Assembly (NCBI RefSeq): GCF_021869535.1
Contig: NW_026262707.1
Span: 124,001-188,000 of the forward strand
Source of the DNA: Mytilus californianus
Taxonomy: Eukaryota
Direction of reading: 5' to 3'
Length of the DNA stretch: 64,000 nt
Position numbers and translations under genes: made by a program
Shown: positions 1 through 64,000 of the stretch, piece after piece
Position numbering within the stretch: the stretch's first letter is position 1
How the letters are laid out: the number at the start of each line of letters is the position of its first letter
The notes under the pieces: generated by a model
Database searches by the model: none
What the model saw: the letters and a program-made list of their open reading frames with translations, nothing else
What the model was told of the DNA's origin: nothing

Positions 1-114
1 TGTGAACATTGTGCTTATTAGATTTCATTTTTGTATATTTTCAGTTTTTTACCCTCTCTGGAGGTCTGCAATAAAAGATAGTAACTCAGGTTTCAGCGTA
101 TCTTTGACATTACA
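1..114 (+). repeat. BEL-A 5' LTR, 3' part
   Basis: Direct repeat of 6842-6955; contains AATAAA at 70-75; ends TTACA. Confidence 0.95.
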
Positions 115-145
115 GTAAAAAACCTTGGTATCGGGAAGAATAAAC

Positions 146-3100
146 ATGGACTCAGAAAGAACTTTGCGTGAGGCGTATAGACTTACTCCAGAAGGACAAT
201 TGGTGTTTGAGGAGAGTGTAAGACAGTTTACTTCAAAACTACGAATTCAACACAGATATATAGACATGATTATGGGAGATATACATGAGCACACCCAGAT
301 GACTAAAACATTAGCTTGTACTTACAAGCAAGAACTAATGAAACATTTAAAGGAATATGAAGAAATTTCTCGCAAATATGACGACTATTTGGTTTCTCAA
401 CGGTGTGACGAAAGTTCTCGTGAGAGAGCTTCACATAGTATGATTGCTAGTTCGATACAACAGAAAGCCTCTATAGTAATAGATAATCTGGAAACAATGT
501 TGCAAGCCTTTGATATGGAAGAGCTACATAAAGTTAAAACTGAACAATTATCAGAAATCATTCAACCACCGGACGCTTTTAGAGAACCGTCAGATATTGG
601 TGTCGATAGAAAATCTAGATGTTCAAGAGGAAGTTCTTATCTTTCTCGGCAAAGAGCCAAAGTTGAAGCCGCAAAAACCAGAGCAAAATTTGCACAAGAA
701 GAAGTTGAACTTATGCGTAAACAAACAGCCATACAAGCAGACATGAAACTTTTAAGTGTGAAACGTGATATAGAGGAAGCTGAATGTGAACTCAGAGTCT
801 TGAATGAGAATTTTGATGACGATTGTGCTATTTCAGAACCAAATAAAGAAGACATCCAAAGACGTAATGCAGAATTCATACTAAAACAAACTGATCAAAA
901 TGACAATACGCCTTTAACTCAAAATTTAAATGTTGATGCACCTACGTTTATACCAGCAGTAGTAAGTCAAATCCCTACTGCCACGTTTACTCAGACAGAC
1001 GCATGTAGGGAGTTTACTCAATTCATTGTTAAAAAAAGACTTGTTATTATCAAGGCTCTGTAAATATGATGACACGCCTGGATATTTCTTAGCTTGGAAA
1101 GCTAGTTTTACAAATGTAATGCGTGAATTAAACGTTACTCCGTCTGAAGAAATAGACTTATTGGTTAAATGGTTGGGACCCGAAAGTTGCAAACAAGCAT
1201 CGAGCATTCGAGCAGCTAATGCAGGAAACCCATCTCAAGGTGTAGCCAGGATTTGGGCTAGACTTCAAGACAGATTTGGAAGTCCAGAAATTGTAGAAAG
1301 TGCTTTGCGTAAGAAACTCAATAACTTTGCCAAAATAAGTAATAAAGACAACAAACGTTTATTTGAGCTTTTTGATATAGTTTCAGAAATAGAAGCAGTT
1401 AAAGAGAATGACATGTATAGAAGTATTTTTAGTGTTTATGACTCATCGGCTGGCGTAAATATTATTATAGCAAAACTTCCATATAATATCCAAGAAAAGT
1501 GGACATCAGAGGCCACCAGATATAAGATTCAAAACCACTTGGTATATCCACCATTCACAGTATTCACCAAGTTTTTGCAAAGGATGGCAAAAATGAAAAA
1601 TGACCCCAGTTTTTTCTTCGAGGATTGTCGAGAAATCAAAGTACAGAATACTACTAATGCAACAAACAATCGTTATGGAAACACAAAAAATCAGTTATCT
1701 TGTGCACGTACTGAAACATCAGTGTTGAAACCGTTAGCAGATAAAGTAAAAAGTTCAGACTTGGTATGTCCTGTGCATGGAACAAGTCACTTATTGAATG
1801 ATTGCAGAGGTTTTCGCATGAAACCGATTTCAGAACGAAGGGAGTTCTTAAAAAAGAATGGAATTTGTTTTCGCTGTTGTGGGCCTAAGCGCCATCTAAG
1901 AAGAGACTGCAAAGAGTTCTTGAAATGTTCAGTCTGTCAGAGTCGGGAACACCCTTCTGGTTTACATACCGATATAGAGAGTATTAAAAATAACAACCCC
2001 CCAGAATCTCACGAGGGGGAGAATGAATCAGGAGAAGTTAAGACAGCATGCACACAAATATGTGGTCAAGTAACTGGCACAAGTAAGTCATGTTCAAAAC
2101 TAATGCTAGTAAAAGTGTATCCAAAAGGAAAACCCGAACAATCACGCATGATGTATTCTTTAATAGATGACCAAAGTAACAGGTCATTGGCCACTTCCAA
2201 CTTCTTTTATTTGTTTTGTGATAATGGACCTGAAACTGAATATGTTTTGTCGTCTTGTGCAGGAAAATTCACAACATCTGGACGTTTAGCTAGGGAATAC
2301 GTGGTAGAAACTTTAGATGGGTCTTGTGTGTTTGATTTACCAACTATCATCGAATGTAATGATATTCCGAACAATAGACAGGAAATAGCGTCACCTAATG
2401 TGGCTATTCAGTATCCTCATCTTGTAGACATTGCTCCTTACATTCCTGAAATCGATGAGCATGCACAGATTGATCTTTTGATAGGAAGAGATTTGATATC
2501 AGTACACCATGTACTCGATCAGCGTCTTGGCAAAGGTAACCTCCCATATGCACAGAAGCTGCCTTTAGGGTGGGCAATAATTGGTGAAGTGTGTCTCGGG
2601 AAAACTCATCCGCCTGGCATTCTAGATTGCGTAAATGTGAACAAGACGACCATTTTGAGTAATGGCCGTGCTACTTTTCTTAAACCTTGTCAAAATGAAT
2701 TACTAATAGATACGAATGTTTTCCGTACAACTGACAAAGATGAAAAAATTGGATCATCAATCGAAGACGATACATTCCTGAGGATCATGAATTCAGGTTT
2801 TGTTAAAGATTCAGATGGTTGTTGGGTTGCTCCATTGCCCTTCCGTGAGCATCGGCCAATATTAGAAAACAACAAACAATTAGCTTTAAAGAGAGCAAAA
2901 TCTTTCGATTACAGCTTGTAAATTAATTCTACAAAACGAGAACATGTCATACAATTCATGCAGAAAATCATCGAAAATGGTCATGCTGAAATAGCGCCAC
3001 CATTGGCTATATCGTCTGAATGTTGGTACTTACCTATGTTTGGGATATATCACCCCACAAAACCTGACAGTATCAGAGTTGTATTCGATGCATCCGCAGT

Positions 3101-6093
3101 GTGTAATGGTCATTCATTAAATAACATTCTGTTAAAGGGACCAGACCTCACGAACAGCCTGTTAGGGATTTTGCTTCGTTTTCGAAAAGAGGCTATAGCG
3201 GTAACTGCTGACGTCGAACAGATGTTCTATAATTTCAAAGTCAGTGAAGAGCATCGTAATTACCTTCGTTTTATTTGGCATACTGAAAATGACATTGAAA
3301 AACCATTGATTGATTACCGTATGACTGTTCACGTATTTGGTAACAGCCCCTCGCCGTCAGTGGCAACTTATAGACTTAGGAAATCTGCTGAAACTGCTGA
3401 TCAAGATGTGAAGGAGTTTGTAGATCGCAACTTTTACGTGGACGATGGTCTATTGTCGTGTCAAAATGTTGAGACAGCTGTTGATTTAGTTAAGAGAACA
3501 CAAAACGCATTGTTAAGGGGTGGTAATCTTAGGTTACATAAAATAGCCTCAAATAGCAAATATTTGTCAAGTCAGTTTCCCGTTGATGATCTGGCTAAAA
3601 ATCTCAAAGATCTGAAATTTGAAAATGACTGTTTACCTTTGCAAAGAAGCCTAGGTATGGCTTGGGATATTAACACTGACTGTTTTACCTTTCAAGTAGC
3701 ACATGACATCAAGCCATTTAGCAAGCGTGGCGTATTATCAACGATCAACTCTCTTTTTGATCCGATTGGCTTTACAGCCCGTGTCTCAGTTCGTGGTAAA
3801 CTTCTCTTACGTGATATGATGACTTCACTAGGACACACTGAATGGGATGACCCATTACCTGATACTTACCTACATCTATGGAAACAGTGGATTAATACGT
3901 TACCTGATCTTGGGCAATGATTTATTCCGCGTATGTATAGTGACATCTTCTATGCAGAAGCTTCGAACAAAGAAGTTCATATCTTTTGTGATGCTTCAAA
4001 AGAGGCAATAGGTGCGGTGGCTTATTTGAGATTAATTGACTCACACCATGTAACAGTTAGTTTTTTATTGGGAAAGGCGAAGGTTGCGCCTTCACATGGG
4101 AATACTATTCCTCGATTAGAACTGTGCGCCTCTGTGTTTGCGGCAGAATTATCTGATCTTGTCAACGAGCATTTAGGTATAGATCAAAGTGAAATGTACT
4201 TTTACTCAGACAGCAAAATAGTGTTGGGTTACTTGACAAATGAGTCAAAGAGGTTTCATGTATACGTTGGAAACCGAGTGCGACGAATTCGAGTCTCTAG
4301 TGATCCAAAAAGATGGAGACATGTTTCAACCGAAAATAATCCGGCAGATATCGCAACACGAGGAATTAACCCTGCAGAGTTATCGAATAGTATATGGATG
4401 AAGGGACCAGTATTTCTTTATAACGTGTCCCTTGGAAATTTAGATAATGGTCCACATCAGTTGGTTGATGCTGATAGTGACAAGGAGATTCGCCCAGATG
4501 TGCAAGTAGCTAAAACACAAACTGTAGATCGAAATAATCTACATAAATTAGGAACACATAGATTCTCAACATTTTCAGAATGGAGAACTTTAGTCAGAGC
4601 AATTTCCTTATTGAAACAACTTGTTAGAAATCTGGCACATCATAACGATAAACCTGAACATTTAGATGCATACAAACAACCAGATGCTTTGAAACGAGCC
4701 CAACAATTCATAATTCGTGAGGTTCAAATGGAAAATTATAGAAACGAAATAGACAATATCAGACAGGGAACATCGTTGCATAACAACAGTTCTCTCTCGC
4801 AACTATCGCCCATACTTGATGTTGATGACACCTTAAGAGTTGGTGGTCGCTTGCGAAATTACAAAGATTGTGCAGATCTTTCAAAACATCCTATTATCTT
4901 ACCAAAACACCACCATATATCATTACTTATTGTTCGACACTTCCATGAAAAAGTGGCTCATCAAGGCAGAAGCCTCACATATGGTGCTATCCGTACAGCT
5001 GGTGTTTGGATTTTAGGCAGTCGTCGTTTAGTTTCTTCAGTGCTTCATAAATGTGTGATATGTCGTAAGCTTCGTGGTTGTTTCGGTTGGCAGCAAATGG
5101 CAGATTTGCCTGAGGACAGATTAAAACCATCACCGCCATTTACATTCGTCGGTGTTGGACACTTTTGGCCCATGGCCCATAGCATATAGACGCACTCGTG
5201 TCATACCAGCTAATCAGAAAAGATGGGCACTTATGTTCACATGCCTCGTCAGCAGAGCAATTCATATAGAGGTCATAGAGGAGCTCAGCAGTGCTTCATG
5301 TATAAATGCGTTGCGTCGTTTCATTGCCTTAAGGGGTGAAGTTAAGCAGTTCCGTTCTGATAGGGGAACAAACTTTGTTGGCAGTTCAAAAGAGCTAAAT
5401 ATGATCACTGAATTGGTTGAAAAAGACTCTGTGAGAAGTTTTCTCTCAAACAACGACGTCTTGTGGCTTTTTAATCCTCCACACGCCTCCCACATGGAAG
5501 GAGTGTGGGAAAGGATGATTGGTGTTTCACGAAAGATTTTAGATTCTATGTTACTACGAGAAGGTTCAAAAACTCTTACTCATGAAGTACTTACTACCCT
5601 GTTATCGGAGGTAACAGCAATTGTAAATGCGAGACCCTTGGTTCCGGTGTCAGCTGACCCAGAATCACCATGTGTACTTTGTCCAGCAATGCTTCTCACA
5701 CATAAAATAAATCAGGACAATGTATCGTTTCCAACATTCGGAAATAAAGACATGTTGAAATCTCTATGGAAGCACACTCAGGTTCTAGCAGAAGAGTTTT
5801 GGAACCGCTGGCGTAACGAATATTTAAACCGTCTACAAACTCGACAAAAATGGACCCGTGAATACAGTAATATGAAGGAAGGCGATTTAGTACTCTTAAG
5901 AGACCGTGAATGTGCTCGCAACTATTGGCCAGTCGCAATTGTTGAAAAGACATTCTCTAGTTTTGATCAGAAAGTCAGAAAGGTTCAAATTCGTGTTGTG
6001 CGTGATGGGAAAGCAGTTAGTTATGTTAGACCAATCAACGAACTAGTAATGTTGGTAGAGCATGTGGAACTAAAACAAAGTGAAACAGATTAA
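146..6093 (+). pseudogene. BEL-A gag-pol polyprotein, disrupted
   Basis: Five ORF-track segments join into one polyprotein: Cys/His gag knuckles (CFRCCGPKRH), protease-like LIDDQS, RT YLPMFG/FYVDD, RNase H IFCDAS, integrase HHCC region and D-D-E (GVDTFGPW, SDRGTNF, GVWERMI). Lesions: +1 frameshift in an A7 run (~1031-1037), in-frame TAA 2919-2921, TGA 3918-3920, +1 frameshift ~5157. Confidence 0.93.
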
Positions 6094-6235
6094 TGATTAT
6101 AATTTTAACTCGTTGAACCTTCGGATAGTCAGAACATTTTATTACAGTTATTACATTTTGCATTGATAATTTGTTCATGTTATTTTCAAATTTGTTTATG
6201 AATTGGTGATTTTAGATTTGAAATCAGAGGGGGAG

Positions 6236-6955
6236 TGTTATGTCACACTCCGGAAATTACGGATCTGTCCGTCATTATGTCGAATTTTATTTTTGATGTC
6301 TGCCACACGGCAAAGATAAACAAACTTTTCTTTGGTATTCAACCCTCCACAGGGTGAGTTTTTGTTATACTGTAGTTTATAACCTTCATTTGTATGCCCG
6401 ATATACGTATTTAAAGTCTAAGGTCAGTCCTTTTGAATTTAATTGTGATTTCAAACGATTCTCAGGAGTCATATCTCATGTCACACTTATTTTGTATTTT
6501 ACATGTTAAATTAAGCTTTCCGATGTTTATATGATGGTTATTTTTATTCCTGCTTTTATTATACACCAGTCCTAGTCAATTTAAGCTTCTTAATTCTCGA
6601 TTTTTGATATTACTCCGTCAGTTTGTCAAAATATTTTTTGTATGGAACGCCAATAGAGCCATATATTTCGGCGTACGTTTTTTCTTAAAACAGTATGTGT
6701 ATAGAACGCTTTTCGTGTTATAATTTTGTTATCTAAGATGTAATTCTATGGCACTTTTTGATCATTTTTTGGTTGTTTCATAAGATAGACATATTTTTCA
6801 ATGTATGGAGAACATTGTTGATATTAATTGTACCATTATTTTGTGAACATTGTGCTTATTAGATTTCATTTTTGTATATTTTCAGTTTTTTACCCTCTCT
6901 GGAGGTCTGCAATAAAAGATAGTAACTCAGGTTTTAGCGTATCTTTGATATTACA
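6236..6955 (+). repeat. BEL-A 3' LTR (720 bp)
   Basis: TGT...ACA termini, follows the PPT, AATAAA at 6911-6916; followed by GATAG (candidate TSD, 5' copy outside window). Confidence 0.94.
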
Positions 6956-7170
6956 GATAGCTTACAAAATCTTTTAAATATTTCAGTCGATTCCGTTAAC
7001 TCAGAAAATGATTTGCTTTTCTCTAATTCCAATGAATTTGTTCCTGAAATGAGTCTGTCAATAAAGATGACATTGGCAGTTATATAAGTATGGAGTCACC
7101 TGAAAAGAAAAAAAAAAACGATTCTGAAAACAAAAGATAGCAATGATGAAAGAGAGTCACGATCACAATG

Positions 7171-7594
7171 GATTGATTGATTGTTGGTTGCCTAACGTCC
7201 AGTGGCAAATATTTCATGCATATTCAGGACGAGAACAAATTAACAATAAATACAATAGGTAGGTTCTGTAATAGGGGCGTCCGGGATTAAGGTCGGAGAA
7301 ATTTAGAATACCACGGGAAATGAGGGTATATTGGATAGGGACAGAAATTTAGCCTTGCAACAGGTCACCTACGGACCCCTCAAAGAGTTGTTGCAAGGGT
7401 TCTTAACGTGCAAAGAGTGTGGCACTCTCTTTACACGAGGCATCGGATTTAACGTCCCCATTCTGACCGGACGTGGCTGCAAATTTGTACATCCCGCACA
7501 GCCAAACGGACGCCCCACTTTAGCACGGGTTTTACTGCCAGTCGGAGGAAGACCAATGGTGACCATACTTCTATTCCCCAGTCACCCTCGGGGG
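7171..7594 (-). mobile_element. SINE-like retroposon, copy 1
   Basis: ~420-bp dispersed repeat; head CCCCGAGGGTGACTGGGG, tail (CAAT)n; no clear TSD in this copy. Confidence 0.88.
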
Positions 7595-8154
7595 TCTATT
7601 ATTTAGATTCACAGAATTTATATTTACAAGAATATAATATCAGACTACAGTAAGGAAGGTCTGCTGCAATAAAAAAAAAATCATTTTTTATTTGTTTTTT
7701 CTTCTTCTGCAAACTGGCCAGGTGTGTCTGCTCCCTCAAGTTAAACCAACAAATTAAAAACCTGCGGCCGTATGAGTAATAAAAATTGCGTTTATTTGTC
7801 TTGTTAATTTGCCTGCTTTGTAAATGATCGAATTACAATGATTATGATTAATTAATTGTTTTTGCAGAGAATGTGAACAGTAATCCTGCAAGAACTAATC
7901 TTACCTACGCAGAAAAAAGGAAGAGGGTAATGGGACTTGTTGAGATACAAGCTCATTGAAACCAGGTTGGAGGAACAGTCCCCAGCAACTCATTCTTGTT
8001 GCTTTTGTCAATCAACTGTTGATGATGTCATAGTTTGTCAGGATTGTGGTCCCTCTGCATTGTGATGCTTGCTGTAAGAGGATACATCAGAACATCCTGT
8101 TCCATAAGCCACACCAGTGGAAGGTAACATATTGCCACAATATATATAAAAAAG

Positions 8155-8565
8155 ATGTGGTATGATTGCCAATGAGACAACTCTCCACAAGCATACAAGA
8201 GACCAAATGACACAGAAAGTATTAACTATAGGTCACCGTACGGCCTTCAACAATGAGCAAAGCCCATACCACATAGTCAGCTATTAAAAGCCCTGAAATG
8301 ACAATGTAAAACAATTCAAACGAGAAAACTAACAGCCTTATTTATGTAAAAAAATGAACGAAAAACATATATGTAACACATAAACAAACGATAACCACTG
8401 AATTACAGGCTCTTGACTTGGGACAGGCACATACATGTAGAATGTGGCGGGGTTAAACATGTTAGCAGGATCCCAACCCTCCCCCTAACCTGGGACAGTG
8501 GTGTAACAGTACAACGTAAGAACGAACTATAAAAATCAGTTGAAAAAGGCTTAACTCATCAGGTG
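8155..8565 (+). repeat. High-copy dispersed repeat (AAGATGTGGTATGATTGCCAATGAGACAACTCTCC family)
   Basis: Related segments recur at ~18720-18775(-), 25785-25890, 35680-35820(-), 40005-40285, 45915-46130 and 53495-53560(-). Class unresolved; family recalled from mussel genomes. Confidence 0.75.
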
Positions 8566-11203
8566 GATACAATTACAAATACAAGTGGACGTTGCCGGGT
8601 ACTTGTACATCCCAACAACAAAAAGACACTTAGTACAGATCTGAGAGTACTCGCAGTTACTGACAGCTAGTTCAAAGCCACTAACAACTATAACAAAATT
8701 CATGCATCTAAGACTAATGTCATTTGTTCATGTGTTTAGATGTAGTTTTAAAACTTTTCTGAAAACCAGGATAGAAAAGCAACATTGCAGCTTTTAGAAA
8801 TGTTTAAAAACTGATATACTTTGCAATGCTTTGTGCGGTTATCAAATGAATTTCATAAAATCGTTGATAGTTTTCAAAATTTAGAAATTATTACTGACTA
8901 TTTTCAATAAGAATGTTCAAATGCTTAAAATGTACACACACACAAAAACCATGAAATTAATTGAAAAATTGTAAAGACGAGATTGTTCTTAACAGCCTAC
9001 AAGATACAATGTATATTGATCCAAAGAATTTTTTCAATCTCTAACTTTGTCCTATCAATATATTTCTTTCAGGTTTATATATGATCATATTAACATCATA
9101 CATTAATACTTTAATTATATACATACTTTACCTCTATTACAGCAAACCATGTATGTACCTATTCACATGACAAATGAACTTGCCAGGAAAGACCACATTT
9201 GTGAATCATCATACTCTACTTCCATATATGCTGTTGATGTAAAGGGTAAATATTTTTTATGCTGACCCCCCAAATAAATGTTCCAAACAAACGGTTTTTG
9301 TATGATTACTTTAGTATCCTCTTTTTCTTGGTTGAAATTAACTTTATACAGATGGAAAATATTTGGAAGGGGAAGAAACTGAATTTACTACTCTTTAGAG
9401 CCTCTAGTTTTTCTTTCTTTAATATGTTATTCTCATATTGCAGGTTTACAACATACATATAAAAAACCAGCTATGTAGATGTGAAGATCCTGCAGTCACC
9501 TTTATGCGTTACAGCTTATGGCCAGCTTCACCTACAAGCCCTAAAATTGGCTTTGATCTCAGATTCATGGAGCTATTGTCTGTTCTGCAACTTGAGAGCT
9601 GTTTATCTGCAAAATATGTTTGTGATGCTTTAGATGCTATGCACTCGGACTACATTAAATGAATCTCCAACGTTGCAAGTAAATTTAAACAGTTTTCCAA
9701 TGTCATAAAGTGTTCTCTCATTAGGCATTTGTTAGAAATACATCAGTATAGACAAAAGTATGTTAAAAGATTTTTAAAATATTTGTTGTCACAATGTGCT
9801 GTCTAGATTTAGACAAAAATAAGAAAAAAGATTAGAATTGTGGTTTTGTGCTAGAATGTAAAGATATTTGGTGCTTATCTTGCAAATTTAGTTTGTAAAA
9901 AAATGCTGGAATACTCGAGGTCTATTTTGTGCGTATATTAAGATTTGTTAATATCAGATATGGTCAAAGTTGAAGAAAAAAACAAATTTCACCAAGCTTC
10001 AGCTTACTTCAGATCAAGGACAACTGCTTTTAGAATCAGCTCAGACAAAGAGAAAAAACGCCTGTCTAGTTAAATTAAAGGAACTTGCAACTGACAGGCA
10101 ATATTTATCTAGCTTGAAGAAATATGCAGGTATGAAAATGTATAACAAGTATTATATACTTAAGAGCTGTTCCATTTAAACTTACATGGTACCAAGGGCA
10201 GACAATTTAAAACTTAATTAATCACCCATAGAGTCAAATTTATAATTTCAATTCAATTTTCAATGGATTTCATAACAATCTTTAAAATGGTTGTTATGTT
10301 TTATGGAACAGCCCTAATTTTTATAAATGGGGATAAACTGATTTTGATTCAAGCTTTATAAGTCAACCTATACAATGTGATAAATTTTAAGGTTTACCTC
10401 TCAGCAACTTTTTGTAAATAGCCATGTAGGAATTTTTTGTTGCATTTTTCTCGATAACTACAAATAAGTCCTTCGAAATTCAGAATCACGTGTCATATAA
10501 CCATGCTTTTCAGTGTGAATTGTTTTCATATACATTTCTTAACAACTTTCTATTTACATTAAACCAATAAATATAATTAATTTGTTATATTAATTTTGCA
10601 GAGGGTCAAGATATTGGAATCCGAATAAGCAAACAGTTCTCCAGCAACTTTATAAAGATAAAAAAAGAAGTGGACAAACTGAATGCTATTTCCCGCACAA
10701 ATTTGGATTCCAAACAGTTTCTGTCTTTAGAATCAGAAATATATGATCAGTTGGAAACGAGAAAGATCTCTGAAAACCAACAAAAGGCTGTTCAGTCCAA
10801 ATGTTTGATTGACCATGCAGAAGGAGAAAGTACTAATATTGACATTGAAATAAAAAAGTATTTACTTTATTTAAGTAAACAGAGTGAAGAAATAATTGAC
10901 ACAATCAACTGTCTTTTACCTTTAGAAGGAAACAGGTTCCATTTAGGCAAAATTAATTACCTCTTAGTGGAACATTTTAATATTGAAACTGTTTTTCATT
11001 CGTGTTTCACATTATTTGAACACACTGTTACAGATGTTTCTATTGTACCAAGAATAGTTCATGATAAATTGAATACAGAATTGTCAAGATCCTTAAATTT
11101 ACCAGCCGAAGAAGAAATAACAACAATTTTTCAGGAAATTGAGCAGTTTGAAAATAATGAATTGAACCGTATTTATATGGAAAAGGAGAGTGACGAGGGA
11201 GGA

Positions 11204-11621
11204 TTGATTATTGGTTGCTTAACGTCCAGTGGCAAATATTTCATGCATATTCAGGACAAGAACAAGTTAACAATAAATACAATAGGTAGGTTCTGTAATA
11301 GAGGCGTCTGGGATTGAGGTCGGAGAAATTTAGACTGCCACGGGAAATGAGGGTATATTGGATAGGGACAGAAATATAGCCTTGCAACAGGTCACCTGCG
11401 GACCCCTCAAAGAGTTGTTGCAAGGGTTCTTAACGTGCAAAGAGCGTGGCACTCTCTTTACACGAGGCATCGGATTTAACGTCCCCATTCTGACCGGACG
11501 TGGCTGCAAATTTGTACATCCCGCACAGCCAAACGGACGCCCCACTTTGACGAGGGTTTTACCGCCGGTCGGAGGAAGACCAATGGTGACCATACTTCTA
11601 TTCCCCAGTCACCCTTGGGGA
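11204..11621 (-). mobile_element. SINE-like retroposon, copy 2
   Basis: Full length; 12-bp TSD GACGAGGGAGGA (11192-11203 / 11622-11633). Confidence 0.93.
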
Positions 11622-13621
11622 GACGAGGGAGGAGATGACGATGATATTAAAATTGATAACAATGAAATTTTGTGTTGATGACACAATTATTCGATCGATT
11701 AAAACAGGAAAAGCTTAAACAATGTCAGAAAATAGCACCCGGTTATAAAACTCAATTTTTACGAGGGTCAAGCCATTGAAATCCGAATAAGCAACCAGTT
11801 CTCAAGCAACTTTATAAAGATAAAAAAAAGAAGTGGACATACTGAATGCTATTTCCCACACAAATTTGGATTCTAAACAATTTTGGTCTCTAGAATCAGA
11901 AATATATGATCAGTTGGAATCGACAAAAACTGTATGTTTATATGTACCACATATGAAGGTATATGACATGCAGATAGCTTGGTATTTCCTCAATAAGATT
12001 GTATTATGATATGGGGAATTTTGTCACTCCCTGATTTAAATTTGATAAATAAATACACAGAACAAAAAGAAATGCAATTGGAAAACACACTTCCCTTTCA
12101 TCAGAGACATATATATATATATATGTATATATCTGCTTTCATCAATATACATTGACATTGGACTCCTTGTAACACATTAATTAAAACAGCAAGAATTAAT
12201 ACAAGTTAATGAAACGATCTGCATACATGGTTAGTATTATACTATAGAGTAATGTCATTGTTTGTTTCTCGATTTTTGGTAAGAAAAAAAAAACAGTATT
12301 AATTCCAATTTTTATTTTAATTTTTTTTTTTTCGACCTCCTACCCTCCCTTTTTTTTTAGAAGAATCCTGTAAAGCAACTTATAAAAAAGTGGCCCTATT
12401 TTCACCAAGTCAGGAATATGACAGTTGGTGTCCATTCGTTTGATGTGTTTTATCATTTGATTAGGGGCTTTTCGTTTTGAATTAGAGTTCAGTATTTTTG
12501 TGAATTTACTTTTTTCTCTTTGACTCTTCATACTAGCAACGGCAATATTATTTACCTGTATGACCTCACCAGGCCCCCATTGCTTTTGCACACACACGTA
12601 GTTTTATCGTCCTCTTTCTTTTCTTTTTTCAATTTCTTTATGTACATATCGATCGAAATTGAAGTCAAGCTAAATTCTAGTAAGAGTCTAGAATGATTGA
12701 CTATGAGGACAAGAGAAGTCATACAGGTCAATTATTTTGTCGTTGCCGTTACTTGTATAGCGATATCACTGCATGAAAACTTATCTTTTGTTTTCACCAA
12801 AAGATTGCTTTTTAATCTTTTCTAGACCTTTTAAAAAATACAAAAGATTATATTTTCACATTAATATGCATCAAATGGCCCACTTTTGTTTGCACAAAAG
12901 GTAAACAACATGTGTGACCTTTTGTATAATTATGAAAGATGTGGAGTGCAAATGTGATCTTTTGACAGCCAAAAGGTAACAAAAGAAAACCCTTTGGTGA
13001 TCAAAAGATGACAAAAATATGAACTTGTTCACATTTTGTCACAAAAATGTTTACAAAATTTAGCTGTCCATGGAAACGAAAGGTGACCAAAATATGAACT
13101 TTTTATACATTCCTGTCACACAAATGGTAATAAAATTTAGCTTTCCATGGTAAAAAGGATGACCAAAATATGAACTTTCTGTACACATTTGTTTGGCAGA
13201 ATGTGACAGTAAACAAAACCTTATAAACCCTAATGGTACTAAGGATGATGTGGCAAATGGTCTCATAAACAAATGACAAACATAATTAAAAAATGGTCTG
13301 AATCATGTTTTCACATTGGCTCTTATTGAAAGACTACCATTTCAAACCCGATTAATGGATTCAATGATATTACTGTTAGACAAAAAAGTAAACTATTTTA
13401 CTGTAATTGTGTTATATTATGCACAAACACCCAACATGGCTCATCACTTGTGAATCAGGAACTGCTAACCTTTCCTTAAAGCACTTTAGTTTTCAGTTTT
13501 TCATTATTTTTTTTTCAATTTTGTTAATAAAAAAACAGTACTTTTACAATAAAAGTAGGAACGTTTATCATCTACAATTTAATGATGGGACAGTGGAATT
13601 AGCTTCTGAATTAAAGGGGGA

Positions 13622-14048
13622 TTGATTGATTGATTGATTGTTGGTTGCTTAACGTCCAGTGGCAAATATTTCATGCATATTCAGGACGAGAACAAGTTCA
13701 CAATAAATACAATAGGTAGGTTCTGTAATAGATTAAGGGGTTAAGGTCGGAGAAATTTAGACTGCCACGGGAAATGAGGGTATATTGGATAGGGACAGAA
13801 ATTTAGCCTTGCAACAGGTCACCTACGGACCCCTCAAAGAGTTGTTGCAAGGGTTCTTAACGTGCAAAGAGCGTGGCACTCTCTTGACACGAGGCATCGG
13901 ATTTAACGTCCCCATTCTGACCGGACGTGGCTGCAAATTTGTACATCCCGCACAGCCAAACGGACGCCCCACTTTAGCACGGGTTTTACTGCCGGTCGGA
14001 GGAAGACCAATGGTGACCATACTTCTATTCCCCAGTCACCCTTGGGGG
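13622..14048 (-). mobile_element. SINE-like retroposon, copy 3
   Basis: Full length; 14-bp TSD GAATTAAAGGGGGA (13608-13621 / 14049-14062). Confidence 0.93.
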
Positions 14049-14821
14049 GAATTAAAGGGGGAAAGAATCTATATACAAAACACACAACTTAGTACGTTGA
14101 AGCTGTATAAATGCTTAAAGATACTCCTCTAACAATTCTAAAATACAATTATATTTCAAAGTCTTATTGATTTTCAATATTTTGTGGGATTAGATCTTTC
14201 TCAATCCACTGGCGATGTTCAGCCAACTCATCCTTTTGGATCTGATTGCCAAGTGTCCTTTTTGGAGAAGTCTGAAACTAGCCTTCAAACAGGTTTATAC
14301 GTGATGTCCAATGTCAATTTATAGTCTTTGAATTTACTGGACTGCCGGGATGGTTGATGAGTTATGACACATGAACCCGTCTTGGACAATCTCCTCATCT
14401 GATGACAAGAATGAAGGTTTCATGACCTCATCAATCTTAGCCTTCTTCGTCACACTCAGCTCCATTTTGTCCAGTGCACTTAGTCTCCTTTTTGCTTTCA
14501 GAAAAGAAATACGTTTATGGTTTTATTATCATAGTTCCAATTGCTATAAATCGTAATAAAGGTATTGAATAGTGAATATGAATGGTTTGATTTAAATAGC
14601 AAGAATAAAGTTTTATGTCCTGAGTTTTATTTCTCTGATATATTATTAGGAAGATCAGATAAGGAAAATTGCACACTCAAAATATCCTACGGTAACCAAA
14701 AGAGTAAAATATAGACGGTTGGATGGACATGCGTAACACACAATGCTCCCCACGCCTAAAGCTGGGGCATAAAAATCTTTAAAAGTATATGATGCAAACA
14801 GCCAACTCACAACAAATGACA

Positions 14822-15242
14822 CCCCAAGGGTGACTGGGGGATAGAAGTATGGTCACCATTGGTTTTCCTCCGACCGACAGTAAAACCCCTGCTAAAGTGG
14901 GGCGTCCATTTGGCTGTGCGGGATGTACAAATTTGCAGCCACGTCCGGTCAGAATGGGGACGTTAAATCCGATGCCTCGTGTAAAGAGAGTGCCACGCTC
15001 TTTGCACGTTAAGAACCCTTGCAACAACTCTTTGAGGGGTCCGTAGGTGACCTGTTGCACGGCTAAATTTCTGTCCCTATCCAATATACCCCCATTTCCC
15101 GTGGCAGTCTAAATTTCTCCGACCTTAATCCCGGACACCCCTCTTAGAGAACCTACCTATTGTATGTGTTGTTAATTTGTTCTCGTCCTGAATATGCATG
15201 AAATATTTGCCACCTGACGTTAAGAAACCAACAATCAATCAA
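14822..15242 (+). mobile_element. SINE-like retroposon, copy 4
   Basis: Full length; TSD TCACAACAAAT(G/A)ACA on both sides; starts CCCCAAGGGTGAC, ends (CAAT)n. Confidence 0.92.
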
Positions 15243-15309
15243 TCACAACAAATAACAGATGCAATGTGATGGCTAAAAGCTTAATGAGACATGTAGTTTC
15301 AATTACCTG

Positions 15310-16790
15310 GTAATGTTTTCAGGTTTGGATGATGGAGGTGGTATTTCGTTTATGTCTTCTTCCTTCAATTCACAAAAGGGCTGCATTTGATTCATAAGTT
15401 GTCCCTTCTCTAATTTCACATGCAGATGTTTTCTGATTCCTCAACTTCAAAGAAAAACATATAGTTAATTTTTAATATGAATTTACATTGTTTGATGCTC
15501 TGTGGGTTTTTGCACGGAATGCTTGTGTCATCCGGTCTGTTTGTACAAAGCAAGTGCTTCATAGCTTGTCACTTTGGGTTATTCCTTGTCATTAATTCCG
15601 TATTTTTCGTCAAATTTTTGTTTGTACAAAGCAAGTGCTTTAGAGTTCTGTCCCATTGGGTTTTTCTTCATCTTTAATACCACACGCGCATTGTACACTT
15701 GTTTCATGACCACAATTTTTTCTGCCAACAGTTCAACATCGTCCCAACTTAAATCATCAGCAGCCATTAGATTTACCATTTTACTTGTAAATCCCGCGCA
15801 GCGAAACGGATGAAACATTTTGACAAGTGTTTAACTATCAGTCAGAATATGATCTGTAGTGACCATATTTCTATTCTCGGTCACCTTGACGGGCGAAAGG
15901 TACACGAATGCTAAGTGTTTTTGTTTTGGCAGACACTGTGCATTATGAGTTTTTCTGCCTGTGCCTGTTGATTTGGGAAAACTCCATTGGGACTGCAAAT
16001 ATTATTCTAATTTGATGTTCTCTGAGAAATAAATAATTCAACTACAACTTTAAAGGCTCATATAAAATTCGTAAGCAAAAGTTGCAGGATGTGGATATAG
16101 TCGCGTGACTGTCGCTGGAGATAAATTTAGCAACTTTACATTAGTGCAACTTTACAATAGTGCATTGACGGTGGTATTAGGAGTATGAATAAAAAGAAAA
16201 CATCGTGCGATCATCACCGAACAAGAGTAAATGAGACTGGACCAAAGATGCATTTAATATGTTAACTGTTGCTTAACATTGTTTATATCAATTTTCCAAT
16301 TGATGTTGATGGCAAAGTATCAGTGACATGTATGTTGGTATAGGCAATTTTGAAAACTAGATACTTTAAGCTCTATTTTTAACAAACAATTATTAAGATA
16401 TATACTTTTAGCTCCATTTTAACCAACAATTATTAAGATATAGAATTTTAACCATAGATATCCAACATTAATTCTGACAGCAAACTGTGTTTACGTAATT
16501 TATTCAGCAATATAGGAATGTCAAATTCAGCAATGTCCGAATAAAATGGATTTCATCTTTAAAGTGATGAAATCAATGAATTCAAGTACAACAATATGTA
16601 TATCTTTGCTGTCAACTGGTTTACCATGGTCACATCTGACCACATCAATCCTGTTGTTTCTGATACTTTGGGTGAAAGTGATTCCATAGGTGATATGTAT
16701 TGATTGAATATACTTGTACCAACAAATGCAGCTAGCTGAGTTATAACCGACATCCTTGCTAATCCTGGAATAAAAAAAAACAACAATTAC
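15310..16790 (-). pseudogene. Possible DEDDh (PML/DnaQ-like) exonuclease gene remnants, likely transposon-borne
   Basis: Fragments GLARMSVITQLAAFVGTSIFNQYISP, HGKPVDS...ILFGH, AGFTSKMVNLMAADDLSW and EIREGTTYESN..EEDINEIPPP resemble invertebrate exonuclease-domain proteins from memory. Frameshifted, and segment order is uncertain. Confidence 0.38.
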
Positions 16791-17594
16791 ATAAACAATT
16801 AAAGTCAAGTAAGTTAAACTTATTCAACTACTAGTAATCTGTAAAACTATGCTTTTGAAGAATATGCGTGTTCAAAATCTTTAGCGACATATATTTGCAC
16901 TCGAAATTATCTCCCATGATCTAACTAATTACAAAACTTATTCCGAAGTACTGATTCTAAATTCCGTAATTGAGCAGTGTTCTCTGTTAAAAATTTAACC
17001 CTTTAAGTACATTTAAAACTGATATCATATAAAATTATAGTCACTCCTAATTAACATATAACTTGTGTATAATTTATTTTAACATTACAAGACTTATTAA
17101 AGGATGAGAATTAAGGAAATAATTTATTGCCACTGGAAAATGAGGGTAAATTGGGTAGGAACAGAAATGTAGCCTTGCAACAGGCCACCTACAGACCCCC
17201 AAAGAGTTGATGCAAGGGCTCTTATTGTGGAGAGAGTGTGAACACAATTGAATTAAAACAGACCATTGGAAACCAACAATATAAAGTGTCGAACGAAACA
17301 CTACAGAATATTTATTACTAATAATACAACAAGTATACGTACAAACACATACGATACATGTTTAACCAGTTCCTTGAGACAAACAACCCGATACACAAAG
17401 GATTGAAGAGAGCATATTTATTCATATTTATTGACTGCATACGAATAGAGTTATTCAACCGTGTCTCTACATGGTGTAATAAACAGATTTTCTAGTTGGT
17501 CAGTGGGTATTAATGATTTAATAATTGGATTACAATAATCCAAACAGAATAAAACAATTTATTTTGGAAAAGCACAAGATGAATGCTCGATGCT

Positions 17595-18385
17595 TTATTC
17601 TAAAATGCAAATTTGGGATATTGTGGTCACTTGCCTAATAACATAAGCATTGCATGATTGGAAAGCATTTTTATAATATGAAAATAACTCAATTTGTCTC
17701 TCGACAAGTCCAGCACACAATTCAATTATTTGATTTAGTTCGTTCCTTTGGTGTCTCCATAAAGTTCTAACGACCCTAAATGTCTTCAAACGCCTTATTG
17801 CGTGTTCAACATATACACGACACTCAGACATTCTCTTATTGAATTTCTTACATTTCTCTTTTTCCCTCAGCGTTTTCCATCTTAGTTGATGTCTCTTATA
17901 TGGTGTAACTATTGGTGCTCGGTTTGCATAAATCTTATCAGCTAATATAACGTAATTTGGAGGGAAATCTAACTCCAAATTAGTCCCAATACTAGGCAGC
18001 AGATTGAATTGTTGAGCCTCGTTTTGGTGTCCAAGAAAACCGTTTTTAACAAGGCGTATATGATTTTCATTGTCAACTACAATTTGTGTGTGTGTATACA
18101 ATGTACATGGCGATGTCCGGAGTAATTTTCTTCCTGTGGTTCAACCTGAGGTCTATATATGGCATGGGACATGCTTTCAATGGCTGCCAAAGCAGTTGGA
18201 ATTTTTTACCAGTTCCCATGTAACTGAAGCCATTATTGACGACTAGGCCATACCATATTTGGTGAATATATTTGCAATAAAAATTGGTTTGAGGGCATTT
18301 ATTTGAGTACATATATTTTAAGACGAAACATTAGTAAATTAAAAAGGTTGTAACAAGGATAACTACGAAGCCATAACAGAACTAA
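17595..18385 (-). pseudogene. ISL2EU/Harbinger-type transposase remnant (HTH_Tnp_4 + DDE_Tnp_4-like)
   Basis: VLLWLRSYP (~18360-18385); AAIESMSHAIYRPQVEPQEENYSGHRHVHCIHTQ (first catalytic D position reads E); VILADKIY; RVYVEHAIRRLKTFR. Internal stop and frameshift. Confidence 0.8.
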
Positions 18386-19591
18386 CAGTGAACGAGTGAT
18401 ACGCAAAAGTCTGTGAGGTCTTCCAGTAGGACTATCGTGTATTCTTGGTCCAACTGTTCTCAGCATTTGCATTATCGTTTCTGGTGTTTCCCCACAAGAA
18501 CGATAAAATGCTTAACGATGATTTGAAAAAAAGACAAACACATCTCTACCATGCCACATCTCATTTCTTCCTTCAGAAGCACGATGATAAATATCTAAAG
18601 TTGGTTCTGGAGGAGGACGAATTAGCAGCAAAATTAAGGTGAAAGTATTCTCAAATATTTAAGACGGATCCGACGGTGGAGTTACCAAATACTGAATTAA
18701 AGCTGATATACTTTTATACATTGTGACTTGGGTGGAAAGTTGTCTCATTTGCACTCATACCACCTCTTGCTATATATATGATATAGTTGCAATATCCATA
18801 ATGACCTGAAAAAATTGTAGTAAATTAAAAAAAAAAAGTAAAGAAACAAAGCTACATTTATTCGGAACTATAAGACTAACTATGGAGAAGAAAACAAACT
18901 CGTATTTTCCTTACCCAGATATAATGCTATGCCTAATTAAAAATCATTTTAAAAGAAATTGAAAATGAACAGTACATAAGATTTATTATATTCCTACTTA
19001 CTGAAGGCTTTAAAAGAGTTAGAAATTGAAATCATCCCTTCTTCAATTTTACGGACATCATCACGAGATGGTTGACTGTATCCGTTCCTAATGTCGTAAC
19101 TACAATCCTGTCCCATTTTCACGAAAGTGACCTACCCAATAAGACTTATAACCGGGTTTGTGCTAACATTACAACATCACGGGTGCCACATGTAGATCTC
19201 CTTATCCTTCCGGAGCAATTTTTGGTGAGGTTCGTGTTGCTCAGTCACTAATTTTCTATGATGTATGAGGTGTACAGTTGTTCTTTTCTTTTTTTAGTGT
19301 TGTCAATTAATCAATTATGTAGAAAAATGGTGAATTCAATCTGGTTTTAGAGCTGCTGTAATACAATGTAACGATGACATGGTAGGATTTGGGAAAACTT
19401 TAACTTGTTTTTCAACGGCATTTTTGTTATTTTTATCGCTAATATTCCCTCTGTTATCTCATCCGTTTGTATTAAGATGTTCAAAATAGTATGTGCATGC
19501 TCGTTTAAACACTTCAAAACTAGACGTGCTGAAAAACAGCCGTAGGCCACAAACGGTCAATTTATAACTTCATTGTTCTTATCTTGTTGCA

Positions 19592-20160
19592 CCCAAGGGT
19601 GACTGGTCATTGGTCTTCCTCCGACCGGCAATAAAACCCTTGCTAAAGTGGGACGTCCGTTTGGCTGTGCGGGATGTACAAATTTGCAGCCACGTCCGGT
19701 CAGAATAGGGACGTTAAATCCGATGCCTCGTGTAAAGAGAGTGCCACGCTCTTTGCACGTTAAGAACCCTTGAAACAACTCTTTGAGGGGTCCGTAGGTG
19801 ACCTGTTGCAAGGCTAAATGTCTGTCCCTATCCAAAATACCCTCATTTCCTGTGGCAGTCTAAATTTCTCCGACCTTAATCCCGGAAGCCCCTATTACAG
19901 AACCTACCTATTGTATTTATTTTTAATTTGTTCTCGTCTTGAATATGCATGAAATATTTGCCACTTGACGTTAAGCAACCAACAATCAATCAATCAATCA
20001 ATATACCCTCATTTTCCATGGCAGTCTAAATTTCTCCGACCTTAATCCCGGACGCCCCTATTACAGAACCTACCTATTATATGTATTGTTATTTTGTTCT
20101 CGTCCTGAATATGCCTGAAATATTTGCCACTGGACGTTAAGCAACCAACAATCAATCAAT
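19592..20160 (+). mobile_element. SINE-like retroposon, copy 5, with duplicated 3' segment
   Basis: One 14-bp TSD CTTATCTTGTTGCA (19578-19591 / 20161-20174) encloses a near-full copy (deletion in head) plus a second 3' ~160-bp segment (20001-20160). Confidence 0.9.
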
Positions 20161-20658
20161 CTTATCTTGTTGCATCTTGTTTCTTTATTAAGGCCTTCGA
20201 TTTATTTAAAGTATAGTCTCTTGACATATTTTGGTTTTGTTATTGTCTGCCCTTTGATGTTTTTTATCATGGAAACAAGAAGGAAGGACAAATTGATAGG
20301 GACAGAAATGATATATTAAAAGGAACATTGGGGGTCCGGTGCGAAACGGCTAGAAGGAACGAGGGGAAAATGCTTATGACCAAAAAAATTGGAATAGAGT
20401 AAAGCTGAATGAAGCAAACGAAATGATTTAACCTTCGACAAATTAATCATTCAAGTTTTCTGGTGTGTACCATTATTTTTCCTTAAATATACATAAAGTA
20501 TGTTTATATAAAGGCTTACTTCATCGATGAATACCTCTTTTGACATTTACCTTTACGTTAGCTATTTATGTATATGTATCTAAATATAAAATTACTCAGT
20601 TTTCTTGCCATAAAAAAGACATGTGAACACAATGCAGTCAAAATTTTAATGTATTTAA

Positions 20659-20910
20659 TTATTTATTTTTATGGTTTTTCATATGTCGACTCAGGCTCGA
20701 CCGGTAACCAAAGGTCGTGTTGCACACGGAACATCTGTATGGGTTATCTCCACTATGCGAATTCATGTGATCCTTAAGGCTGATAGAGTCTTCAAATGAA
20801 CTACCGCACTTATCACATTTATGCTTCAGTGATTTTCCTCCCTCCGTTTCATTGTGGCGCTTCAAATCCTCCTCAGAATAAAACATTGTATTACAACTAT
20901 CACATTTAAA
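20659..20910 (-). pseudogene. C2H2 zinc-finger exon (3 fingers) truncated by a SINE tail
   Basis: CDSC..RH (second His missing), CDKC..HMNSH, linker SGDNPYR, CSVC..HMKNH, stop. The apparent N-terminus MIDCWLPNVQ is the antisense SINE tail at 20910-20944. Confidence 0.72.
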
Positions 20911-22001
20911 CTGGACGTTAGGCAACCAACAATCAATCAATCAATGCGGATAAATTACAAATATTGTTTCATTCAAAAAGAAGTTGGAATATATTATAAA
21001 ATATAAAAATGTATAAAATTAAAATGATTTTAATTTTTCTTGATTTAGACTTGAGTTTTTTAAAAATATACTTTAAATTGTTAAATATTTGAATTAGCTC
21101 TCGCAGCGATAAAGCCTTTTTGCGCTCATGTGTTGTAAAGCAAACACCAATCAATCAATCAATCAATTAATGCGGATATGTATTCAATGCCGCTGGGTTA
21201 ATTGGTCACATATTTGCGTTAAATGGTTACAATGTTCCCATTTTTAAGTATAAATTTTGTTTATTTAAAAGTTCTAGAAAAAATACAAAAATTATTTTGA
21301 CATGTTTTTAAAAAAAAAGAAAAAAACTCAAAACTGAAAAGTGAATATTTGTACCGTGACTTTCTATCCAACATTCGACATACTCATCATGAGTATGTTG
21401 CTGGGATCTGATATAACGTTTGAATGTATGATACATATAACAATATTTTTACACAAGGTCCAAGGATTATGATAATCATATATACTTATATACTGATTTC
21501 CATTTTAAAATTTTGTTTGATGTTTAGGTAAAGAACCTTATTGGACTAACTTGGTATCTTAATCTCCAAGTCTAATTACTACCTTTTTGATACACAAAAT
21601 ATAGTGCATTGATCATAACATTCTATATCCTATCCATGAACATTTCCAGATATTTATCTATGTAATATATGCTCTAATATTCAGGGCACACAATGATGTT
21701 ACACTTGTCAAGAAAATTACATAACTTTTGCATGGTGCGGGAATCTAATGGCTGTTCTAAAAATATAAATGATGTTACTGTTAAAGTCCTCTTAAAAATA
21801 TGGAATTCCCTTCTTTTGTTTAGAATTGCTGATAAATCAACAACAAAATGTACAACCAATGCAATAATAAATTTTACTTCCCACTAATAAATTGAAGCAA
21901 TTTCTACCCGTCTTCAGTGCTCCGTTTAGGTTAATTACAAGTCTATCTAGTATTTCATTTTTAATGAAGTAGCTTGATCAAGTGGTTGAATCTTTTAAAA
22001 T

Positions 22002-22380
22002 GATTGATTGATTGTTGGTTGCTTAACATCCAGTAGCAAATATTTCATGCATGTTCAGGACGAGAACAAATGAACAATAAATACAATAGGTAGGTCCTGT
22101 AAAACAGGTCAACTGGGTTGCAGGTCGGGGGAATTTGGACTGCCACGGGAAAATGAGGGTGTATTGAATAAGAACAGAAATTAAGCCTTGCAACAGGCCA
22201 CCTGCGGACCCCTCAAAGAGTTGTTGCAAGGGTTCTTAACGTGCAAAGAGCGTGGCACTCTGACTGCTTACTTATACATCCCGCACAGCCAAACAGACGT
22301 CCCAATTTGGCAAGGGTTTTACTGCCGGTCGGAAGAAGACATGTAGTGAACATATTTCAATTCCCCAGTCAACCTTGGGG
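22002..22380 (-). mobile_element. SINE-like retroposon, copy 6 (older, internal deletion)
   Basis: More diverged; ~55-bp deletion near 22260; imperfect TSD ATCTT(T/G)T(T)AAA. Confidence 0.85.
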
Positions 22381-22384
22381 ATCT

Positions 22385-23280
22385 TGTTAAATTTAATAAA
22401 ATTATCAATAAAGAAAGTGGCCAAATAAAAGTTACATCTTACGCAATTCACTTTAAAAGGTGGCCTATTCAATTTAAATTATAATACGTGTATTCATACA
22501 AACGCGTTCGATTTAAGGTTACTTCTAATACAATTATCTAAAAAAAAAAAGATTTAATGTTACATCTTATACAATAATAAAAAAGTGGTCGAATTTATTT
22601 AAAATATAGTAAAATAATCAATCAAGAAAATGACCGATTTTAGGTCTAATACATTTATCTTTAAAAAGCGGTCGAACCTCGTAAAATGTAATAAAATTAT
22701 CAATAAAGAAAGTGGCAGACTTAAGGTTACATCAAATACAATTATGAAGAAAAATTACCGGAATAAGGTAAAATATAATTCAGAAATAAAAAAAAATGGT
22801 CAAATTTATTTTAGAATCTTGGTAAAATAATCAATAAAGAAAAATACCGATTTAAGGTTATATCTAATACAATTATCTATAAAAAAAGTGATGAAGTCTT
22901 GTTAAATGTAAAAAAAAATATCAAAAGACAGATTTAAGGATACATCTTATACAATTGTGAAGAACAAAATGACTGGATTAAGGTAACATCTTTTACAATC
23001 ATCGAAATAGTGGTCAAATTTACTGTAAAATGTCATAAAATTATCGTTAAAGCAGTGGCCAATTATATGTTAAATTAAATACAATTATCTAGAGAGTCTA
23101 ACGGACTTAAGGTGACATCTACAATTCCAATATAAAGTAGTTGAATCTTATAAAATGTAATAGAATTATAAATAAAGAAACTGACTGACTTAATGTAACA
23201 TCTTATGCAGTTATCTTTAAAAAGTGGTTGAATCTAGTAACATGAAATGTAATTATCAATAAAATAAGTGGCCGGTTAAT
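22385..23280. repeat. Degenerate AT-rich minisatellite
   Basis: Recurring motifs AAATTATCAATAAAGAAAGTGG and TTAAGGTTACATCT(T/A)ATACAATTATC alternate with a period of roughly 85-90 bp. Confidence 0.75.
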
Positions 23281-23715
23281 TTGGCATCGTTTACCAACTT
23301 AGTATGTAGTTTACTCCTTTCATTGTTATTGTTTTCTACAAGTTTATGTCGTACCTATTTGTTTTTAATAGTTCGTTTAAAGCGTCTGGCCATGTTGATT
23401 GTAAAGTAGTGAATTGATTCGGTGCACGTGCTATGTGAACCCCATTTCTCGTATTACACAGCGATCACCTGCAGATAATGTTAGGGTCAGATTTGTGATA
23501 AAAATAGAATGGCTTGTCGAAAGTTAATAAGGTGAATAGTTTTGTAGTTTGTGGTTTTGCTTAATATAAAAATGTATAAATTTAACATTTTTCTGCACAT
23601 CCCTGAATAATGGAATACTATACAATTGGTACCGTTGATTTTATTACATTGTAAAGTGTATAGATATTTGTTTGTTGTAATCGTTACTGAAATATTGTTT
23701 GTTTACATGTCTTAA

Positions 23716-24302
23716 GGTAGATTCATGGTATACCGCCATCTTGGATTGTATCTCAGTACAAAATAGGTCTAGTTATTTGCTCAAATCTGCAAATTTGGAG
23801 ACAGATTTGCAATTTTAACGGTTAGACTGTTTATTTATATAAAGAAAACTTGGTGATTTATTGTATTATTCAAAATATTTAAACAAATATCAAATTTTGT
23901 GTTTTTAGAATCATTTTTTTCAAGTAAGCCATTTAAGGGGAGATAACTCTATTAGTAAAAAATTTATACTGGACTGATAGGGAAATTTTTAATTTTTACT
24001 TGTAGCAAGAAAACAAGTTCGGTGACACCATTTTTTCTTTATTTTCTTAAAACATATTATAAAACCTATCTTTTTACAATTTATTTCAAAATTCTATCTC
24101 ATAGAATTTTTGTTATGCACACAAATGTGTTTTTTCATGAACAATCTAACTAAATTTAGGCAATTTTCAACGACTCATTGCTTGGAAAATAGCACGGTGA
24201 CCCATACTTTTTATTATATTTTTGAAAAAAGCATAGTAAAATCTTCCTTTTGGCAAAGTATAAGAAAATTCTATCTCAAAAAGTATATACTTATGATCTA
24301 CC
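23716..24302. mobile_element. Kolobok-type non-autonomous element (587 bp)
   Basis: TTAA on both sides (23712-23715, 24303-24306); ends GGTAGAT...ATCTACC with imperfect ~18-bp TIRs. Purine-purine termini plus TTAA TSD are Kolobok hallmarks. Confidence 0.72.
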
Positions 24303-24729
24303 TTAAATGGTATACTATGCATCATAGTTAATGTGTGCAAGATTGAGAGATATTATATCGTTTCGTTTTAGGAGTAATAAATCGGGTTTTTATTAAAATA
24401 TGTACAGTGGCAGTTGATAGGGCCAATATTTATATAATTTTCTCCAAACATTGACTAGCCAGTCGTAGTAAATTAAAAATAGAAATAAATACCAGCATCT
24501 ATCGTATAAAAGTTTAGTGTTTTAATCTGGAGATAGACTTACATTTGTATAGTGATATAATAGTCCAAAAACTAAGTAAGAACAAATAGCGTAATATACT
24601 CAAATGCACAGTTTATCTTCTGATTAAATTGCCGATAGATTCGTGTCTGTTTTAGTAAGGGCGGTTTCGATCCCTATTAAACTTGGTGATGTTACCGGAT
24701 GTTTAGTTCATTCTCTTAACACATGTTCT

Positions 24730-25554
24730 GTATTCTTCCGTCCACTTGTTTGAACTCGGTGATAGCCTTGTTACCACATTCAGAACACGAGTTTAGTTCT
24801 TTGAACAGCTCCAGTTTAAGTTTATCAGCATCTACGGTACATTTGGTAGTAAACTCCTTGCAGGATGCGGTTAATTTTTCCATATACTGGTCGGATTCTT
24901 ATCGTATAGCCTTTAATTTCCATACGCAGATGTCTTTCGCTTCATTCGATCCATAAAATGGTATAAAGTCAATGTTCGTATTAAACGATATGGGTGTTCT
25001 TGTTGATTCTTTTTTCATTGTGTATTCTAATGTAAGAATATGATGTCTTTTCTCAAAGATGTTGTTAATGGCTTTGATTGTTGCTCCGACTGTTGGTGTT
25101 GTATGTTGCATTGGAGATGTAAAGTCGATGTCAAAAAAGTTTACTTGGTTATCATTTTTAGTGGTATCCAAACTAAGCGATTCTGGCAAAGACATGTCCC
25201 TCTGGGTTAGATGTTCTAATGTAAAGTTTTTGTCAGTTTGGTCCATGTTGAATTTTCCCAAATGTTCTACTGCTACTGCTGTTTCTTTTTCTGCTTGAGT
25301 AAAATAATAATTTTAAATACCTTTTAATGTCTGTCCTAAGTGTGTTTCAGATAACTGGCCACCTGGCATGCCAACAACTTTTGTGGTTGGAAAAACCCAT
25401 TCAATATCAATTTGAAGCAACCCGATTTTGTTTTTCCCTTGAAGCTGCCCTTTTTTGCAGTCAGCCACCTGACAGGGACATATATTGGATGCCCTTCCGA
25501 GAGTGGAACATAGCCCTCTGGAATCGTTTCTGTATCCTGATTCATTTTCTGCAC
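24730..25554 (-). pseudogene. Degraded coding remnant, possibly BEN-domain-like
   Basis: ORF 25336-25554 (VPLSEGHPIYVPVRWL...CFKLILNGFFQPQKLLA) has the V-Y-I...L-L..F pattern of BEN domains; neighbouring fragments are broken by stops. Confidence 0.3.
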
Positions 25555-26014
25555 AAATAATAATAATAATTATTTCTTCAAGTTGTACTACATTTAAAAT
25601 ATTAAATACTACCAGTACATTAGGTTAAAAGATATATTTGGATTGCAGATTTCAGAATTATGGTCGTCTACATTTTTATGCCACGTATAAATGATTAATA
25701 TGTCTTTAACTGTGATAATTTTTTTATAAAGAATTTTGTATTAATTGTAAAAATGAAGAAGTGAATGATTACCTATGAGAGAACTGTTCACAAGAGACCA
25801 ATTGATACAGAAATTAACATTTATAGATCACCCTATGGCTTTCAACAATGAGCAAAGTACATACCGCATAGTCAGCTATAAAAAGTTGGTTTTGCATCAT
25901 AATACAAAATTTAACAAATAAATTCAATTGAACATCATAAGTATTTATTTTGAACATATTTATCATAAATGAATAGAAAACAAACCAAATATGAATAGCT
26001 GATTGATAGCCCCC

Positions 26015-26047
<33 letters not shown>

Positions 26048-26649
26048 AATATATTCACAAGTAAATTATGAAACTTTTTACCTTACATAGTCTCACTTAT
26101 TAATACGCATTCCTCTCCTAGAAAGATAATGTCTTTCATTACTGTTTAAAGCCATTTTTAAGAGATTAGCTGGGCCTGGTTGTTAAATGTTGTTTTCTTG
26201 ACTTTTTTCTGTAATAAAATTGAGAATGGAAATGGGGAATGTGTCAAAAGAGACAACAACCCGACCAAAGAGCAGACAACAGCCGAAGGCCACCAATTGG
26301 TCTTCCATGCAGCGAGAAACTCCTGCACCGGAGGCGTGCTTTAGCTGGCCCATAAACAAAAATGTATACTAGTTCAGTGATAATGGACATAATACTAAAC
26401 TCCGAAATATACACAAGAAACTAAAATTCAAAATCATAAAAGACTAACAAAGGCCAGAAGCTCCCGACTTGGGACAGTAGAAAAATGCTGCGGGGTTAAA
26501 CATGTTTTCTGAGATCTCAACCCTCCCCTATACCTCTAGTCAATGTAGATAAAACAAACACACAACAATACGCACAGTGAAACTCAGTTCAAAAAAGGTC
26601 CGAGTCCGATGTCAGAATAGATAACAAAGGAAACTAAACAAAATGACAA

Positions 26650-27361
26650 TCTATACTGTTAAACGAGAAGACCTCATTTTGTGTGTCGCTTCTCTTCCTT
26701 CCCCAATAAATTAATCATCATGCCTCGGTGTCCTTTAGGTATCATGCATATTCGCATTTGTCATCCTCGCTTATGATTATTCAGTTTGGTTTATTTTGGG
26801 AGGAAAACGAAAATAAAGGCGTCCGGATATTGTTTCCGTCATCGGAATTCATTGAAAAGACTTCCGTTTAGGACTGCTATAAAATTACACATAATTTTCA
26901 TAAGTACTTGGGGACAGGACAATTATTTTCGCGTTTTTCTGTATACTATTTATACATATACTATAAATAAAGTGTATTTGTTATTTACTATGAATTCCAA
27001 GTTTACTATCAACGGCAGTACTCTCTATATAATATTTCAGTGACCGCCGTGGATAGTCTCCTAGTCTATATAATATATCAGTGACCGCCGTGGATAGTAA
27101 ACTTGGAATTGATAGTAAATAGCAAATATACTTTATTTAAAGTATATGTATGTTCATAGTATACAGAAAAAAAAAAAAAAAAAAACGGACTGTGGAAAAA
27201 GGGGGAGGGCTAAAAAAATTGTCCTGTCCCCAAGTACCGATGACTTTTGATACCTTTCCTAAAATTCTCTAGTCATAAATCTTTTACAAAAATTCATCCT
27301 ACAACAGTTTACATACTTTCAATTACGCTCGAATGCCCGCGATTTCGCGGGTGTGTTCTAG
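26650..27361 (+). mobile_element. Non-autonomous Helitron
   Basis: A|TCTATAC 5' end; 3' hairpin CCCGCGATTTCGCGGG (27336-27351) then CTAG|T; AT target with no TSD; second copy at 44660-45071. Confidence 0.85.
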
Positions 27362-27869
27362 TAATACATAAATTATCAAAGGTCTACTAGCAGTTTACTG
27401 CCTTGCCAGATCCAGACCCCAATTAAACCGATTGCAAGATTATGTCTTTACCATATGAATATTGAGTACAATCCCATCCGTTATGGGTTTAGTATTATTT
27501 CATCATAAAATATGAGACCATAACCTGTAGCATGCAAACAACTGGTTTTAGAATAAAAAAGCTTATTTCCGATGCAAAGACCCTATAAGTGAATCAATAT
27601 TAAAGCCAAAATATGCAATCTTTAATGACCTGACAACAGTATCGTAACTAATCCCTTCTTAATAAGTCTGTTTAAAGGTTTTGTTAGCTTTTGAGGTGAA
27701 TGCCGACAATGTTGTGCTTTGTAAAGAATATTACCATAAAAAATTGGATGCGAAATGCCTGAACGTATAAGATGTCTGCATGTTGAATTATATTTACGAA
27801 TGATGTCCTTGTACCGATGATAACATTTAGTAAATGTTTTGACTAGTTTGTGATATCGAAAACCCTGGT

Positions 27870-28562
27870 TGTAATGCCAAGAATATCATTAGAGTTATCC
27901 CTCTTTATACGCAACCTGCATTTTTGATAATTGTGGTTAATCCGACTTGTTTTTGTTTTACACATTGTTTTTACATTTCCTGCAGCATGGCTTGATAAAT
28001 TTTTGAACATAATTACGAAGAACATTATCATTCTCCTTGTCCCTTGGTGAATTACGATGTAAGTAATAATGCCATTATGTACTATATATTCTAGTTAAAG
28101 CTATTATTATGTTATTTGCGGTATAAGTCATGAGAAAGCATATATCCAAACAGCTTACATTCTACGAACGATGGCATTTGTGTAAATAATCATGTGTGAA
28201 CTTTGTAATATTTTATTTGTATGCGAAAACAGTATTATTTGGTATATTTCTAAGTCATATGTAATTTTTATGAAGACAGCAATTTTTGTACAACTCTAGT
28301 CAAGTCAGTTCAGTACATTCTCCCCCTTTTTTGTCAATTGTGTTTTTCATTGATTTGAGTGTTTTCAATCATAGATTTTTTGTATTTTATTACTACAGTT
28401 GGTAGTTAACAATGTTAGTTATTAGTTTTTATTTTTTATATTGTAGCTTTTCACCAAATGTATGTGGCTTCATGATCTGTCAGCTCCTGACGCATTGAAT
28501 GTTTAATTGAATAAAATGATCTACATATATATGGTTTAACTCTCTGCGCCCAAGGCAGAACA
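27870..28562 (+). repeat. BEL-B 5' LTR
   Basis: TGTAATGCC...GCAGAACA; no difference from the 3' LTR seen on manual comparison. Confidence 0.97.
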
Positions 28563-28580
28563 GTGAAAAGATCCATCAGC

Positions 28581-31500
28581 ATGGCGACAAGTGGTGATGG
28601 AGAGGAGGAAGGAAGGACAAAACATTTAACACCGAAAGCATATGAACAATACCTAGGTGAGGTTGATAAATATTCACAAGCATTAGCTACACTAAGCAGG
28701 GAAAATGACAGACTTATCTCTATTTTGCTATCCAATGAAGCAAGGCATGAGGAAATAGCTTCAGCAGCTGCCCAACTGGAAGAAACAACAAATAAATACA
28801 TTAACTTATCTGATTGTTATATAGATTATTTGAAACGTAAAAATACACTCGACAGTCAACGCGAACTCATAGCCCATCAGTTAATACGCAGTGTCAACAT
28901 GCATAAAACTGAAACTGCAATGAATTATTCTTTATCAAAGTTAAAACCTCATGAACCTACTCAAGCTTTCATACAAACAGGTGAACAGGTGAAAAAAGAC
29001 ACTACTACTCCAGTAACAGATGTTCAAATGAAACAAGAATTGAAAAAAGAACCTAATGTCAGCAACTCAGTTAGGAGCCATAGATCAAGCACATCTAGAC
29101 GATCAGGGCGTAGCAATGCTAGCTCTACAATGATGCGACAGAAAGCTAATTTAGAGGCAGCCAGAAAGAGGTTAGAGTATGTCGACCAAGAATCAACCCT
29201 TGTGCAACAGAAAGCACAACTAGAAGCGAACACTACTTTAGAAAAAGCGAAACTTGAGAAAATGACAAAAGAATTAGAAGCAAAACGTGACGTAGCAGTT
29301 GCAGAGGCTGAACTGCATGCTATGGAGGAAGTATTTGATGAATCAGACAGGGAAACAGAGGTTTCATCCCCATCGTTAACTGAACAACGAACGGCTAAGT
29401 ATATTATTGAGCAAAGTAAACATGTTAACAGGCAATACGAGGTTCACAACAGTGCAGCTGTTAACAACATAGACACACAAACTTCCTTACACAATGAGGA
29501 AAACATGAATGAAGAAACGCCGGTTCACTACAGTGCGCCAGCTGTGAACAACATTGACACACAAACTTTCTTACGCAATGACGAACACATGAATGAAGAA
29601 CTGCCTATACAGAGAACTGGAAAAATAGCAAGTCAAGTGTCAAGTGCAAATCAAATTGTGCAACAAATACATAAAGAGACAATTGAACAAATTCCTGATA
29701 CAAACAACAACAGAACATTAAGTCTAAACTATGGCCAGGAACTTTCAAAATTTTTGATGAAAAAGGACTTAATAATATCTAGACTTTTGAAATATGATGA
29801 CCGTCCAGAGAATTATTTATCATGGAAAGACACTTTTAAATGTGTAATGTCAGAAATCGACGCGAGTCCTGCTGAAGAAATTGACCTAATGATCAAATGG
29901 CTAGGACCTGACTCATCACGTCAAATTAACAGCATCAAAATTTCAAATTCAGGAAATCCAACTGTGGCATTATCACGTGCTTGGAACAGATTAGTTCTAC
30001 GTTATGGTTGCCCAGAAATGATCGAAAGTGCCCTGCAGAAAAAATTACAGGCTTTTCCAAAGATAACATATAAAGATAAGAAAAAATTGTTTGAACTTTC
30101 AGATGTATTATCAGAAATACGTTCAGTTAAAGAAAAACAAGAATATGCAGCACTACTAGCATATTTCGACACATCCGTCGGTGTGAATCCTACAATTGTC
30201 AAACTTCCTATTAACCTGCAAACTAAATGGCGAGATAGAGCAGTAACATACAAACGAATACATTCAGTTCTATATCCACCATTCACATACTTTTGTGACT
30301 TCATCAATGACATGGCTTCAACTATAAATGATCCTAGATTTATATTTGAAAGCGATACATATGTTGCCCCCAAGAACGAAGACAAACCATTTAAGACACG
30401 ACAATTTGCTGTTAAAAAGACAAATGTTTCACAAGACAAACATGAACCACACGCCAATGAAAACTCTAAAATGCGTTGCGCCATACATAATAGCGATCAC
30501 TTACTGGATGAGTGCCGTGCTTTTAGACACATGAGTATTGTAGATAGGAGAGCTCTACTGAAGAAAAATGGTTTGTGTTTTAAATGTTGTGTTGGGAGAC
30601 ACATTTTTCGCAATTGTGACAAGAATGTTTTATGTTCTGAATGCAAAAGTACTGATCACACAGCGGCTATGCACATTTACGCAAGTCAGGATAGAGTCCA
30701 GAAACCCAACAACAGTCAAGGCGGGGAGAGTTCTGTTAACTCGAAATGTACTCAAATTTGTGGAAATACATTTGCAGGAAAATCATGTGCAAAAATTGTG
30801 TTGGTTAATGTAAGACATACAACAATGGATAAACAGCCAATCCGTACTTATGCAATCATAGACGAACAAAGCAACTGTTCATTAGCAAGGAAAGAGTTAT
30901 TAGACTATTTTGAGGTGAATACTGAACCAGAACAATATTCACTTGCTAGTTGTAGTGGTCAGTTTACTATGACCGGTAGGAGAACAAAGGGTTTCATAAT
31001 TGAATCGCTTGAAGACAATTACTGCATAGATCTCCCAACTTTAATTGAGTGTGACTCAATACCAAATAATAGACAAGAAATTCCGACAAATGAAATTGCT
31101 CAAGCTCATCCTCATTTGCAATCTATTGCACACATGATACCGCACCTTGATAAGGATGCTGAAATTTTACTCCTTATAGGGAGAGATGCAGTGGAAGCTC
31201 ATCACATACTGGAACAAAGGCTAGGAAGTCATAATCAACCATTTGCTCAGAAGCTCAAGATGGGATGGGTTATTGTAGGCGAGACTTGTCTGGATGGAGC
31301 GCATTACCCTAGCACTGTCAATGCTATGAAAACTTTTGTACAACAAGATGGGAGGCCATCAATATTTGAACCATGTGACAATAGTATTCATATTTCAGAA
31401 AAATTATCAACGTCTTTGTTTAAACTTGAGCCTGATGACAACCGCCAAGGTATGTCAATTGAAGACAAAAAGTTTATGCGCTTAATGTCAGATGAAATAC

Positions 31501-32778
31501 AACAAGATGAAAATCAAAACTGGACTGCTCCACTTCCCTTCAAGAAATCACGTCTGTTACTACCAAATAATCGTCTACAAGCTCTAAATCGAGCAAGAGC
31601 CTTTGATATAAGTTTGCGTAAAGATCCTGTTAAAAAACAACATGTCTTAGACTTCATGAAAACTCTTTTTGACAATAATCATGCTGAACGAGCACAAAAT
31701 ACAGAGACTCCGAAAGAAATGTGGTATCTTCCTATGTTTGGGGTGTATCATCCGAAAAAGAAGGATCGCATTAGAGTTGTTTTTGACTCATCCGCTAAAT
31801 TTCAAGGAACTTCTCTAAACGACGTATTGATGACAGGACCAAACCTTGTTAACAGCTTGCTTGGAGTTTTATTGAGGTTTCGGAAGGATAAAATTGCAAT
31901 TACAGCAGACATTCGACAGATGTTCTATAGTTTCAATGTAACGCCAGAGCATAGAGATTTTCTTAGATTCATATGGCATGAAGGCAATGATATGGAGAAA
32001 GATTTAGTGGACTATAGAATGGCTGTTCATGTGTTTGGAAACAGCCCTTCTCCAGCTGTCGCAACCTTTGGCTTACGTAAAACCGCTGAAATGGCAGAGT
32101 CAAAATATGGATCAGATGTAGTAACCTATGTAAATAATAACTTTTATGTGGATGATGCACTGTCTTCTCATTCAAACAGTGACAAGGCAGTAGACTTGTT
32201 AAAAAGAACTCAATCTGCATTGCAAGAATTCGGCAATTTACGCCTGCATAAAATATCTTCAAATTCGAATGAAGTTCTGGCAGCATTCGAAAAAGACGAT
32301 TTATCTGAAGATTTGAAAAATCTTGACTTTAGTGACGATTGTCTTCCTGTACAGCGTAGTCTTGGGGTCAGTTGGAATCTTCAGTCGGATAACTTTACCT
32401 TTCAAGTATCATTAGACAATAAACCATTTACTAGACGTGGTGTACTTTCAGTTATCAATGGACTGTACGATCCATTAGGTTTTGCGGCACCAGTAACCAT
32501 TGCTGGAAAACTTATTCTTCGTGAAACTATGAAAGAATCCACTGAATGGGACGAACCATTACCTCCGCAATTTCAGTCGAAATGGCAATCTTGGAAAGAT
32601 TCTCTTCAACTTCTCCAACAAGTGGAGATACCTAGAAACTACAGTTCAGACTGGACACTTAACAAGGACCTCTGTATATTTTCTGATTCATCTGAAAAAG
32701 CTGTTGCGGCAGTTGCCTACATACGAACTACTGATAAGAATGGAACAACACATCTTGGATTTGTACTAGGAAAAGCTA
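28581..32778 (+). CDS. BEL-B gag-protease-RT-RNaseH(N), 5' part of interrupted polyprotein
   Basis: Open frame from ATG 28581 with CFKCCVGRH/CSEC knuckles, AIIDEQS, FYVDD, IFSDSS; ends at ...LGKA at the insertion site. Confidence 0.93.
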
Positions 32779-33762
32779 CGCGGGACTGTTAAGGCATTTT
32801 TGGACATTTTTTCCCGGATTTTTTACCAAGCGGAGATAACTCCATGTTCCTTATTATTATTCATGACGTCATCAATGCACACTGAGCGTCGCAAGGAAAG
32901 ATTTCGTTATATGGTAAATACAGACGATGCATTGTTGTCAAAAGTATTTCGATATGGTGTATAATTATTTAAGGTACTATGATTTGCCATACTAATTACA
33001 TTTATAAGTAAAGTTTATTTATCTTAGCAGTTTTTCTATCGCGGACTTGGCCCCGCCTATTCAGACTAAACGACCAATCAAAATCTCCTCGAGGTCTTTT
33101 GGATGCTTGTATTCTGAATGTTGAGGGCACCTGTTTGTTCAACGAGTAAAGTGACTTTTCCTAGAAAAACCTGAAATAAACTGTAGAATTATGTTTCTTT
33201 GGGCAAGAAAAGTGATTGTTAGGACATTTATGATCGCATGCATCAAGTAAGTCAAATAATAATGGAGAAAATACCTCTATTAGCGGATATATTGGTGTCA
33301 GAATGTCAATTTTTGACCAGAACACGTGCTTCTATCCTGTTGGTCGTGTCGCCTGCCTTAAATCCGTTGAATTAGCGATGCCTGTCAAGAGGATATTTAA
33401 TTTATCATTTCTTTAGTTTGATGATTTGCTATCTATTGCGAAAACCTGTCATATATATTCATAATAAAATTGCGCCTGAAAAAATTGCAGTTGAAATGAC
33501 CATTAATTGGCATTTCAAATACGAAGTATCTCCAGACATATGAAAATTTAAATACAGAATTCTTCAACTTTTGTGGCAGGCTATAAACTGAATAAGTACA
33601 GCTGTTCGGTGCATCTCTCTGTTTGCACAGGAATCTGAAATGTTATTAAAATCAAGGTGACACACATGCAGATGCACAGTGATTGGCTACTAAAATTTAC
33701 TGTCTATAATTTCATAATTCCTGTGTATTAACTTTTTAATTATTTTTTCTAAGTTATACTAA

Positions 33763-34266
33763 GGCCACACCAATTTGATTTCTTGTTTTACGGAGTTTTG
33801 ACCTCCAAAAATTGGGGCGAGCGAGCGATTTGAAAATTTTTGTAAAAAAATATTTAATCTGAAAATTTTTGAGCCGAAGGTTGAAAAGTAAAGGCGAGCG
33901 ATTATATTTTTATTTTTAAAAACTTAAAATAGTAGGTTTTTACAATATTAAAACTTGATTTATCACTTGTACTCTGACATTTCTTTTGTTTATGAAGTGT
34001 TTTTTCCCTGTTCACCAAGATATAATTGAATAATTAGATGGTGTATGTGTGCCAATAAGACTTCTCCATCCATGTCATAATCAGGTTGGGAACAACCCCT
34101 ATGTTATTAATATCCCATTTATAAAGGGGTCAATATAAGTTATAATATTTTTTTTGTTAAACACTTTTTAGTACTAAAGGGCTCATATTTTCCAAAAGAA
34201 TTATATATAATTAAAAAAAATTGGTGCGGGCGGGTCCGTCGAACAAGTAATTAAATTGGTGAGGCC
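33763..34266. mobile_element. PIF/Harbinger-type MITE
   Basis: TAA TSD both sides; TIR GGCCACACCAATTT / AAATTGGTGAGGCC. A related, more decayed element lies at ~41283-41738. Confidence 0.75.
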
Positions 34267-34399
34267 TAAACATCAAATGACCAAAAAAACACTGCACAAG
34301 TTGCAATATTTTAACTAAGGCTCCCTGTTTTTGTTGCAGAAGCTGTGAAACCCCAGCTCAATCATGATTCATTATATATATAAGTCTTAGTCAAATAAC

Positions 34400-34500
34400 T
34401 ATGACGTCTTTAAAGGCTATTATATTTTTTTTGCTTTGACGCCTTACGTCGCAGGAAGGCGTCAAAGCAAAAATTTAAAATAGCCTTCAAAGACGTTATA
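34400..34500. repeat. Near-perfect 45-bp-arm inverted repeat (10-nt loop)
   Basis: 34400-34445 pairs with 34456-34500 with a few mismatches; weaker outer pairing extends to ~34387/34523. Confidence 0.85.
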
Positions 34501-36921
34501 ACTATCATGACTATTTGGACTAGATTAGGTCCTGATGTTATTTTTGTTTGTTTGTGGACCATAGATGTTGTGCACTACAATAAAAAAAAAACCACAGGGG
34601 CTTTAGAAGAGCTACATGTACTTTTCTGCAGCTATTACAGTCTGTACTGTAATCTAATTAAAGTTAATTTTCATAAACTATGAAGAATCGGAAGAAAAAA
34701 GCCCTATGTTAACTGATAAGTTGTTACTTGATATATCCCTTTAATTTCTATTTGATACATTTGGCTATTTGTATGTTATAATTGGCCTTATACATATGTT
34801 ATCTAAAGTTGCTATGCCGCAAAAGTATCACAAATTTTCAATCTGGGGGCATGTCCCTAATTCTTTTTTTGTTGTTTGTCTGTCTCTGGGTTTTTATATT
34901 TTACATGCACTTGCAGATGTGCCAAATTTTCAACAAATGCATGAAATTCAGCAAAAATTGCAAGATTATAGAGAAAATCATAGATCACAGAAAATAATTA
35001 GATGACAATGCATGAACTTTGGGCAAAATACATGATTTTGGCAGTTTTGCACCTGTCCTAAGTCTGGAAGGAGACATGGGTGGGCTGGGTAAGTTAGTTC
35101 TTGAACTAACAAAATCCATCTGAAGTCCAATAAAACAAATTGGAACAGAGTTCAGAACAAGTTCCATATGTTTCTGAAAAATATTAGGTGCAGACAGAAT
35201 TTATCAAAGTACTGAAGTACTGAACATTGGATGACCGCAAGTTCTTGTGGATGGTCAACAGCAGAAAAAACTCCCATCTCTTTAAAACAACTCTACCGAA
35301 AACTGACACATTCTTGTTTAGTTAACTCGGTCCTGTCTTTTTTTACAAGTTTATCCTGGATTTTTTTTTGCCCAGTCGCTCATTCTGTTTTGTTTTTTTT
35401 ACTTGAAACTCATGTCCTGGATTCTTTTACTCAAAATTCCTGTCCTGCCACTTTTTTTTAAAATTTCATCGCTTATGTTGCTACAAAAACCTAGCATGTT
35501 TAACTACAACACATTATGTATGTATGTGCCTGTCCTATATAAGTCAGGATAGTGTGTTGTCGTTTGTTGCTGTGTTACATATTCATATTTGTTTTTTATT
35601 CATTTTTTTGTGCATTAATTAGGCCATTACTTTTCTTGTTTGAAGACAAGTGGTTTACATTTGTCATTTCGAGGCCTTTTATAGATTACTATGCAGTATG
35701 GGTTTTGCTCATTGTTGAAGGCTGTATGGTGACCTATAGTTGTTATTGATTTCTGTGTCATTTAACTTTGGTCTCTTGTGAAGGGTTGTCTCATTGGCAA
35801 TCACACCACATCTTTTTTATATACATTTGTATTTCCAAATTTTCAATAAATTAAAACAACACAATTTTCAGTGGCAATATATTTATGATATGATTATGAA
35901 TGTATTAGAATAAACAAATTTTTCATGTACATAAAAGTCTTAAAATGTTTAAAATCTTTATTCTTTGTTAAATTTTCTGCATTTGACAAATTTGAGAAAA
36001 ATATATAATTGTAATCCTTAGCATGTAAGTAAGTGTGTAAGCAAAAATCCAGAATTCATAATATATTAAGACAAAGTAGTATAGAAAATATTCCATTTAA
36101 CCTATATGTTTTCATTCTTTATTAATAAAAAATAAATGATTAGGTAGATAAGCTTGACATCCATTTTGACAATGTAACTGGTTAAATATTAATATTGCAC
36201 ATGTAATTGCAAAATTTGTTACTGTAACTGGAAACCTATTAAACAGTTCAAAGTAGATGGATACAGATCAAATAACTCAAAAGTACCTAAATTGTGCACA
36301 CCTTTAACTGCCACCTTAATATTTCCCTGTCACCATAACTGAACATAACTTATTCTCATTTATTGTTATGCAATTGTCTATATTTAAATACCATCCATTG
36401 TTAAAACCACATGTTTTTTGTTGAGAGGAAGCTCACAGAAATGGTATTTACATTTTTTCACTAACATTATCTTTATTACATAAACTCAAACTTCATAAAA
36501 CCTTCAAAGTATACAAACACTTGGTTTCAATGTTGACCTTTTATTTTTGTCAAGTGACTACTGTTAGTTTTTGAAATGAAGATAAAAAAAACTAAGTAAC
36601 GTTAGTGTTTGGTTGCCAACAAATAACATTTTGCTTGAAAAGTTTTGATGGTTTAACTACCATATACATTGTACATGTATATACATCAACATGTAAAATA
36701 GATATTGAAGCAGTCCAATGAAAGTTCAATAAAAACAAGATTTTCATTTTGAATTGCTTTCTCTTTCATTGAAATAACATACATGTAACATTCAGCTTAT
36801 TAATATGAGTTTCAAAAAAAGAAAAACCCAATAATCCTTCCAAATCTAGGATAAATTTATCACCACAACAAGGTGATCACCATTTGAATTCAGTAAAAAT
36901 GGAAACCCGACCAAAATTGAG

Positions 36922-39900
36922 TTAAAAGAAATATATTTTCCATTTTTTCAAAAGAATTTCTGCTTTTTTTAGTTTACCAGATATCTTAGGATTTAATTTT
37001 GATTCTAAAAAGACTTTCTTTAGTGTATTATGTTCTTTTGAAATTGCAGTTTGTAATTTAGCCATAGCAATGTCTAAGGAAGATTGAAATGATCTGTTGC
37101 CTGGATATTTTTCGAGACGAATTTGATATTTGATGACATCTATAATTTCTCTATTCTCATCACCTAACAGATCTTTGCAAAAGTCCATCTCTGTTTTAGG
37201 CTTTTGAACATCTGCCATCACTGTAAGTAAAATACAGTTATATGTAGGAAATGCATTTATTTGAAATACAGGTGAAATTCTTCAGAACTATATTAAAAAA
37301 ATCCTACTTAAGTTCTAGTAACTAATTTACTCTTTAAATATTTTAAGACCAAAAACAAGGATTTAAAGTTCTATAGAGATTTTCATATCAGGCAGAATGA
37401 ACTATTTTTTAAAACATAAAAGTTCATTCTAATACATTGAACTTTGTTGTAACATAGGGTACTTGGTCAAATCATGACACACTGGTTTACAGTTTACATC
37501 TATTACTTGTCATAGATATTCTTAACTTTTGGAACCAGGTTAAGTAATTTCATTGGTGTGATGACAACAATATTTAAGGACCTCAGAGATTAAAGGTAGC
37601 TAGATGATTTGATCATAATGAAGTACATTGTATCAACAAAATGTTAATCAAATGATTTATAATGAAACCTCCCAAAAAAGCAGAAAAATGAAAATAGATG
37701 AACGGCCGGAAAAATTGATTCCAGAGGGTCCCAGATGTCAGTCCTGTGTCCTCTTTTTAATTGTATTTTTTTGCCCAGTTATTTTTTTGTTTATGACTAT
37801 TGAACAGCAGTATACTATTGTTGCCTATATTCCTGTGTCTTGGGGATAAAAGTATGAAGTACATCGGAGTATCCCAAACTCTGTCTGTCTGACAAAATGT
37901 CAGACAAAAAGCCATTCAGTCGATGTCAGACAGAAATTTTCAGAATTTTTAGTTGAATATATAGTAGAAAAATGTCAAATTTCTTTTTCGGTCAGACAAA
38001 CCCTAAAACAGTTTGACACAGACTGGTACATGCACATGTACAGTAGATACAAATGTAGTAATAATTATGATATTAATGTCAATTAAAAAGTGCTCATCAT
38101 TTAAATTTTCAAATATGATGAAAAAAAAAGTAGTCCTGTCATTAATTTTTGTAGAGCCTGCGACTTTTGTCGCAGAAAGCTCAACATCAGGATAGTAATC
38201 CGGCGGCGGCGGCTATGGTGGCGTTAGCTAACTACTTAAAAGCTTTATATTTTAGAAGCTAGAAGACCTGGATGCTTCAAACTTTGTATATAGATGCCTT
38301 ATGTTACGAAGTTTCCGTCTGTCATATGTCCATTGTCCTTGACCTCATTTTCATGGTTCAGTGACTACTTGAAAAAAAAGTCAACTTTTTTTGTAATGTT
38401 AATTTCTCTCTTATCTAGTATGTGTGTATCTTGCAAGGTCCTCATGCCCGTCAGACAATTTTCATTTGACCTCGACCTCATTTCATGGATCAGTGAACAA
38501 GGTTAAGTTTTCGTGGTCAAGTCCATATATCAGATACTATAAGCTGAAGGTCTACTATATTTGGTAAACAGAATGATGGTAAGGTGTCATCTGACCTTGA
38601 CCTCATTTTCATGGTTCAGTGGTCAAAGTTAAGTTTTTGAGTTTTGATCTTTTTTTCTAATACTATATGCAATAGGTTAACTATAAATGGTGTATGGAAA
38701 TATTTTATGATGTACATGTCAGTCTCACAGGTTTTATTTGACCTTGACCTCATTTTCACGGTTCATTTCTCAGTGTTACGTTTTTGTGTTTTGGTCTATT
38801 TTTCTTCAACTATAAGCAATAGATCAACTTTATTTGATGTATGGAAGGATTGTAAGGTGTACATGTCAGTCTGGCAGGTACATTGTATCATCTGAAAATG
38901 ACCTCATTTTCATGGTTCAGTTTGTTTCTTAGATACTATAAGCAATAGGTCAACTATATTTAATGCCTAAATTGATTGTAAGGTGTACATGCCTGTCTGG
39001 CATGGTTCATCTTACCTTGACCTCATTTTCATGGTTCATTGGTCAATGTTAAGTTTTCATGTTTAAGACTATTTCTTAGAAACAATAAGCAATAGGTCAA
39101 CTATGTTTGGTTTATTGAATGATTGTAAGGTGTACATGTATTTCTCGTTTGGTTTATCTGACCTTGACCTCATTTTCTTGGATCATGTTAAGTTTATGTG
39201 TTACTTGTAGTAAAGCTTTGTATTTAGGACTATCAACATAAAATCAATGGTTAGTAAAGAAGGCGAGACATTTCAGCGTGTGCACTCTTGTTACATTGTT
39301 TTATGCATTTAGAATTTCAAATGCAAGATTATTATTGACGAAAGGAATACATTTTTGTAACATATTTTTATTGATTACAACATGTATAAATGGTTAAATT
39401 TACCTTTACTTGAATCTAATACATATTGATGGACCATATTCATTTTGTCAATTTGTCCAAGTTCTATCAAAACCCTTTTATTACTTTTACCTGAAAGTAA
39501 AACATCACATTATTCAAGTTTTGAGAGGCTATTCGTTTTATTATTTATTTATACATGTAGGTACAAAAGACAATCCGATTTGTTTCTGAATTCTCCAACC
39601 ATGGAAATCATATACGATACTTGAAAATTACAGCATCTTTTCAGTCGGTAAGTAAATTCTTATTAGTCCCCTACCATTGACGTTGAAGGGGACTTTAGGT
39701 TTACACTCTGTCCGTCCGTCTGTCTATACGTCCACCCTGCAAATCAGCTTTCCACACTTTTTTTTGTCATTGAGTATGTTGGTTTGATATTTGGTATATA
39801 GTATAACCATGGCAGGTTACAGATCAAGTGCTAATTATGTTCAAGTCTGCTGATTTACAGATTAAGATTATGTTTTGTTCTGCTCGGCTGATTTTTGCTA

Positions 39901-42900
39901 GAAAATTACAGCCTTTGGACTAATAAAAATATACACAGACTGATACACTCTTTTCGATGTGTCTTCAGATCTTGAGCTTGTTTTTAATATGTAAATATAT
40001 ATAGGAAGATGTGGTGTGAGTGCCAATTAGACAACTCTCCATCCAAATAACAATTTATAAAAGTAAACCATTATAGGTCAATGTACGGCCTTCAACACGG
40101 AGCCTTGGCTCACACCGAACAACAAGCTATAAAGGGCCCCAAAATTACTAGTGTAAAACCATTCAAACGTGAAAACCAACGGTCTAATCTTTATAAAAAA
40201 CGAGAAACAAGTATAAATTACATAAACAAACAACAACTACTGTACTTCAGATTCCTGACTTAGGACAGGTGCAAACATTTGCAGCGGGAAATCCAGTTAT
40301 GATGAGTTACGGATCAGCTTTAAGTTTCATGCTGCTCTGCTTATTTTTGCTGAAATTACAGACTCTAACTGAACTTGAAATAATCTGAAATAAACAGTTG
40401 AATGCTGGACCGTGCATGTTTCTGTCCCCACTTGTAATTGATATTGCAGGTTTTCACTTTATTTGAAAAGGGACCGTTTATGTCGTTCTGACACATCTTG
40501 ATTATACATGTACCCCCAAGTCCTATAAGTAATAGTTTCAATACTAGGATTCACTTTTACCTTTTTTGTCTTCAAAAAGATTCCTTTTAACTTGCAATCT
40601 TCTCTTCCTAATGGTTGTTCTACATGTACTTGCTGTACAACTTGACCTGTCATCATTGTCACACACAGCAGATTTCTTATCTGTAATAAGATTCACATTT
40701 TGATTATTGTATAGTGAAAAATTCAAATATTTGTCAACCCAATGCATGCAATAAGCCTTCCAAATAGATAACATCGTAGATCATGTACAATGTAGATAGG
40801 GAGCTACCATGGCCATTTAAACTGACAACTTTCATCATTTTCAGTTACATGTACATGTAGTTGTGAAGTTTGTTCACCAATGGATTCATAAATATAAAGG
40901 TATGAAATGAAATAAGAAATAAACTAACAAAGCCATAGCAAGAAAAAAAATAATCTACACTTTGCCGAGCAATTTATTTTATGGTAAAAATGGTATTTCA
41001 TAAATGCCAGTTTTCATGTAACTGATTGAATTTAAGTTTTTATAATAATTATCATACCTTTAATATATGAGTTGTATAGAGTTTTAACTTTGTCATCTTC
41101 CAAATGCTTATATCCTGAAAGATAAAACCTTGAACTTAAAAACTTCATCCATCAATCTTCAACTAATTGTAAAATAAATAGTTACAAATGTTTATAAATA
41201 TATCTATACATAGATAAGTTAGACTTGTTAATATATTTATAGGTATTGTATGTGTAATTGGAATACTAAAAATAATATGCCAAGGCCAGATAAAAATATA
41301 TGTGTGGTTACAGTTAAATACTTTTAAAAAATAGGTTCGGTAGGTGGGCAATTTCATTTTTTTTTTTCTAAATTTTTAAAATGGATTGTCAAAATCAATA
41401 AAAAAAATCGTGTGTTTACCAAAATTGATTCCGGTATTATACACGCCTCTTCAGGAAGTTCATCATTTTTCAAGTGTTACTGTGAAAAATAAATAGCGTT
41501 GCGTTTCTAGTTAATTTTGTTGCATTCTGTTATGAATTGTTGCATTTCAGAATGGATATTTTTTTATGAAATTCAGATGACAGGAATCTATGAATTTAAT
41601 TATTTAAAATTCACAATCCTCAAAATTTGATCAATTACTTTTTTTTCAGAAATGACAAAAAAAAAGTTCTAGGGTTGGGGGGTTTAAACCATGGTCAGTC
41701 TGGTAACTGGAACAATAAATATATTTTTTATTTAGCCCAATCGTGTAAAAAATAAATTTCTATACATGCCATTTCTATGCATTTTTCTTAACAATCAACA
41801 GAAATCTCATTTTAAAACAAAAGACTAACTTGTTGAAAGTTGTTTATCCATTACTTTTCTTGCAGCAAGTTTCTTCTCGCCAGTGTGTGCAGTATGGTTT
41901 GATAACTGGTGGTCTGTAAATAAGGATAAAGGAAAATAAAATTAGAATACAGTTTATTTACTTTTATATATTACTTTTCAGGCACAAAGACTACTGTTGA
42001 AAAGTTGTTGGTAATATGCAAAAGTAAAGATAAATGTTGAGGACCTCCAGACATTCTTCAAGGACCACAAGGGGGAAATGAGAATTCTTTGACAACAGGC
42101 TTTCATTCCAAAAAAAAAACTGGTATTTGTAAAGTTCGACTGGTTTACCAAAAAAAATGATAAGTATTAAAAATGGTGTAGAATTATTTTGTTAAGTTTT
42201 CAGTTTATGAGATGATGTGAATTGCAGCAATGGAAAATCACTCTTTCTTTTGTAGAATTTAACAAAGGTTCTTAATTTGAAGGTTTTTCATGTACCCACT
42301 TCATGAAATCACACATTTTTATGTCATACCTTAGATCAAATTGTTTTCAATGGAAAAAAGAAAATGGACATAATTATAAAAAACACAATAAGAAAAAGGG
42401 TGATCAATCATTCCAATATAATGTATAATACTGTTAAACAATTTTTGTAATAGATTTAAACCTTTACCATGGTCTCCAGAAAGGGAAACAATCTGTTTAG
42501 CTGGAATGGTCATTGGATCATCATCTGAAAGAAGAAAAATAAAAATATGGCTGAATTATTTGTCTTTTAAGGTTTTGCATTTTAGAAATATTCAAATTGG
42601 AGAAATCATGAACATAAATCACATTCACTTTGGACACTTTAAGACATTGAAATATAAGACAAATTCGTCAGTTTTGTGAATTGATAGTTTTGACCCTTAT
42701 AGTTTACTAGGTAGCTCATTTGGAAGAGCACCTCAACCCAGTTTGAGGAGGTTCCAGGTTCAAATCCTGGCCTAGTACTTATGTTGGCTTCAGTTTAGTG
42801 TAGTTTTTTTACGCCCGATTACGGGACGTTAATGGTATACTTACTGTTGACCGTCCATTGTCAACATGATGGACATTATTTCAAAAACACTTTAACTAAT

Positions 42901-45900
42901 ATGCATGAAACTTTGGTGAATTGTTTATATCTATGACGTGAGCTCCCTCTATTATTTTTAGGAATTTCCGACTTACAGGTTCTGAGTTTTGGGGTTTTAT
43001 TCAATAAAAAAGGGGGTAATTTCCAGTTTTCAAACAATAACTCAAAAACAATTTCACCAATTTGTAAGAAACTTTGGTGAATTGTTTAGTTCTATCGACA
43101 AAGCTCCCTTTTGATTTTTATAAATTTTAGACTATACGTTTCCGATTAATGGGGTTTTATTCATTACGAAAAATAACTCAAAAATGCTTTCTGAAACTTT
43201 GGTAAATTGTTTATATCTATTTTTGTAAGCTCCCTTTAGATTTTTTTAAATTTTCAATTTTGCGTTTCCAAGTAATAATATTTTATTTGTCTATAGTCTG
43301 ACAACAGATTTACTAAGTATTGCGCAACAGCAAAGTGTATTGCACAACAGCAAGACATCTTTAATTGTATATAAATTCAATTCATTCAACCTTTTTCAAG
43401 TTCATTGACTACATTTATTCAGAAACCTATGAAAGTCAACTATTAAATTACAATCGAAATTCAGACCTGTATCAAGCCTCTGTGGGCGTACCCAGTTGCG
43501 CTCAGTGAAGCAGATTATTGGTTATTATTATTTGTTGTTTTATGCTCGTTGGTCGGGTTGTTATCTCTTTGACCCATTCCCCATTTCCATTCACAATTTT
43601 TATTTACGTACTAATATACTGATGTAAATAGTGAACCATGTGTGCGTTTTTTATGCATTAACACTTACTAAAGGCATTATGCACCTCAGCTGTCAATGTG
43701 ATTTGTTTTTTTCGTACAAGTGGACTCTTCTTCTTTTCTGAAATAAAAAGACATTTTCATTCAGTTTAATTGTTACTAAAAATGTAATATACAAACAATG
43801 AGTATACATATTTCATATTGATAATGCTGCAATGTTTTTTATTTTAGTATATACCTGTCTCTTCATGATTGCTGTGATTTTCCTCCACAGTCGGAATAAA
43901 TGCAGGTTCCTGCTCATCATCTGAAAAAAATTGAAAACTGGTAAGAAATAAGTTTTTGGAAAGTTTACTATAGCTTACTATAGCTACTTTATTAAGGCAT
44001 CGGCCTCAAACTTCCGGTGACAGATTACCGCAAATGTTCTGCTCCAAAATAATTAATACTAGTATTAAAATTCTGGTTTATATTGAAAGATGCTTTTGAA
44101 ATTTTACTAAAAGTCAGATGAAATATTAAAGGTTGAATGACAGCAAAAAGTCTTATTATAAAATTAAATCAGGATACTTTGACCTACCAGATTGCTCATC
44201 ATTACTTGTTGTTGTTGCCTGGATAGGACGATTGACTGTTGTATCTAAAAAAAAAAAAAGATAATTATGTTGCTTGACCGATAATACTCTTTGTGCTGCT
44301 AAGTTGCTCAAGTCTATTGATCAATATTAGGTTGTAACATGTCTTATATTGATAATGCTGCAATATTTTTTATTTTAGTATATACCTGTCTCTTCATGAT
44401 TGCTGTGATTTTCCTCCACAGTCGGAATAAATGCAGGTTCCTGCTCATCATCTGAAAAAAAATGAAAACTGGTAAGAAATAATAGTTTTTGGACAGTTTG
44501 CTGTAGCTTACTATAAAGAGGAGATAACTCTGCAAATGGGAGATAAATCCTGTAATCCGCAAGTAGGGAATAAACTAAAATCAACAAGTTTGACAAATAC
44601 AAAATAAGAAACAAACAATATAACTGAAATTCATAAATATAAACACAAATCATTTTATACTAGAACACACCCGCGAAATCGCTGGCATTTAGAGCTTGGT
44701 TGAAAGTATGTAAACTGTTGAAAGGAGAATTTTTGTAAAAGATTTCATGTCTGGAGAATTTCAGAAAAGGTATCAAAATTCATAGGTACTTGGAGCGGAG
44801 CATTTTATTGTTATCTATCATACGATTGGTTCTCAATGTTAAAACCGGAAGTCATATCTGACTTAAAAGTCGGTTTGCATACGGAATCAATATCTGGACG
44901 CCTTTATTTTCGTTTTTTCTCCCAAAATAACCCAAACTGAATAGTCATAAGAATGGATGACAAATGCGACTATGCACGGTACCTATAAGACACAGAGGCA
45001 TGATGATTAATTTATTGTGGGAGGAAGAGAAGCGACACACAAAATGAGGTCTTCTCGTTTAATAGTATAGATCTGTAAATAGTTCAGATATCATACCCCA
45101 ACAAACAAATTGGTATTGATGAAACATCACAGACCATCATACATGCAGTGTGCTACTGAGGATGTGCATGATTAGTATAATCCGGTCCGAATATTTCAAT
45201 GGAGATGAGAACTTGCTCAGTGAAATATGGGACAGGGTGTAGAACCGATGTTACTTTGCTGAAATTGTTTATAATTGCTTTACAATGAACACATCGTTAC
45301 ACATGATAACACTTTGTTCAGTTGAGACAAATTTATTACTTTTTCTGCGTTATGCGTTATTCTTTATAACAATTCAAAGACACATGTTAATCATTAAGGT
45401 AATTTGATAAGAATATTTAATATATATGTTTGTTTTTTAGTATATACCTGTCTCTTCATGATTGCTATGAGTTTCCTCCACAGTCGAAATAAATGCAGGT
45501 TCCTGCTCATCATCTAAAAAACATAGAAACTGGTAAGAAATAATACAGTTGAGGGGTGTGGAAATGCCTTGCATCACTCATACAGTGTACATTGAAACAC
45601 ATGGACAAGTATTTTTTTTAAATCTTACTTTCAATGGACAAAAAAAAATCACTTGACATAGTTCAATTTCATAAAAGATGTAGAATTACTCTTGCAACTT
45701 TTACGGGACAAGTAACATTTACAGCTGTACTTGTCCAGAGACAAATGCTTACAACAAATATTTCCACACTGCTGCAGTTTTTGAGACAAAATGAATGAAA
45801 AAAAACATCTTGCAATGATATATTGAATTTAATGAGAGAAAAAAGTTATAACACTACAAAAAATACTTCTTTATATATCAAATGTTCTTATGATTTCTAT

Positions 45901-48900
45901 TGTTCCTAGATATAGGAAGATGTGGTATGAGTGCCAATGAGACAACTCTCCATCCAAATAACAATTTATAAAAGTAAACCATTATAGGTCAATGTACGGC
46001 CTTCAACACAGAGCCTTGGCTCACACCAAACAACAAGCTATAAAGGGCCCCAAAATTACTAGTGTAAAACCATTCAAACGGGAAAACCAATGGTCTAATC
46101 TATATAAAAAAAAACGAGAAATGAAACATCAAATGAAAGCAAAAAGTCTAATTAAACAAATATTTCAGGATACTTTGACCTACCAGATTGCTCAACACTA
46201 TTTGTTGTTGTTGCCTGGATATCTGTGCTGACATTTGGATAGGGGACTTCTGTGTCTACAAGAAATAAGGTTTAGTTTTATATAGTTGTGTGCTTTTATT
46301 ATGTTGATTTTCCTCTTCATAGATTTTTGGCCGGGTTTGACGAAAATGGGTACAGAATTTGTAATATAAATCTTCCAGAATTCTGATAAAAATAAACTGA
46401 ATTCCAGGAAAACACCTGTTGTTGGGTTCCTGCCACTGAATTGGTAATTTTAAGGAAATTGTGCAGTATAATATTGGTTATTATCTTGAATATTATTAAA
46501 GATACAGATAAACAATTTACAACAAAAATGTTCAGCATAGTAAGATTTACAAAAAAGGAAAACTTACCAAAATTTTCAATTGACCCCCTAAGGAATTAGT
46601 GCCGTTTTAAAACAATTTCACAATGCTTTTTTTTCTTGCTTTGGAAGAAAATATGACAGATACAAAGATTTATTTGCATTTTTAAGGAATCATTTAATAT
46701 ATAATTATACATTGAAAAGCAAAAAATAATCATTGATGAAGGATTTAAACAAACAAAAGTTACAGGTGAGCAATTCCAGCTCTTGAGCGCCTTTTGTTTT
46801 TTGTATTTTGCACTTAAAAACCTGGCCATTTAAGGCTTTGGTCAATTTTGTGCTGCTGAGGTTCCAATATGGTTGCAATGAATGCATAGTAAGTTATTGT
46901 TCAGTTAAGACACATGTACATGTATTACCTTTCTTTCTTTCATTCAACACTATAACAATTTTTCCATCTTGACCCCTTTTTTTTAACTTAAGTAAAGGCA
47001 ATGACAGATTTTTTGTTTCATATTGATCTATGCAATTTTGCCAGATTTTTTCATTTTCCTCATGTTTTTGTTTTAAGGAAGAAGATCTAAAATGCAAAAG
47101 AAGAGGCCCATCATCTCTGAAAGGAGGTTCCTGCTGACTGTCATGAAAGACTACAGAGTCACCATTGAAGTGCCACCAGATGTTTTCTCCAGGTTTAACA
47201 AATTCAGCAATCCTGCTTAAATGTGTTTGATACATAGATGATTTGTTCATTAGGATGTCTTTGTTAAAAATAGAACTTGTTCTTTCTGGTAGTAGTTTTG
47301 CTAGGCGACTTATCTCACATTCCTGTTTTTGTAAGGAGTCTATTCTATCATCAGCTTGGGATTGACAATTGTATCTGATGATAGCATTGTCAATAACATC
47401 ACCAGGTTTTCTGTTTGATGTGGTCTCGGAAATTCTTCTAAGAAGTCCAAAGGATCTCTCCTCATCTTCAGTCAGAACAGATTTTGTGTTCATGATCCTG
47501 TATGTTTCAGCTAGATGTGTAACAATGGAGTGGAAATGGTTACCATAGAACTTCCTTTGGGTCATTTTCACAGGATTAGCAATTACAGACTTGGCCAATA
47601 CTCCAAATAAAAAGGTGATGTTGAAAAGGCGAAGTACTTGCCTTGGACTTCTTTTCTCTTCAGGGCTATATGCAATGTGAATAATTTCCACCATGGAAGA
47701 AACCATCTTGACTATATCATAAGATATCTTGCCATCTAAAAAGAGAGAGTGAACCAATTTCTCCAGTTTGATGGCAATACATCTGGCATCGGAACCCTTA
47801 AGTTGGTTTTTATCACCAATGGCCTTTGCTGTAAATTTTTCCAGTGCCATCTTTGTCTCAGGATCTTCTATATGGTGTGGAAGTTCAGATAAAACATTTT
47901 GAACCACATTTGTGATATCATGCAAGGGTTCACAGTGCATTATCTCGTAATGGGCAATATGATTTTCAGAGGCTGATAGTGATGGATCATTTAGCATCAG
48001 TGCTGGTGGTCTGCAGATTCCATGCAACAGCTCTGTCAGTTCTTGTTGTAGGGATGGCTTATCTTCTTTCATGATTTCAATTTTCCTATGATCTAATTCA
48101 TTGATAATTTCTTCTTTTTTTAAATTTTTGAAGGGATTGAAATTACCTCCCTCAATTTTTGTCCACAAATACCCTTCAGTTACAAGTTTTCTTCTGTCTT
48201 CCAGATCCTGAGGTTTTTGTTTGTAGCAGCTTTCCAGATTGATATGGGCTTTTGATGGAATACCACAAAGACAGCTGTATGCTCCACCTCTCTGTTGTCC
48301 TGCTTCAAACTGTCTTGCGGGGTTGTCCCCACTGAAAACTCTTATTTTGTCTGTAAAAGTGACATCTTGGAATTTGGTTCCTTCAGATAATTCTACAATG
48401 TCCTCCATTCTTGTCTGTATATAAGTTCTTTGATCTTGATCTGTACTTGCTGAAATTGTATCCCAGTTTATTCAACATATTCTCCAGAGACAGATTTGAT
48501 CAGTTTCAAATTCTATCAAGGAACCTGGTCAGCAACTTTATGTATTTTTCGCAACAAAGAATTCATTGAATAAACTTTAAAAGTTTTTTTTTTCAAAAAG
48601 TGAAATGGGCTTTTAATAAGGGTAGGACTGGAGAGTTAAGTATTAATTTTGATTTAAAATCCATTACATCTCGTTTGATTTTTTTACAATGGAAACTAGA
48701 GGCCCTTAACAAGAAATGCCATCATTAGCAATATTTGGACTCGGACCGAGTTGTATCATTTGTAATCATACCCCATTTTATTTTCACGCAATAGGACAAA
48801 TAAATGTATTATTGGTAATCATACCCAATTTTGTGTTCATGGAATAGGACAAAGAAATGTACTATTGGTAATTGTACCCCATCATACCCCATTTTATTTT

Positions 48901-51900
48901 CATGGAATAGGGAAAAGAAATGCATTATTGGTAATCATACCCCATTTTATTTTCATGGAATAGGACAAAGAAATGTATTATTAGTAATCATACCCCATCT
49001 TATTTTCATGGAATAGGACAAAGAGTTGTATCATTACAAACTCTTTCCATGCAATTTTTATCGAGCCTGCGACTTTTGTCGCAGAAAGCTCGACATAGGA
49101 ATAGTGATCCGGCGGCGGCGTTAGCTAACTTCTTAAACGCTTTATATTTTAGAAGGTGGAAGACCTGGATGGAATGATTGTAAGCTGTACATGTCTAGCT
49201 GGCAGGTGTCATTTGACCTTGACCTCATTTTCATGGTTCAGTGGTCAAAGTTAAAATTTTTAGTTTTGGTCTTTTTTTCTAATACTATATGCAATAGGTC
49301 AACTATATTTGGTGTATGGAAATATTTTATGATCTACATGTCAGTCGCACAGGTTTTATTTGACCTTGACCTCATTTTCACAGTTCATTGGTCAGTGTTA
49401 AGTTTTTGTGTTTTGGTCTGTTTTTCTTAACCTATAAGCAATAGGTCAACTATATTTGTTGTATGGAAGAATTGTTAGCTGTGCATGCCTGCCTGGCATA
49501 GTTCATCTGACCTTGACCTCATTTTCATGGTTCATTGGTCAATGTTTAGTTTTCTTGGTTAATGTTAAGTTTATGTGACAGTTGTAATAAAGCTTTATAT
49601 TAAGGACTATCAACACGATATCAGTGATTAGTAAAGAAGGCGAGACATTTCAGCGTGTGCACTCTTGTTTCCTTATACTTTATCTATTTGTTGTCATGTA
49701 GTACTATTTTTACCTGATTGTCCTAAAATATACAGTTGTGGCCTTTCAACAATTTTCTGTATATCTATATCTTTGATGGTAGGATTTCTTTCCAGATACT
49801 CTTTGCTTGTTAGAAAATTTGCAGAGTCATACATGTAACTTATCATGAAATTTATGTAGGTATGGCTAAGTATATCAGAATGGTCATGCCAGACTTTAAT
49901 GTATCTTGATCTTTGAATTGCCTTTAAGATGTTTCGTTTTGTTTCTGTGTTGCTATTGCAGTGATGATTCTCTTGCAAGTTGATCAGACACTTGTCTAGC
50001 TCAGGCTGTGTTAATTTGTCATAATACTCATCAGTGTTCACTCTAAGAACCCCAGCTGCATGTAACCTGTGGTTTTCTTTTTCCAATATTTCTTTTAATG
50101 GAATTTTTCTACCATAGACCGTTTTTGTTTTTTCTATAAGGTTTCCTTCCTTATTTATAGTTGTTGTTATGAAGGTTTTTGGAGCTATTTTTTTTCCAAT
50201 GTTGATTTCGCCTGACTCTACCTTTTCCTTAACTATACCTCTCAGTATTTTGGCTGACCTTGGTGTATTGATTGAAATGTTTGTCTTCAGCAACCTTTTT
50301 TTGGCACGACGAACGCGGCGCAAGTAGTCCCTTCCACTGACTCGACTTTGCTTGTTAAATTTGTAAACATCTATTCCTAATAAAAAAATAAAGGTAGATT
50401 GAAAGCAACTGTTTCAGACAATCAAAATTTATTTTAACATTATCAAAAGGGATGCCAAATTAGATTTTTGACGAATTTACTAAACATAGAATATGATAGT
50501 GCAAGTTGGGCATCCGTGTACTATGGACACATTCTATGAATGCTACATTATGGTTCTGATCGGCTTATAATAGCAACTCCTGTATTTTTTTTAAATCAAT
50601 TTGATAATTTAAAGCACTACATTTATTCTTAAAAATGTCTTACAAAAATATTTTTTACTGTTTTTGCCATTCAGGAGTTGTGGATTGCTTGATTACAAAT
50701 TTGTACTTTTAATAGTAAACTTTTAAATTAAGTTTAAAACATTCCATATGGATCTATCAAAATTTGATATTGAGTAAATATTCAAAGAATAAAGGAGTCT
50801 GTAAAAATTGCTTTCATTATACCTTGCTCTTTAGCATATGCCATTAAAATCTGTCCTGAATTCAGTGGCATTTTGTTATTTAGATTTTTAAAGTTGTGTT
50901 TTCTTGCCATGCTTGTCCAATTTATAGTTTGACCCTCTTCAATTGTTGATAATTCCTCAATAAAATTCTCTCTGTCAAATTTGTATTTGTCAAAATTTCC
51001 ATGATGTATTTTTGGTTTGAGTTTTCCAAGATTTTCTTGCTCTATTTTTTTTTGGGTGATCTTTCTGGACTCTTCTTTGGTTGAAAAAAATATCATCCTC
51101 TCGCGGTCATGGCTTTTATAAGATTTCCCTAATGTTAAAAACTGCCTAACATCATTGTCATTGTCAGTTAATGCACTGTTAATGGATTGCATGGACATGT
51201 TGAGTGTTTGTTCCATTGTGTTTTTCCTGCTTTCTGCGGTTTCAGTTGGTGACAGATGAAAAGATTCAGCAATTGCAGTTTCAAAGTTTACATCAAATTT
51301 TGAAGCAAATACTGGGTTTATAACTTGCACAACAGCTTTTGTCACCTGTTAAAACAGTTTTGTAGCAGAATAATGGATTGTATTACAAATGAATTGTATG
51401 TTGTTCAATTGAAGTAGTTCTGGGGGAATGAAATATTTTTGGATCTAAGACTATTTAAATTTTAATGTATTGACAAAATATTTATGTTGGATAATAGAAA
51501 ATGTTTATACTGCCTTTTCTCTTATTTTAATGCTTGTTTCACATTTATCCACCATTGTGAGAAAAATAATTATCGTGTTCTTGGCATGATTGGTTGAATT
51601 TTAATTATGACATCAAAATTTCTTGCTTTTATCTAAATTTTTCAATGTGACGTCATGAAAAAGGGCAACCATGCTTGATGGCGTCACATATAAAGAACAC
51701 AACTTTCTGCAGTTTTTTGGAATGACAGGACAAAGTTTGTATTAGATTTTGTTTAAAAGTCAATAGAGAAAGAGATTCCACCGCTTTATCTTGTGTACTA
51801 CAAAATTTCTCCACTCAAGACAATTTGATTTTAAAATCTAAAAAGCTTGGCAAGCTTCACATATAAAAATCAATATCCCCAGAACTACCTTTTATAATAT

Positions 51901-54900
51901 AGTATGAATGTATTTAACTGAAAATATTTTAAGTACTTTGTAAAGGAACATAACTTATAGTTAAGACTAAACTTATTTTGTTAAACTAGTCACTTAATTA
52001 CACATCTAATTGTAATATGTTTTATTTAAAAGACTACAAATATTGTAACAAATATAGTAGATTCATTTATAAAAAAAATATTTGCATTCTTTTGAAGGTG
52101 ATTATGCCTTTTTATGGTAATGTTTTATAAACTGGAGTGTGCAAATTTATATGCATTTGTAGCATAACAGATTGCATGAATTGATTTTTATTTAATGCTG
52201 TGCAATTTAAGGAATCGATATACTTATATGAGGTTTTGGTATTTTTTGTCATATGTTCAGACACCTTTGTTTTTTCCCCTCAGATACAAGGTTTTAATAT
52301 AAGGATAAAGTCAGAGAAAGCCTTTTCCAGCCATTTTTTAAACATCAAATATCTTGAGAATGAGTTGAATAACCTATAAATATTTAAAGCTTATTTTGTT
52401 CCTTAATTAATGCTGTACCTATTTTTGTCTCGCCTTGACGGAGTCAAAAAGCGAGACATAGGTATGCTGTTTCCGGCGGCGGCGGCGTCAACAATGTATT
52501 AGTTTGTGATAAGGTCTAGTTCATGGTGAACCACTAATGGTAGGTCAATGATATTTGGTATGCAGTTGTATTAGCATTGGCACATCTTATTACCATGGAG
52601 ATTATTTGGCTCTGCCCCCTTAGTCATGGTCTATAGATTTTGAAAATTTTGCTAAGTTAACATGTATTAGTTTGTGATTAGGTCAGTTCAAGGGGAACCA
52701 TTAGTGGTAGGCCAATGTTAATTGGTGTTCAGTTGTATAAACATTAGCACATCTCATTTCCATGGAGAATATTTGGCCCCGCCCCCTCAGTCATGGTCTA
52801 TTGACTTTGAAACTTTTGCTTAGTTTACATGTATTAGTTTGTGATTAGGTCAGTTTAAGATGAACTGCTAATGTTCAGTCAATGATATTTGGTATGCACA
52901 TGTATTGGCATTTGCAAGTATCTTTTCCATGGAGATTATATAGCCCCACCCCTGATCATGGTTCATTGACTTTGAAACTTTTACACAGTTTACAAGTTAA
53001 TGTTTGTGTTTAGGTTTGTTTAAAGGTAATGACTTATAAAAGTCAATGGTATTTGGTATGCAGTTGTATTAGCATTGGCACATCTCATTCCATGGAGATT
53101 GTTTAGCCATGTACCTTCAGTCATGGTTCATCGACTTTGAATATTTGCATAACTTAAATGTTTAAGTATTGCTATTTTGATTTCAACATTTGCATTATCA
53201 AAATTACAAAAAGGCGAGACATATCTCTGTGATAACAGTTTATTTGTATAAATTTTAGTTTGTACGTTTTAATTAAAAAAAAAAATTCACCCAAGTATAT
53301 CCTAATGGTTAGTATAATGATTTGGAAATGAAAATCAAAGGAGTCATAATAAAGATATTTTGGATCAAAATTAGAATAGTTCAATTTTAAAAATAAATTT
53401 AGGAAAATTTTGATTAATTCATTACATAATTGAATTTAATTGAATAAATTTTGCTTGATGAAAGAAAATTTGTATCATATAATTGCTTAATGTCTGTGTC
53501 ATTTTGGTCTCTTGTGGACAGTTGTCTCATTGGCAATCATACCACATCTTCTTTTTTATATTTGTGGAAAAATAAATAATAAAGGAGGAGGACCATTAAA
53601 TAGTAAAAATTTAAGAGACAATTAAGATTTAAAAAGTAAAACTCAAAATTGTACTATGATCTTTCAAGTTTTCCTAATTTGTATTGAATGCAATTTTTAT
53701 TTACTTCTGATTTGCCCATGAACACTGAAATACCATAAAGTATGAATAAATGAACTGTTTATATGTTGAATTTGTAATCAAAAGTATTAAGCTTAAGAAA
53801 CCAGTCTTCTTATTTTGTGATTTGCATATTATATCATTTACAATTTCAAACTTTTTTTTAATTAATGTTTTATACCAAATATTGTGTATTATTATGATGT
53901 CAGATCTTTTTGTATTTTTGAATATTTCAATGTATTAACAGTAATTGTTTTATGAATTAGTGTTAAAGGGAGACTATTCAGACAACTGTACAGCATTGAC
54001 AAATGAATTAATAAATCATTTTGAATAGTGAGCCAGACATCTTATCTTTAATATAAATTTAATTTACAAATACTGAAATAGATATAAAGTTAAAATTCAC
54101 TTCACCAGTAAAGCTGAAGGGCTAGAGATTTAGACAGTTAATTTTGACAAATTTTATTATAATTTTGATTATTAGGAAATTGGTCCTCATTCCAGTTGGC
54201 TGAACTCCCGACCTGAATAAATTTGTCATTGTATTAATTGATTTTTGTGTCAAAGACCAGTCATACCAACTTAATTTTTGAATAGTAGTGAAAGTTTAAA
54301 TGTTAATGTTGAAAAGGCTTGTTTATAAAAATAATCATTTAGGTGCCAGTACCAGGTGAAAACATGACAAAAAAACCCACCATAGTTTACATTGATTTTT
54401 ATTCATAACTTATTAAGTAGAATTACAAAAAAATAGTTTTCTTTTCCTTTTACTGTTCTGATAATAGAAGATACAATTTGGTTGAAATGCACTAAAAATA
54501 AACATTTAAGGGGAGATCACTCTAATTTGCTATCATTCTAACCAATTCTCCAACTTAGTTATTTCCATTACCAGAAACACAAACAACTGATTCACTTTTT
54601 CTAACTCATAATGAATGAACTTCAAAGTAGAATGATTAGCTTGGTGTTTTTTTTTATAACCTAGTTTTATTTTTTTACCATTTTGCCTGACCCTTATAGG
54701 CAGTTAAAACATGGAAGGCAATTTACCTTGTCATGCATACATCCCACTTTTTAAACCGAATTTAATTTTGAAACAGATAGTCTGATATGATCAATGATTA
54801 CAATCTATAAATCTTATATAAATTTGCGTATAAGGAAATATATTAGTATGATTCTTGTTGAGAAGGCTTGCGTTAGTGGTTCTTTAAGTTATTTGTTTTA

Positions 54901-55762
54901 TAGAAGTAAGGATAATCGCTTTCTGTAAAGGAATTTATCTGTGTATAAACTATAGATCACATTGCACATAAATTTTATTAAATTCCTTCATCAATTTATT
55001 GGTTTGCGGTTTTCACGATGAACTTTAAAACCTGCAGGCCCTGATCTCAAATTTAGGAATTTTTTGTTAGATTCTGTTGGCCTGCAGACACGATTTTTAC
55101 AAGCCCGAAAGCAGTTTTACAAGCCTGAGCTGCTGGGCCTGTAGCTTAGCGTGATACTGGGCCACTTTGTCAGTGAATTGATCCAGTTTATACACCAATT
55201 ATTTTTAATTTTAAGAATTTTTATTTTACCACACCTTATTAATTGATGGAGAGGCAGAAAACTCTTCCTGAATTGTGTCCACCAGATTTGTACAAGTAGA
55301 CTTAAGATTTTCTGCCTTATTTTCAACTTTGCTACATGTGTGTAATGACGAAAACACATTGTATTTAGTGGTGCAGATTGGGCATTCTTCAAGCGTATGC
55401 TGATGTTTTTCAATTTCTTTCATTTGCATCCAGTTGACCAAACTAAACTGGGATACAAATTTTTCCTTTTCTCCAGTTTTGTTTTTGTTGACATAGTATT
55501 TATTCTGGTATATATAATCTTGTAGCTTTGGCAGTTTTAGACGAAAATAATTGTAGCTGCTGATGAGCATTTTTGGATATTTTCCCATGAAAATGCTGTA
55601 ATTTTCATAACGCTGTTGAATCGACAAATGATTATTATACTGGGGCTTAAGAATTTTATCAGGCTCTGGAATTTGTTGTTCTGACTGGTTATAACAGTCA
55701 ATTGCAGTCTTGTCCTTTGTTGACCTTGCAATAATTACTTTGGCAAAATTGCAATAGTTCAT
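36922..55762 (-). CDS. Predicted 13-exon DDE transposase, ~1373 aa
   Basis: Hand-assembled GT-AG exons: 55762-55235, 51345-50823, 50376-49714, 48449-46929, 46255-46184, 45513-45448, 44451-44386, 44244-44188, 43920-43855, 42524-42468, 41913-41830, 40680-40561, 37220-36922. Total 4122 nt, phases consistent, no internal stop. Motifs VWHDHS, FSGDNPAR, YSCLC, EPLHD, NHFHSIVTH, EDEERSFGLLRR. Extra 5' exons are possible. Confidence 0.82.
38146..39292 (+). mobile_element. HINE/pearl-like non-autonomous element (Helentron-associated type)
   Basis: Starts in a T run, (GGC)n microsatellite near the 5' end, central TGACCTTGACCTCATTTTCATGG repeats, 3' AAGGCGAGACATTTCAGCGTGTGCACTCTTGTT. A shorter copy is at 49055-49670. 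Confidence 0.72.
39660..39990 (+). mobile_element. HINE-like element fragment (AGTCCCCTACC...GGGGACT head, GTCC/GTCT microsatellite)
   Basis: Related copy at ~61380-61820; similar architecture at ~42806-43370. Confidence 0.55.
42705..42778 (+). ncRNA. tRNA-like cloverleaf with non-canonical 8-nt anticodon loop
   Basis: Acceptor TACTAGG/CCTAGTA (7/7), D stem GCTC/GAGC, anticodon stem CCTCA/TGAGG, loop ACCCAGTT, T stem CCAGG/CCTGG with TTCAAAT loop. A-box-like TAGCTCATTTGG and B box GGTTCAAATCC; T run ~30 nt downstream. Confidence 0.68.
44660..45071 (-). mobile_element. Non-autonomous Helitron in a transposase intron
   Basis: A|TCTATACTATTAAACGAG...GATTTCGCGGGTGTGTTCTAG|T; same family as 26650-27361. 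Confidence 0.85.
48755..49035. repeat. ~53-bp tandem repeat, about 5 copies
   Basis: Unit ATTGGTAATCATACCCCATTTTATTTTCATGGAATAGGACAAAGAAATGTATT. Confidence 0.88.
49055..49670 (+). mobile_element. HINE/pearl-like element, internally deleted relative of 38146-39292
   Basis: Same 5' (GAGCCTGCGACTTTTGTCGCAGAAAGCTC) and 3' ends. Confidence 0.72.
52422..53241 (+). mobile_element. HINE/pearl-like element
   Basis: TTTTTGTCTCGCC...GGCGAGACA subterminal inverted repeat, (GGC)n, ~155-160-bp central repeats. Confidence 0.72.
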
Positions 55763-57389
55763 TGTATTTGATTTTTTTTTGCAAGTTATATCATTGCATA
55801 TTCTTGTTTGTATTATTGTTCATAATATATATGTCAGATTTTGAGATGCAAAATAAAATTCAAGATGAAAAATGTTTGTGTTATGACTCAGATGACTTCC
55901 ATGTTTGGTTTGCTGCTGCTGCTATTCTCTGCTGAATACAGAAAATTTTCTGAAGATTTTTTATGATATCACTTTTGAGAAAAAAGATAGACATGCAACC
56001 AGAAAATTACAACAATGATTAAAAAACAAAATAAAGCAGAAAAAAAAATGGAAAGAAATATATGAGACTAGAGTCTGGATGCTCCACATAAAAAGTTTGA
56101 TTATCAATTGATTAAAACTACTTATTCTCAGGGGAGGATGCATAAATGTGTTTTTTTTGTATTTTTTTTTCAAATACACATAAAATATGTGATGGGTTAA
56201 TGTTAAGACCTGGTCATACTATAGACACCAGTACCCCCCCCCCCCCCCCCCCCCCCCCATTTTCTATCCGGCATGTTTTAAATGTTTCTGTGTATGTTGA
56301 TGAAGTAAACATTTCATTTTAGGAGGTTAAAATAAAATATTAGAGCACAACTTAGTTCTTTATTTGAAAAAAAAGGCTAAAAAATTGGGTCGCTTGTGAT
56401 GGAACTTTGATCCCTGATATGGTCATCTGGAAGGCTTTATAACTCACTATCTGCAACTGAAAAAAAAACATAATATTTACTGAAATGTTATTCTGCAGCT
56501 GTAATATATATCAGCAACATCATGCATTTAAAGGTAAGTTTTTTTTTCACACAAAAAATCAATTTAAGAAAAAAAAATCCTCCTAAACAAACGACATTTA
56601 TACAAAAGCTGGAGTTTTATTTCAATAATTTCTGTATGAAATAGCTTTAGAAGTTATTGAAAAACGTATTACTTAATATATGTACAGAGATTGACGCTTA
56701 TTTTATTAAAATATAGGTATATTGTCCTCTCGTCGATTTATTTTCATGTTGAAAAGACCGCCAGAATAATTTACAGAGTTGTGTCCCTTTGACGTCACTT
56801 GAACGTTTGAAAGTAATGACGTACATTAAAAAGTTTGACATTGGTCAACTTCAGAGCGAAAGTTCTAGAATTAATCATCTGTATTTTTCTAATATGATTA
56901 GCGTTTTCAAATCGGAACATTCTCAGGATTATGAAAACTGATATACAATTGGCGTGGCAATATTGGTGAATTAAATAGATAGCGTTGTTTACTTAAAAAG
57001 GTTGATCGTGACGATTTTTCGCTTGTTTATTTTAATTTTTTATTATCTCTTACAAGTATTCACCAGTGTATAGCATTTTTCTTATTCCACGTACTTTTAC
57101 CGTTAAAATGAGACCGAAAGGAAATATTTACGATAAGTGAACGCACTAGAACTTTACGGAAAACTATAATTTTATATATAAATACTACAGTAGTCAGGTG
57201 ATCGTCACGTGACTTTTTTCCCAGGGTAAATCATAACAAAATGAAACATAATTTATTGTTTTATCATAGAATACCACTGATTAGACGTTTCCCGTTCATA
57301 CAGCAATTATGTACCGCTTTGGTGGTCTTATTGTTTATTATGCCCAAATAGCTAAAAACAGTACTGAATGGCCTTAACCATCCCGCGTA

Positions 57390-59326
57390 AAGTGGCTCCA
57401 AAGCACGGCCATACCATACCTCGTTTGGAATTGTGCGCTGCAGTTCTGGCAGTCGAACTGTATGAAACTATTTGCGAAGAACTGAAAACAGAATTTCAAC
57501 AAGTGCAATTTTTCACCGACAGCAAGGTTGTATTAGGATACATAAACAACGAAACAAAGCGATTTTATCTGTATGTTGGAAATCGTGTGGACAGAATCAG
57601 GAGATCGACAAAACCAGAACAATGGTCATACGTACCTACCTTACAAAATCCAGCCGATGATGCTTCTCGTTCTATACGACCAGAAAAGCTTAATCAAAGT
57701 CAGTGGCTTGTAGGTCCTACTCAGTTTCTTTGTAAGAAAAACACCATAAATAGCAAAATTGAAGAAGACGAGTTCCCTCTTATTTTACCAGAAGAAGATA
57801 GAGAGGTCCGCGTGGCAAAAACACTTGTAACTAAACCTGCAATTGGCTCTCAAAGATTTGAACGTTTTTCTCAGTGGAAAACTCTTTTTTCAGCTATACA
57901 AACTCTCAGATGTTTTATTGTAAAGCAAACTAATAGACAAGAGTCTAGTAAAACTGATTCGTTTCTAGATGCACAGAATTTAGTTATAGGTATTGTTCAG
58001 AGAGAAGCTTTCAGCATTGAATATAAGGCACTGATGAACAAACAGAAACTTCCTGCAAACAGTAAAATTTTGCAATTAGACCCGTTTATTGACAATAAAG
58101 GTTTACTCCGTGTTGGTGGTCGTTTGAGCAATGCAAACATATTTCCCAATGAAATGAAGCCACTCATCATACCTAAGCATCATATTGCAACATTACTTGT
58201 GAGACATTATCATGAAAAAGTAGCGCATCAAGGACGCCATCTCACTGAAGGAGCTTTGCGATCGGCAGGATATTGGTTGATAGGAGGAAAAGGTCTCATT
58301 TCATCTGTGATTCATAAATGCATAAAATGTCGTAAACTACGTGGAAAAGAAGAATTTCCAAAAATGGCTGACTTGCCATTTGACCGATTAGATCCAGCAC
58401 CTCCATTTTCATATGTTGGAATTGACGTATTTGGTCCTTGGACTATTACTACCCGAAGAACTCGTGGAGGTCAGGCACAAGGTAAACGTTGGGCTGTAAT
58501 GTTCACATGTCTTGTGGTTAGGGCTGTACACATTGAAGTGATTGAGGAAATGTCGTCTGGTTGTTTCATCAATGCATTACGTAGGTTTTGTGCTTTAAGA
58601 GGCGAAGTAAAAATCTTAAGATCTGATTGTGGGACAAACTTTGTTGGGGCACTGAGTGAACTTGATGTCAACGTTATAAATATTGGAGATCGACCAATAA
58701 AAAACTATCTCAGTGACAAGAACATAAATTGGATTTTCAACGCACCTCACTCTTCACACATGGGTGGCAGCTGGGAGCGTATGATTGGGATAGCGAGAAA
58801 TATTCTTAACAGCCTCTTTATGGAAACGAAACAATTAACACATGAAGTATTAACAACGTTTATGGCCGAAGTAACATCTATTATGAACGCAAGACCCCTG
58901 GTACCGATAGATATGGATCCTGACAATTCATTCCTGCTTACTCCTTCAACTTTGCTCACTTTGAAAAGTGAACATACTGTGCGATCTTTTTCAATAGAGG
59001 ACTTTTGCGATAAAGATTTGTTAAAATCTCAATGGAGATGCGTTCAACAACTTGCAAACTCATTCTGGAAACGTTGGAGAACTCAATATTTGCCTACTTT
59101 ACAAATGCGACACAAATGGAAACAAGAGTGCAGAAACTTGACTGAAGGTGACATTGTTCTTATGCGTGATGTTAGCTTGCACCGTAATGACTGGCCTATT
59201 GGTGTTATTGAACAAACATATGCAAGCTCTGATGGTCGCGTCCGTGAAGTTCAAGTGCGTCTCGGGAAGAACAGGAAGTTATTCACTAGACCTGCTAATG
59301 AAGTAGTATTTGTTATGTGTAAATAA
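57390..59326 (+). CDS. BEL-B RNaseH(C)-integrase, 3' part of interrupted polyprotein
   Basis: Resumes KVAPKHGHTIPRLEL. Removing the insertion and one TA restores GGA AAA GCT AAA GTG (GKAKV) and a single 6135-nt ORF (2044 aa). Confidence 0.93.
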
Positions 59327-59440
59327 CTTGTGAACTATATAGAATGAGAACATTTTTGATTGTGTACTTGGACAAACTTTTTTGATTTTTGAAGTATTGT
59401 TAAATTTTTTATTAGTGATATATTCATATCAGACGGGGAG

Positions 59441-60133
59441 TGTAATGCCAAGAATATCATTAGAGTTATCCCTCTTTATACGCAACCTGCATTTTTGATA
59501 ATTGTGGTTAATCCGACTTGTTTTTGTTTTACACATTGTTTTTACATTTCCTGCAGCATGGCTTGATAAATTTTTGAACATAATTACGAAGAACATTATC
59601 ATTCTCCTTGTCCCTTGGTGAATTACGATGTAAGTAATAATGCCATTATGTACTATATATTCTAGTTAAAGCTATTATTATGTTATTTGCGGTATAAGTC
59701 ATGAGAAAGCATATATCCAAACAGCTTACATTCTACGAACGATGGCATTTGTGTAAATAATCATGTGTGAACTTTGTAATATTTTATTTGTATGCGAAAA
59801 CAGTATTATTTGGTATATTTCTAAGTCATATGTAATTTTTATGAAGACAGCAATTTTTGTACAACTCTAGTCAAGTCAGTTCAGTACATTCTCCCCCTTT
59901 TTTGTCAATTGTGTTTTTCATTGATTTGAGTGTTTTCAATCATAGATTTTTTGTATTTTATTACTACAGTTGGTAGTTAACAATGTTAGTTATTAGTTTT
60001 TATTTTTTATATTGTAGCTTTTCACCAAATGTATGTGGCTTCATGATCTGTCAGCTCCTGACGCATTGAATGTTTAATTGAATAAAATGATCTACATATA
60101 TATGGTTTAACTCTCTGCGCCCAAGGCAGAACA
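59441..60133 (+). repeat. BEL-B 3' LTR
   Basis: Same length (693 bp) and apparently same sequence as 27870-28562. Confidence 0.97.
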
Positions 60134-62530
60134 CTGGTGTAATAATTTTTCAGTAAAACACAAATTTCTCTCGCTAAAATCTAAAACGTTGTTACATACA
60201 CAAGATATAAAATACATGAGAACCTAAGTTTTCCATCTATTAATATAAAAATATATTATATAAACGATTGAAATACAATTCCTAAATAATGGGGGGAAAT
60301 AAGGTCAGTTGGATAACTACATGTGGAACAGTGACTATTTTTTGTTTGTTTGTTAATTATAATTATATATATAAGATGTTGAATAGATTTTAAAATGAGT
60401 GACAATTGCATATTGCTGGGTGTTTTGTCTGAATTATTAGCACTATTGACTATTAAGATAACAATTTGCAAACTTAAGTTGGTAAATCTTTCTTTTTATG
60501 ATATAAGAAAAACAAATTAATGGAAAATCATGATAATTTAACATCATCAAAGTTGTCTTTTAATGAGGTCACAATGGCACTGCAGAAAACCAAAAAATGA
60601 TTCTTTATTGACAAATTAGTGTTGTGCAGTGCAATTTTGAAAGCCATACAAAGGCATTTTTTTATTCAATATGAGATAAGCCTCAACATTCTCAAGTGTT
60701 GTTGAATAAACCTGAAGTGTTGTAGGATACAAAACTGTGTTAAAAAAAAATCCGAAATAATCCCAAGTAAAAAATCTTTGCCAAAATAAAAACAAATATG
60801 TCAAAATGCACAGTTGCATAAATGCTTTTAAATCCTAGTATATAGGAAAAAATTAGATACTGAAATTGGAAGAAAATGTCTTCCTTTTACTATAGGTAAG
60901 ACATCATCAAAATCTTTGAGACTAGCATATTGAGCGTCTTTCAGAATGCACTATCTACATTCGGTGTCCATTGCCCTTAAAAGGCTAGCACTGTTTGGTG
61001 TAGGCTCTTGAGACTGATATTCACTTTCAATACTTGAGATGTGCACCTCTGAAATGTTGTCACCATCAAAGCGAGTAGATCTTCCAAGGAATTGTTCATC
61101 GCATCCAGGCATGAGGCAGATGATTAATGACCTCTTGTAACGAAATCCCACAGGCTCAGGACACAGTGGTGCAACTGATGAAAAAATAGCAGATTCTGAA
61201 AGCGAGGATGACCTGGATGTTAATGTTAATTAAAGAATATGAAGAATAGGAGATACATAATCGCATGTTGCCGCATCAATACTGAAAAAGTTATGTAATA
61301 TAACCCATTATTCACAAGGGGAAGACCATTGATGGGTGCACAATCCATCATCTCACAAAGTTATATTTATTATAATTGTATTAGTCCCCTACCGACGAAG
61401 TAAATTCGAAGATGACTTTAGGTTTGCACTCCGTCCGTCTGTCTGTCTGTCCATCCGTCAGTCCGGCAGTTGTTCGCACATTTTTCGTCATGCTTGCCGA
61501 TATTGATTTGATAATTGTATATAGTTTTATCATGACGAGTAACGATTAAAGTTGGAATTTTGATCCGGTCTTGTGATTTAGGTGCAGAGATAGGTCCTTG
61601 GAATTTGAAAATTCACTGAAATAGTCAGTTTTCCGCACTTTTTTCGTCTTGCTTGAAGAAATTGATTGGCTAATTGGTATATAGCTTTATTTTGACAAGT
61701 TACAGATCAAGTTACATTTTTTGTTCTGGTCTGATGATTTTGTTATGGTCCCTGGACTTAGAAAATTCACTTTCTTCGTCATGCTTGAAGATATTGACTT
61801 GATATTTGTTATATAGTTTACGGTCAGACATTTTATGAACATTTTGCAAGAAACAAAATCTACCATATTTGTTATTTTGAAACCCTTGTCAATGGACTAC
61901 AATTTCCTTGAACTACAATGAATGTAGTTTGGCTCGATACAAAACATTTTACAACCACTGCGACATGTAATATTGATCTATTCATTTAGAAACAGGAACA
62001 CGTATTAATATTTCTTTTGTAGGTATATCATCCCAGTTAGCAGTGAAAAGTGCAGGACAATCCTTTTCCAGATTTGTTCTACCCCAGCACCAAGTAAGAC
62101 TCAGGGCGGTAGAAATTACAGGAATGAGAATTGAAAACGGATTTATTATCGAACGGAATTGTGTTACCAGTTGTTCATATCAAAAAATGCCTCGCTGGTT
62201 CTCTTTCTTAAAAAAAACTAAGAAAAGGTTTAGATAGGCCATAGTGTTCAAATCTATTGTACACCTCAATACAGAAATGTAATTTGCTTTACAAATTTAA
62301 GACTACAGTGATAGGTTTTATTAACACATTGTTTTTATTTAAAATGTCCCATCCTGATCGGAACTCACATTCACCGACAGAAAAATTTGATACGATGCTC
62401 ACATGGCTGATGAAGATGTTGATGCACTTAGCACACTTGTAGATAAACATGTCAAATAACACATATTTGTTTCGCAATGTTGACTGTATTTTTATTTAAA
62501 TGTATTTTGTCTTTTTTATGTAGTCACTGA

Positions 62531-62795
62531 TGTCCACTTCGATCGTTTGTTAAATATATCCGCCATCTCAATCCAAAGTGTGATACACTTTTTGAACGGC
62601 CAAAATCAGCAGCTCAAGAGGGAATCTATGACAACACTCCGCTTGGACATAACAAGCTGGGCAACTACATGCATGAAATAAGTAAGGCAGTCAATCTATC
62701 AAGAGAGTATACCAACCATTCTTGTAAGACCACATATTTTAGATGAGGCACAAATTCCCCGTCGACACATTATAAATGTCACTGTGCATAAAAAT
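62531..62795 (+). pseudogene. Crypton-type tyrosine recombinase remnant (absent from ORF track)
   Basis: CPLRSFVKYIRHLNPKCDTLFERPK..YDNTPLGHNKLGNYMHEISKAVNLSREYTNHSCKTT, frameshift, LDEAQIPRRHIINVTVHK. Matches the Crypton/DUF3504 pattern YTNHSxR...TGHK, with R>K and G>V decay. Confidence 0.8.
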
Positions 62796-63328
62796 ATGTG
62801 GCTTCTGAAAGGCATACAGTGGTAAAAATACAAAATTAAACTTTTAAGAGTATTGTCAGAAACATGGATGGAAAGAACACTATGCAACACATCTAAAGTT
62901 TCAAAACCGGACACTTTGTTAAGTATTAAAATTGAGAATGGAAATGGGGAATGTGTCAAAGAGACAACAACCCGACCATAGAGCAGACAACATTGAATAT
63001 TTGTGTCTTTCACAAACAAGTGTGATAGTCGAAACTGAAGCATTGTAAATTGCCTCATTTGGCTCTTTCAATTTACAGCTATTGCAGGACTCCAAAACTC
63101 AAAAAACTAATTATGATATTTCTTGATGATCAAGATAATAGTACGGATGAATTGTTGAAATCTTGACGACTCTGCATTCTGTTTTGAATGTTATAGATGA
63201 TTAAAGTTACCTTCGCTCTCCTAACCTGGGACCATGGGAACATATAACTTGAGTCTGTATCGACCTTTCCGAATTAATTTTCTTGACACTTAATCTGAAA
63301 CAATGATGCATCTTACAAATGATACACA

Positions 63329-63752
63329 TTTGATTTATTGTTGGTTGCTTAACGTCCAGTGGTAAATATTTCATGCATATTCAGGACGAGAACAAATTAA
63401 CAATAAATACAATAGGTAGGTTCTGTAATAGAGGCGTCCGGGATTAAGGTCGGAAAAATTTGGACTGCCACGGGAAATGAGGGTATATCGGATAGGGGCA
63501 GAAATGTAGCCTTGCAACAGGTCACCTACGGACCCCTCGAAGAATTGTTGCAAGGGTTCTTAACGTGCAATAAGCGTGGCACTCTCTTTACATGAGACAT
63601 CGGATTTAACGTTCCCATTCTGACCAGATATGGCTGCAAGTTTATACATCCCGCACAGCCAAACGGACGCCCTACTTTGGCTAGGGTTTTACTGCCAGTC
63701 GGAGGAAGACCAATAGTGACCATACTTCTATTCCCCAGTCACTCTTGGGGAG
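63329..63752 (-). mobile_element. SINE-like retroposon, copy 7
   Basis: Full length; 13-bp TSD CAAATGATACACA (63316-63328 / 63753-63765). Confidence 0.92.
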
Positions 63753-64000
63753 CAAATGATACACAATGGAAGCTGCTACTGTAATAAAAATCAACACTAC
63801 TGTTGAGTCAATAATATTCGTTGGATACCAATTTTCGTGGAATTCGTATGTACAGGTTAACCATGAATTTAAATGTTCAACTATTTATAAATTTTCTATA
63901 TGGTTTATATGCAGAGATTGGCAAAACCACGAAATCAAATATCGACGAAAATGCAATTTTCCGTCAATCCACGAAAACTGATACCCACGAAAATAAATGA

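Follow-up and report, generated by a model that had tools for sequence, protein, structure and literature searches.

Complementarity between the LTR and the adjoining leader suggests self-priming in BEL/Pao retrotransposons of Mytilus californianus and their relatives

The BEL-A element

The DNA analysed here, a 64-kb window of the 1.65-Gb genome of Mytilus californianus, opens with one LTR retrotransposon, BEL-A, whose copy occupies positions 1-6955; all of the features described below lie on the forward strand. The gag-pol region (146-6093, with its ATG at 146) holds five open frames in this copy, which include the Pfam domains Peptidase_A17 of Pao, RVT_1 (reverse transcriptase), rve (integrase) and DUF5641, and BEL-A is therefore a BEL/Pao element. 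In a protein search with one full polyprotein, the closest proteins all carried PF05380 and PF18701. A polyprotein of the Ty3/gypsy type, usually with a chromodomain integrase, was not found in BEL-A. With the BEL/Pao elements already described (Belpaoviridae, Semotivirus) it shares a Pao aspartic peptidase, the gene order with reverse transcriptase, RNase H and integrase in succession, a DUF5641 tail, LTRs of the form TGT...ACA, target-site duplications of 5 bp and a polypurine tract adjoining the 3' LTR. The family, which comprises about six full copies that are 96-99% identical together with solo LTRs, is young and low in copy number.

The window starts within the 5' LTR of BEL-A, which corrects an earlier description, and contains the last 114 nt of that LTR (1-114, ending ...ATTACA), as seen by alignment to the 3' LTR and to other copies. 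The LTR reaches back beyond the start of the window (L001:927-1614). The full LTR, TGTTATG...ATTACA, measures about 690-736 bp in the same alignments; the 5' LTR of the window copy has lost the first 47 nt at its 5' end, and no target-site duplication was seen for this copy. The LTR ends at the same base, position 114, in all copies, and the other copies have target-site duplications of 5 bp. At the far end of the element the polypurine tract AGAGGGGGAG (6226-6235) adjoins a 3' LTR of 720 bp (6236-6955), also TGTTATG...ATTACA. A 16-bp tandem duplication (TGTGAACATTGTTGAT) is present in the 5' LTR of the window copy at L001:1484-1499, just upstream of window position 1; it is absent from the 3' LTR of the same copy and present in the other BEL-A 5' LTRs.

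The initial annotation drew attention to a complementarity across the end of this LTR, and its coordinates were confirmed. Bases 44-52, GTTTTTTAC, are the exact reverse complement of bases 115-123, GTAAAAAAC, of which 115 is the first internal base, and the fold-back would enclose a loop of 62 nt (53-114). The 3' end of the candidate self-primer, C52, pairs with G115, the first base of the candidate primer-binding site (PBS). The helix has no extension at either end (43/124 is a-c and 53/114 is c-a), and the PBS is identical in all BEL-A copies with a readable 5' junction. Across the 64 kb of the window the 9-mer is confined to 44-52 and the 3' LTR copy of the site (6885-6893), with its antisense form at 115-123. 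All nine bases match in BEL-A, but the conserved helix is of only 8 bp, with its LTR strand at 45-52; the ninth pair is limited to BEL-A and a few other elements. The initiator-like motif TCAGTT (41-46) was also correctly placed upstream of the polyadenylation signal AATAAA (70-75). The latter lies 18 nt past the site, which is thereby located either within R or on the U3/R border.

The match in BEL-A alone is suggestive and not significant, because an exact complement of 9 nt also arose in 0.5% of dinucleotide shuffles restricted to the final 114 nt of the LTR, in 1.4% for the last 260 nt and in 4% for the whole LTR; the sequence is A/T-rich. An 8-mer complement was found in 3-22% of shuffled LTR stretches. 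Considered on its own, then, BEL-A is compatible with chance complementarity between two low-complexity A/T runs, an explanation that we regard as next to impossible once other elements are included.

Pairing between LTR and leader in related elements

A search of the host genome for reverse transcriptases revealed many young BEL/Pao families, and 20 loci of 10 kb were compared. Identity within the LTR pairs of these loci is 95-100%, and target-site duplications fixed the LTR ends; relatives in other animals were collected by a search with one full polyprotein. The comparison set (n = 18) comprises nine copies from seven M. californianus families, BEL-B of the window included, and nine others: the oysters Saccostrea, C. 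virginica and Ostrea, the scallop Pecten, the limpet Patella, the abalone Haliotis, the priapulid Priapulus, the frog Aquarana and the read-assembly contig L048 (Logan). Natural copies were used throughout, and neither a consensus nor a repaired frame was made. In both Logan contigs, L048 and L049, the assembly collapses or breaks at the repeat, and they yielded no ends of transcripts; in the Pinctada locus L042 an LTR pair was looked for and none was found.

Complementarity between the LTR and the bases next to it was present in all 18 elements, at the homologous site in the LTR. Across helix positions 1-8, 143 of the 144 cells hold a pair (a Watson-Crick pair in 141 and G.U in two), and the pair types switch in a compensatory manner at positions 3, 5, 6, 7 and 8. 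From position 9 pairing is at the background level, with positions 9, 10 and 11 paired in 8, 4 and 6 of the 18 elements, respectively. The helix has 8 bp at offset 0 in 16 of the 18; in the frog it has 7 bp at offset 0, and in Priapulus it has 8 bp at an offset that is ambiguous by 1-3 nt. It closes loops of 39-185 nt and is short and A/U-rich (8 bp compared with 11 in Tf1); eight A/U-rich pairs make a weak helix.

The same set disposes of chance as an explanation. Ten different PBS 8-mers occur among the 18 elements, each with a matching LTR site at the homologous place. The exact complement of an element's own 8-mer was present in 15 of 17 LTR tails, with one G.U pair in the other two, whereas the complement of a different element's 8-mer was found in 12 of 252 comparisons. 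When the PBSs were permuted among the elements, none of 100,000 permutations reached the observed pairing. Chance complementarity is refuted by these results.

Within the window, BEL-B has its LTR site CTTTTCAC at 28448-28455 in the 5' LTR, preceded by tattgtAG and followed by C, and its PBS GTGAAAAG at 28564-28571, beginning at the first base past the LTR end (28563); the comparison drew on copy L033, which has both LTRs. Its PBS differs from that of BEL-A at two positions, and each difference is compensated in the BEL-B LTR site. Among the other mussel families, the LTR site and PBS are TTTTTTAC and GTAAAAAA in family G, TTTTTCAC and GTGAAAAA in family C, CTTTTTAC and GTAAAAAG in family E, TATTTTAC and GTAAAATA in family F, and CAGTTTAC and GTAAATTG in family D, in which the helix includes one G.U pair and has a perfect 11-bp version in one copy. 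Saccostrea has the same pair as family G (TTTTTTAC and GTAAAAAA), and C. virginica and Ostrea have the same pair as family F (TATTTTAC and GTAAAATA). In Pecten the site ACTTTTAC faces GTAAAAGT, in Patella AGTCTTTTTAC faces GTAAAAAGACT, in Haliotis CCTTTTAC faces GTAAAAGG, and in Logan contig L048 TTTCTCAC faces GTGAGAAA. Priapulus, an old copy whose LTR end is ambiguous by 1-3 nt, has TCTTTTAC and GTAAAAGA, and the bullfrog has the 7-bp combination of GTTTTAC with GTAAAAC.

The surroundings of the LTR site are conserved as well. It is preceded by a T-rich tract and YAG, ends in AC and is followed by C, with AATAAA farther downstream; the order of site, AATAAA and LTR end is kept in the relatives. 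The core of the PBS, GTAAAA or GTGAAA, is nearly invariant from molluscs to frog, which is more than self-priming alone requires.

Several individual copies deserve description. The family-D copy with the perfect 11-bp helix (L030, G000:C165:38595518-38605517) has an internal deletion of about 200 nt in both LTRs that ends exactly at the primer site, and its site complements the PBS perfectly over 11 nt (TGTCAATTTAC), compared with 8-9 bp and one G.U pair in its relatives. This match may record a transfer of information between PBS and site, or it may be the ancestral state. In family D (L027-L037) and in L035, L047 and L044 the LTRs have the ends TAT...ATA or ...TTA in place of the canonical TGT...ACA, and the PBS still starts at the next base. 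Two further candidate pairings were dismissed. A 9-nt complement in family D, ACAAGTTGT with ACAACTTGT, situated upstream of the TATA box and 10 nt into the leader, is absent from sub-family D2 and was attributed to chance. A diverged solo LTR (L016) with the site GTTTCATAC predicts the PBS GTATGAAAC, for which there were six pattern matches against nine for the control, that is, a chance level.

Candidate primers and the structure of the leader

The initial annotation had also reported that BEL-A has no tRNA PBS, and as far as the sequences indicate this can be extended: neither BEL-A nor its 17 relatives have a conserved PBS of the tRNA type. The triplet TGG, the complement of CCA, is absent from the LTR end in every one of the 18 elements, it does not occur in the 45-nt leader of family C, and the leader of family B is only 18 nt long. 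An 18-nt PBS complementary to the 3' end of tRNA-Arg or tRNA-Gly was not found in BEL-A or in the 17 relatives. The only TGG in the BEL-A leader (126-128) was rejected as a tRNA PBS: it lies 11 nt from the LTR, the tRNA end that it implies is without the universal C61, and it is CGG in another BEL-A copy, so that it is not conserved even in the family.

A host RNA might nevertheless be the primer. A tRNA, a tRNA half or some other RNA with the 3' end ...UUUUAC could prime on the GTAAAA core, with the complementarity to the LTR being secondary. The near-invariance of the GTAAAA/GTGAAA core from molluscs to frog would suit such a primer, and a G at position 3 or 5 could still form a wobble pair with U; BEL/Pao elements are, in addition, described as tRNA-primed (PMC8742986), with tRNA-Tyr in the case of Achilles (PMC4580426). 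A single host RNA would, however, be limited to pairing over about 6 nt. Positions 6-8 of the PBS vary among the families of one genome (AAA, AAG, ATA and TTG) and the LTR of each family matches its own version, which a shared host RNA cannot explain. With no TGG at or near the LTR end, we consider priming by a host RNA very improbable. Internal fragments of tRNAs would be excluded as primers by the same covariation argument.

A search of the host genome with RF00005 listed 63 places; identical tRNA genes form long tandem arrays, one with more than 55 copies at G000:C132:2769899-2849390 (spacing of about 705 or about 2,488 bp) and another with six copies at C88:102855983-102862509 (spacing of 1,291 bp). 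Within the window, ARAGORN identified a tRNA-like gene at 42705-42778 with a 4-base anticodon (ccag) in an 8-nt loop.

In predicted minimum-free-energy folds, R-U5 is fully closed by the helix in 13 of 17 elements, and in BEL-A a small hairpin, CCUC-UCUG-GAGG (53-64), is stacked upon it. A hairpin of this kind (ACC-CUCU..GGAGG, 4-5 bp), directly 3' of the site, is predicted in one sub-clade, in BEL-A, family C, Saccostrea, C. virginica, Ostrea and L048; its place is window positions 53-64 and the corresponding positions in L022, L040, L041, L047 and L048. In the other sub-clade (BEL-B, E, F and Haliotis) ACCAAAUG.../ACCGCAC... stands in place of the hairpin, which is not predicted there.

These folds also accommodate a rival in which the helix is real and serves in the 5' leader as a stem with a regulatory or structural function, the true primer being something else. 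Such a stem might mask the AAUAAA of the 5' R-U5 and so confine use of the signal to the 3' copy, or might act in packaging or dimerisation in the manner of the retroviral U5-leader stems. It would fit the observations that the loop which the helix closes always contains AAUAAA and that a PBS partner is available only at the 5' end. It would fit, too, with the GTRAAA that adjoins the LTR, a possible U1 binding site because it resembles a weak 5' splice site; in HIV-1 a U1 site of this kind suppresses the 5' poly(A) site. A regulatory stem, on the other hand, has no reason to begin at the first base past the LTR, as the helix does in 17 of the 18 elements (Priapulus being ambiguous by 1-3 nt), whereas a primer must do so. 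It also leaves the elements without another primer site, given leaders of down to 18 nt, none of which has a conserved tRNA complement. We judge a stem with no part in priming to be improbable. Concealment of the poly(A) signal and priming are not mutually exclusive, and the former is a possible second role of the stem.

Both partners of the helix lie in sequences that look like splice signals. Positions 30-43 of the window, a pyrimidine tract followed by YAG, resemble a 3' splice site, and the GTRAAA with which the PBS opens (115-120) resembles a weak 5' splice site or a U1 binding site; each is found in all of the relatives. Binding of U1 at GTRAAA could suppress the 5' poly(A) site. As an account of the site and the PBS, a reading in terms of splice signals was set aside: it cannot account for covariation at positions 3 and 5-8.

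The putative transcription start is A43, in the initiator-like TCAGTT; it has indirect support from YAG ahead of the site, from AATAAA behind it and from the helix of Patella. YAG is kept before the site in 14 of the 18 elements (positions 9-10 of the site being G and A) and is unpaired; in Patella an 11-bp helix begins exactly at the A of CAG. If the primer included the AG, plus-strand copying should write CT at PBS positions 9-10; the conserved AG is mostly unpaired and CT occurs at these positions in Patella only. In family D a TATA-like box is located downstream of the site, and for this reason the site could there belong to U3 instead of marking the start of the RNA. RNA-seq data (one raw run and three contig runs, the contigs being of a kind that cannot show ends) gave two reads on BEL-A over L001:1000-2400, none on or near the LTR, and neither joints nor ends.

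Probable self-priming in the BEL/Pao superfamily

The boundary between the LTR and the internal region of an LTR element is set by the point at which minus-strand synthesis starts. The 3' end of the LTR strand of the helix lies opposite the first internal base, and the helix is therefore primer-like. That the LTR-adjacent site is a PBS served by LTR sequence of the same element rather than by a tRNA, as the initial annotation proposed, is strongly supported by the occurrence of the helix in 18 elements, by its compensatory changes and by its sharp boundary at 8 bp. Since the helix abuts the LTR end, no PBS of the tRNA type is available and a shared host RNA cannot explain positions 6-8, the best reading of these sequences is that a wide clade of BEL/Pao elements probably self-primes in the manner of Tf1.

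We infer the transcription start, the cut, the cutting enzyme and the priming itself, and the pathway that we propose for BEL-A is as follows. The transcript would start at or beside the YAG initiator, at about A43. Its first 10 or so nucleotides, (A)GUUUUUUAC, would fold back over R-U5 (62 nt, including the small hairpin and AAUAAA) and pair with GUAAAAAAC, which begins at the first base past the LTR. Cleavage on the 3' side of C52, assumed on the model of RNase H in Tf1, would leave a 3'-OH on C52, and reverse transcriptase would extend this end into U5, which would explain why the LTR ends exactly where the helix starts. Plus-strand strong-stop synthesis would then copy the primer back into the PBS, with the result that the two sites should stay complementary automatically.

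Self-priming is proven for Tf1, whose 11 leading bases pair with the PBS and are separated from base 12 by an RNase H cut (PMC7175516). It has been inferred for Tf2 and Tj1, for the Sushi group, the Tcn1 clade and the copia TAR lineage (PMC7175516, PMC4600332, PMC6317226, PMC6934838). BEL-A resembles the Ty3/gypsy elements Tf1, Tf2 and Tj1 of fission yeasts in having an LTR-adjacent PBS that is complementary to the putative start of its own R and not to a tRNA, and in a predicted fold-back that closes R-U5, with an extra hairpin likewise predicted beside the primer helix (PMC7175516, PMC4600332). Unlike Tf1, the BEL-A clade belongs to BEL/Pao, with the Pao peptidase A17 and DUF5641 and no chromodomain; its helix is of 8 bp and not 11, with a near-fixed UUUUAC/GUAAAA core and a conserved unpaired AG ahead of it, at a putative start and with a putative cut. 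The vertebrate Sushi group, the Tcn1 clade of mosses and fungi and the Ty1/copia TAR lineage (Houba, Osr-1) offer another parallel: there, too, self-priming was predicted from sequence, a tRNA PBS is lacking and complementarity between LTR and PBS is conserved within the lineage (PMC6317226, PMC6934838). Those groups are members of the gypsy and copia superfamilies; self-priming in the BEL-A clade would extend the mechanism to the third LTR superfamily and to protostome animals.

The BEL/Pao superfamily is the least studied of the LTR superfamilies and is officially described as tRNA-primed. The ICTV profile of the Belpaoviridae gives an 18-nt PBS to the 3' end of tRNA-Arg or tRNA-Gly and priming by a host tRNA (PMC8742986), and the fly element Achilles has an 18-nt tRNA-Tyr PBS (PMC4580426); the BEL-A clade differs from both in being without a tRNA PBS. 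The main BEL/Pao survey and the Sinbad paper do not mention a PBS, and in open-access full texts we found no report of self-priming in BEL/Pao, an earlier mention in subscription journals being possible. In retroviruses, U5-leader and U5-IR stems flank the tRNA PBS and help to place the tRNA. The BEL-A clade is like them in that R/U5 pairs near the PBS and unlike them in that the stem occupies the position of the PBS itself.

Priming is a defining step of every LTR element. We lean towards the broader view that self-priming is the ancestral and general means by which a large BEL/Pao clade, still active and distributed across Bilateria (bivalves, gastropods, a priapulid and a frog), starts reverse transcription, with a fixed 8-nt primer of UUUUAC core taken from the first bases of the transcript. 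If this is true, self-priming occurs in all three superfamilies of LTR retrotransposons. The result would agree with the idea that hairpin or self-priming is ancient and tRNA priming came later (PMC3601003), would contradict the family description of the Belpaoviridae, and would make ancestral self-priming of LTR elements testable across the three superfamilies. The pairing of LTR site and PBS would provide a simple sequence test of which BEL/Pao lineages have switched primers, and when. Annotation tools that demand a tRNA PBS would miss or misjudge elements of this clade, which would also be out of reach of host defences in which 3' tRNA fragments target the PBS. The fixed length of 8 bp and the conserved putative cut site, between AC and C, make clear predictions for the reverse transcriptase-RNase H of the BEL-A clade.

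Two observations concern the hosts in which such elements are found. The bullfrog copy (L050; Aquarana catesbeiana, CM090159.1:95477953-95490773) has about 52% protein identity to the mussel elements, LTRs that are 100% identical, a 5-bp target-site duplication and the same layout of site and PBS as in the mussel, and represents recent activity of the clade in a vertebrate. Two full BEL/Pao polyproteins (P0050 and P0051) are also recorded in NCBI as belonging to the metagenome-assembled genome of a bacterium (Sedimenticola sp.), and these are most likely animal host DNA that was binned into a bacterial genome.

What the first reader, a model, noticed from the sequence alone, without database searches (positions are those of the whole stretch)
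14822..14856. SINE-like family begins with a predicted H-type pseudoknot instead of a tRNA head, with a compensatory pair change
Seen: TSD-defined 5' ends coincide at CCC(C)AAGGGTGACTGGGGAATAGAAGTATGGTCACC. This gives stem 1 CCCCA/TGGGG, a 2-nt loop, stem 2 GGTGAC/GTCACC and a 12-nt A-rich loop. Copy 7 has AGTGAC/GTCACT (63715-63720, 63738-63743), a double compensatory change; copy 1 has a G-U-preserving change in stem 1. No A/B boxes are visible. Copies 5 and 6 break the structure. Inference: the uniform 5' end is set or protected by RNA structure (processing signal, exonuclease block or promoter), making this a non-tRNA, non-7SL, non-5S headed SINE.
Basis: partly seen in the sequence, partly recalled or inferred. 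Interest (0 to 1): 0.75.

Follow-up and report, generated by a model that had tools for sequence, protein, structure and literature searches.

The report
Mussel SINE start, pseudoknot unproven
The flagged bases are the first 36 letters of a very abundant, recently active ~420-base jumping element (SINE-like) of a mussel. It has no recognisable tRNA-type head. The letters can be drawn as a neat pseudoknot, but nothing I could test shows that the knot forms or sets the element's start.

Summary
The sequence observation holds. Window 14822-14857 is the 5' end of a ~420-nt retroposon with 12-16-bp target duplications, a 3' stem-loop and a (CAAT)n tail. At least 3,800 copies in the 1.65-Gb genome carry this exact head.

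- **5' end:** it is uniform to within about 3 nt.
- **Head ancestry:** tRNA, 5S, 7SL, snRNA and ribozyme models find nothing.
- **Pseudoknot by sequence:** CCCCA/UGGGG (1-5/14-18) with GGUGAC/GUCACC (8-13/31-36) is perfect and rare in shuffles (8 of 20,000 at nt 1).
- **No covariation for stem 1:** it never varies between subfamilies.
- **A rival pairing:** the same CCCCA pairs equally well with a second UGGGG at 77-81, closing a cloverleaf-like fold that nearest-neighbour energies prefer.
- **Stability:** the folds are no more stable than shuffled sequence.
- **The "double compensatory change":** it sits in two independent loci genome-wide against 20 uncompensated ones (P about 0.07), and its T was probably inherited.
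- **RNA reads:** no pile of starts at nt 1, and most reads run on into flanking sequence.
- **The only master-level compensatory change:** it lies in another hairpin (55-72).

Verdict: a real SINE with an unclassified head and an unproven pseudoknot. The scan has flagged this same family before on other DNA, and the follow-ups reached the same conclusion.

The parts
14807..14821 (+). Upstream target-site duplication TCACAACAAATGACA of the flagged copy.
   Evidence: It matches 15243-15257 with one mismatch.
14822..15242 (+). Flagged full-length copy of the ~420-nt SINE-like retroposon (subfamily A1, 96% identical to the consensus).
   Evidence: BLAST and alignment. The genome holds thousands of copies.
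14822..14826 (+). 5'-terminal CCCCA. It is the 5' strand of proposed stem 1, and also the 5' strand of the alternative closing helix with 14898-14902.
   Evidence: Sequence. Pair counts are 94.1% paired for either partner, with no change on both sides.
14829..14834 (+). GGTGAC, the 5' strand of stem 2 (hairpin I).
   Evidence: Pair 8-36 is G-C in A1/A2 and G-U in A3/A4.
14835..14839 (+). TGGGG, the 3' strand of proposed stem 1.
14840..14851 (+). A-rich 12-nt loop (loop 3 of the proposed knot, or the loop of hairpin I). Position 26 (A/G) is the only subfamily difference within nt 1-35.
14852..14857 (+). GTCACC, the 3' strand of stem 2.
14861..14875 (+). Hairpin II, GGTC / 7-nt loop / GACC. The subfamily change falls in the loop.
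14876..14893 (+). Hairpin III (element 55-72). It holds the only compensatory change between subfamily consensus sequences (A58-U69 in A1, G58-C69 in A2), plus G55-U72 changing to G-C in A3/A4.
14898..14902 (+). Second TGGGG (element 77-81). It is the alternative partner of the 5' CCCCA and closes a cloverleaf-like three-hairpin domain.
   Evidence: This is the minimum-free-energy fold of nt 1-82.
15184..15219 (+). 3' stem-loop, CGTCC...GGACG in the consensus (this copy has a substitution in the loop side). It is the presumed recognition hairpin for the partner LINE's reverse transcriptase. Tail-only mini-copies begin at its base.
15229..15242 (+). (CAAT)n-type microsatellite tail.
15243..15257 (+). 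Downstream target-site duplication TCACAACAAATAACA.
7175..7593 (-). Copy 1 (98% identical to the consensus). It carries A5>G, giving G-U in stem 1. This copy was used for laying reads.
11202..11620 (-). A full-length copy with TSD CCTCCCTCGTC.
13632..14047 (-). A full-length copy with TSD CCCTTTAATTC.
19591..19991 (+). A copy with an internal deletion that removes element nt ~17-36 (copy 5, knot destroyed).
22006..22380 (-). An old copy (about 76-79% identical, A3-like, with an internal deletion). Stem 2 is broken at two pairs (copy 6).
63332..63750 (-). Copy 7 (94% identical to the consensus), with A8/T36 at the closing pair of stem 2.
15785..15891 (-). An old fragment of the head (element 1-115, about 71-73% identical) that abuts an unrelated low-copy repeat. 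It is not a second family.

Best explanation
These bases are the 5' terminus of a high-copy, recently active, LINE-dependent non-autonomous retroposon (SINE-like) of a Mytilus-type mussel. Its head has no detectable small-RNA ancestry.

Shown:
- The element has target-site duplications, a 3' stem-loop with a (CAAT)n tail, and 5'-truncated relatives.
- It forms several subfamilies.
- Its start is uniform.

Inferred:
- The uniform start is most simply the transcription start of source copies, driven by a promoter inside the conserved 5' region. The polymerase is unknown. Pol III is mildly favoured because the most prolific subfamily has no T4 run.
- Local hairpins at 8-36, 40-54 and 55-72 probably form in the RNA, because every subfamily-defining change in nt 1-82 is either unpaired or keeps a pair.
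- The H-type pseudoknot is one of two mutually exclusive pairings for the terminal CCCCA. The other is with UGGGG at 77-81. I put the chance that the knot is a working element at about 0.2.
For: Retroposon anatomy and abundance:
- TSDs flank 55 of 66 copies, the start is C4-6 plus or minus a few nt, and a (CAAT)n tail is present.
- 3,831 exact 32-mer heads occur in the genome.
- Copies are 98-99% identical to the consensus.
- Near-identical words occur in runs of four coded organisms.

No small-RNA ancestry:
- Rfam gives nothing at the gathering score or at E<=10, and ARAGORN gives nothing.
- The best A-box-like match is internal, at 69-79, with two mismatches.

Structure:
- Subfamily changes are at 26, 38, 39 and 47 (unpaired); 36 (G-C to G-U); 58+69 (A-U to G-C); and 72 (G-U to G-C).
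- The pseudoknot is rare in shuffles, 26 of 20,000.

Polymerase: subfamily A1 has no TTTT, A2 has one and A3 has two.

No other head-bearing family: the head was found in no other element family, neither in 300 kb nor among 245 filtered genome hits.
Against: - No promoter has been identified. The head lacks A/B boxes, and the element starts with C's, which is unusual for both Pol II and Pol III starts.
- RNA reads show no discrete transcript start. However, that library is ordinary cDNA, only about 6% of it was read, and it would under-sample small Pol III RNAs.
- The first 35 nt are not significantly better conserved between subfamilies than the rest: 1 difference against about 2.9 expected.
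- Fold energies are no better than shuffles.
- The sample of copies was chosen by similarity to two query copies, so it is not unbiased.
Confidence: 0.6

Rival explanations
1. The H-type pseudoknot forms in the RNA and defines or protects the 5' end, as a processing signal, a self-cleaving motif, an RNase P-type substrate or an XRN1 block. Copies embedded in host transcripts could then release a full-length template.
For: - The knot is perfect and stereochemically sound: a 5-bp stem 1, a 2-nt loop 1, no loop 2, a 6-bp stem 2 and a 12-nt A-rich loop 3.
- It starts exactly at nt 1.
- It is rare in shuffles (8 of 20,000 at nt 1).
- Its letters are identical in subfamilies A1-A4.
- There is a precedent for a 5' module that is both promoter and ribozyme in LINE/SINE-like elements: Pr77/L1TcRz (PMC3185411, PMC3383444).
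Against: - Stem 1 shows no covariation.
- The pairing with 77-81 is as good, and nearest-neighbour energies favour it by several kcal/mol.
- No ribozyme or xrRNA family matches at E<=10.
- No P3/L3 lies between the stem-2 5' strand and the stem-1 3' strand, so the fold is not HDV-type.
- RNA reads show no pile of starts at nt 1, and reads cross the 5' boundary (50 or more against a depth of about 130).
- A small dispersed subfamily with a shortened stem 2 (...ATAGTCTACAGG...) exists on three contigs.
- A8 mutants are 20 uncompensated against 2 compensated, as expected for neutral decay.
Confidence: 0.12
2. The head is a module taken from the 5' UTR of a LINE, as in the 'LP-SINEs' of gastropods and bivalves. 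It serves as an internal (possibly Pol II) promoter, so the conserved letters are protein-binding DNA rather than RNA structure.
For: - LP-SINEs with a ~70-bp LINE-derived head in place of, or in front of, a tRNA head are described in oysters, scallops, abalone and periwinkles (PMC4758252).
- This head is of unknown origin and lies upstream of weak internal A/B-like boxes at 69-79 and 141-149. That layout resembles pectinoid MESC SINEs, where a LINE piece was added in front.
Against: - No LINE or other family with this head was found in 300 kb or among 245 filtered genome hits.
- No canonical poly(A) signal lies near the tail.
- The 2016 survey did not list Mytilus.
- The reference LINE 5' ends (Nimb-17_LMi, I-3_DR, RTE-9_CPB) were not available to compare.
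Confidence: 0.18
3. The first ~81 nt are a very degenerate tRNA-derived head: a cloverleaf-like four-way junction that begins at nt 1. On this reading the element is an ordinary tRNA-type SINE that has drifted beyond recognition.
For: - The minimum-free-energy fold of nt 1-82 is a closing helix plus three hairpins.
- A 2-nt spacer follows the closing helix.
- The middle hairpin has a 7-nt loop.
- Subfamily changes respect the three hairpins.
Against: - The tRNA covariance model and ARAGORN find nothing, even at lax thresholds.
- Arm sizes and spacers do not fit a tRNA: an 8-bp first arm with a 13-nt loop, a 10-nt third loop, and 4 nt before the 3' strand.
- No A or B box sits at the expected places.
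- The fold is no more stable than shuffles.
Confidence: 0.1

Closest known systems
LP-SINEs (SINEs with a LINE 5'-UTR-derived head) of gastropods and bivalves, Matetovici et al. 2016 (PMC4758252)
   Same: - Both are mollusc SINE-like retroposons with variable-length TSDs and 3' short tandem repeats.
- In both, the first several dozen bases are not derived from tRNA, 5S or 7SL.
- In both, the polymerase is unknown.
   Different: - Homology of this head to the Nimb/RTE 5' UTR module could not be tested.
- No LINE with this head was found.
- No poly(A)-signal-like hexamer lies just before the tail.
- The family is not reported for Mytilus.
Pr77 / L1TcRz of trypanosomatid L1Tc, NARTc, ingi/RIME (PMC3185411, PMC3383444)
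   Same: A conserved module of about 77 nt at the very 5' end of a LINE and of its non-autonomous partners. Its RNA folds into a pseudoknotted structure that begins at nt 1.
   Different: - That module is a demonstrated HDV-like double pseudoknot with P1, P1.1, P2, P3 and P4, and has promoter activity.
- Here only a P1/P2-like pair of helices can be drawn, with nothing where P3/L3 should be.
- No Rfam HDV-type match was found, and RNA reads give no evidence of cleavage.
tRNA-derived HCD SINEs of bivalves (V, Meta, Deu, CORE, MESC superfamilies; PMC11481361, PMC4758252)
   Same: - Same host group, size range and modular build (head, body, LINE-type tail with microsatellite).
- Same high copy number, with subfamilies.
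   Different: - Those have recognisable tRNA heads with A and B boxes. This one does not.
- Membership of its body in one of those superfamilies was not tested.

Membership tests
SINE (non-autonomous LINE-mobilised retroposon) | Short, non-coding and dispersed in many copies, with variable-length target-site duplications. | tested here: met
   The element is about 420 nt. TSDs of 10-17 bp flank 55 of 66 copies. At least 3,831 exact heads occur in the genome.
SINE (non-autonomous LINE-mobilised retroposon) | A 3' end of LINE type: a stem-loop and/or short tandem repeats, with 5'-truncated copies. | tested here: met
   A CGTCC...GGACG hairpin with a (CAAT)n tail is present, and truncated copies start at 222-368. 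The partner LINE itself was not found.
SINE (non-autonomous LINE-mobilised retroposon) | A head derived from a small Pol III RNA with an internal promoter. | tested here: not met
   No Rfam family matches at E<=10 and ARAGORN finds nothing. No A or B box lies in nt 1-60.
tRNA-derived SINE (SINE2) | A tRNA-like sequence or cloverleaf detectable by tRNA models, with box A near +10 and box B near +55. | tested here: not met
   The best A-like box is at 69-79 (2 mismatches). The strict B box has 3 or more mismatches everywhere.
LP-SINE | The first ~70 nt are homologous to the 5' UTR start of Nimb/RTE LINEs. | not testable with these tools
   The reference LINE sequences are not held. The paper's figures and supplements are not available as text.
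LP-SINE | A LINE in the same genome shares the head. | tested here: inconclusive
   None was found in 300 kb or among the 245 genome hits of head core plus non-SINE continuation.
HDV-like self-cleaving ribozyme | A nested double pseudoknot starting at +1, in the order P1, P2, P3/L3, P1 3' strand, P1.1, P4, J4/2 with a catalytic C, P2 3' strand. | tested here: not met
   The stem-2 5' strand is followed directly by the stem-1 3' strand, so there is no room for P3/L3. With the alternative P1 partner at 77-81 only a 4-nt L3 is possible and P1.1 cannot pair (inspection). No HDV-type Rfam hit appears at E<=10.
Other self-cleaving ribozymes (hammerhead, twister, pistol, hatchet) and xrRNAs in Rfam | A match to the family covariance model. 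| tested here: not met
   cmscan of 14780-15260 at E<=10 returned only two unrelated weak hits outside the head.
H-type RNA pseudoknot (structural class) | Two stems with crossing topology and loop lengths able to span the grooves. | tested here: met
   Stem 1 is 5 bp, loop 1 is 2 nt, loop 2 is 0, stem 2 is 6 bp and loop 3 is 12 nt. This holds on paper only.
H-type RNA pseudoknot (structural class) | Evolutionary support: compensatory changes in both stems. | tested here: not met
   Stem 1 has 0 pairs with a change on both sides. Stem 2 has one pair, in 2 cells. Shuffles reach the observed count 229 times in 500. The genome 2x2 table gives P about 0.07.

The most novel reading that the evidence does not exclude
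The terminal 36 nt are a working RNA pseudoknot, possibly switching with the 1-5/77-81 pairing. The knot marks or shields the 5' end of the SINE RNA. This would be a new kind of SINE head that owes its defined start to RNA structure rather than to a small-RNA promoter.
Probability: 0.1. Interest if true: 0.7.

Novelty: new member of a known kind. Interest (0 to 1): 0.3.

Why it matters
SINE heads are almost always copies of tRNA, 5S or 7SL genes, because those carry the internal Pol III promoter. Families without such a head raise the question of how a retroposon renews its promoter and its exact start at every jump.

This mussel family is abundant and young, which makes it a practical system for asking that by 5'-end mapping and promoter tests.

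As it stands, the finding adds one more unclassified-head SINE in a mollusc and a drawable but unsupported pseudoknot. The structural claim should not be carried forward without experiments.

Tried and rejected
- **A second family ('B') sharing the head, seemingly with a register-shifted compensated stem 1 (window 15785-15891 and loci L003/L004).** Rejected. Its body has only 12 genome matches. The part after nt 115 is a separate repeat that occurs elsewhere without the head. The locus is a five-fold segmental or haplotig duplicate.
- **Divergent head variant 'D' (L028:1950).** Only two near-identical copies exist, so it is a decayed copy.
- **Partner LINE through the tail.**
  - A loose-end consensus from RNA reads led to a single-copy locus.
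  - A pattern of tail plus non-SINE upstream gave 93 hits. Nearly all were tail-only mini-insertions starting at nt 362. The one recurrent context was a mini-insertion inside an unrelated 6-kb repeat.
- **LINE or source gene through the head.** A pattern of head core plus non-SINE at 83-87 gave 245 hits. The 100 listed were indel variants, the A4 subfamily and truncated copies. The C13 locus has no ORF.
- **Covariance model of the head over 300 kb.** It found no new families.
- **Literature search for the element's own sequence strings.** No paper holds them.
- **Conservation of nt 1-35 as a sign of constraint.** Not significant.
- **Thermodynamic support.** z-scores are +0.1 to +0.9.

Full report
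**What is there**

Window 14822-15242(+) is one copy of a ~420-nt repeat. It is flanked by the duplication TCACAACAAAT(G/A)ACA and ends in CAATCAATCAA. Six more copies lie in the window, at 7175-7593(-), 11202-11620(-), 13632-14047(-), 19591-19991(+), 22006-22380(-) and 63332-63750(-). The 30-nt head motif occurs five times in the window. No shuffle of the window gave a match.

The window belongs to a 1.65-Gb assembly of 175 contigs. Earlier notes of this scan call it a Mytilus mussel. An exact 32-nt head string occurs 3,831 times in the genome. Sampled copies are mostly 95-99% identical to their consensus, so the family is large and young. Near-identical words occur in sequencing runs of four coded organisms.

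**The 5' end**

I collected 66 full-length copies from about 300 kb (the window plus fetched loci). Of these, 55 have a 10-17-bp target duplication. The element then begins with a run of 4-6 C, often preceded by one to three extra bases, most often A. No copy continues upstream into a longer element. No tRNA gene lies within 300 nt of any of about 90 copies.

**Ancestry of the head**

- Rfam at gathering thresholds finds nothing in any copy.
- At E<=10 on the flagged copy it finds only two irrelevant weak hits outside the head.
- ARAGORN finds nothing in the window copies or in the consensus.
- The best A-box-like string is internal (TGCTAAAGTGG at 69-79, two mismatches).
- A loose B-box-like string sits at 141-149. 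A Pol III start governed by these two boxes would fall near +55, not at nt 1.

By every detector on hand the head is therefore not tRNA, 5S, 7SL or snRNA.

**The pseudoknot on paper**

In the consensus, C1-A5 pair with U14-G18 and G8-C13 pair with G31-C36. Loop 1 is 2 nt, there is no loop 2, and loop 3 is a 12-nt A-rich stretch. This is a textbook H-type geometry.

A Watson-Crick knot of at least this quality appeared in 26 of 20,000 dinucleotide shuffles of nt 1-40, and 8 of those started at nt 1. In the 64-kb window such knots occur at 19 start positions per strand, a count that includes the SINE copies themselves. As a pattern it is rarer than chance, though it was picked post hoc.

**Tests of whether the knot matters**

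1. *Thermodynamics.* Nested folds of nt 1-35, 1-82, 1-90 and 1-130 are no more stable than shuffles (z from -0.4 to +0.9).
2. *A competitor.* The same CCCCA is complementary to a second UGGGG at 77-81. The minimum-free-energy fold of nt 1-82 uses that pairing to close a cloverleaf-like domain of three hairpins (8-36, 40-54, 55-72), at -23.3 kcal/mol. The three hairpins alone give -16.3, so the closure is worth about -7. For the knot, the first hairpin must shrink from 8 to 6 bp (+2.1), and the usual pseudoknot penalty eats most of stem 1's stacking. My rough estimate for the knot is -16 to -19 kcal/mol. That estimate is my own arithmetic, not a pseudoknot-aware program.
3. *Covariation among copies.* On 51 distinct heads, stem 1 has no pair with a change on both sides. 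It has 15 unpaired cells against 7 wobble cells. Stem 2 has one pair (8-36) with two doubly changed cells. Shuffles reach the observed number of covarying pairs 229 times in 500. The alternative helix 1-5/77-81 has the same 94.1% pairing.
4. *Covariation among subfamilies.* This is the level at which selection on source genes could show. Consensus sequences of A1 (45 copies), A2 (17) and A3 (8) differ at about 35 of 420 positions. Nt 1-35 hold one difference, at position 26 in the loop, against about 2.9 expected. That is not significant, and several other 35-nt stretches are as conserved.
   - Stem 1 never varies, so it offers no evidence either way.
   - The closing pair of stem 2 is G-C in A1/A2 and G-U in A3. 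In the abundant A4 type it stays G-U after a 2-nt deletion.
   - The only true compensatory change between consensus sequences is in hairpin III (A58-U69 in A1, G58-C69 in A2). There is also G55-U72 changing to G-C.
   - The other diagnostic changes in nt 1-82 (26, 38, 39, 47) are unpaired.
   - This modestly supports the three local hairpins, not the knot.
5. *The claimed double compensatory change (copy 7, A8/T36).* Genome-wide, with otherwise exact heads of the same type, the counts are G8/C36 3,831, G8/T36 75 and A8/C36 20. A8/T36 gives four rows: the window copy, its haplotig twin on C128, and a tandem pair on C99. That is two independent events against about 0.4 expected, P about 0.07. 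Twenty of 22 A8 mutants are uncompensated, as neutral decay predicts. Copy 7 also carries older-type marks (…GCCAAAGT…), and T36 is the older consensus. Its A-U pair is therefore probably one mutation on a G-U background. The G-U change in copy 1 is private to that copy.
6. *A subfamily with a shortened stem 2.* A small dispersed group on three contigs has a shortened stem-2 3' strand (…ATAGTCTACAGG…). A source with a damaged hairpin could therefore still make a few copies.

**RNA evidence**

Reads were laid on copy 1 with its flanks.

- A 2026 raw-read RNA run gave 853 reads from about 6% of the run. Of these, 83% run on for 20 or more letters into sequence unlike the flanks.
- The best-supported loose ends come from single loci.
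- No position gathers read starts or ends. At least 50 reads cross the 5' boundary where the depth is about 130.
- Depth is 3-5 times higher for first mates on the + strand. If the library is of the usual stranded kind, this means sense transcripts of this minus-strand copy.

Most SINE-containing RNA is thus part of longer host transcripts, and there is no sign of cutting at nt 1. This does not exclude a rare or small Pol III transcript, which such a library would miss.

**Origin of the head**

I looked for any other element with this head.

- An apparent second family next to the flagged copy (15785-15891, minus strand) turned out to be an old head fragment joined to an unrelated low-copy repeat, in a region duplicated five times.
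- BLAST and a covariance model over 300 kb found only copies of this family.
- A genome pattern of head core followed by non-SINE letters at 83-87 gave 245 hits. The 100 listed were indel variants, the A4 type and broken copies. One recurrent non-SINE continuation on contig C13 is a truncated head with no reading frame behind it.

The closest published kind is the LP-SINE of gastropods and bivalves. Its first ~70 nt come from the 5' UTR of Nimb/RTE LINEs and may act as a Pol II promoter (PMC4758252). I could not compare sequences because the reference LINEs are not held and the figures are not available as text.

The two helices here have the P1/P2 topology of that fold, but there is nothing where P3/L3 should be. 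The alternative P1 partner allows only a 4-nt L3 without P1.1 (inspection). No HDV-type model matches.

**Polymerase**

The most prolific subfamily, A1, has no run of four T in 419 nt. A2 has one and A3 has two. This fits avoidance of Pol III terminators, but 14% of mononucleotide shuffles also lack TTTT. No canonical poly(A) signal precedes the tail. The polymerase is undecided.

**Verdict**

The element is a genuine, abundant SINE-like family with an unclassified head. The pseudoknot is drawable and unusual but has no support from covariation, energy or RNA reads, and it competes with an equally good nested pairing.

I put about 0.6 on the ordinary reading (internal-promoter head with local hairpins, the knot incidental or unproven). 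I put 0.1-0.2 on a working knot.

This scan has flagged the same family on other pieces of this genome (s1-312211, s1-312226, s1-302607, s1-312231). The two follow-ups reached the same conclusion independently of the tests made here.

**Limits**

- No unbiased set of hundreds of copies could be built.
- No other species and no partner LINE could be examined.

Noticed in passing
window 20910-20938; L054:2051-2102; L050:2098-2140; depth step at window 7232-7234: Many insertions consist only of the last ~58 nt of the element plus the (CAAT)n tail, each with its own TSD. They start exactly at the base of the 3' stem-loop (element nt 362, TCGTCC...). 93 genome hits of a filtered pattern nearly all end at ...CAGGACGA followed by random sequence. 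Depth over the tail is about 2 times the body in a DNA-like run and 10-30 times in one RNA run. This is a second discrete 5' end in the same family and remains unexplained. It could be a preferred stop of reverse transcription, a cleavage product, or a tail shared with other elements.
   Followed up: partly
consensus of subfamilies A1-A3 (e.g. window 14822-15242): The youngest and most numerous subfamily has lost the only T4 run (CATTTTCCC became CATTTCCC near nt 274). Older subfamilies have one or two T4 runs. This fits Pol III terminator avoidance but is not significant on its own (14% of shuffles lack TTTT).
   Followed up: partly
window 14890-14971 (element 69-149): A weak A-box-like string (TGCTAAAGTGG, 69-79) and a loose B-box-like string (GTTAAATCC, 141-149) lie inside the element. 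This could be the remains of a tRNA-type part sitting behind an added 5' module. No tRNA model detects it.
   Followed up: partly
window ~14800-15900 versus G000 contigs C128, C94 and C24 (two places): The flagged copy and its neighbourhood are present at 97-100% identity at four other places (loci L002-L004, L032-L035). The 'best genomic matches' to this copy are therefore haplotig or segmental duplicates, not independent insertions.
   Followed up: yes
TSDs of ~55 copies (window and loci L005-L072): Target duplications very often begin with TC, ATC or CA, overlapping the end of the CAATC tail repeat. This suggests microhomology between the tail and the nicked target, or a TC-preferring endonuclease.
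   Followed up: no
window 15045-15110 (element ~225-290): The body stretch GTGACCTGTTGCAAGG...CTCATTTCCCGTGG recalls, from memory only, the conserved core of CORE-SINEs, which are reported in bivalves. It was not tested because no reference core sequence is on hand.
   Followed up: no
window 7175-7593, RNA run X21: RNA reads over the element are 3-5 times more frequent in one orientation (probably sense). Several loose-end clusters come from single loci, so a few host transcripts carrying sense copies dominate the signal.
   Followed up: no
window 125-6093, 28563-32792, 57368-59326: Long reading frames carry Pao/BEL-type peptidase, reverse transcriptase and integrase domains (BEL/Pao LTR retrotransposons). 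They are unrelated to the finding.
   Followed up: no

Follow-up and report, generated by a model that had tools for sequence, protein, structure and literature searches.

A branch of BEL/Pao retrotransposons with a covarying LTR duplex and probable self-primed reverse transcription

Self-priming of reverse transcription is known for the retrotransposons Tf1, Tf2 and Tj1 and for the Tf1/sushi group of Ty3/gypsy elements, and the fold-back duplex of Tf1 is 11 bp long. In this mode of replication a 5' segment of the element's mRNA acts as the primer, which has been shown for Tf1 and implicated for elements from fungi to vertebrates (PMC4600332). Tf1 also needs a U5-IR stem-loop, according to the title of Lin and Levin 1998 (cited in PMC5443660). 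The ICTV profile of the Belpaoviridae gives an 18-nt primer-binding site to which the 3' end of a host tRNA is complementary (PMC8742986), and surveys of BEL/Pao elements do not discuss the binding site (PMC3118150, PMC6238403, PMC554778). Other elements are described in which such a site is missing: GalEa Copia elements have a "conserved hairpin site" in place of a primer-binding site (PMC5445492), and bivalve TRIMs have no recognisable primer-binding site (PMC6934838). We found no report of self-priming in BEL/Pao elements in the open-access literature, and an earlier mention in older subscription papers is possible.

We analysed 64,000 nucleotides of DNA from the mussel Mytilus californianus (the window, meaning the whole of this stretch), in which two elements, BEL-A and BEL-B, are found. 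The landmarks of BEL-B are as follows.

27865-27869 (+ strand) and 60134-60138: left and right copies of the target-site duplication CTGGT, 5 bp
27870-60133, + strand: whole BEL-B element, a BEL/Pao LTR retrotransposon
27870-28562, + strand: 5' LTR, 693 bp, TGT...ACA
28424-28446, + strand: T-rich tract ending in TAG (28444-28446), directly before the primer site
28447-28454, + strand: predicted self-primer CTTTTCAC, with C as the next base; the C at the 3' end of the primer is the partner of the first internal base
28510-28515, + strand: AATAAA poly(A) signal, 56 nt downstream of the primer site and before the LTR end
28543-28559, + strand: U5 hairpin (TCTGC...GCAGA), 3 nt short of the LTR end, from RNAfold of the last 34 nt
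28563-28570, + strand: putative primer-binding site GTGAAAAG, 8/8 Watson-Crick with 28447-28454
28581-32792, + strand: gag-pol open frame, part 1, 1403 aa from the ATG, stopping within Peptidase_A17 (model positions 1-115)
32793-57367, no strand: foreign DNA splitting pol, about 24.5 kb, borders approximate
57368-59326, + strand: pol, part 2, with Peptidase_A17 positions 117-162, integrase region and DUF5641
59432-59440, + strand: polypurine tract GACGGGGAG, directly 5' of the 3' LTR
59441-60133, + strand: 3' LTR, with a copy of the primer site at 60018-60025

BEL-B has the features by which BEL/Pao elements (Belpaoviridae) are recognised, namely Peptidase_A17 together with DUF5641, TG...CA LTRs, a 5-bp target-site duplication and a polypurine tract. 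The Pao reverse transcriptase (RT)/RNase H region (Peptidase_A17, PF05380) is matched in both halves of the element (E = 5.8e-29 and 1.9e-10), and DUF5641 (PF18701) lies C-terminally, after the integrase (E = 1.6e-24). Pol is broken between Peptidase_A17 model positions 115 and 117 despite LTRs that are 100% identical (27870-28562 against 59441-60133). A second copy of BEL-B on contig C165 is 99-100% identical and has about 7.65 kb between its LTRs. ARAGORN made a single odd tRNA-like call in the window, at 42705-42778 within the DNA interrupting BEL-B and with a four-base anticodon (ccag), and an Rfam scan of 27800-28700 matched no family.

For transcript evidence, three raw RNA-seq runs were mapped on 27770-29770. 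Few reads were obtained from BEL-B, too sparse to place a transcript start. Reads on the left flank (27770-27869) reach a depth of about 30, are mostly 95-99% alike and pass from 27869 straight into the sequence beyond the 3' LTR (60139 onward). These transcripts therefore stem not from the BEL-B insertion but from an empty site or from other, paralogous copies of the repeat in the flank.

The original prediction was that the first ten bases after the BEL-B LTR, GTGAAAAGAT (28563-28572), pair at nine of ten positions with AGCTTTTCAC (28445-28454), after a T-rich tract ending in AG and upstream of AATAAA. The reverse complement does match at 9/10, and the coordinates listed above bear out both landmarks. 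Anchored at the first internal base, the perfect Watson-Crick run is 8 bp, GTGAAAAG / CTTTTCAC. The T-rich/TAG tract would be a core promoter or initiator, and hence the border between U3 and R. The distance from the LTR to the gag ATG is 18 nt and holds no TGG-type tRNA site. TGGCGAC at 28582 was considered as such a site and rejected; it lies in the region of the gag ATG, 19 nt from the LTR, and is not common to the families. Contig C94 carries an element that is 73% identical to BEL-B (L027:1501-1760), in which GTGAAATG follows the LTR and CTTTACAC stands at the primer site; both sides have changed and pair at only 6/8 positions. This element is possibly a decayed copy and does not count in favour of the model.

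BEL-A takes up positions 1-6955 of the window, and its landmarks are as follows.

1-114, + strand: last 114 nt of the 5' LTR, cut by the window start, with CAG at 42-44 and AATAAA at 70-75
44-52, + strand: predicted primer GTTTTTTAC, after a T-rich tract and CAG and before AATAAA
115-123, + strand: putative primer-binding site GTAAAAAAC, 9/9 with 44-52
6359-6955, + strand: 3' LTR, start approximate, ending ...ACA at 6955, with a copy of the primer site at 6885-6893

The 31 nt between the BEL-A LTR and the gag ATG hold no tRNA-type site. A candidate of that type 11 nt past the LTR, TGGTATCGGG, was not common to the families and was dropped. The two elements had been said to fold back with different bases, and this is what we find, with pairing of 9/9 in BEL-A and 8/8 in BEL-B at corresponding LTR sites. 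The accompanying statement that the LTRs are otherwise not alignable is nearly true, failing for a shared T-rich/YAG context, a trailing AC-C and a small hairpin before the LTR end. The chance of such a match had been put at roughly 1% per LTR, which was a good estimate: in dinucleotide-preserving shuffles of the BEL-B LTR an anchored run of at least 8 arises in 1.7% of cases for the whole LTR, 1.4% for the last 300 nt and 0.5% for the last 200 nt, and the 9/9 pairing of BEL-A has a shuffled-LTR p of 0.0135. A match of at least 9/10 anywhere in the BEL-B LTR is found in 5.8% of shuffles.

A Pfam search gave at least 150 matches to Peptidase_A17 in the Mytilus genome, from which we sampled twenty 10-kb loci; 10 short loci were added from a separate genome search, and within this sample four families of the self-complementary clade come from this genome. 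The sampled BEL/Pao loci are of two kinds, those with TGG tRNA-type sites and those with a GTAAA start and the polypurine tract of BEL-B. In the tRNA-type families (L001, L003/4, L008/9, L011 and L018/19) the site starts with TGG 1-5 nt after the LTR, as in TGGTAGCAGAG, TGGTGCCGGAACCCGGGA and TGGTGCCGTGACTC, the first of which we take to be an initiator-Met-like tRNA site. In L015/L017 the internal start GTAAAAAA pairs with TTTTTTAC, which follows ...ttttcag and lies 88 nt from the LTR end. Mytilus family 3 (four copies, L012, L013, L014 and L016) starts with GTAAATTG, which pairs with CAGTTTAC after a T-rich tract with one G.U pair; its anchored run is 5 bp if only Watson-Crick pairs are counted, which is not significant, and 8 bp with the G.U. 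The LTR is separated from the gag ATG by 18-40 nt in three of the four Mytilus families of the clade.

A protein search with the BEL-B RT found relatives that are 50-62% identical in bivalves, gastropods, shrimp, a nemertean, fishes and frogs. Nine whole elements with their flanks were taken from other species, with LTRs set by self-comparison, giving together with BEL-B, BEL-A and two further Mytilus families a set of 13 families from 11 species. In all nine the LTR ends in A, the internal region starts GT(A/G)AA and a CAG(A/G)CGGGGAG tract is present, a polypurine motif that is kept throughout the clade. In all nine the first internal bases are also complementary to an LTR site that follows a pyrimidine tract and YAG and ends in AC, then C or A.

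Mya: first internal bases GTAAATTG, LTR site CAATTTAC
Saccostrea: first internal bases GTAAAAGAA, LTR site TTCTTTTAC
Haliotis: first internal bases GTAAAAGG, LTR site CCTTTTAC
Patella: first internal bases GTAAAAAGACT, LTR site AGTCTTTTTAC
Palaemon: first internal bases GTGAAAAA, LTR site TTTTTCAC
Pungitius: first internal bases GTGAAAC, LTR site GTTTCAC
Hyperolius: first internal bases GTGAAAC, LTR site GTTTCAC
Magallana: first internal bases GTAAAAAA, LTR site TTTTTTAC
Acipenser (sturgeon): first internal bases GTGAAA, LTR site TTTCAC, 6 bp

A tRNA-type site, sought by its TGG start, was found after the LTR in none of the 13 families. The RT proteins of a Mytilus family 3 copy (L012:4475-5854) and of the Palaemon carinicauda element (L035:5905-7278) are 82% identical (378/460), a likeness far exceeding that between mussel families, which could be to do with horizontal transfer or contamination. 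At the Palaemon locus (L035:1-12245) copies of the element follow one another head to tail every 7367 bp, 1-4879 recurring at 7368-12245 (99.7%), and adjacent units share one LTR.

Within this set the helix starts at the first internal base in 13/13 families and is 6-11 bp long. Positions 1-8 of the pair table contain 99 Watson-Crick pairs in 104 cells, plus one G.U, and positions 9-11 are mostly unpaired. The pair types found are AT/GC at position 3, AT/TA/TG at position 6, AT/TA/GC/CG at position 7 and AT/GC at position 8. Sliding the registers by 1-3 columns leaves no more than 56 pairs, while 20,000 column shuffles average 77.6 and never exceed 90. When the primer-binding sites were swapped among families, with each swapped site placed wherever it fitted best within the final 300 nt of the LTR, the run sum was 72.6 +/- 4.9 with a maximum of 96 in 100,000 trials, against 102 observed (p <= 1e-5). 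Moving the anchor 1-3 nt into the LTR reduces the run to 3-7, mostly 3-4, and each step downstream costs the run one pair, so the start of the helix coincides with the junction of the LTR and the internal region. In the main clade the site is invariant at positions 1, 2, 4 and 5.

Three tests had been named for the original prediction, a shuffled-LTR control, a family-wide analysis of covariation and a mapping onto an RT phylogeny, and all three come out in its favour. In the first, per-family p values of 0.0005-0.14 combine by Fisher's method to 1.6e-9; six tRNA-primed control families gave values from 0.03 to 1.0, one of them having a 7-nt run with p = 0.03. In the second, the fit of 99/104 Watson-Crick cells is destroyed by swaps, column shuffles and slid registers alike. 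In the third, the 13 self-complementary families form one clade of the RT tree with 100/100 support and a long stem, apart from the tRNA-primed BEL families of the same genome, which fall outside it. Among sister pairs in this tree, Mytilus family 3 and Palaemon differ at 4 positions and BEL-B and Mya at 3, and at all seven differences (one from a G.U pair) both sides have changed with the pairing kept. The claim that it is the pairing and not the sequence that is conserved is thus upheld by compensatory changes at a homologous LTR site in 13 families. A self-priming clade as proposed is supported by this family-wide test, from which we infer the function.

The LTRs of the clade have further features in common. 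In 11/13 families AATAAA or ATTAAA follows the primer segment at a distance of 9-76 nt, with 39-108 nt left to the end of the LTR, and a poly(A) signal in this place fits a primer segment that stands at the beginning of R. A U5 hairpin of 5-7 bp lies 1-4 nt before the LTR end in about nine of the 13 families, and further upstream in the three vertebrate elements. The hairpin stems differ between families (window 28543-28559, L012, L015, L031-L037), and GGCAGAA(C/T)A recurs in several of them. The helices are short and A/U-rich at 6-11 bp, and in folds of the RNA from the YAG to just beyond the site the minimum free energy structure includes the helix in 7/13 families, while in the others forming it costs at most 2.1 kcal/mol. 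Splice-like signals are also present in the main clade, with (Y)n-YAG before the primer site (28444-28446) and GT(A/G)A at the internal start (28563-28566); we regard this resemblance as probably coincidental with an initiator-type promoter.

A sister lineage (L006/L020 in Mytilus), with an RT that is 38% identical, is also without a tRNA site. Here the complement begins 2-4 nt after the LTR and not directly at the junction (L006:1175-1790, L040, L041, L042), which suggests a different processing of the ends.

L006: ATTGACT against AGTCAAT
Saccostrea: ATTGAC against GTCAAT
Haliotis: ATTAAC against GTTAAT, a coupled change
Clownfish element: GTAAGAAAACT against AGTTTTCTTAC, 11 bp, P = 0.002

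The abalone member of the sister clade (L041) had no convincing or unambiguous site. To these we added metagenome contigs scanned with an RT profile, which gave 80 loci, 12 of them with a definable junction; about half of the contigs with a repeat were collapsed at the LTR, leaving the junction undefinable. None of the 12 has a TGG site after the LTR, and in 8/12 the best complement comes directly after a T-rich tract and YAG. The letters of the pairing vary among the metagenome elements (GTCAAAC, GTGAGAA, GTAACGAAAA, GTTTGA, AGTTTTC, GTTCGAA).

Taking 29 elements together, the best complement starts at the pyrimidine-tract+AG motif in 20, a motif that occupies 1.9% of positions (binomial P = 2e-28). 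The motif was defined after the first 13 families and was not used to pick the complement; among the elements examined after its definition the complement is at the motif in 10/16. This positional rule does not hold in 9/29, of which L012, L034 and L039 still pair at the homologous site. Four metagenome elements (L053, L081, L111 and L083) have ambiguous LTR borders and no convincing or unambiguous site.

These comparisons show that the bases next to the LTR and a site at a fixed place within it form a conserved, covarying duplex, that a tRNA-type site is lacking, and that the trait is monophyletic. BEL-B and BEL-A belong to a large monophyletic branch of BEL/Pao elements without a tRNA primer-binding site, which by analogy with Tf1 most likely primes minus-strand synthesis with its own RNA. 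Transcription would start at or beside the YAG that ends the T-rich tract of the LTR, and the first 6-11 nt of the transcript would fold back onto the bases directly after the LTR. Cleavage of the RNA would follow behind the ...AC that ends the primer segment, the RNase H of the element being the presumed enzyme by analogy with Tf1, and the new 3' end would be extended through U5 and R. In the standard model plus-strand strong-stop synthesis copies the primer while it is still attached to the minus-strand DNA. Here plus-strand strong-stop DNA would copy the attached RNA primer, so that the binding site may be re-templated from the primer segment in each cycle. Re-templating would account for the perfect complementarity that is kept between close relatives in spite of their very different sites, and the far end of the helix would then mark the 5' end of the RNA.

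A wider reading is that self-priming is the ancestral and general mode of a major, metazoan-wide branch of the Belpaoviridae, with the site re-templated from the capped 5' end in every cycle. tRNA priming would then be only one of two modes in the family, and the idea that early LTR elements primed themselves would gain weight. That branch has RTs 38-62% identical to that of BEL-B and is found in molluscs, crustaceans, fishes, amphibians and unidentified marine hosts. We regard this extension as tentative, with the odds leaning somewhat against it.

The helix could instead be a structural element of the 5' leader, an R-U5 closing stem with a role in packaging, dimerisation or translational control, with another RNA as the primer. 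In predicted folds it does close a structured R-U5 domain. However, a structural stem would have no reason to start exactly at the LTR/internal junction in 13/13 families. As the border of the LTR is set by the start of the minus strand, this exact anchoring is the strongest argument for priming over mere structure. A host primer would also be expected to have a site, and neither a TGG-type nor any other shared site is present; the 8-mers at the primer-binding site differ even among four families of one host genome. We therefore consider a purely structural stem unlikely.

Mimicry of splice signals is a still less probable reading, to which we give little weight. The LTR tract and CAG would here be a 3' splice site and GT(A/G)A a 5' splice site, the complementarity being a by-product, and the main clade does have (Y)n-YAG before the site and GTAAA or GTGAA directly after the LTR. 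Splicing, however, needs no complementarity between an exon and the start of an intron and leaves the compensatory changes unexplained, and in the sister groups the sites start with ATTGAC, AGTTTTC or ACCACGC and not with GT, yet pair after YAG. The RNA reads contain no splice joints, at a depth far too low to tell. That an A-rich leader fits a T-rich LTR merely by chance might be suspected from single elements (p of only 0.0005-0.14, and one tRNA-primed control with a 7-nt run at p = 0.03), but it is already refuted by the family-wide controls (combined p = 1.6e-9, site-swap p <= 1e-5, positional P = 2e-28, several pair types per position) and has almost no probability left.

If the self-priming reading is correct, a mechanism so far peculiar to Tf1 and related Ty3/gypsy elements would extend to a whole branch of a second superfamily. 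The textbook and ICTV statement that the Belpaoviridae are tRNA-primed would need revising. There would also be practical consequences. Annotation pipelines that demand a tRNA site would miss or misjudge such elements, while a simple rule, by which the bases that follow the T-rich/YAG motif are read as their reverse complement, would predict both binding site and transcript start. Silencing based on tRNA fragments would not apply to self-primed BEL/Pao elements, and in the coupled evolution of primer and site the re-templating of cis elements by reverse transcription could be studied in a natural setting.

Compared with the canonical Belpaoviridae (Tas, Pao, BEL and roo), the clade has the same polyprotein architecture, TG...CA LTRs, 5-bp target-site duplication and polypurine tract, but the 18-nt tRNA-type site is absent from the self-complementary clade. 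GalEa and the bivalve TRIMs are likewise LTR elements of aquatic animals or fungi without a tRNA site, for which alternative priming is suspected; their authors found no complementarity to an LTR site, whereas that of the BEL/Pao clade is explicit, anchored and covarying. The closest likeness is to the Tf1/sushi elements. In both there is no tRNA site, and the binding site beside the 5' LTR is complementary to part of the LTR of the same element, a part presumed to be where the mRNA begins. As in Tf1, the 3' end of the predicted primer abuts the junction, with a 2-4 nt spacer in the sister clade, and a hairpin in U5 close to the binding site is reminiscent of the U5-IR. As self-priming is well known in Ty3/gypsy, the BEL/Pao case would add a variant and not a new kind of priming. 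By Peptidase_A17, DUF5641 and the RT tree the clade is BEL/Pao and not Ty3/gypsy (chromoviruses), its duplex is shorter at 6-11 bp against 11, and its LTR has a conserved pyrimidine-tract+YAG context.

What the first reader, a model, noticed from the sequence alone, without database searches (positions are those of the whole stretch)
46929..55762. Intact spliced transposase whose motif order mirrors RAG1 core
Seen: in order VWHDHS, FSGDNPAR + YSCLC, EPLHD, GNHFHSIVTH, EDEERSFGLLRR over four large in-phase exons with no stops. Known: mouse RAG1 has D600, D708, C727/C730, DALH (H795), NYFHKTLAH (H937/H942) and E962 (EGNESGNKLFR); DxPA after the second Asp is typical of CACTA/EnSpm enzymes. Inference: an active enzyme with mixed RAG1/Transib and EnSpm features, which may inform where RAG1 sits among CMC/Transib transposases.
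Basis: partly seen in the sequence, partly recalled or inferred. Interest (0 to 1): 0.8.

Follow-up and report, generated by a model that had tools for sequence, protein, structure and literature searches.

The report
Giant CMC-type DNA transposon in mussel
This is an intact four-exon transposase gene inside a 24.6-kb cut-and-paste transposon of a Mytilus mussel; its RAG1-like motif order and fold are real, but they are the published hallmark of the CMC/Transib group, so it is a new member of a known kind, not a new link to RAG1.

Summary
Four in-phase minus-strand exons with GT-AG introns encode an uninterrupted protein carrying every listed motif. It is 1089 aa, not 1373.

The gene lies in a 24,609-bp DNA transposon (32779-57387) with 17-bp imperfect terminal inverted repeats and a 2-bp duplication (TA). 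The transposon sits inside a BEL/Pao retrotransposon whose two LTRs are identical, so the insertion is very recent.

A high-confidence model of a 39%-identical homologue matches the RAG1 core best among solved structures (Z 19, 430 residues), then HzTransib (Z 15.9). Among predicted structures it matches CACTA (Transposase_21) and Plavaka transposases about as well.

The D, D, two-Cys, LH, H(4)H, E pattern is nearly invariant in 70 relatives from bivalves, sponge, cnidarians and amphioxus. Published work already gives exactly this pattern as the shared signature of EnSpm/Mirage/Chapaev/Transib/RAG1.

No Pfam model of RAG1, Transposase_21, Plavaka or DUF1258 hits any family member. The TSD and termini are not Transib-like, and no RAG2-like gene was found.

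No spliced RNA was seen in the runs examined, which is inconclusive.

Verdict: a young, intact, unusually large CMC-type transposon. Its lineage within CMC is unassigned. Its own peculiarities are C-x-C spacing, an inserted SAP-like motif and CGCGGG termini.

The parts
32779..57387 (-). Whole DNA transposon, 24,609 bp
   Evidence: Two M. coruscus copies (L001, L002; 95-97% nt identity) stop resembling the window exactly at 57387/57388. The inverted partner of that terminus lies at 32779. Removing the element and one TA restores the BEL/Pao pol reading frame.
32779..32795 (+). Left terminal inverted repeat (CGCGGGACTGTTAAGGC)
   Evidence: An 18-mer search with up to 3 mismatches found 2 sites in the window; 0.01 are expected by chance. 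End alignment.
57371..57387 (-). Right terminal inverted repeat (CGCGGGATGGTTAAGGC), on the 5' side of the gene
   Evidence: The same terminus is found in L001 and L002.
32777..32778 (.). Target site duplication TA, left copy
57388..57389 (.). Target site duplication TA, right copy
   Evidence: The other copies have CA and TT next to this terminus, so the dinucleotide depends on the target.
55235..55762 (-). Exon 1 (aa 1-176): conserved N-terminus with invariant C4, H122, C127, C130 (possible zinc finger)
50823..51345 (-). Exon 2 (aa 177-351): includes a small helical domain at about aa 290-350 that is modelled with high confidence
49714..50376 (-). Exon 3 (aa 351-572): start of the RAG1-core-like region and the first catalytic Asp (D515 in VWHD)
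46894..48449 (-). Exon 4 with stop codon (aa 572-1089): D613, C631/C633, SAP-like motif 680-715, H748, H878/H883, E899/E902
27870..60133 (+). Host BEL/Pao LTR retrotransposon that the transposon interrupts. LTRs at 27870-28562 and 59441-60133 are identical; 5-bp TSD CTGGT

Best explanation
The stretch is the transposase gene of an autonomous cut-and-paste DNA transposon of the CMC group (CACTA/EnSpm-Mirage-Chapaev; 'CMCT' when Transib/RAG1 are included). The host is a Mytilus mussel. The element is 24.6 kb long. It has about 17-bp imperfect TIRs that begin CGCGGG and made a 2-bp target duplication. The four-exon gene encodes a 1089-aa protein. Its C-terminal ~630 residues are predicted to fold like the RAG1/Transib core. 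That core is an RNase H-like domain carrying D515, D613 and E899 (with E902). It is interrupted by a large helical insertion that holds a probable zinc site (C631, C633, H878, H883), the LH motif (H748) and a SAP-like DNA-binding motif (aa 680-715). Shown here: the gene structure, residue conservation, fold similarity, TIRs and TSD, and insertion into a retrotransposon with identical LTRs. Inferred: the protein binds the TIRs as a multimer, cuts both ends with the DDE centre (probably through a hairpin intermediate, as in RAG/Transib/hAT), and joins them to target DNA with a 2-bp stagger. The RAG1-like motif order comes from the known deep kinship of CMC, Transib and RAG1. It is not a special intermediate state.
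For: Gene model and intact ORF. Family of over 120 uncharacterised homologues in bivalves, Ephydatia, Branchiostoma, Hydra and Paramuricea. Motif conservation. Model pLDDT 92.7, pTM 0.92. Foldseek: the top 43 PDB hits are all RAG1 (E about 1e-9), then HzTransib (7e-6), then Hermes and P element at E>0.01. VIA: RAG1 Z 19.0 over 430 residues (mouse 479-1004), HzTransib 15.9, P element 11.8, ISCth4 10, Hermes 6.8. Predicted-structure atlas: plant Transposase_21 cluster TM 0.61 over 447 residues, Plavaka TM 0.58. Language-model neighbours are RAG1 (0.89) and Transposase_21 (0.88). TIR, TSD and nested insertion. Host LTRs identical. Literature: the CMCT signature of 3 catalytic residues plus 2 Cys and 3 His, and TSDs of 2-5 bp (PMC12730594); CMC TSD range 2-4 bp (bioRxiv 10.64898/2026.08.26.747230).
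Against: No Pfam model of a named CMC lineage (Transposase_21, Plavaka, DUF1258) matches any of 70 members at E<=1, so CMC membership rests on motifs and fold, not on sequence statistics. The termini are CGCGGG..CCCGCG, not the usual CA..TG or CAC..GTG. The Cys pair is C-x-C, not C(2)C. The structure is that of a 39%-identical homologue, not of the window's own spliced protein. Residue-level superposition of D/D/E was not available; only secondary-structure positions and aligned ranges were. No spliced reads were seen, and RNA depth was about 0-1x in the one raw RNA run, of which 6% was read. Only one complete copy was seen, and the two M. coruscus copies are frameshifted. The 2 extra bases at the insertion site could also be read as element-terminal A..T with no duplication.
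Confidence: 0.85

Rival explanations
1. It is a Transib/RAG-like (RAGL) element, or a true intermediate between RAG1/Transib and EnSpm. On this view it is closer to the RAG1 ancestor than ordinary CMC elements are.
For: RAG1 is the best solved-structure match, and it scores above HzTransib. RAG1 clusters are the top named language-model neighbours, 0.89 against 0.88 for Transposase_21. Spacings resemble RAG1: D-to-D 98 aa against 108; Cys pair 18-20 aa after D2 against 19-22; E-x-x-E after H(4)H (mouse RAG1 numbering from established knowledge).
Against: The TSD is 2 bp, while Transib and RAG make 5 bp (PMC1131882). The termini lack the CACAATG/CACAGTG heptamer. No Pfam RAG1_* model and no RAG1 or Transib chain is hit by sequence or family profile. 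No RAG2-like or other second ORF of 110 aa or more lies in the element. Predicted CACTA and Plavaka structures match about as well. The motif pattern is common to all CMC lineages.
Confidence: 0.08
2. It is a structurally intact but functionally dead or silenced copy. The ORF is open only because the copy is young, and it is neither expressed nor able to move itself.
For: There were no splice joints and near-zero depth in the raw RNA run. The Logan contigs that hold it are unspliced and DNA-like. The TIRs differ at 2 of 17 positions. The related copies in M. coruscus are frameshifted or fragmentary.
Against: All catalytic and zinc-site residues are kept. The insertion is younger than a BEL element with identical LTRs, so the family was mobile very recently. 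Only 6% of one RNA run from an unknown tissue was sampled.
Confidence: 0.3
3. It is a domesticated, transposase-derived host gene, not part of a mobile element.
For: It has a long intact ORF with introns, and homologues are annotated as ordinary 'uncharacterized proteins' in several animal genomes.
Against: It lies between TIRs with a TSD, inside a retrotransposon. Near-identical copies sit at unrelated loci in M. coruscus and are decaying. There are many divergent paralogues per genome.
Confidence: 0.02

Closest known systems
CMC superfamily / 'CMCT clade' transposons (EnSpm/CACTA, Mirage, Chapaev; with Plavaka, ESTA, Lanisha, Transib)
   Same: [quoted passage not shown] TSD within the 2-5 bp range. 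A large insertion domain inside the RNase H fold. Predicted structure similar to Transposase_21 and Plavaka proteins (TM 0.58-0.61). Transposase gene with introns.
   Different: No hit to any Pfam model of these lineages. Cys spacing is C-x-C, not C(2)C. Termini begin CGCGGG, not CA/CAC. A SAP-like motif is inserted after the Cys pair. The size is 24.6 kb with a single detectable gene.
RAG1 core and HzTransib transposase (solved structures such as 6XNX, 4WWX, 6PQX)
   Same: Best solved-structure matches, covering the dimerisation/pre-RNase H, RNase H, zinc-binding and C-terminal parts of RAG1 (mouse 479-1004). Same order and similar spacing of D, D, 2 Cys, LH, H(4)H, E.
   Different: About 9-13% identity and no sequence-profile hit. 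2-bp rather than 5-bp TSD. No RSS-like heptamer/nonamer ends. No RAG2-like partner gene.
Chapaev / Chapaev3 transposons of animals
   Same: Similar host range (lancelet, cnidarians, molluscs). The LH and H(4)H motifs are listed as Chapaev hallmarks (PMC4079192). A Cys/His-bearing N-terminus.
   Different: Chapaev has CAC..GTG ends, 3-4 bp TSDs (TWA in Chapaev3) and an N-terminal two-zinc Chapa domain. Here the ends and TSD differ, and a Chapa fold could not be shown (N-terminal model pLDDT 63.6).
ESTA (fungal EnSpm-like transposons with TA duplications; PMC12730594)
   Same: CMCT-type transposase reported to resemble RAG1 by HHpred. TA duplication at this insertion.
   Different: ESTA is fungal and carries TET/JBP cargo. 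Here the dinucleotide next to the terminus is CA and TT in the other copies, so TA is probably not a fixed target. Kinship was not tested.

Membership tests
CMC / CMCT clade | DDE catalytic triad on an RNase H-like fold | tested here: met
   D515, D613 and E899/E902 are conserved (35/41, 61/63, 63/64 and 65/65). In the model of P0037 they sit on strand 1 (model residue 95), on the residue just after the fourth core strand (194) and at the start of a helix (476-479).
CMC / CMCT clade | LH motif and H(3-4)H between the second D and E | tested here: met
   EPLH748 is 69-70/70 conserved. H878-x4-H883 is 65/67 and 63/65 conserved. Signature as given in PMC12730594 and PMC4079192.
CMC / CMCT clade | C(2)C motif after the second D | tested here: not met
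   A Cys pair is invariant (62/62 and 63/63), but its spacing is C-x-C (C631, C633), one residue and not two. The pair is in the expected place, 18-20 residues after D613.
CMC / CMCT clade | TSD of 2-4 (2-5) bp | tested here: met
   2 extra bases (TA) at the one complete insertion. The empty site was rebuilt from the BEL pol frame. This rests on one copy only.
CMC / CMCT clade | Termini 5'-CA..TG-3' (CAC..GTG in EnSpm and Chapaev), stated as 'in most cases' | tested here: not met
   The termini read CGCGGG..CCCGCG in the window and in two M. coruscus copies.
CMC / CMCT clade | Sequence similarity to a named lineage (Pfam Transposase_21, Plavaka, DUF1258) | tested here: not met
   No such hit at E<=1 in the window's exons or in 70 family members. 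Only structure and language-model features connect them.
Transib / RAG1-like | 5-bp TSD | tested here: not met
   2 bp here. The 5-bp rule is from PMC1131882.
Transib / RAG1-like | RSS-like TIRs (CACAATG/CACAGTG heptamer) | tested here: not met
   The TIR is CGCGGGAYKGTTAAGGC.
Transib / RAG1-like | Significant sequence similarity to the RAG1 or Transib core | tested here: not met
   phmmer and a family profile against all PDB sequences hit no RAG1 or Transib chain. No Pfam RAG1 model was hit.
Transib / RAG1-like | RAG1-core fold | tested here: met
   Z 19.0, 430 aligned residues, rmsd 4.7 against mouse RAG1 479-1004. HzTransib Z 15.9. The model is of a 39%-identical homologue.
Transib / RAG1-like | Adjacent RAG2-like gene (RAGL transposons only) | tested here: not met
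   No ORF of 110 aa or more elsewhere in 32779-57387. Open stretches of 70 aa or more have no Pfam hit. A gene made of many small exons cannot be excluded.
Chapaev | N-terminal Chapa (NZD-like two-zinc) domain | tested here: inconclusive
   Only C4, H122, C127 and C130 are invariant in 5 N-termini. The N-terminal model has low confidence (pLDDT 63.6) and gave no fold match.
Chapaev | CAC..GTG termini and 3-4 bp TSD | tested here: not met
   Hallmarks as given in PMC4079192.

The most novel reading that the evidence does not exclude
This metazoan family has C-x-C, an inserted SAP motif, CGCGGG ends, a 2-bp TSD and no Pfam coverage. It could be a separate deep lineage of the CMC+Transib clade, none of EnSpm, Mirage, Chapaev or Transib. 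Its core resembles RAG1 at least as closely as HzTransib does, so it could serve as a useful outgroup or intermediate for rooting the origin of the RAG1/Transib core.
Probability: 0.2. Interest if true: 0.55.

Novelty: new member of a known kind. Interest (0 to 1): 0.3.

Why it matters
The finding does not change where RAG1 sits. The shared motif architecture of CMC, Transib and RAG1 is already published.

It does add three things:

1. A clean, very young and structurally intact CMC-type element in a mussel, nested in a zero-divergence BEL retrotransposon. This suggests the family was mobile very recently, at a size (24.6 kb) that is unusual for an animal cut-and-paste element.
2. A high-confidence structural model showing that a CMC-type transposase family with no Pfam coverage has the whole RAG1-core architecture, not only the catalytic residues.
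3. A widespread, unannotated animal protein family that genome annotators currently label 'uncharacterized protein' and that can now be flagged as transposase.

If the family proved to be a distinct deep lineage, it would be a helpful outgroup for RAG1/Transib evolution.

Tried and rejected
- **Pfam on the four exons and on 70 family members**: no transposase family, only SAP in 14 of 70.
- **Sequence and profile searches of PDB**: no RAG1 or Transib hit. The profile hit only a SAP domain (1ZRJ, E 0.015).
- **RNA evidence**. Three 'RNA?' Logan runs turned out DNA-like: their contigs are unspliced and depth is equal on introns and exons. One raw RNA run had about 0-1x depth and no joints, so the splice junctions remain without RNA support.
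- **Logan contigs** carrying the 96%-identical P0001 are unspliced.
- **Other end of the M. coruscus copies**: it lies beyond the 10-kb flank limit, so the TSD could not be checked in a second copy. L008 is only a fragment.
- **Ends of distant family members** in L006 and L007: no clear TIR pair, so this was dropped.
- **Subterminal repeat search** at both ends: nothing convincing.
- **Second gene in the 14 kb downstream of the stop**: no ORF of 110 aa or more, no Pfam hit and no atlas hit for the best 119-aa stretch.
- **N-terminal structure**: low confidence and no fold match.
- **Steps not run.** I did not run the large representative-protein search. It lists only the best 150 hits, which would all be close family members, so it could not settle the family's placement. 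The window's own spliced protein could not be folded, because tools take only unspliced references. A homologue was folded instead.
Full report
**What is in the sequence**

On the minus strand between 55762 and 46894 there are four long open stretches. Reading the boundaries base by base gives these exons: 55762..55235, 51345..50823, 50376..49714 and 48449..46897. The stop codon is at 46896-46894. All three introns are GT-AG and the frame is kept, with phases 0, 1, 1. It starts at the same Met as oyster and pearl-oyster homologues.

All six motifs are present in the stated order:
- VWHDHS at 512
- FSGDNPAR at 610
- YSCLC at 629
- EPLHD at 745
- GNHFHSIVTH at 874
- EDEERSFGLLRR at 899

The junctions have comparative support. 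P0037 is a 910-aa continuous ORF on an intron-free 3.3-kb contig. It aligns across junctions 2/3 and 3/4 without a gap and across junction 1/2 with a 3-residue gap three residues downstream. Oyster and mussel gene models use the same joints.

**The host genome and the family**

The closest proteins are Mytilus coruscus gene models and Logan contigs (96-99% identical). More distant relatives (30-60%) occur in other bivalves, the sponge Ephydatia, amphioxus, Hydra and a gorgonian. All are labelled 'uncharacterized'.

No Pfam family matches any exon. None of Transposase_21, Plavaka, DUF1258 or the RAG1 models matches any of 70 family members at E<=1. Only SAP is found, in 14 of 70.

| Residue | Conserved |
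|---|---|
| D1 | 35/41 |
| D2 | 61/63 |
| The two Cys | 62/62 and 63/63 |
| E and H of EPLH | 70/70 and 69/70 |
| The H(4)H pair | 65/67 and 63/65 |
| The two Glu of E-x-x-E | 63/64 and 65/65 |

**The mobile element**

Two M. coruscus copies at unrelated loci (L001, L002) are 95-97% identical to the window. They lose similarity exactly at 57387/57388. L002 stays collinear for at least 19 kb (to window position 38000), apart from a ~1.6-kb insertion of its own at window 44794-44808, so the large size belongs to the family and not only to this copy.

The terminal 18-mer has one inverted partner in the window, at 32779, with 3 mismatches; 0.01 such matches are expected by chance. The TIRs are about 17 bp, CGCGGGA(CT/TG)GTTAAGGC.

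The flanks read GC-TA|element|TA-AAGTG. Deleting the element and one TA restores an uninterrupted BEL/Pao pol frame (..GFVLGKAKVAPKHGHTIPRLEL..). This gives a 2-bp duplication. The same terminus is preceded by CA and TT in the other two copies, so the dinucleotide looks target-derived. One caveat: with a single complete copy, the two extra bases could also be element-terminal A..T with no duplication.

The host BEL element spans 27870-60133. Its 693-bp LTRs are identical and it has a 5-bp TSD, CTGGT. The DNA transposon therefore arrived very recently.

The rest of the 24.6 kb shows no second ORF of 110 aa or more and no domain hit. It is rich in high-copy repeats. The two M. coruscus copies are frameshifted and a third is a fragment. 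The window copy is the only intact one seen.

**Structure**

The tools would not take a spliced protein, so I folded residues 290-905 of P0037. It is 39% identical overall and 45% in exon 4, and all motifs are conserved. The model used a 70-sequence alignment and reached pLDDT 92.7 and pTM 0.92.

Foldseek against the PDB returned RAG1 for the first 43 places (E about 1e-9, TM about 0.5 over about 590 columns). HzTransib followed (E 7e-6 and weaker). Hermes and the P element came only at E>0.01.

VIA-align results:

| Target | Z |
|---|---|
| Mouse RAG1 479-1004 (430 residues, rmsd 4.7) | 19.0 |
| HzTransib | 15.9 |
| P element | 11.8 |
| ISCth4 | 10 |
| Hermes | 6.8 |
| Tn5 | about 6 |

In the model, D1 lies on a strand (residue 95). 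D2 is the residue just after the fourth core strand (194). The E-x-x-E starts a helix (476-479). Counting back from the aligned C-terminal ends puts these Glu residues within 2-3 residues of RAG1 E962/E965, and the His pair within 3 residues of H937/H942. This is an inference from aligned ranges, because no residue-level superposition was available.

Predicted structures in the ESM Atlas match about as well: a plant Transposase_21 (CACTA) cluster at TM 0.61 over 447 residues, and a Plavaka cluster at TM 0.58. Language-model neighbours of the core are RAG1 clusters (0.89) and Transposase_21 clusters (0.88).

The family profile hits a SAP domain in the PDB at the position of aa 680-715 of the window's protein. 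This is a DNA-binding motif inserted after the Cys pair.

The N-terminal 360 residues modelled poorly (pLDDT 63.6) apart from a small helical domain at about 290-350. They matched no fold.

**What is already known**

Kojima (2025, PMC12730594) follows Yuan and Wessler (2011). [quoted passage not shown] Its Figure 4 shows three catalytic residues plus two Cys and three His. It also says that these lineages mostly end in CA..TG and make 2-5 bp TSDs.

Zhang et al. (2014, PMC4079192) list C(2)C, LH and H(4)H as Chapaev hallmarks, together with CAC..GTG ends and 3-4 bp TSDs. Transib and RAG make 5-bp TSDs and have RSS-like ends (PMC1131882). CMC TSDs range from 2 to 4 bp. Chapaev carries an N-terminal Chapa zinc domain related to the RAG1 N-terminus.

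Finding it identifies the superfamily. It does not show a new bridge to RAG1.

**Classification**

The element behaves like a CMC-type transposon in four respects: a DDE core with an insertion domain, the Cys/His signature, a short TSD, and structural similarity to CACTA and Plavaka proteins.

It is not Transib or RAGL. The TSD, the ends, the absence of sequence similarity and the lack of a RAG2-like gene all fail.

It is not demonstrably Chapaev. The ends and TSD fail, and the Chapa domain could not be tested.

It departs from the textbook CMC description in four respects: C-x-C spacing, CGCGGG termini, the SAP insertion, and no match to any Pfam CMC model. Its exact lineage needs reference sequences (Repbase/RepeatPeps) that these tools do not hold.

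**Expression**

The three Logan runs guessed to be RNA carry unspliced contigs with equal depth on introns and exons, so they look like DNA. One raw RNA run (6% read) has about 0-1x depth on the exons and no joints. The Logan contigs holding P0001 are also unspliced.

**Verdict**

This is an intact transposase with a RAG1-like core, in a young 24.6-kb CMC-type element. The 'RAG1 mirror' is the known superfamily signature.

- Novelty: new member of a known kind.
- Interest: 0.3.
- Chance that the family is a distinct deep CMC/Transib lineage: about 0.2.

Noticed in passing
window 27870-60133: A BEL/Pao LTR retrotransposon with identical 693-bp LTRs (27870-28562 and 59441-60133) and a 5-bp TSD, CTGGT. 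Its gag-pol frame (28563-32778 plus 57390-59326) is open apart from the 24.6-kb DNA transposon inserted in it. It looks like a very young, otherwise intact BEL copy.
   Followed up: partly
window 48752-49645, 50481-50679, 52272-53141, 38592-39186: The introns and the 3' part of the transposon hold tandem arrays with 53/116-bp, 147-bp and 167-bp units. In public runs their depth is 1,000 to 50,000 times that of the neighbouring exons, so they are very abundant satellite or SINE-like repeats of the mussel genome. The same arrays are present in the M. coruscus copies.
   Followed up: partly
window 7168-7603, 11202-11620, 13620-14048, 14817-15245, 19608-20000, 63330-63750: A repeat of about 430 bp occurs at least six times in the window in both orientations (73-97% identity). 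It also occurs in M. coruscus loci L002 and L008. It is probably a SINE or MITE family.
   Followed up: no
window 39996-40200, 45907-46111 and inverted at 53515-53563: A 205-bp repeat (96% between the two copies) lies inside the transposon. A partial inverted copy sits in intron 1 of the transposase gene. It is a nested small element, not the transposon's own TIR.
   Followed up: no
window 44794-44808 against L001 19675 onward and L002 19280-20877: Both M. coruscus copies carry extra sequence at this point. It is at least 1.6 kb and is related to the repeat at window 61379-61819. The window copy lacks it. This is either an insertion shared by those copies or a deletion here.
   Followed up: no
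spliced protein aa 680-715 (window about 48020-48125, minus strand): A SAP-like helix-extended-helix motif sits inside the insertion domain of the transposase, between the Cys pair and the LH motif. Pfam recognises it in 14 of 70 family members, and the family profile matches PDB 1ZRJ there. I know of no report of SAP inside a CMC or RAG1-type core.
   Followed up: partly
L006 (ENA ERZ25071802 contig, 24.1 kb): A 32%-identical family member also lies next to Pao retrotransposon genes. It is flanked by arrays of a ~134-bp repeat in opposite orientations (3817-4843 against 6534-6823). The contig repeats itself with a period of about 14 kb. Whether this family favours BEL/Pao targets is unknown.
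   Followed up: no
window 43885, 44416, 45478 (+) and 59484-59507 (inverted): A 24-mer (CCACAGTCGGAATAAATGCAGGTT) occurs three times at spacings of 531 and 1062 bp inside the transposon. It occurs once inverted in the BEL 3' LTR. Its meaning is unknown.
   Followed up: no
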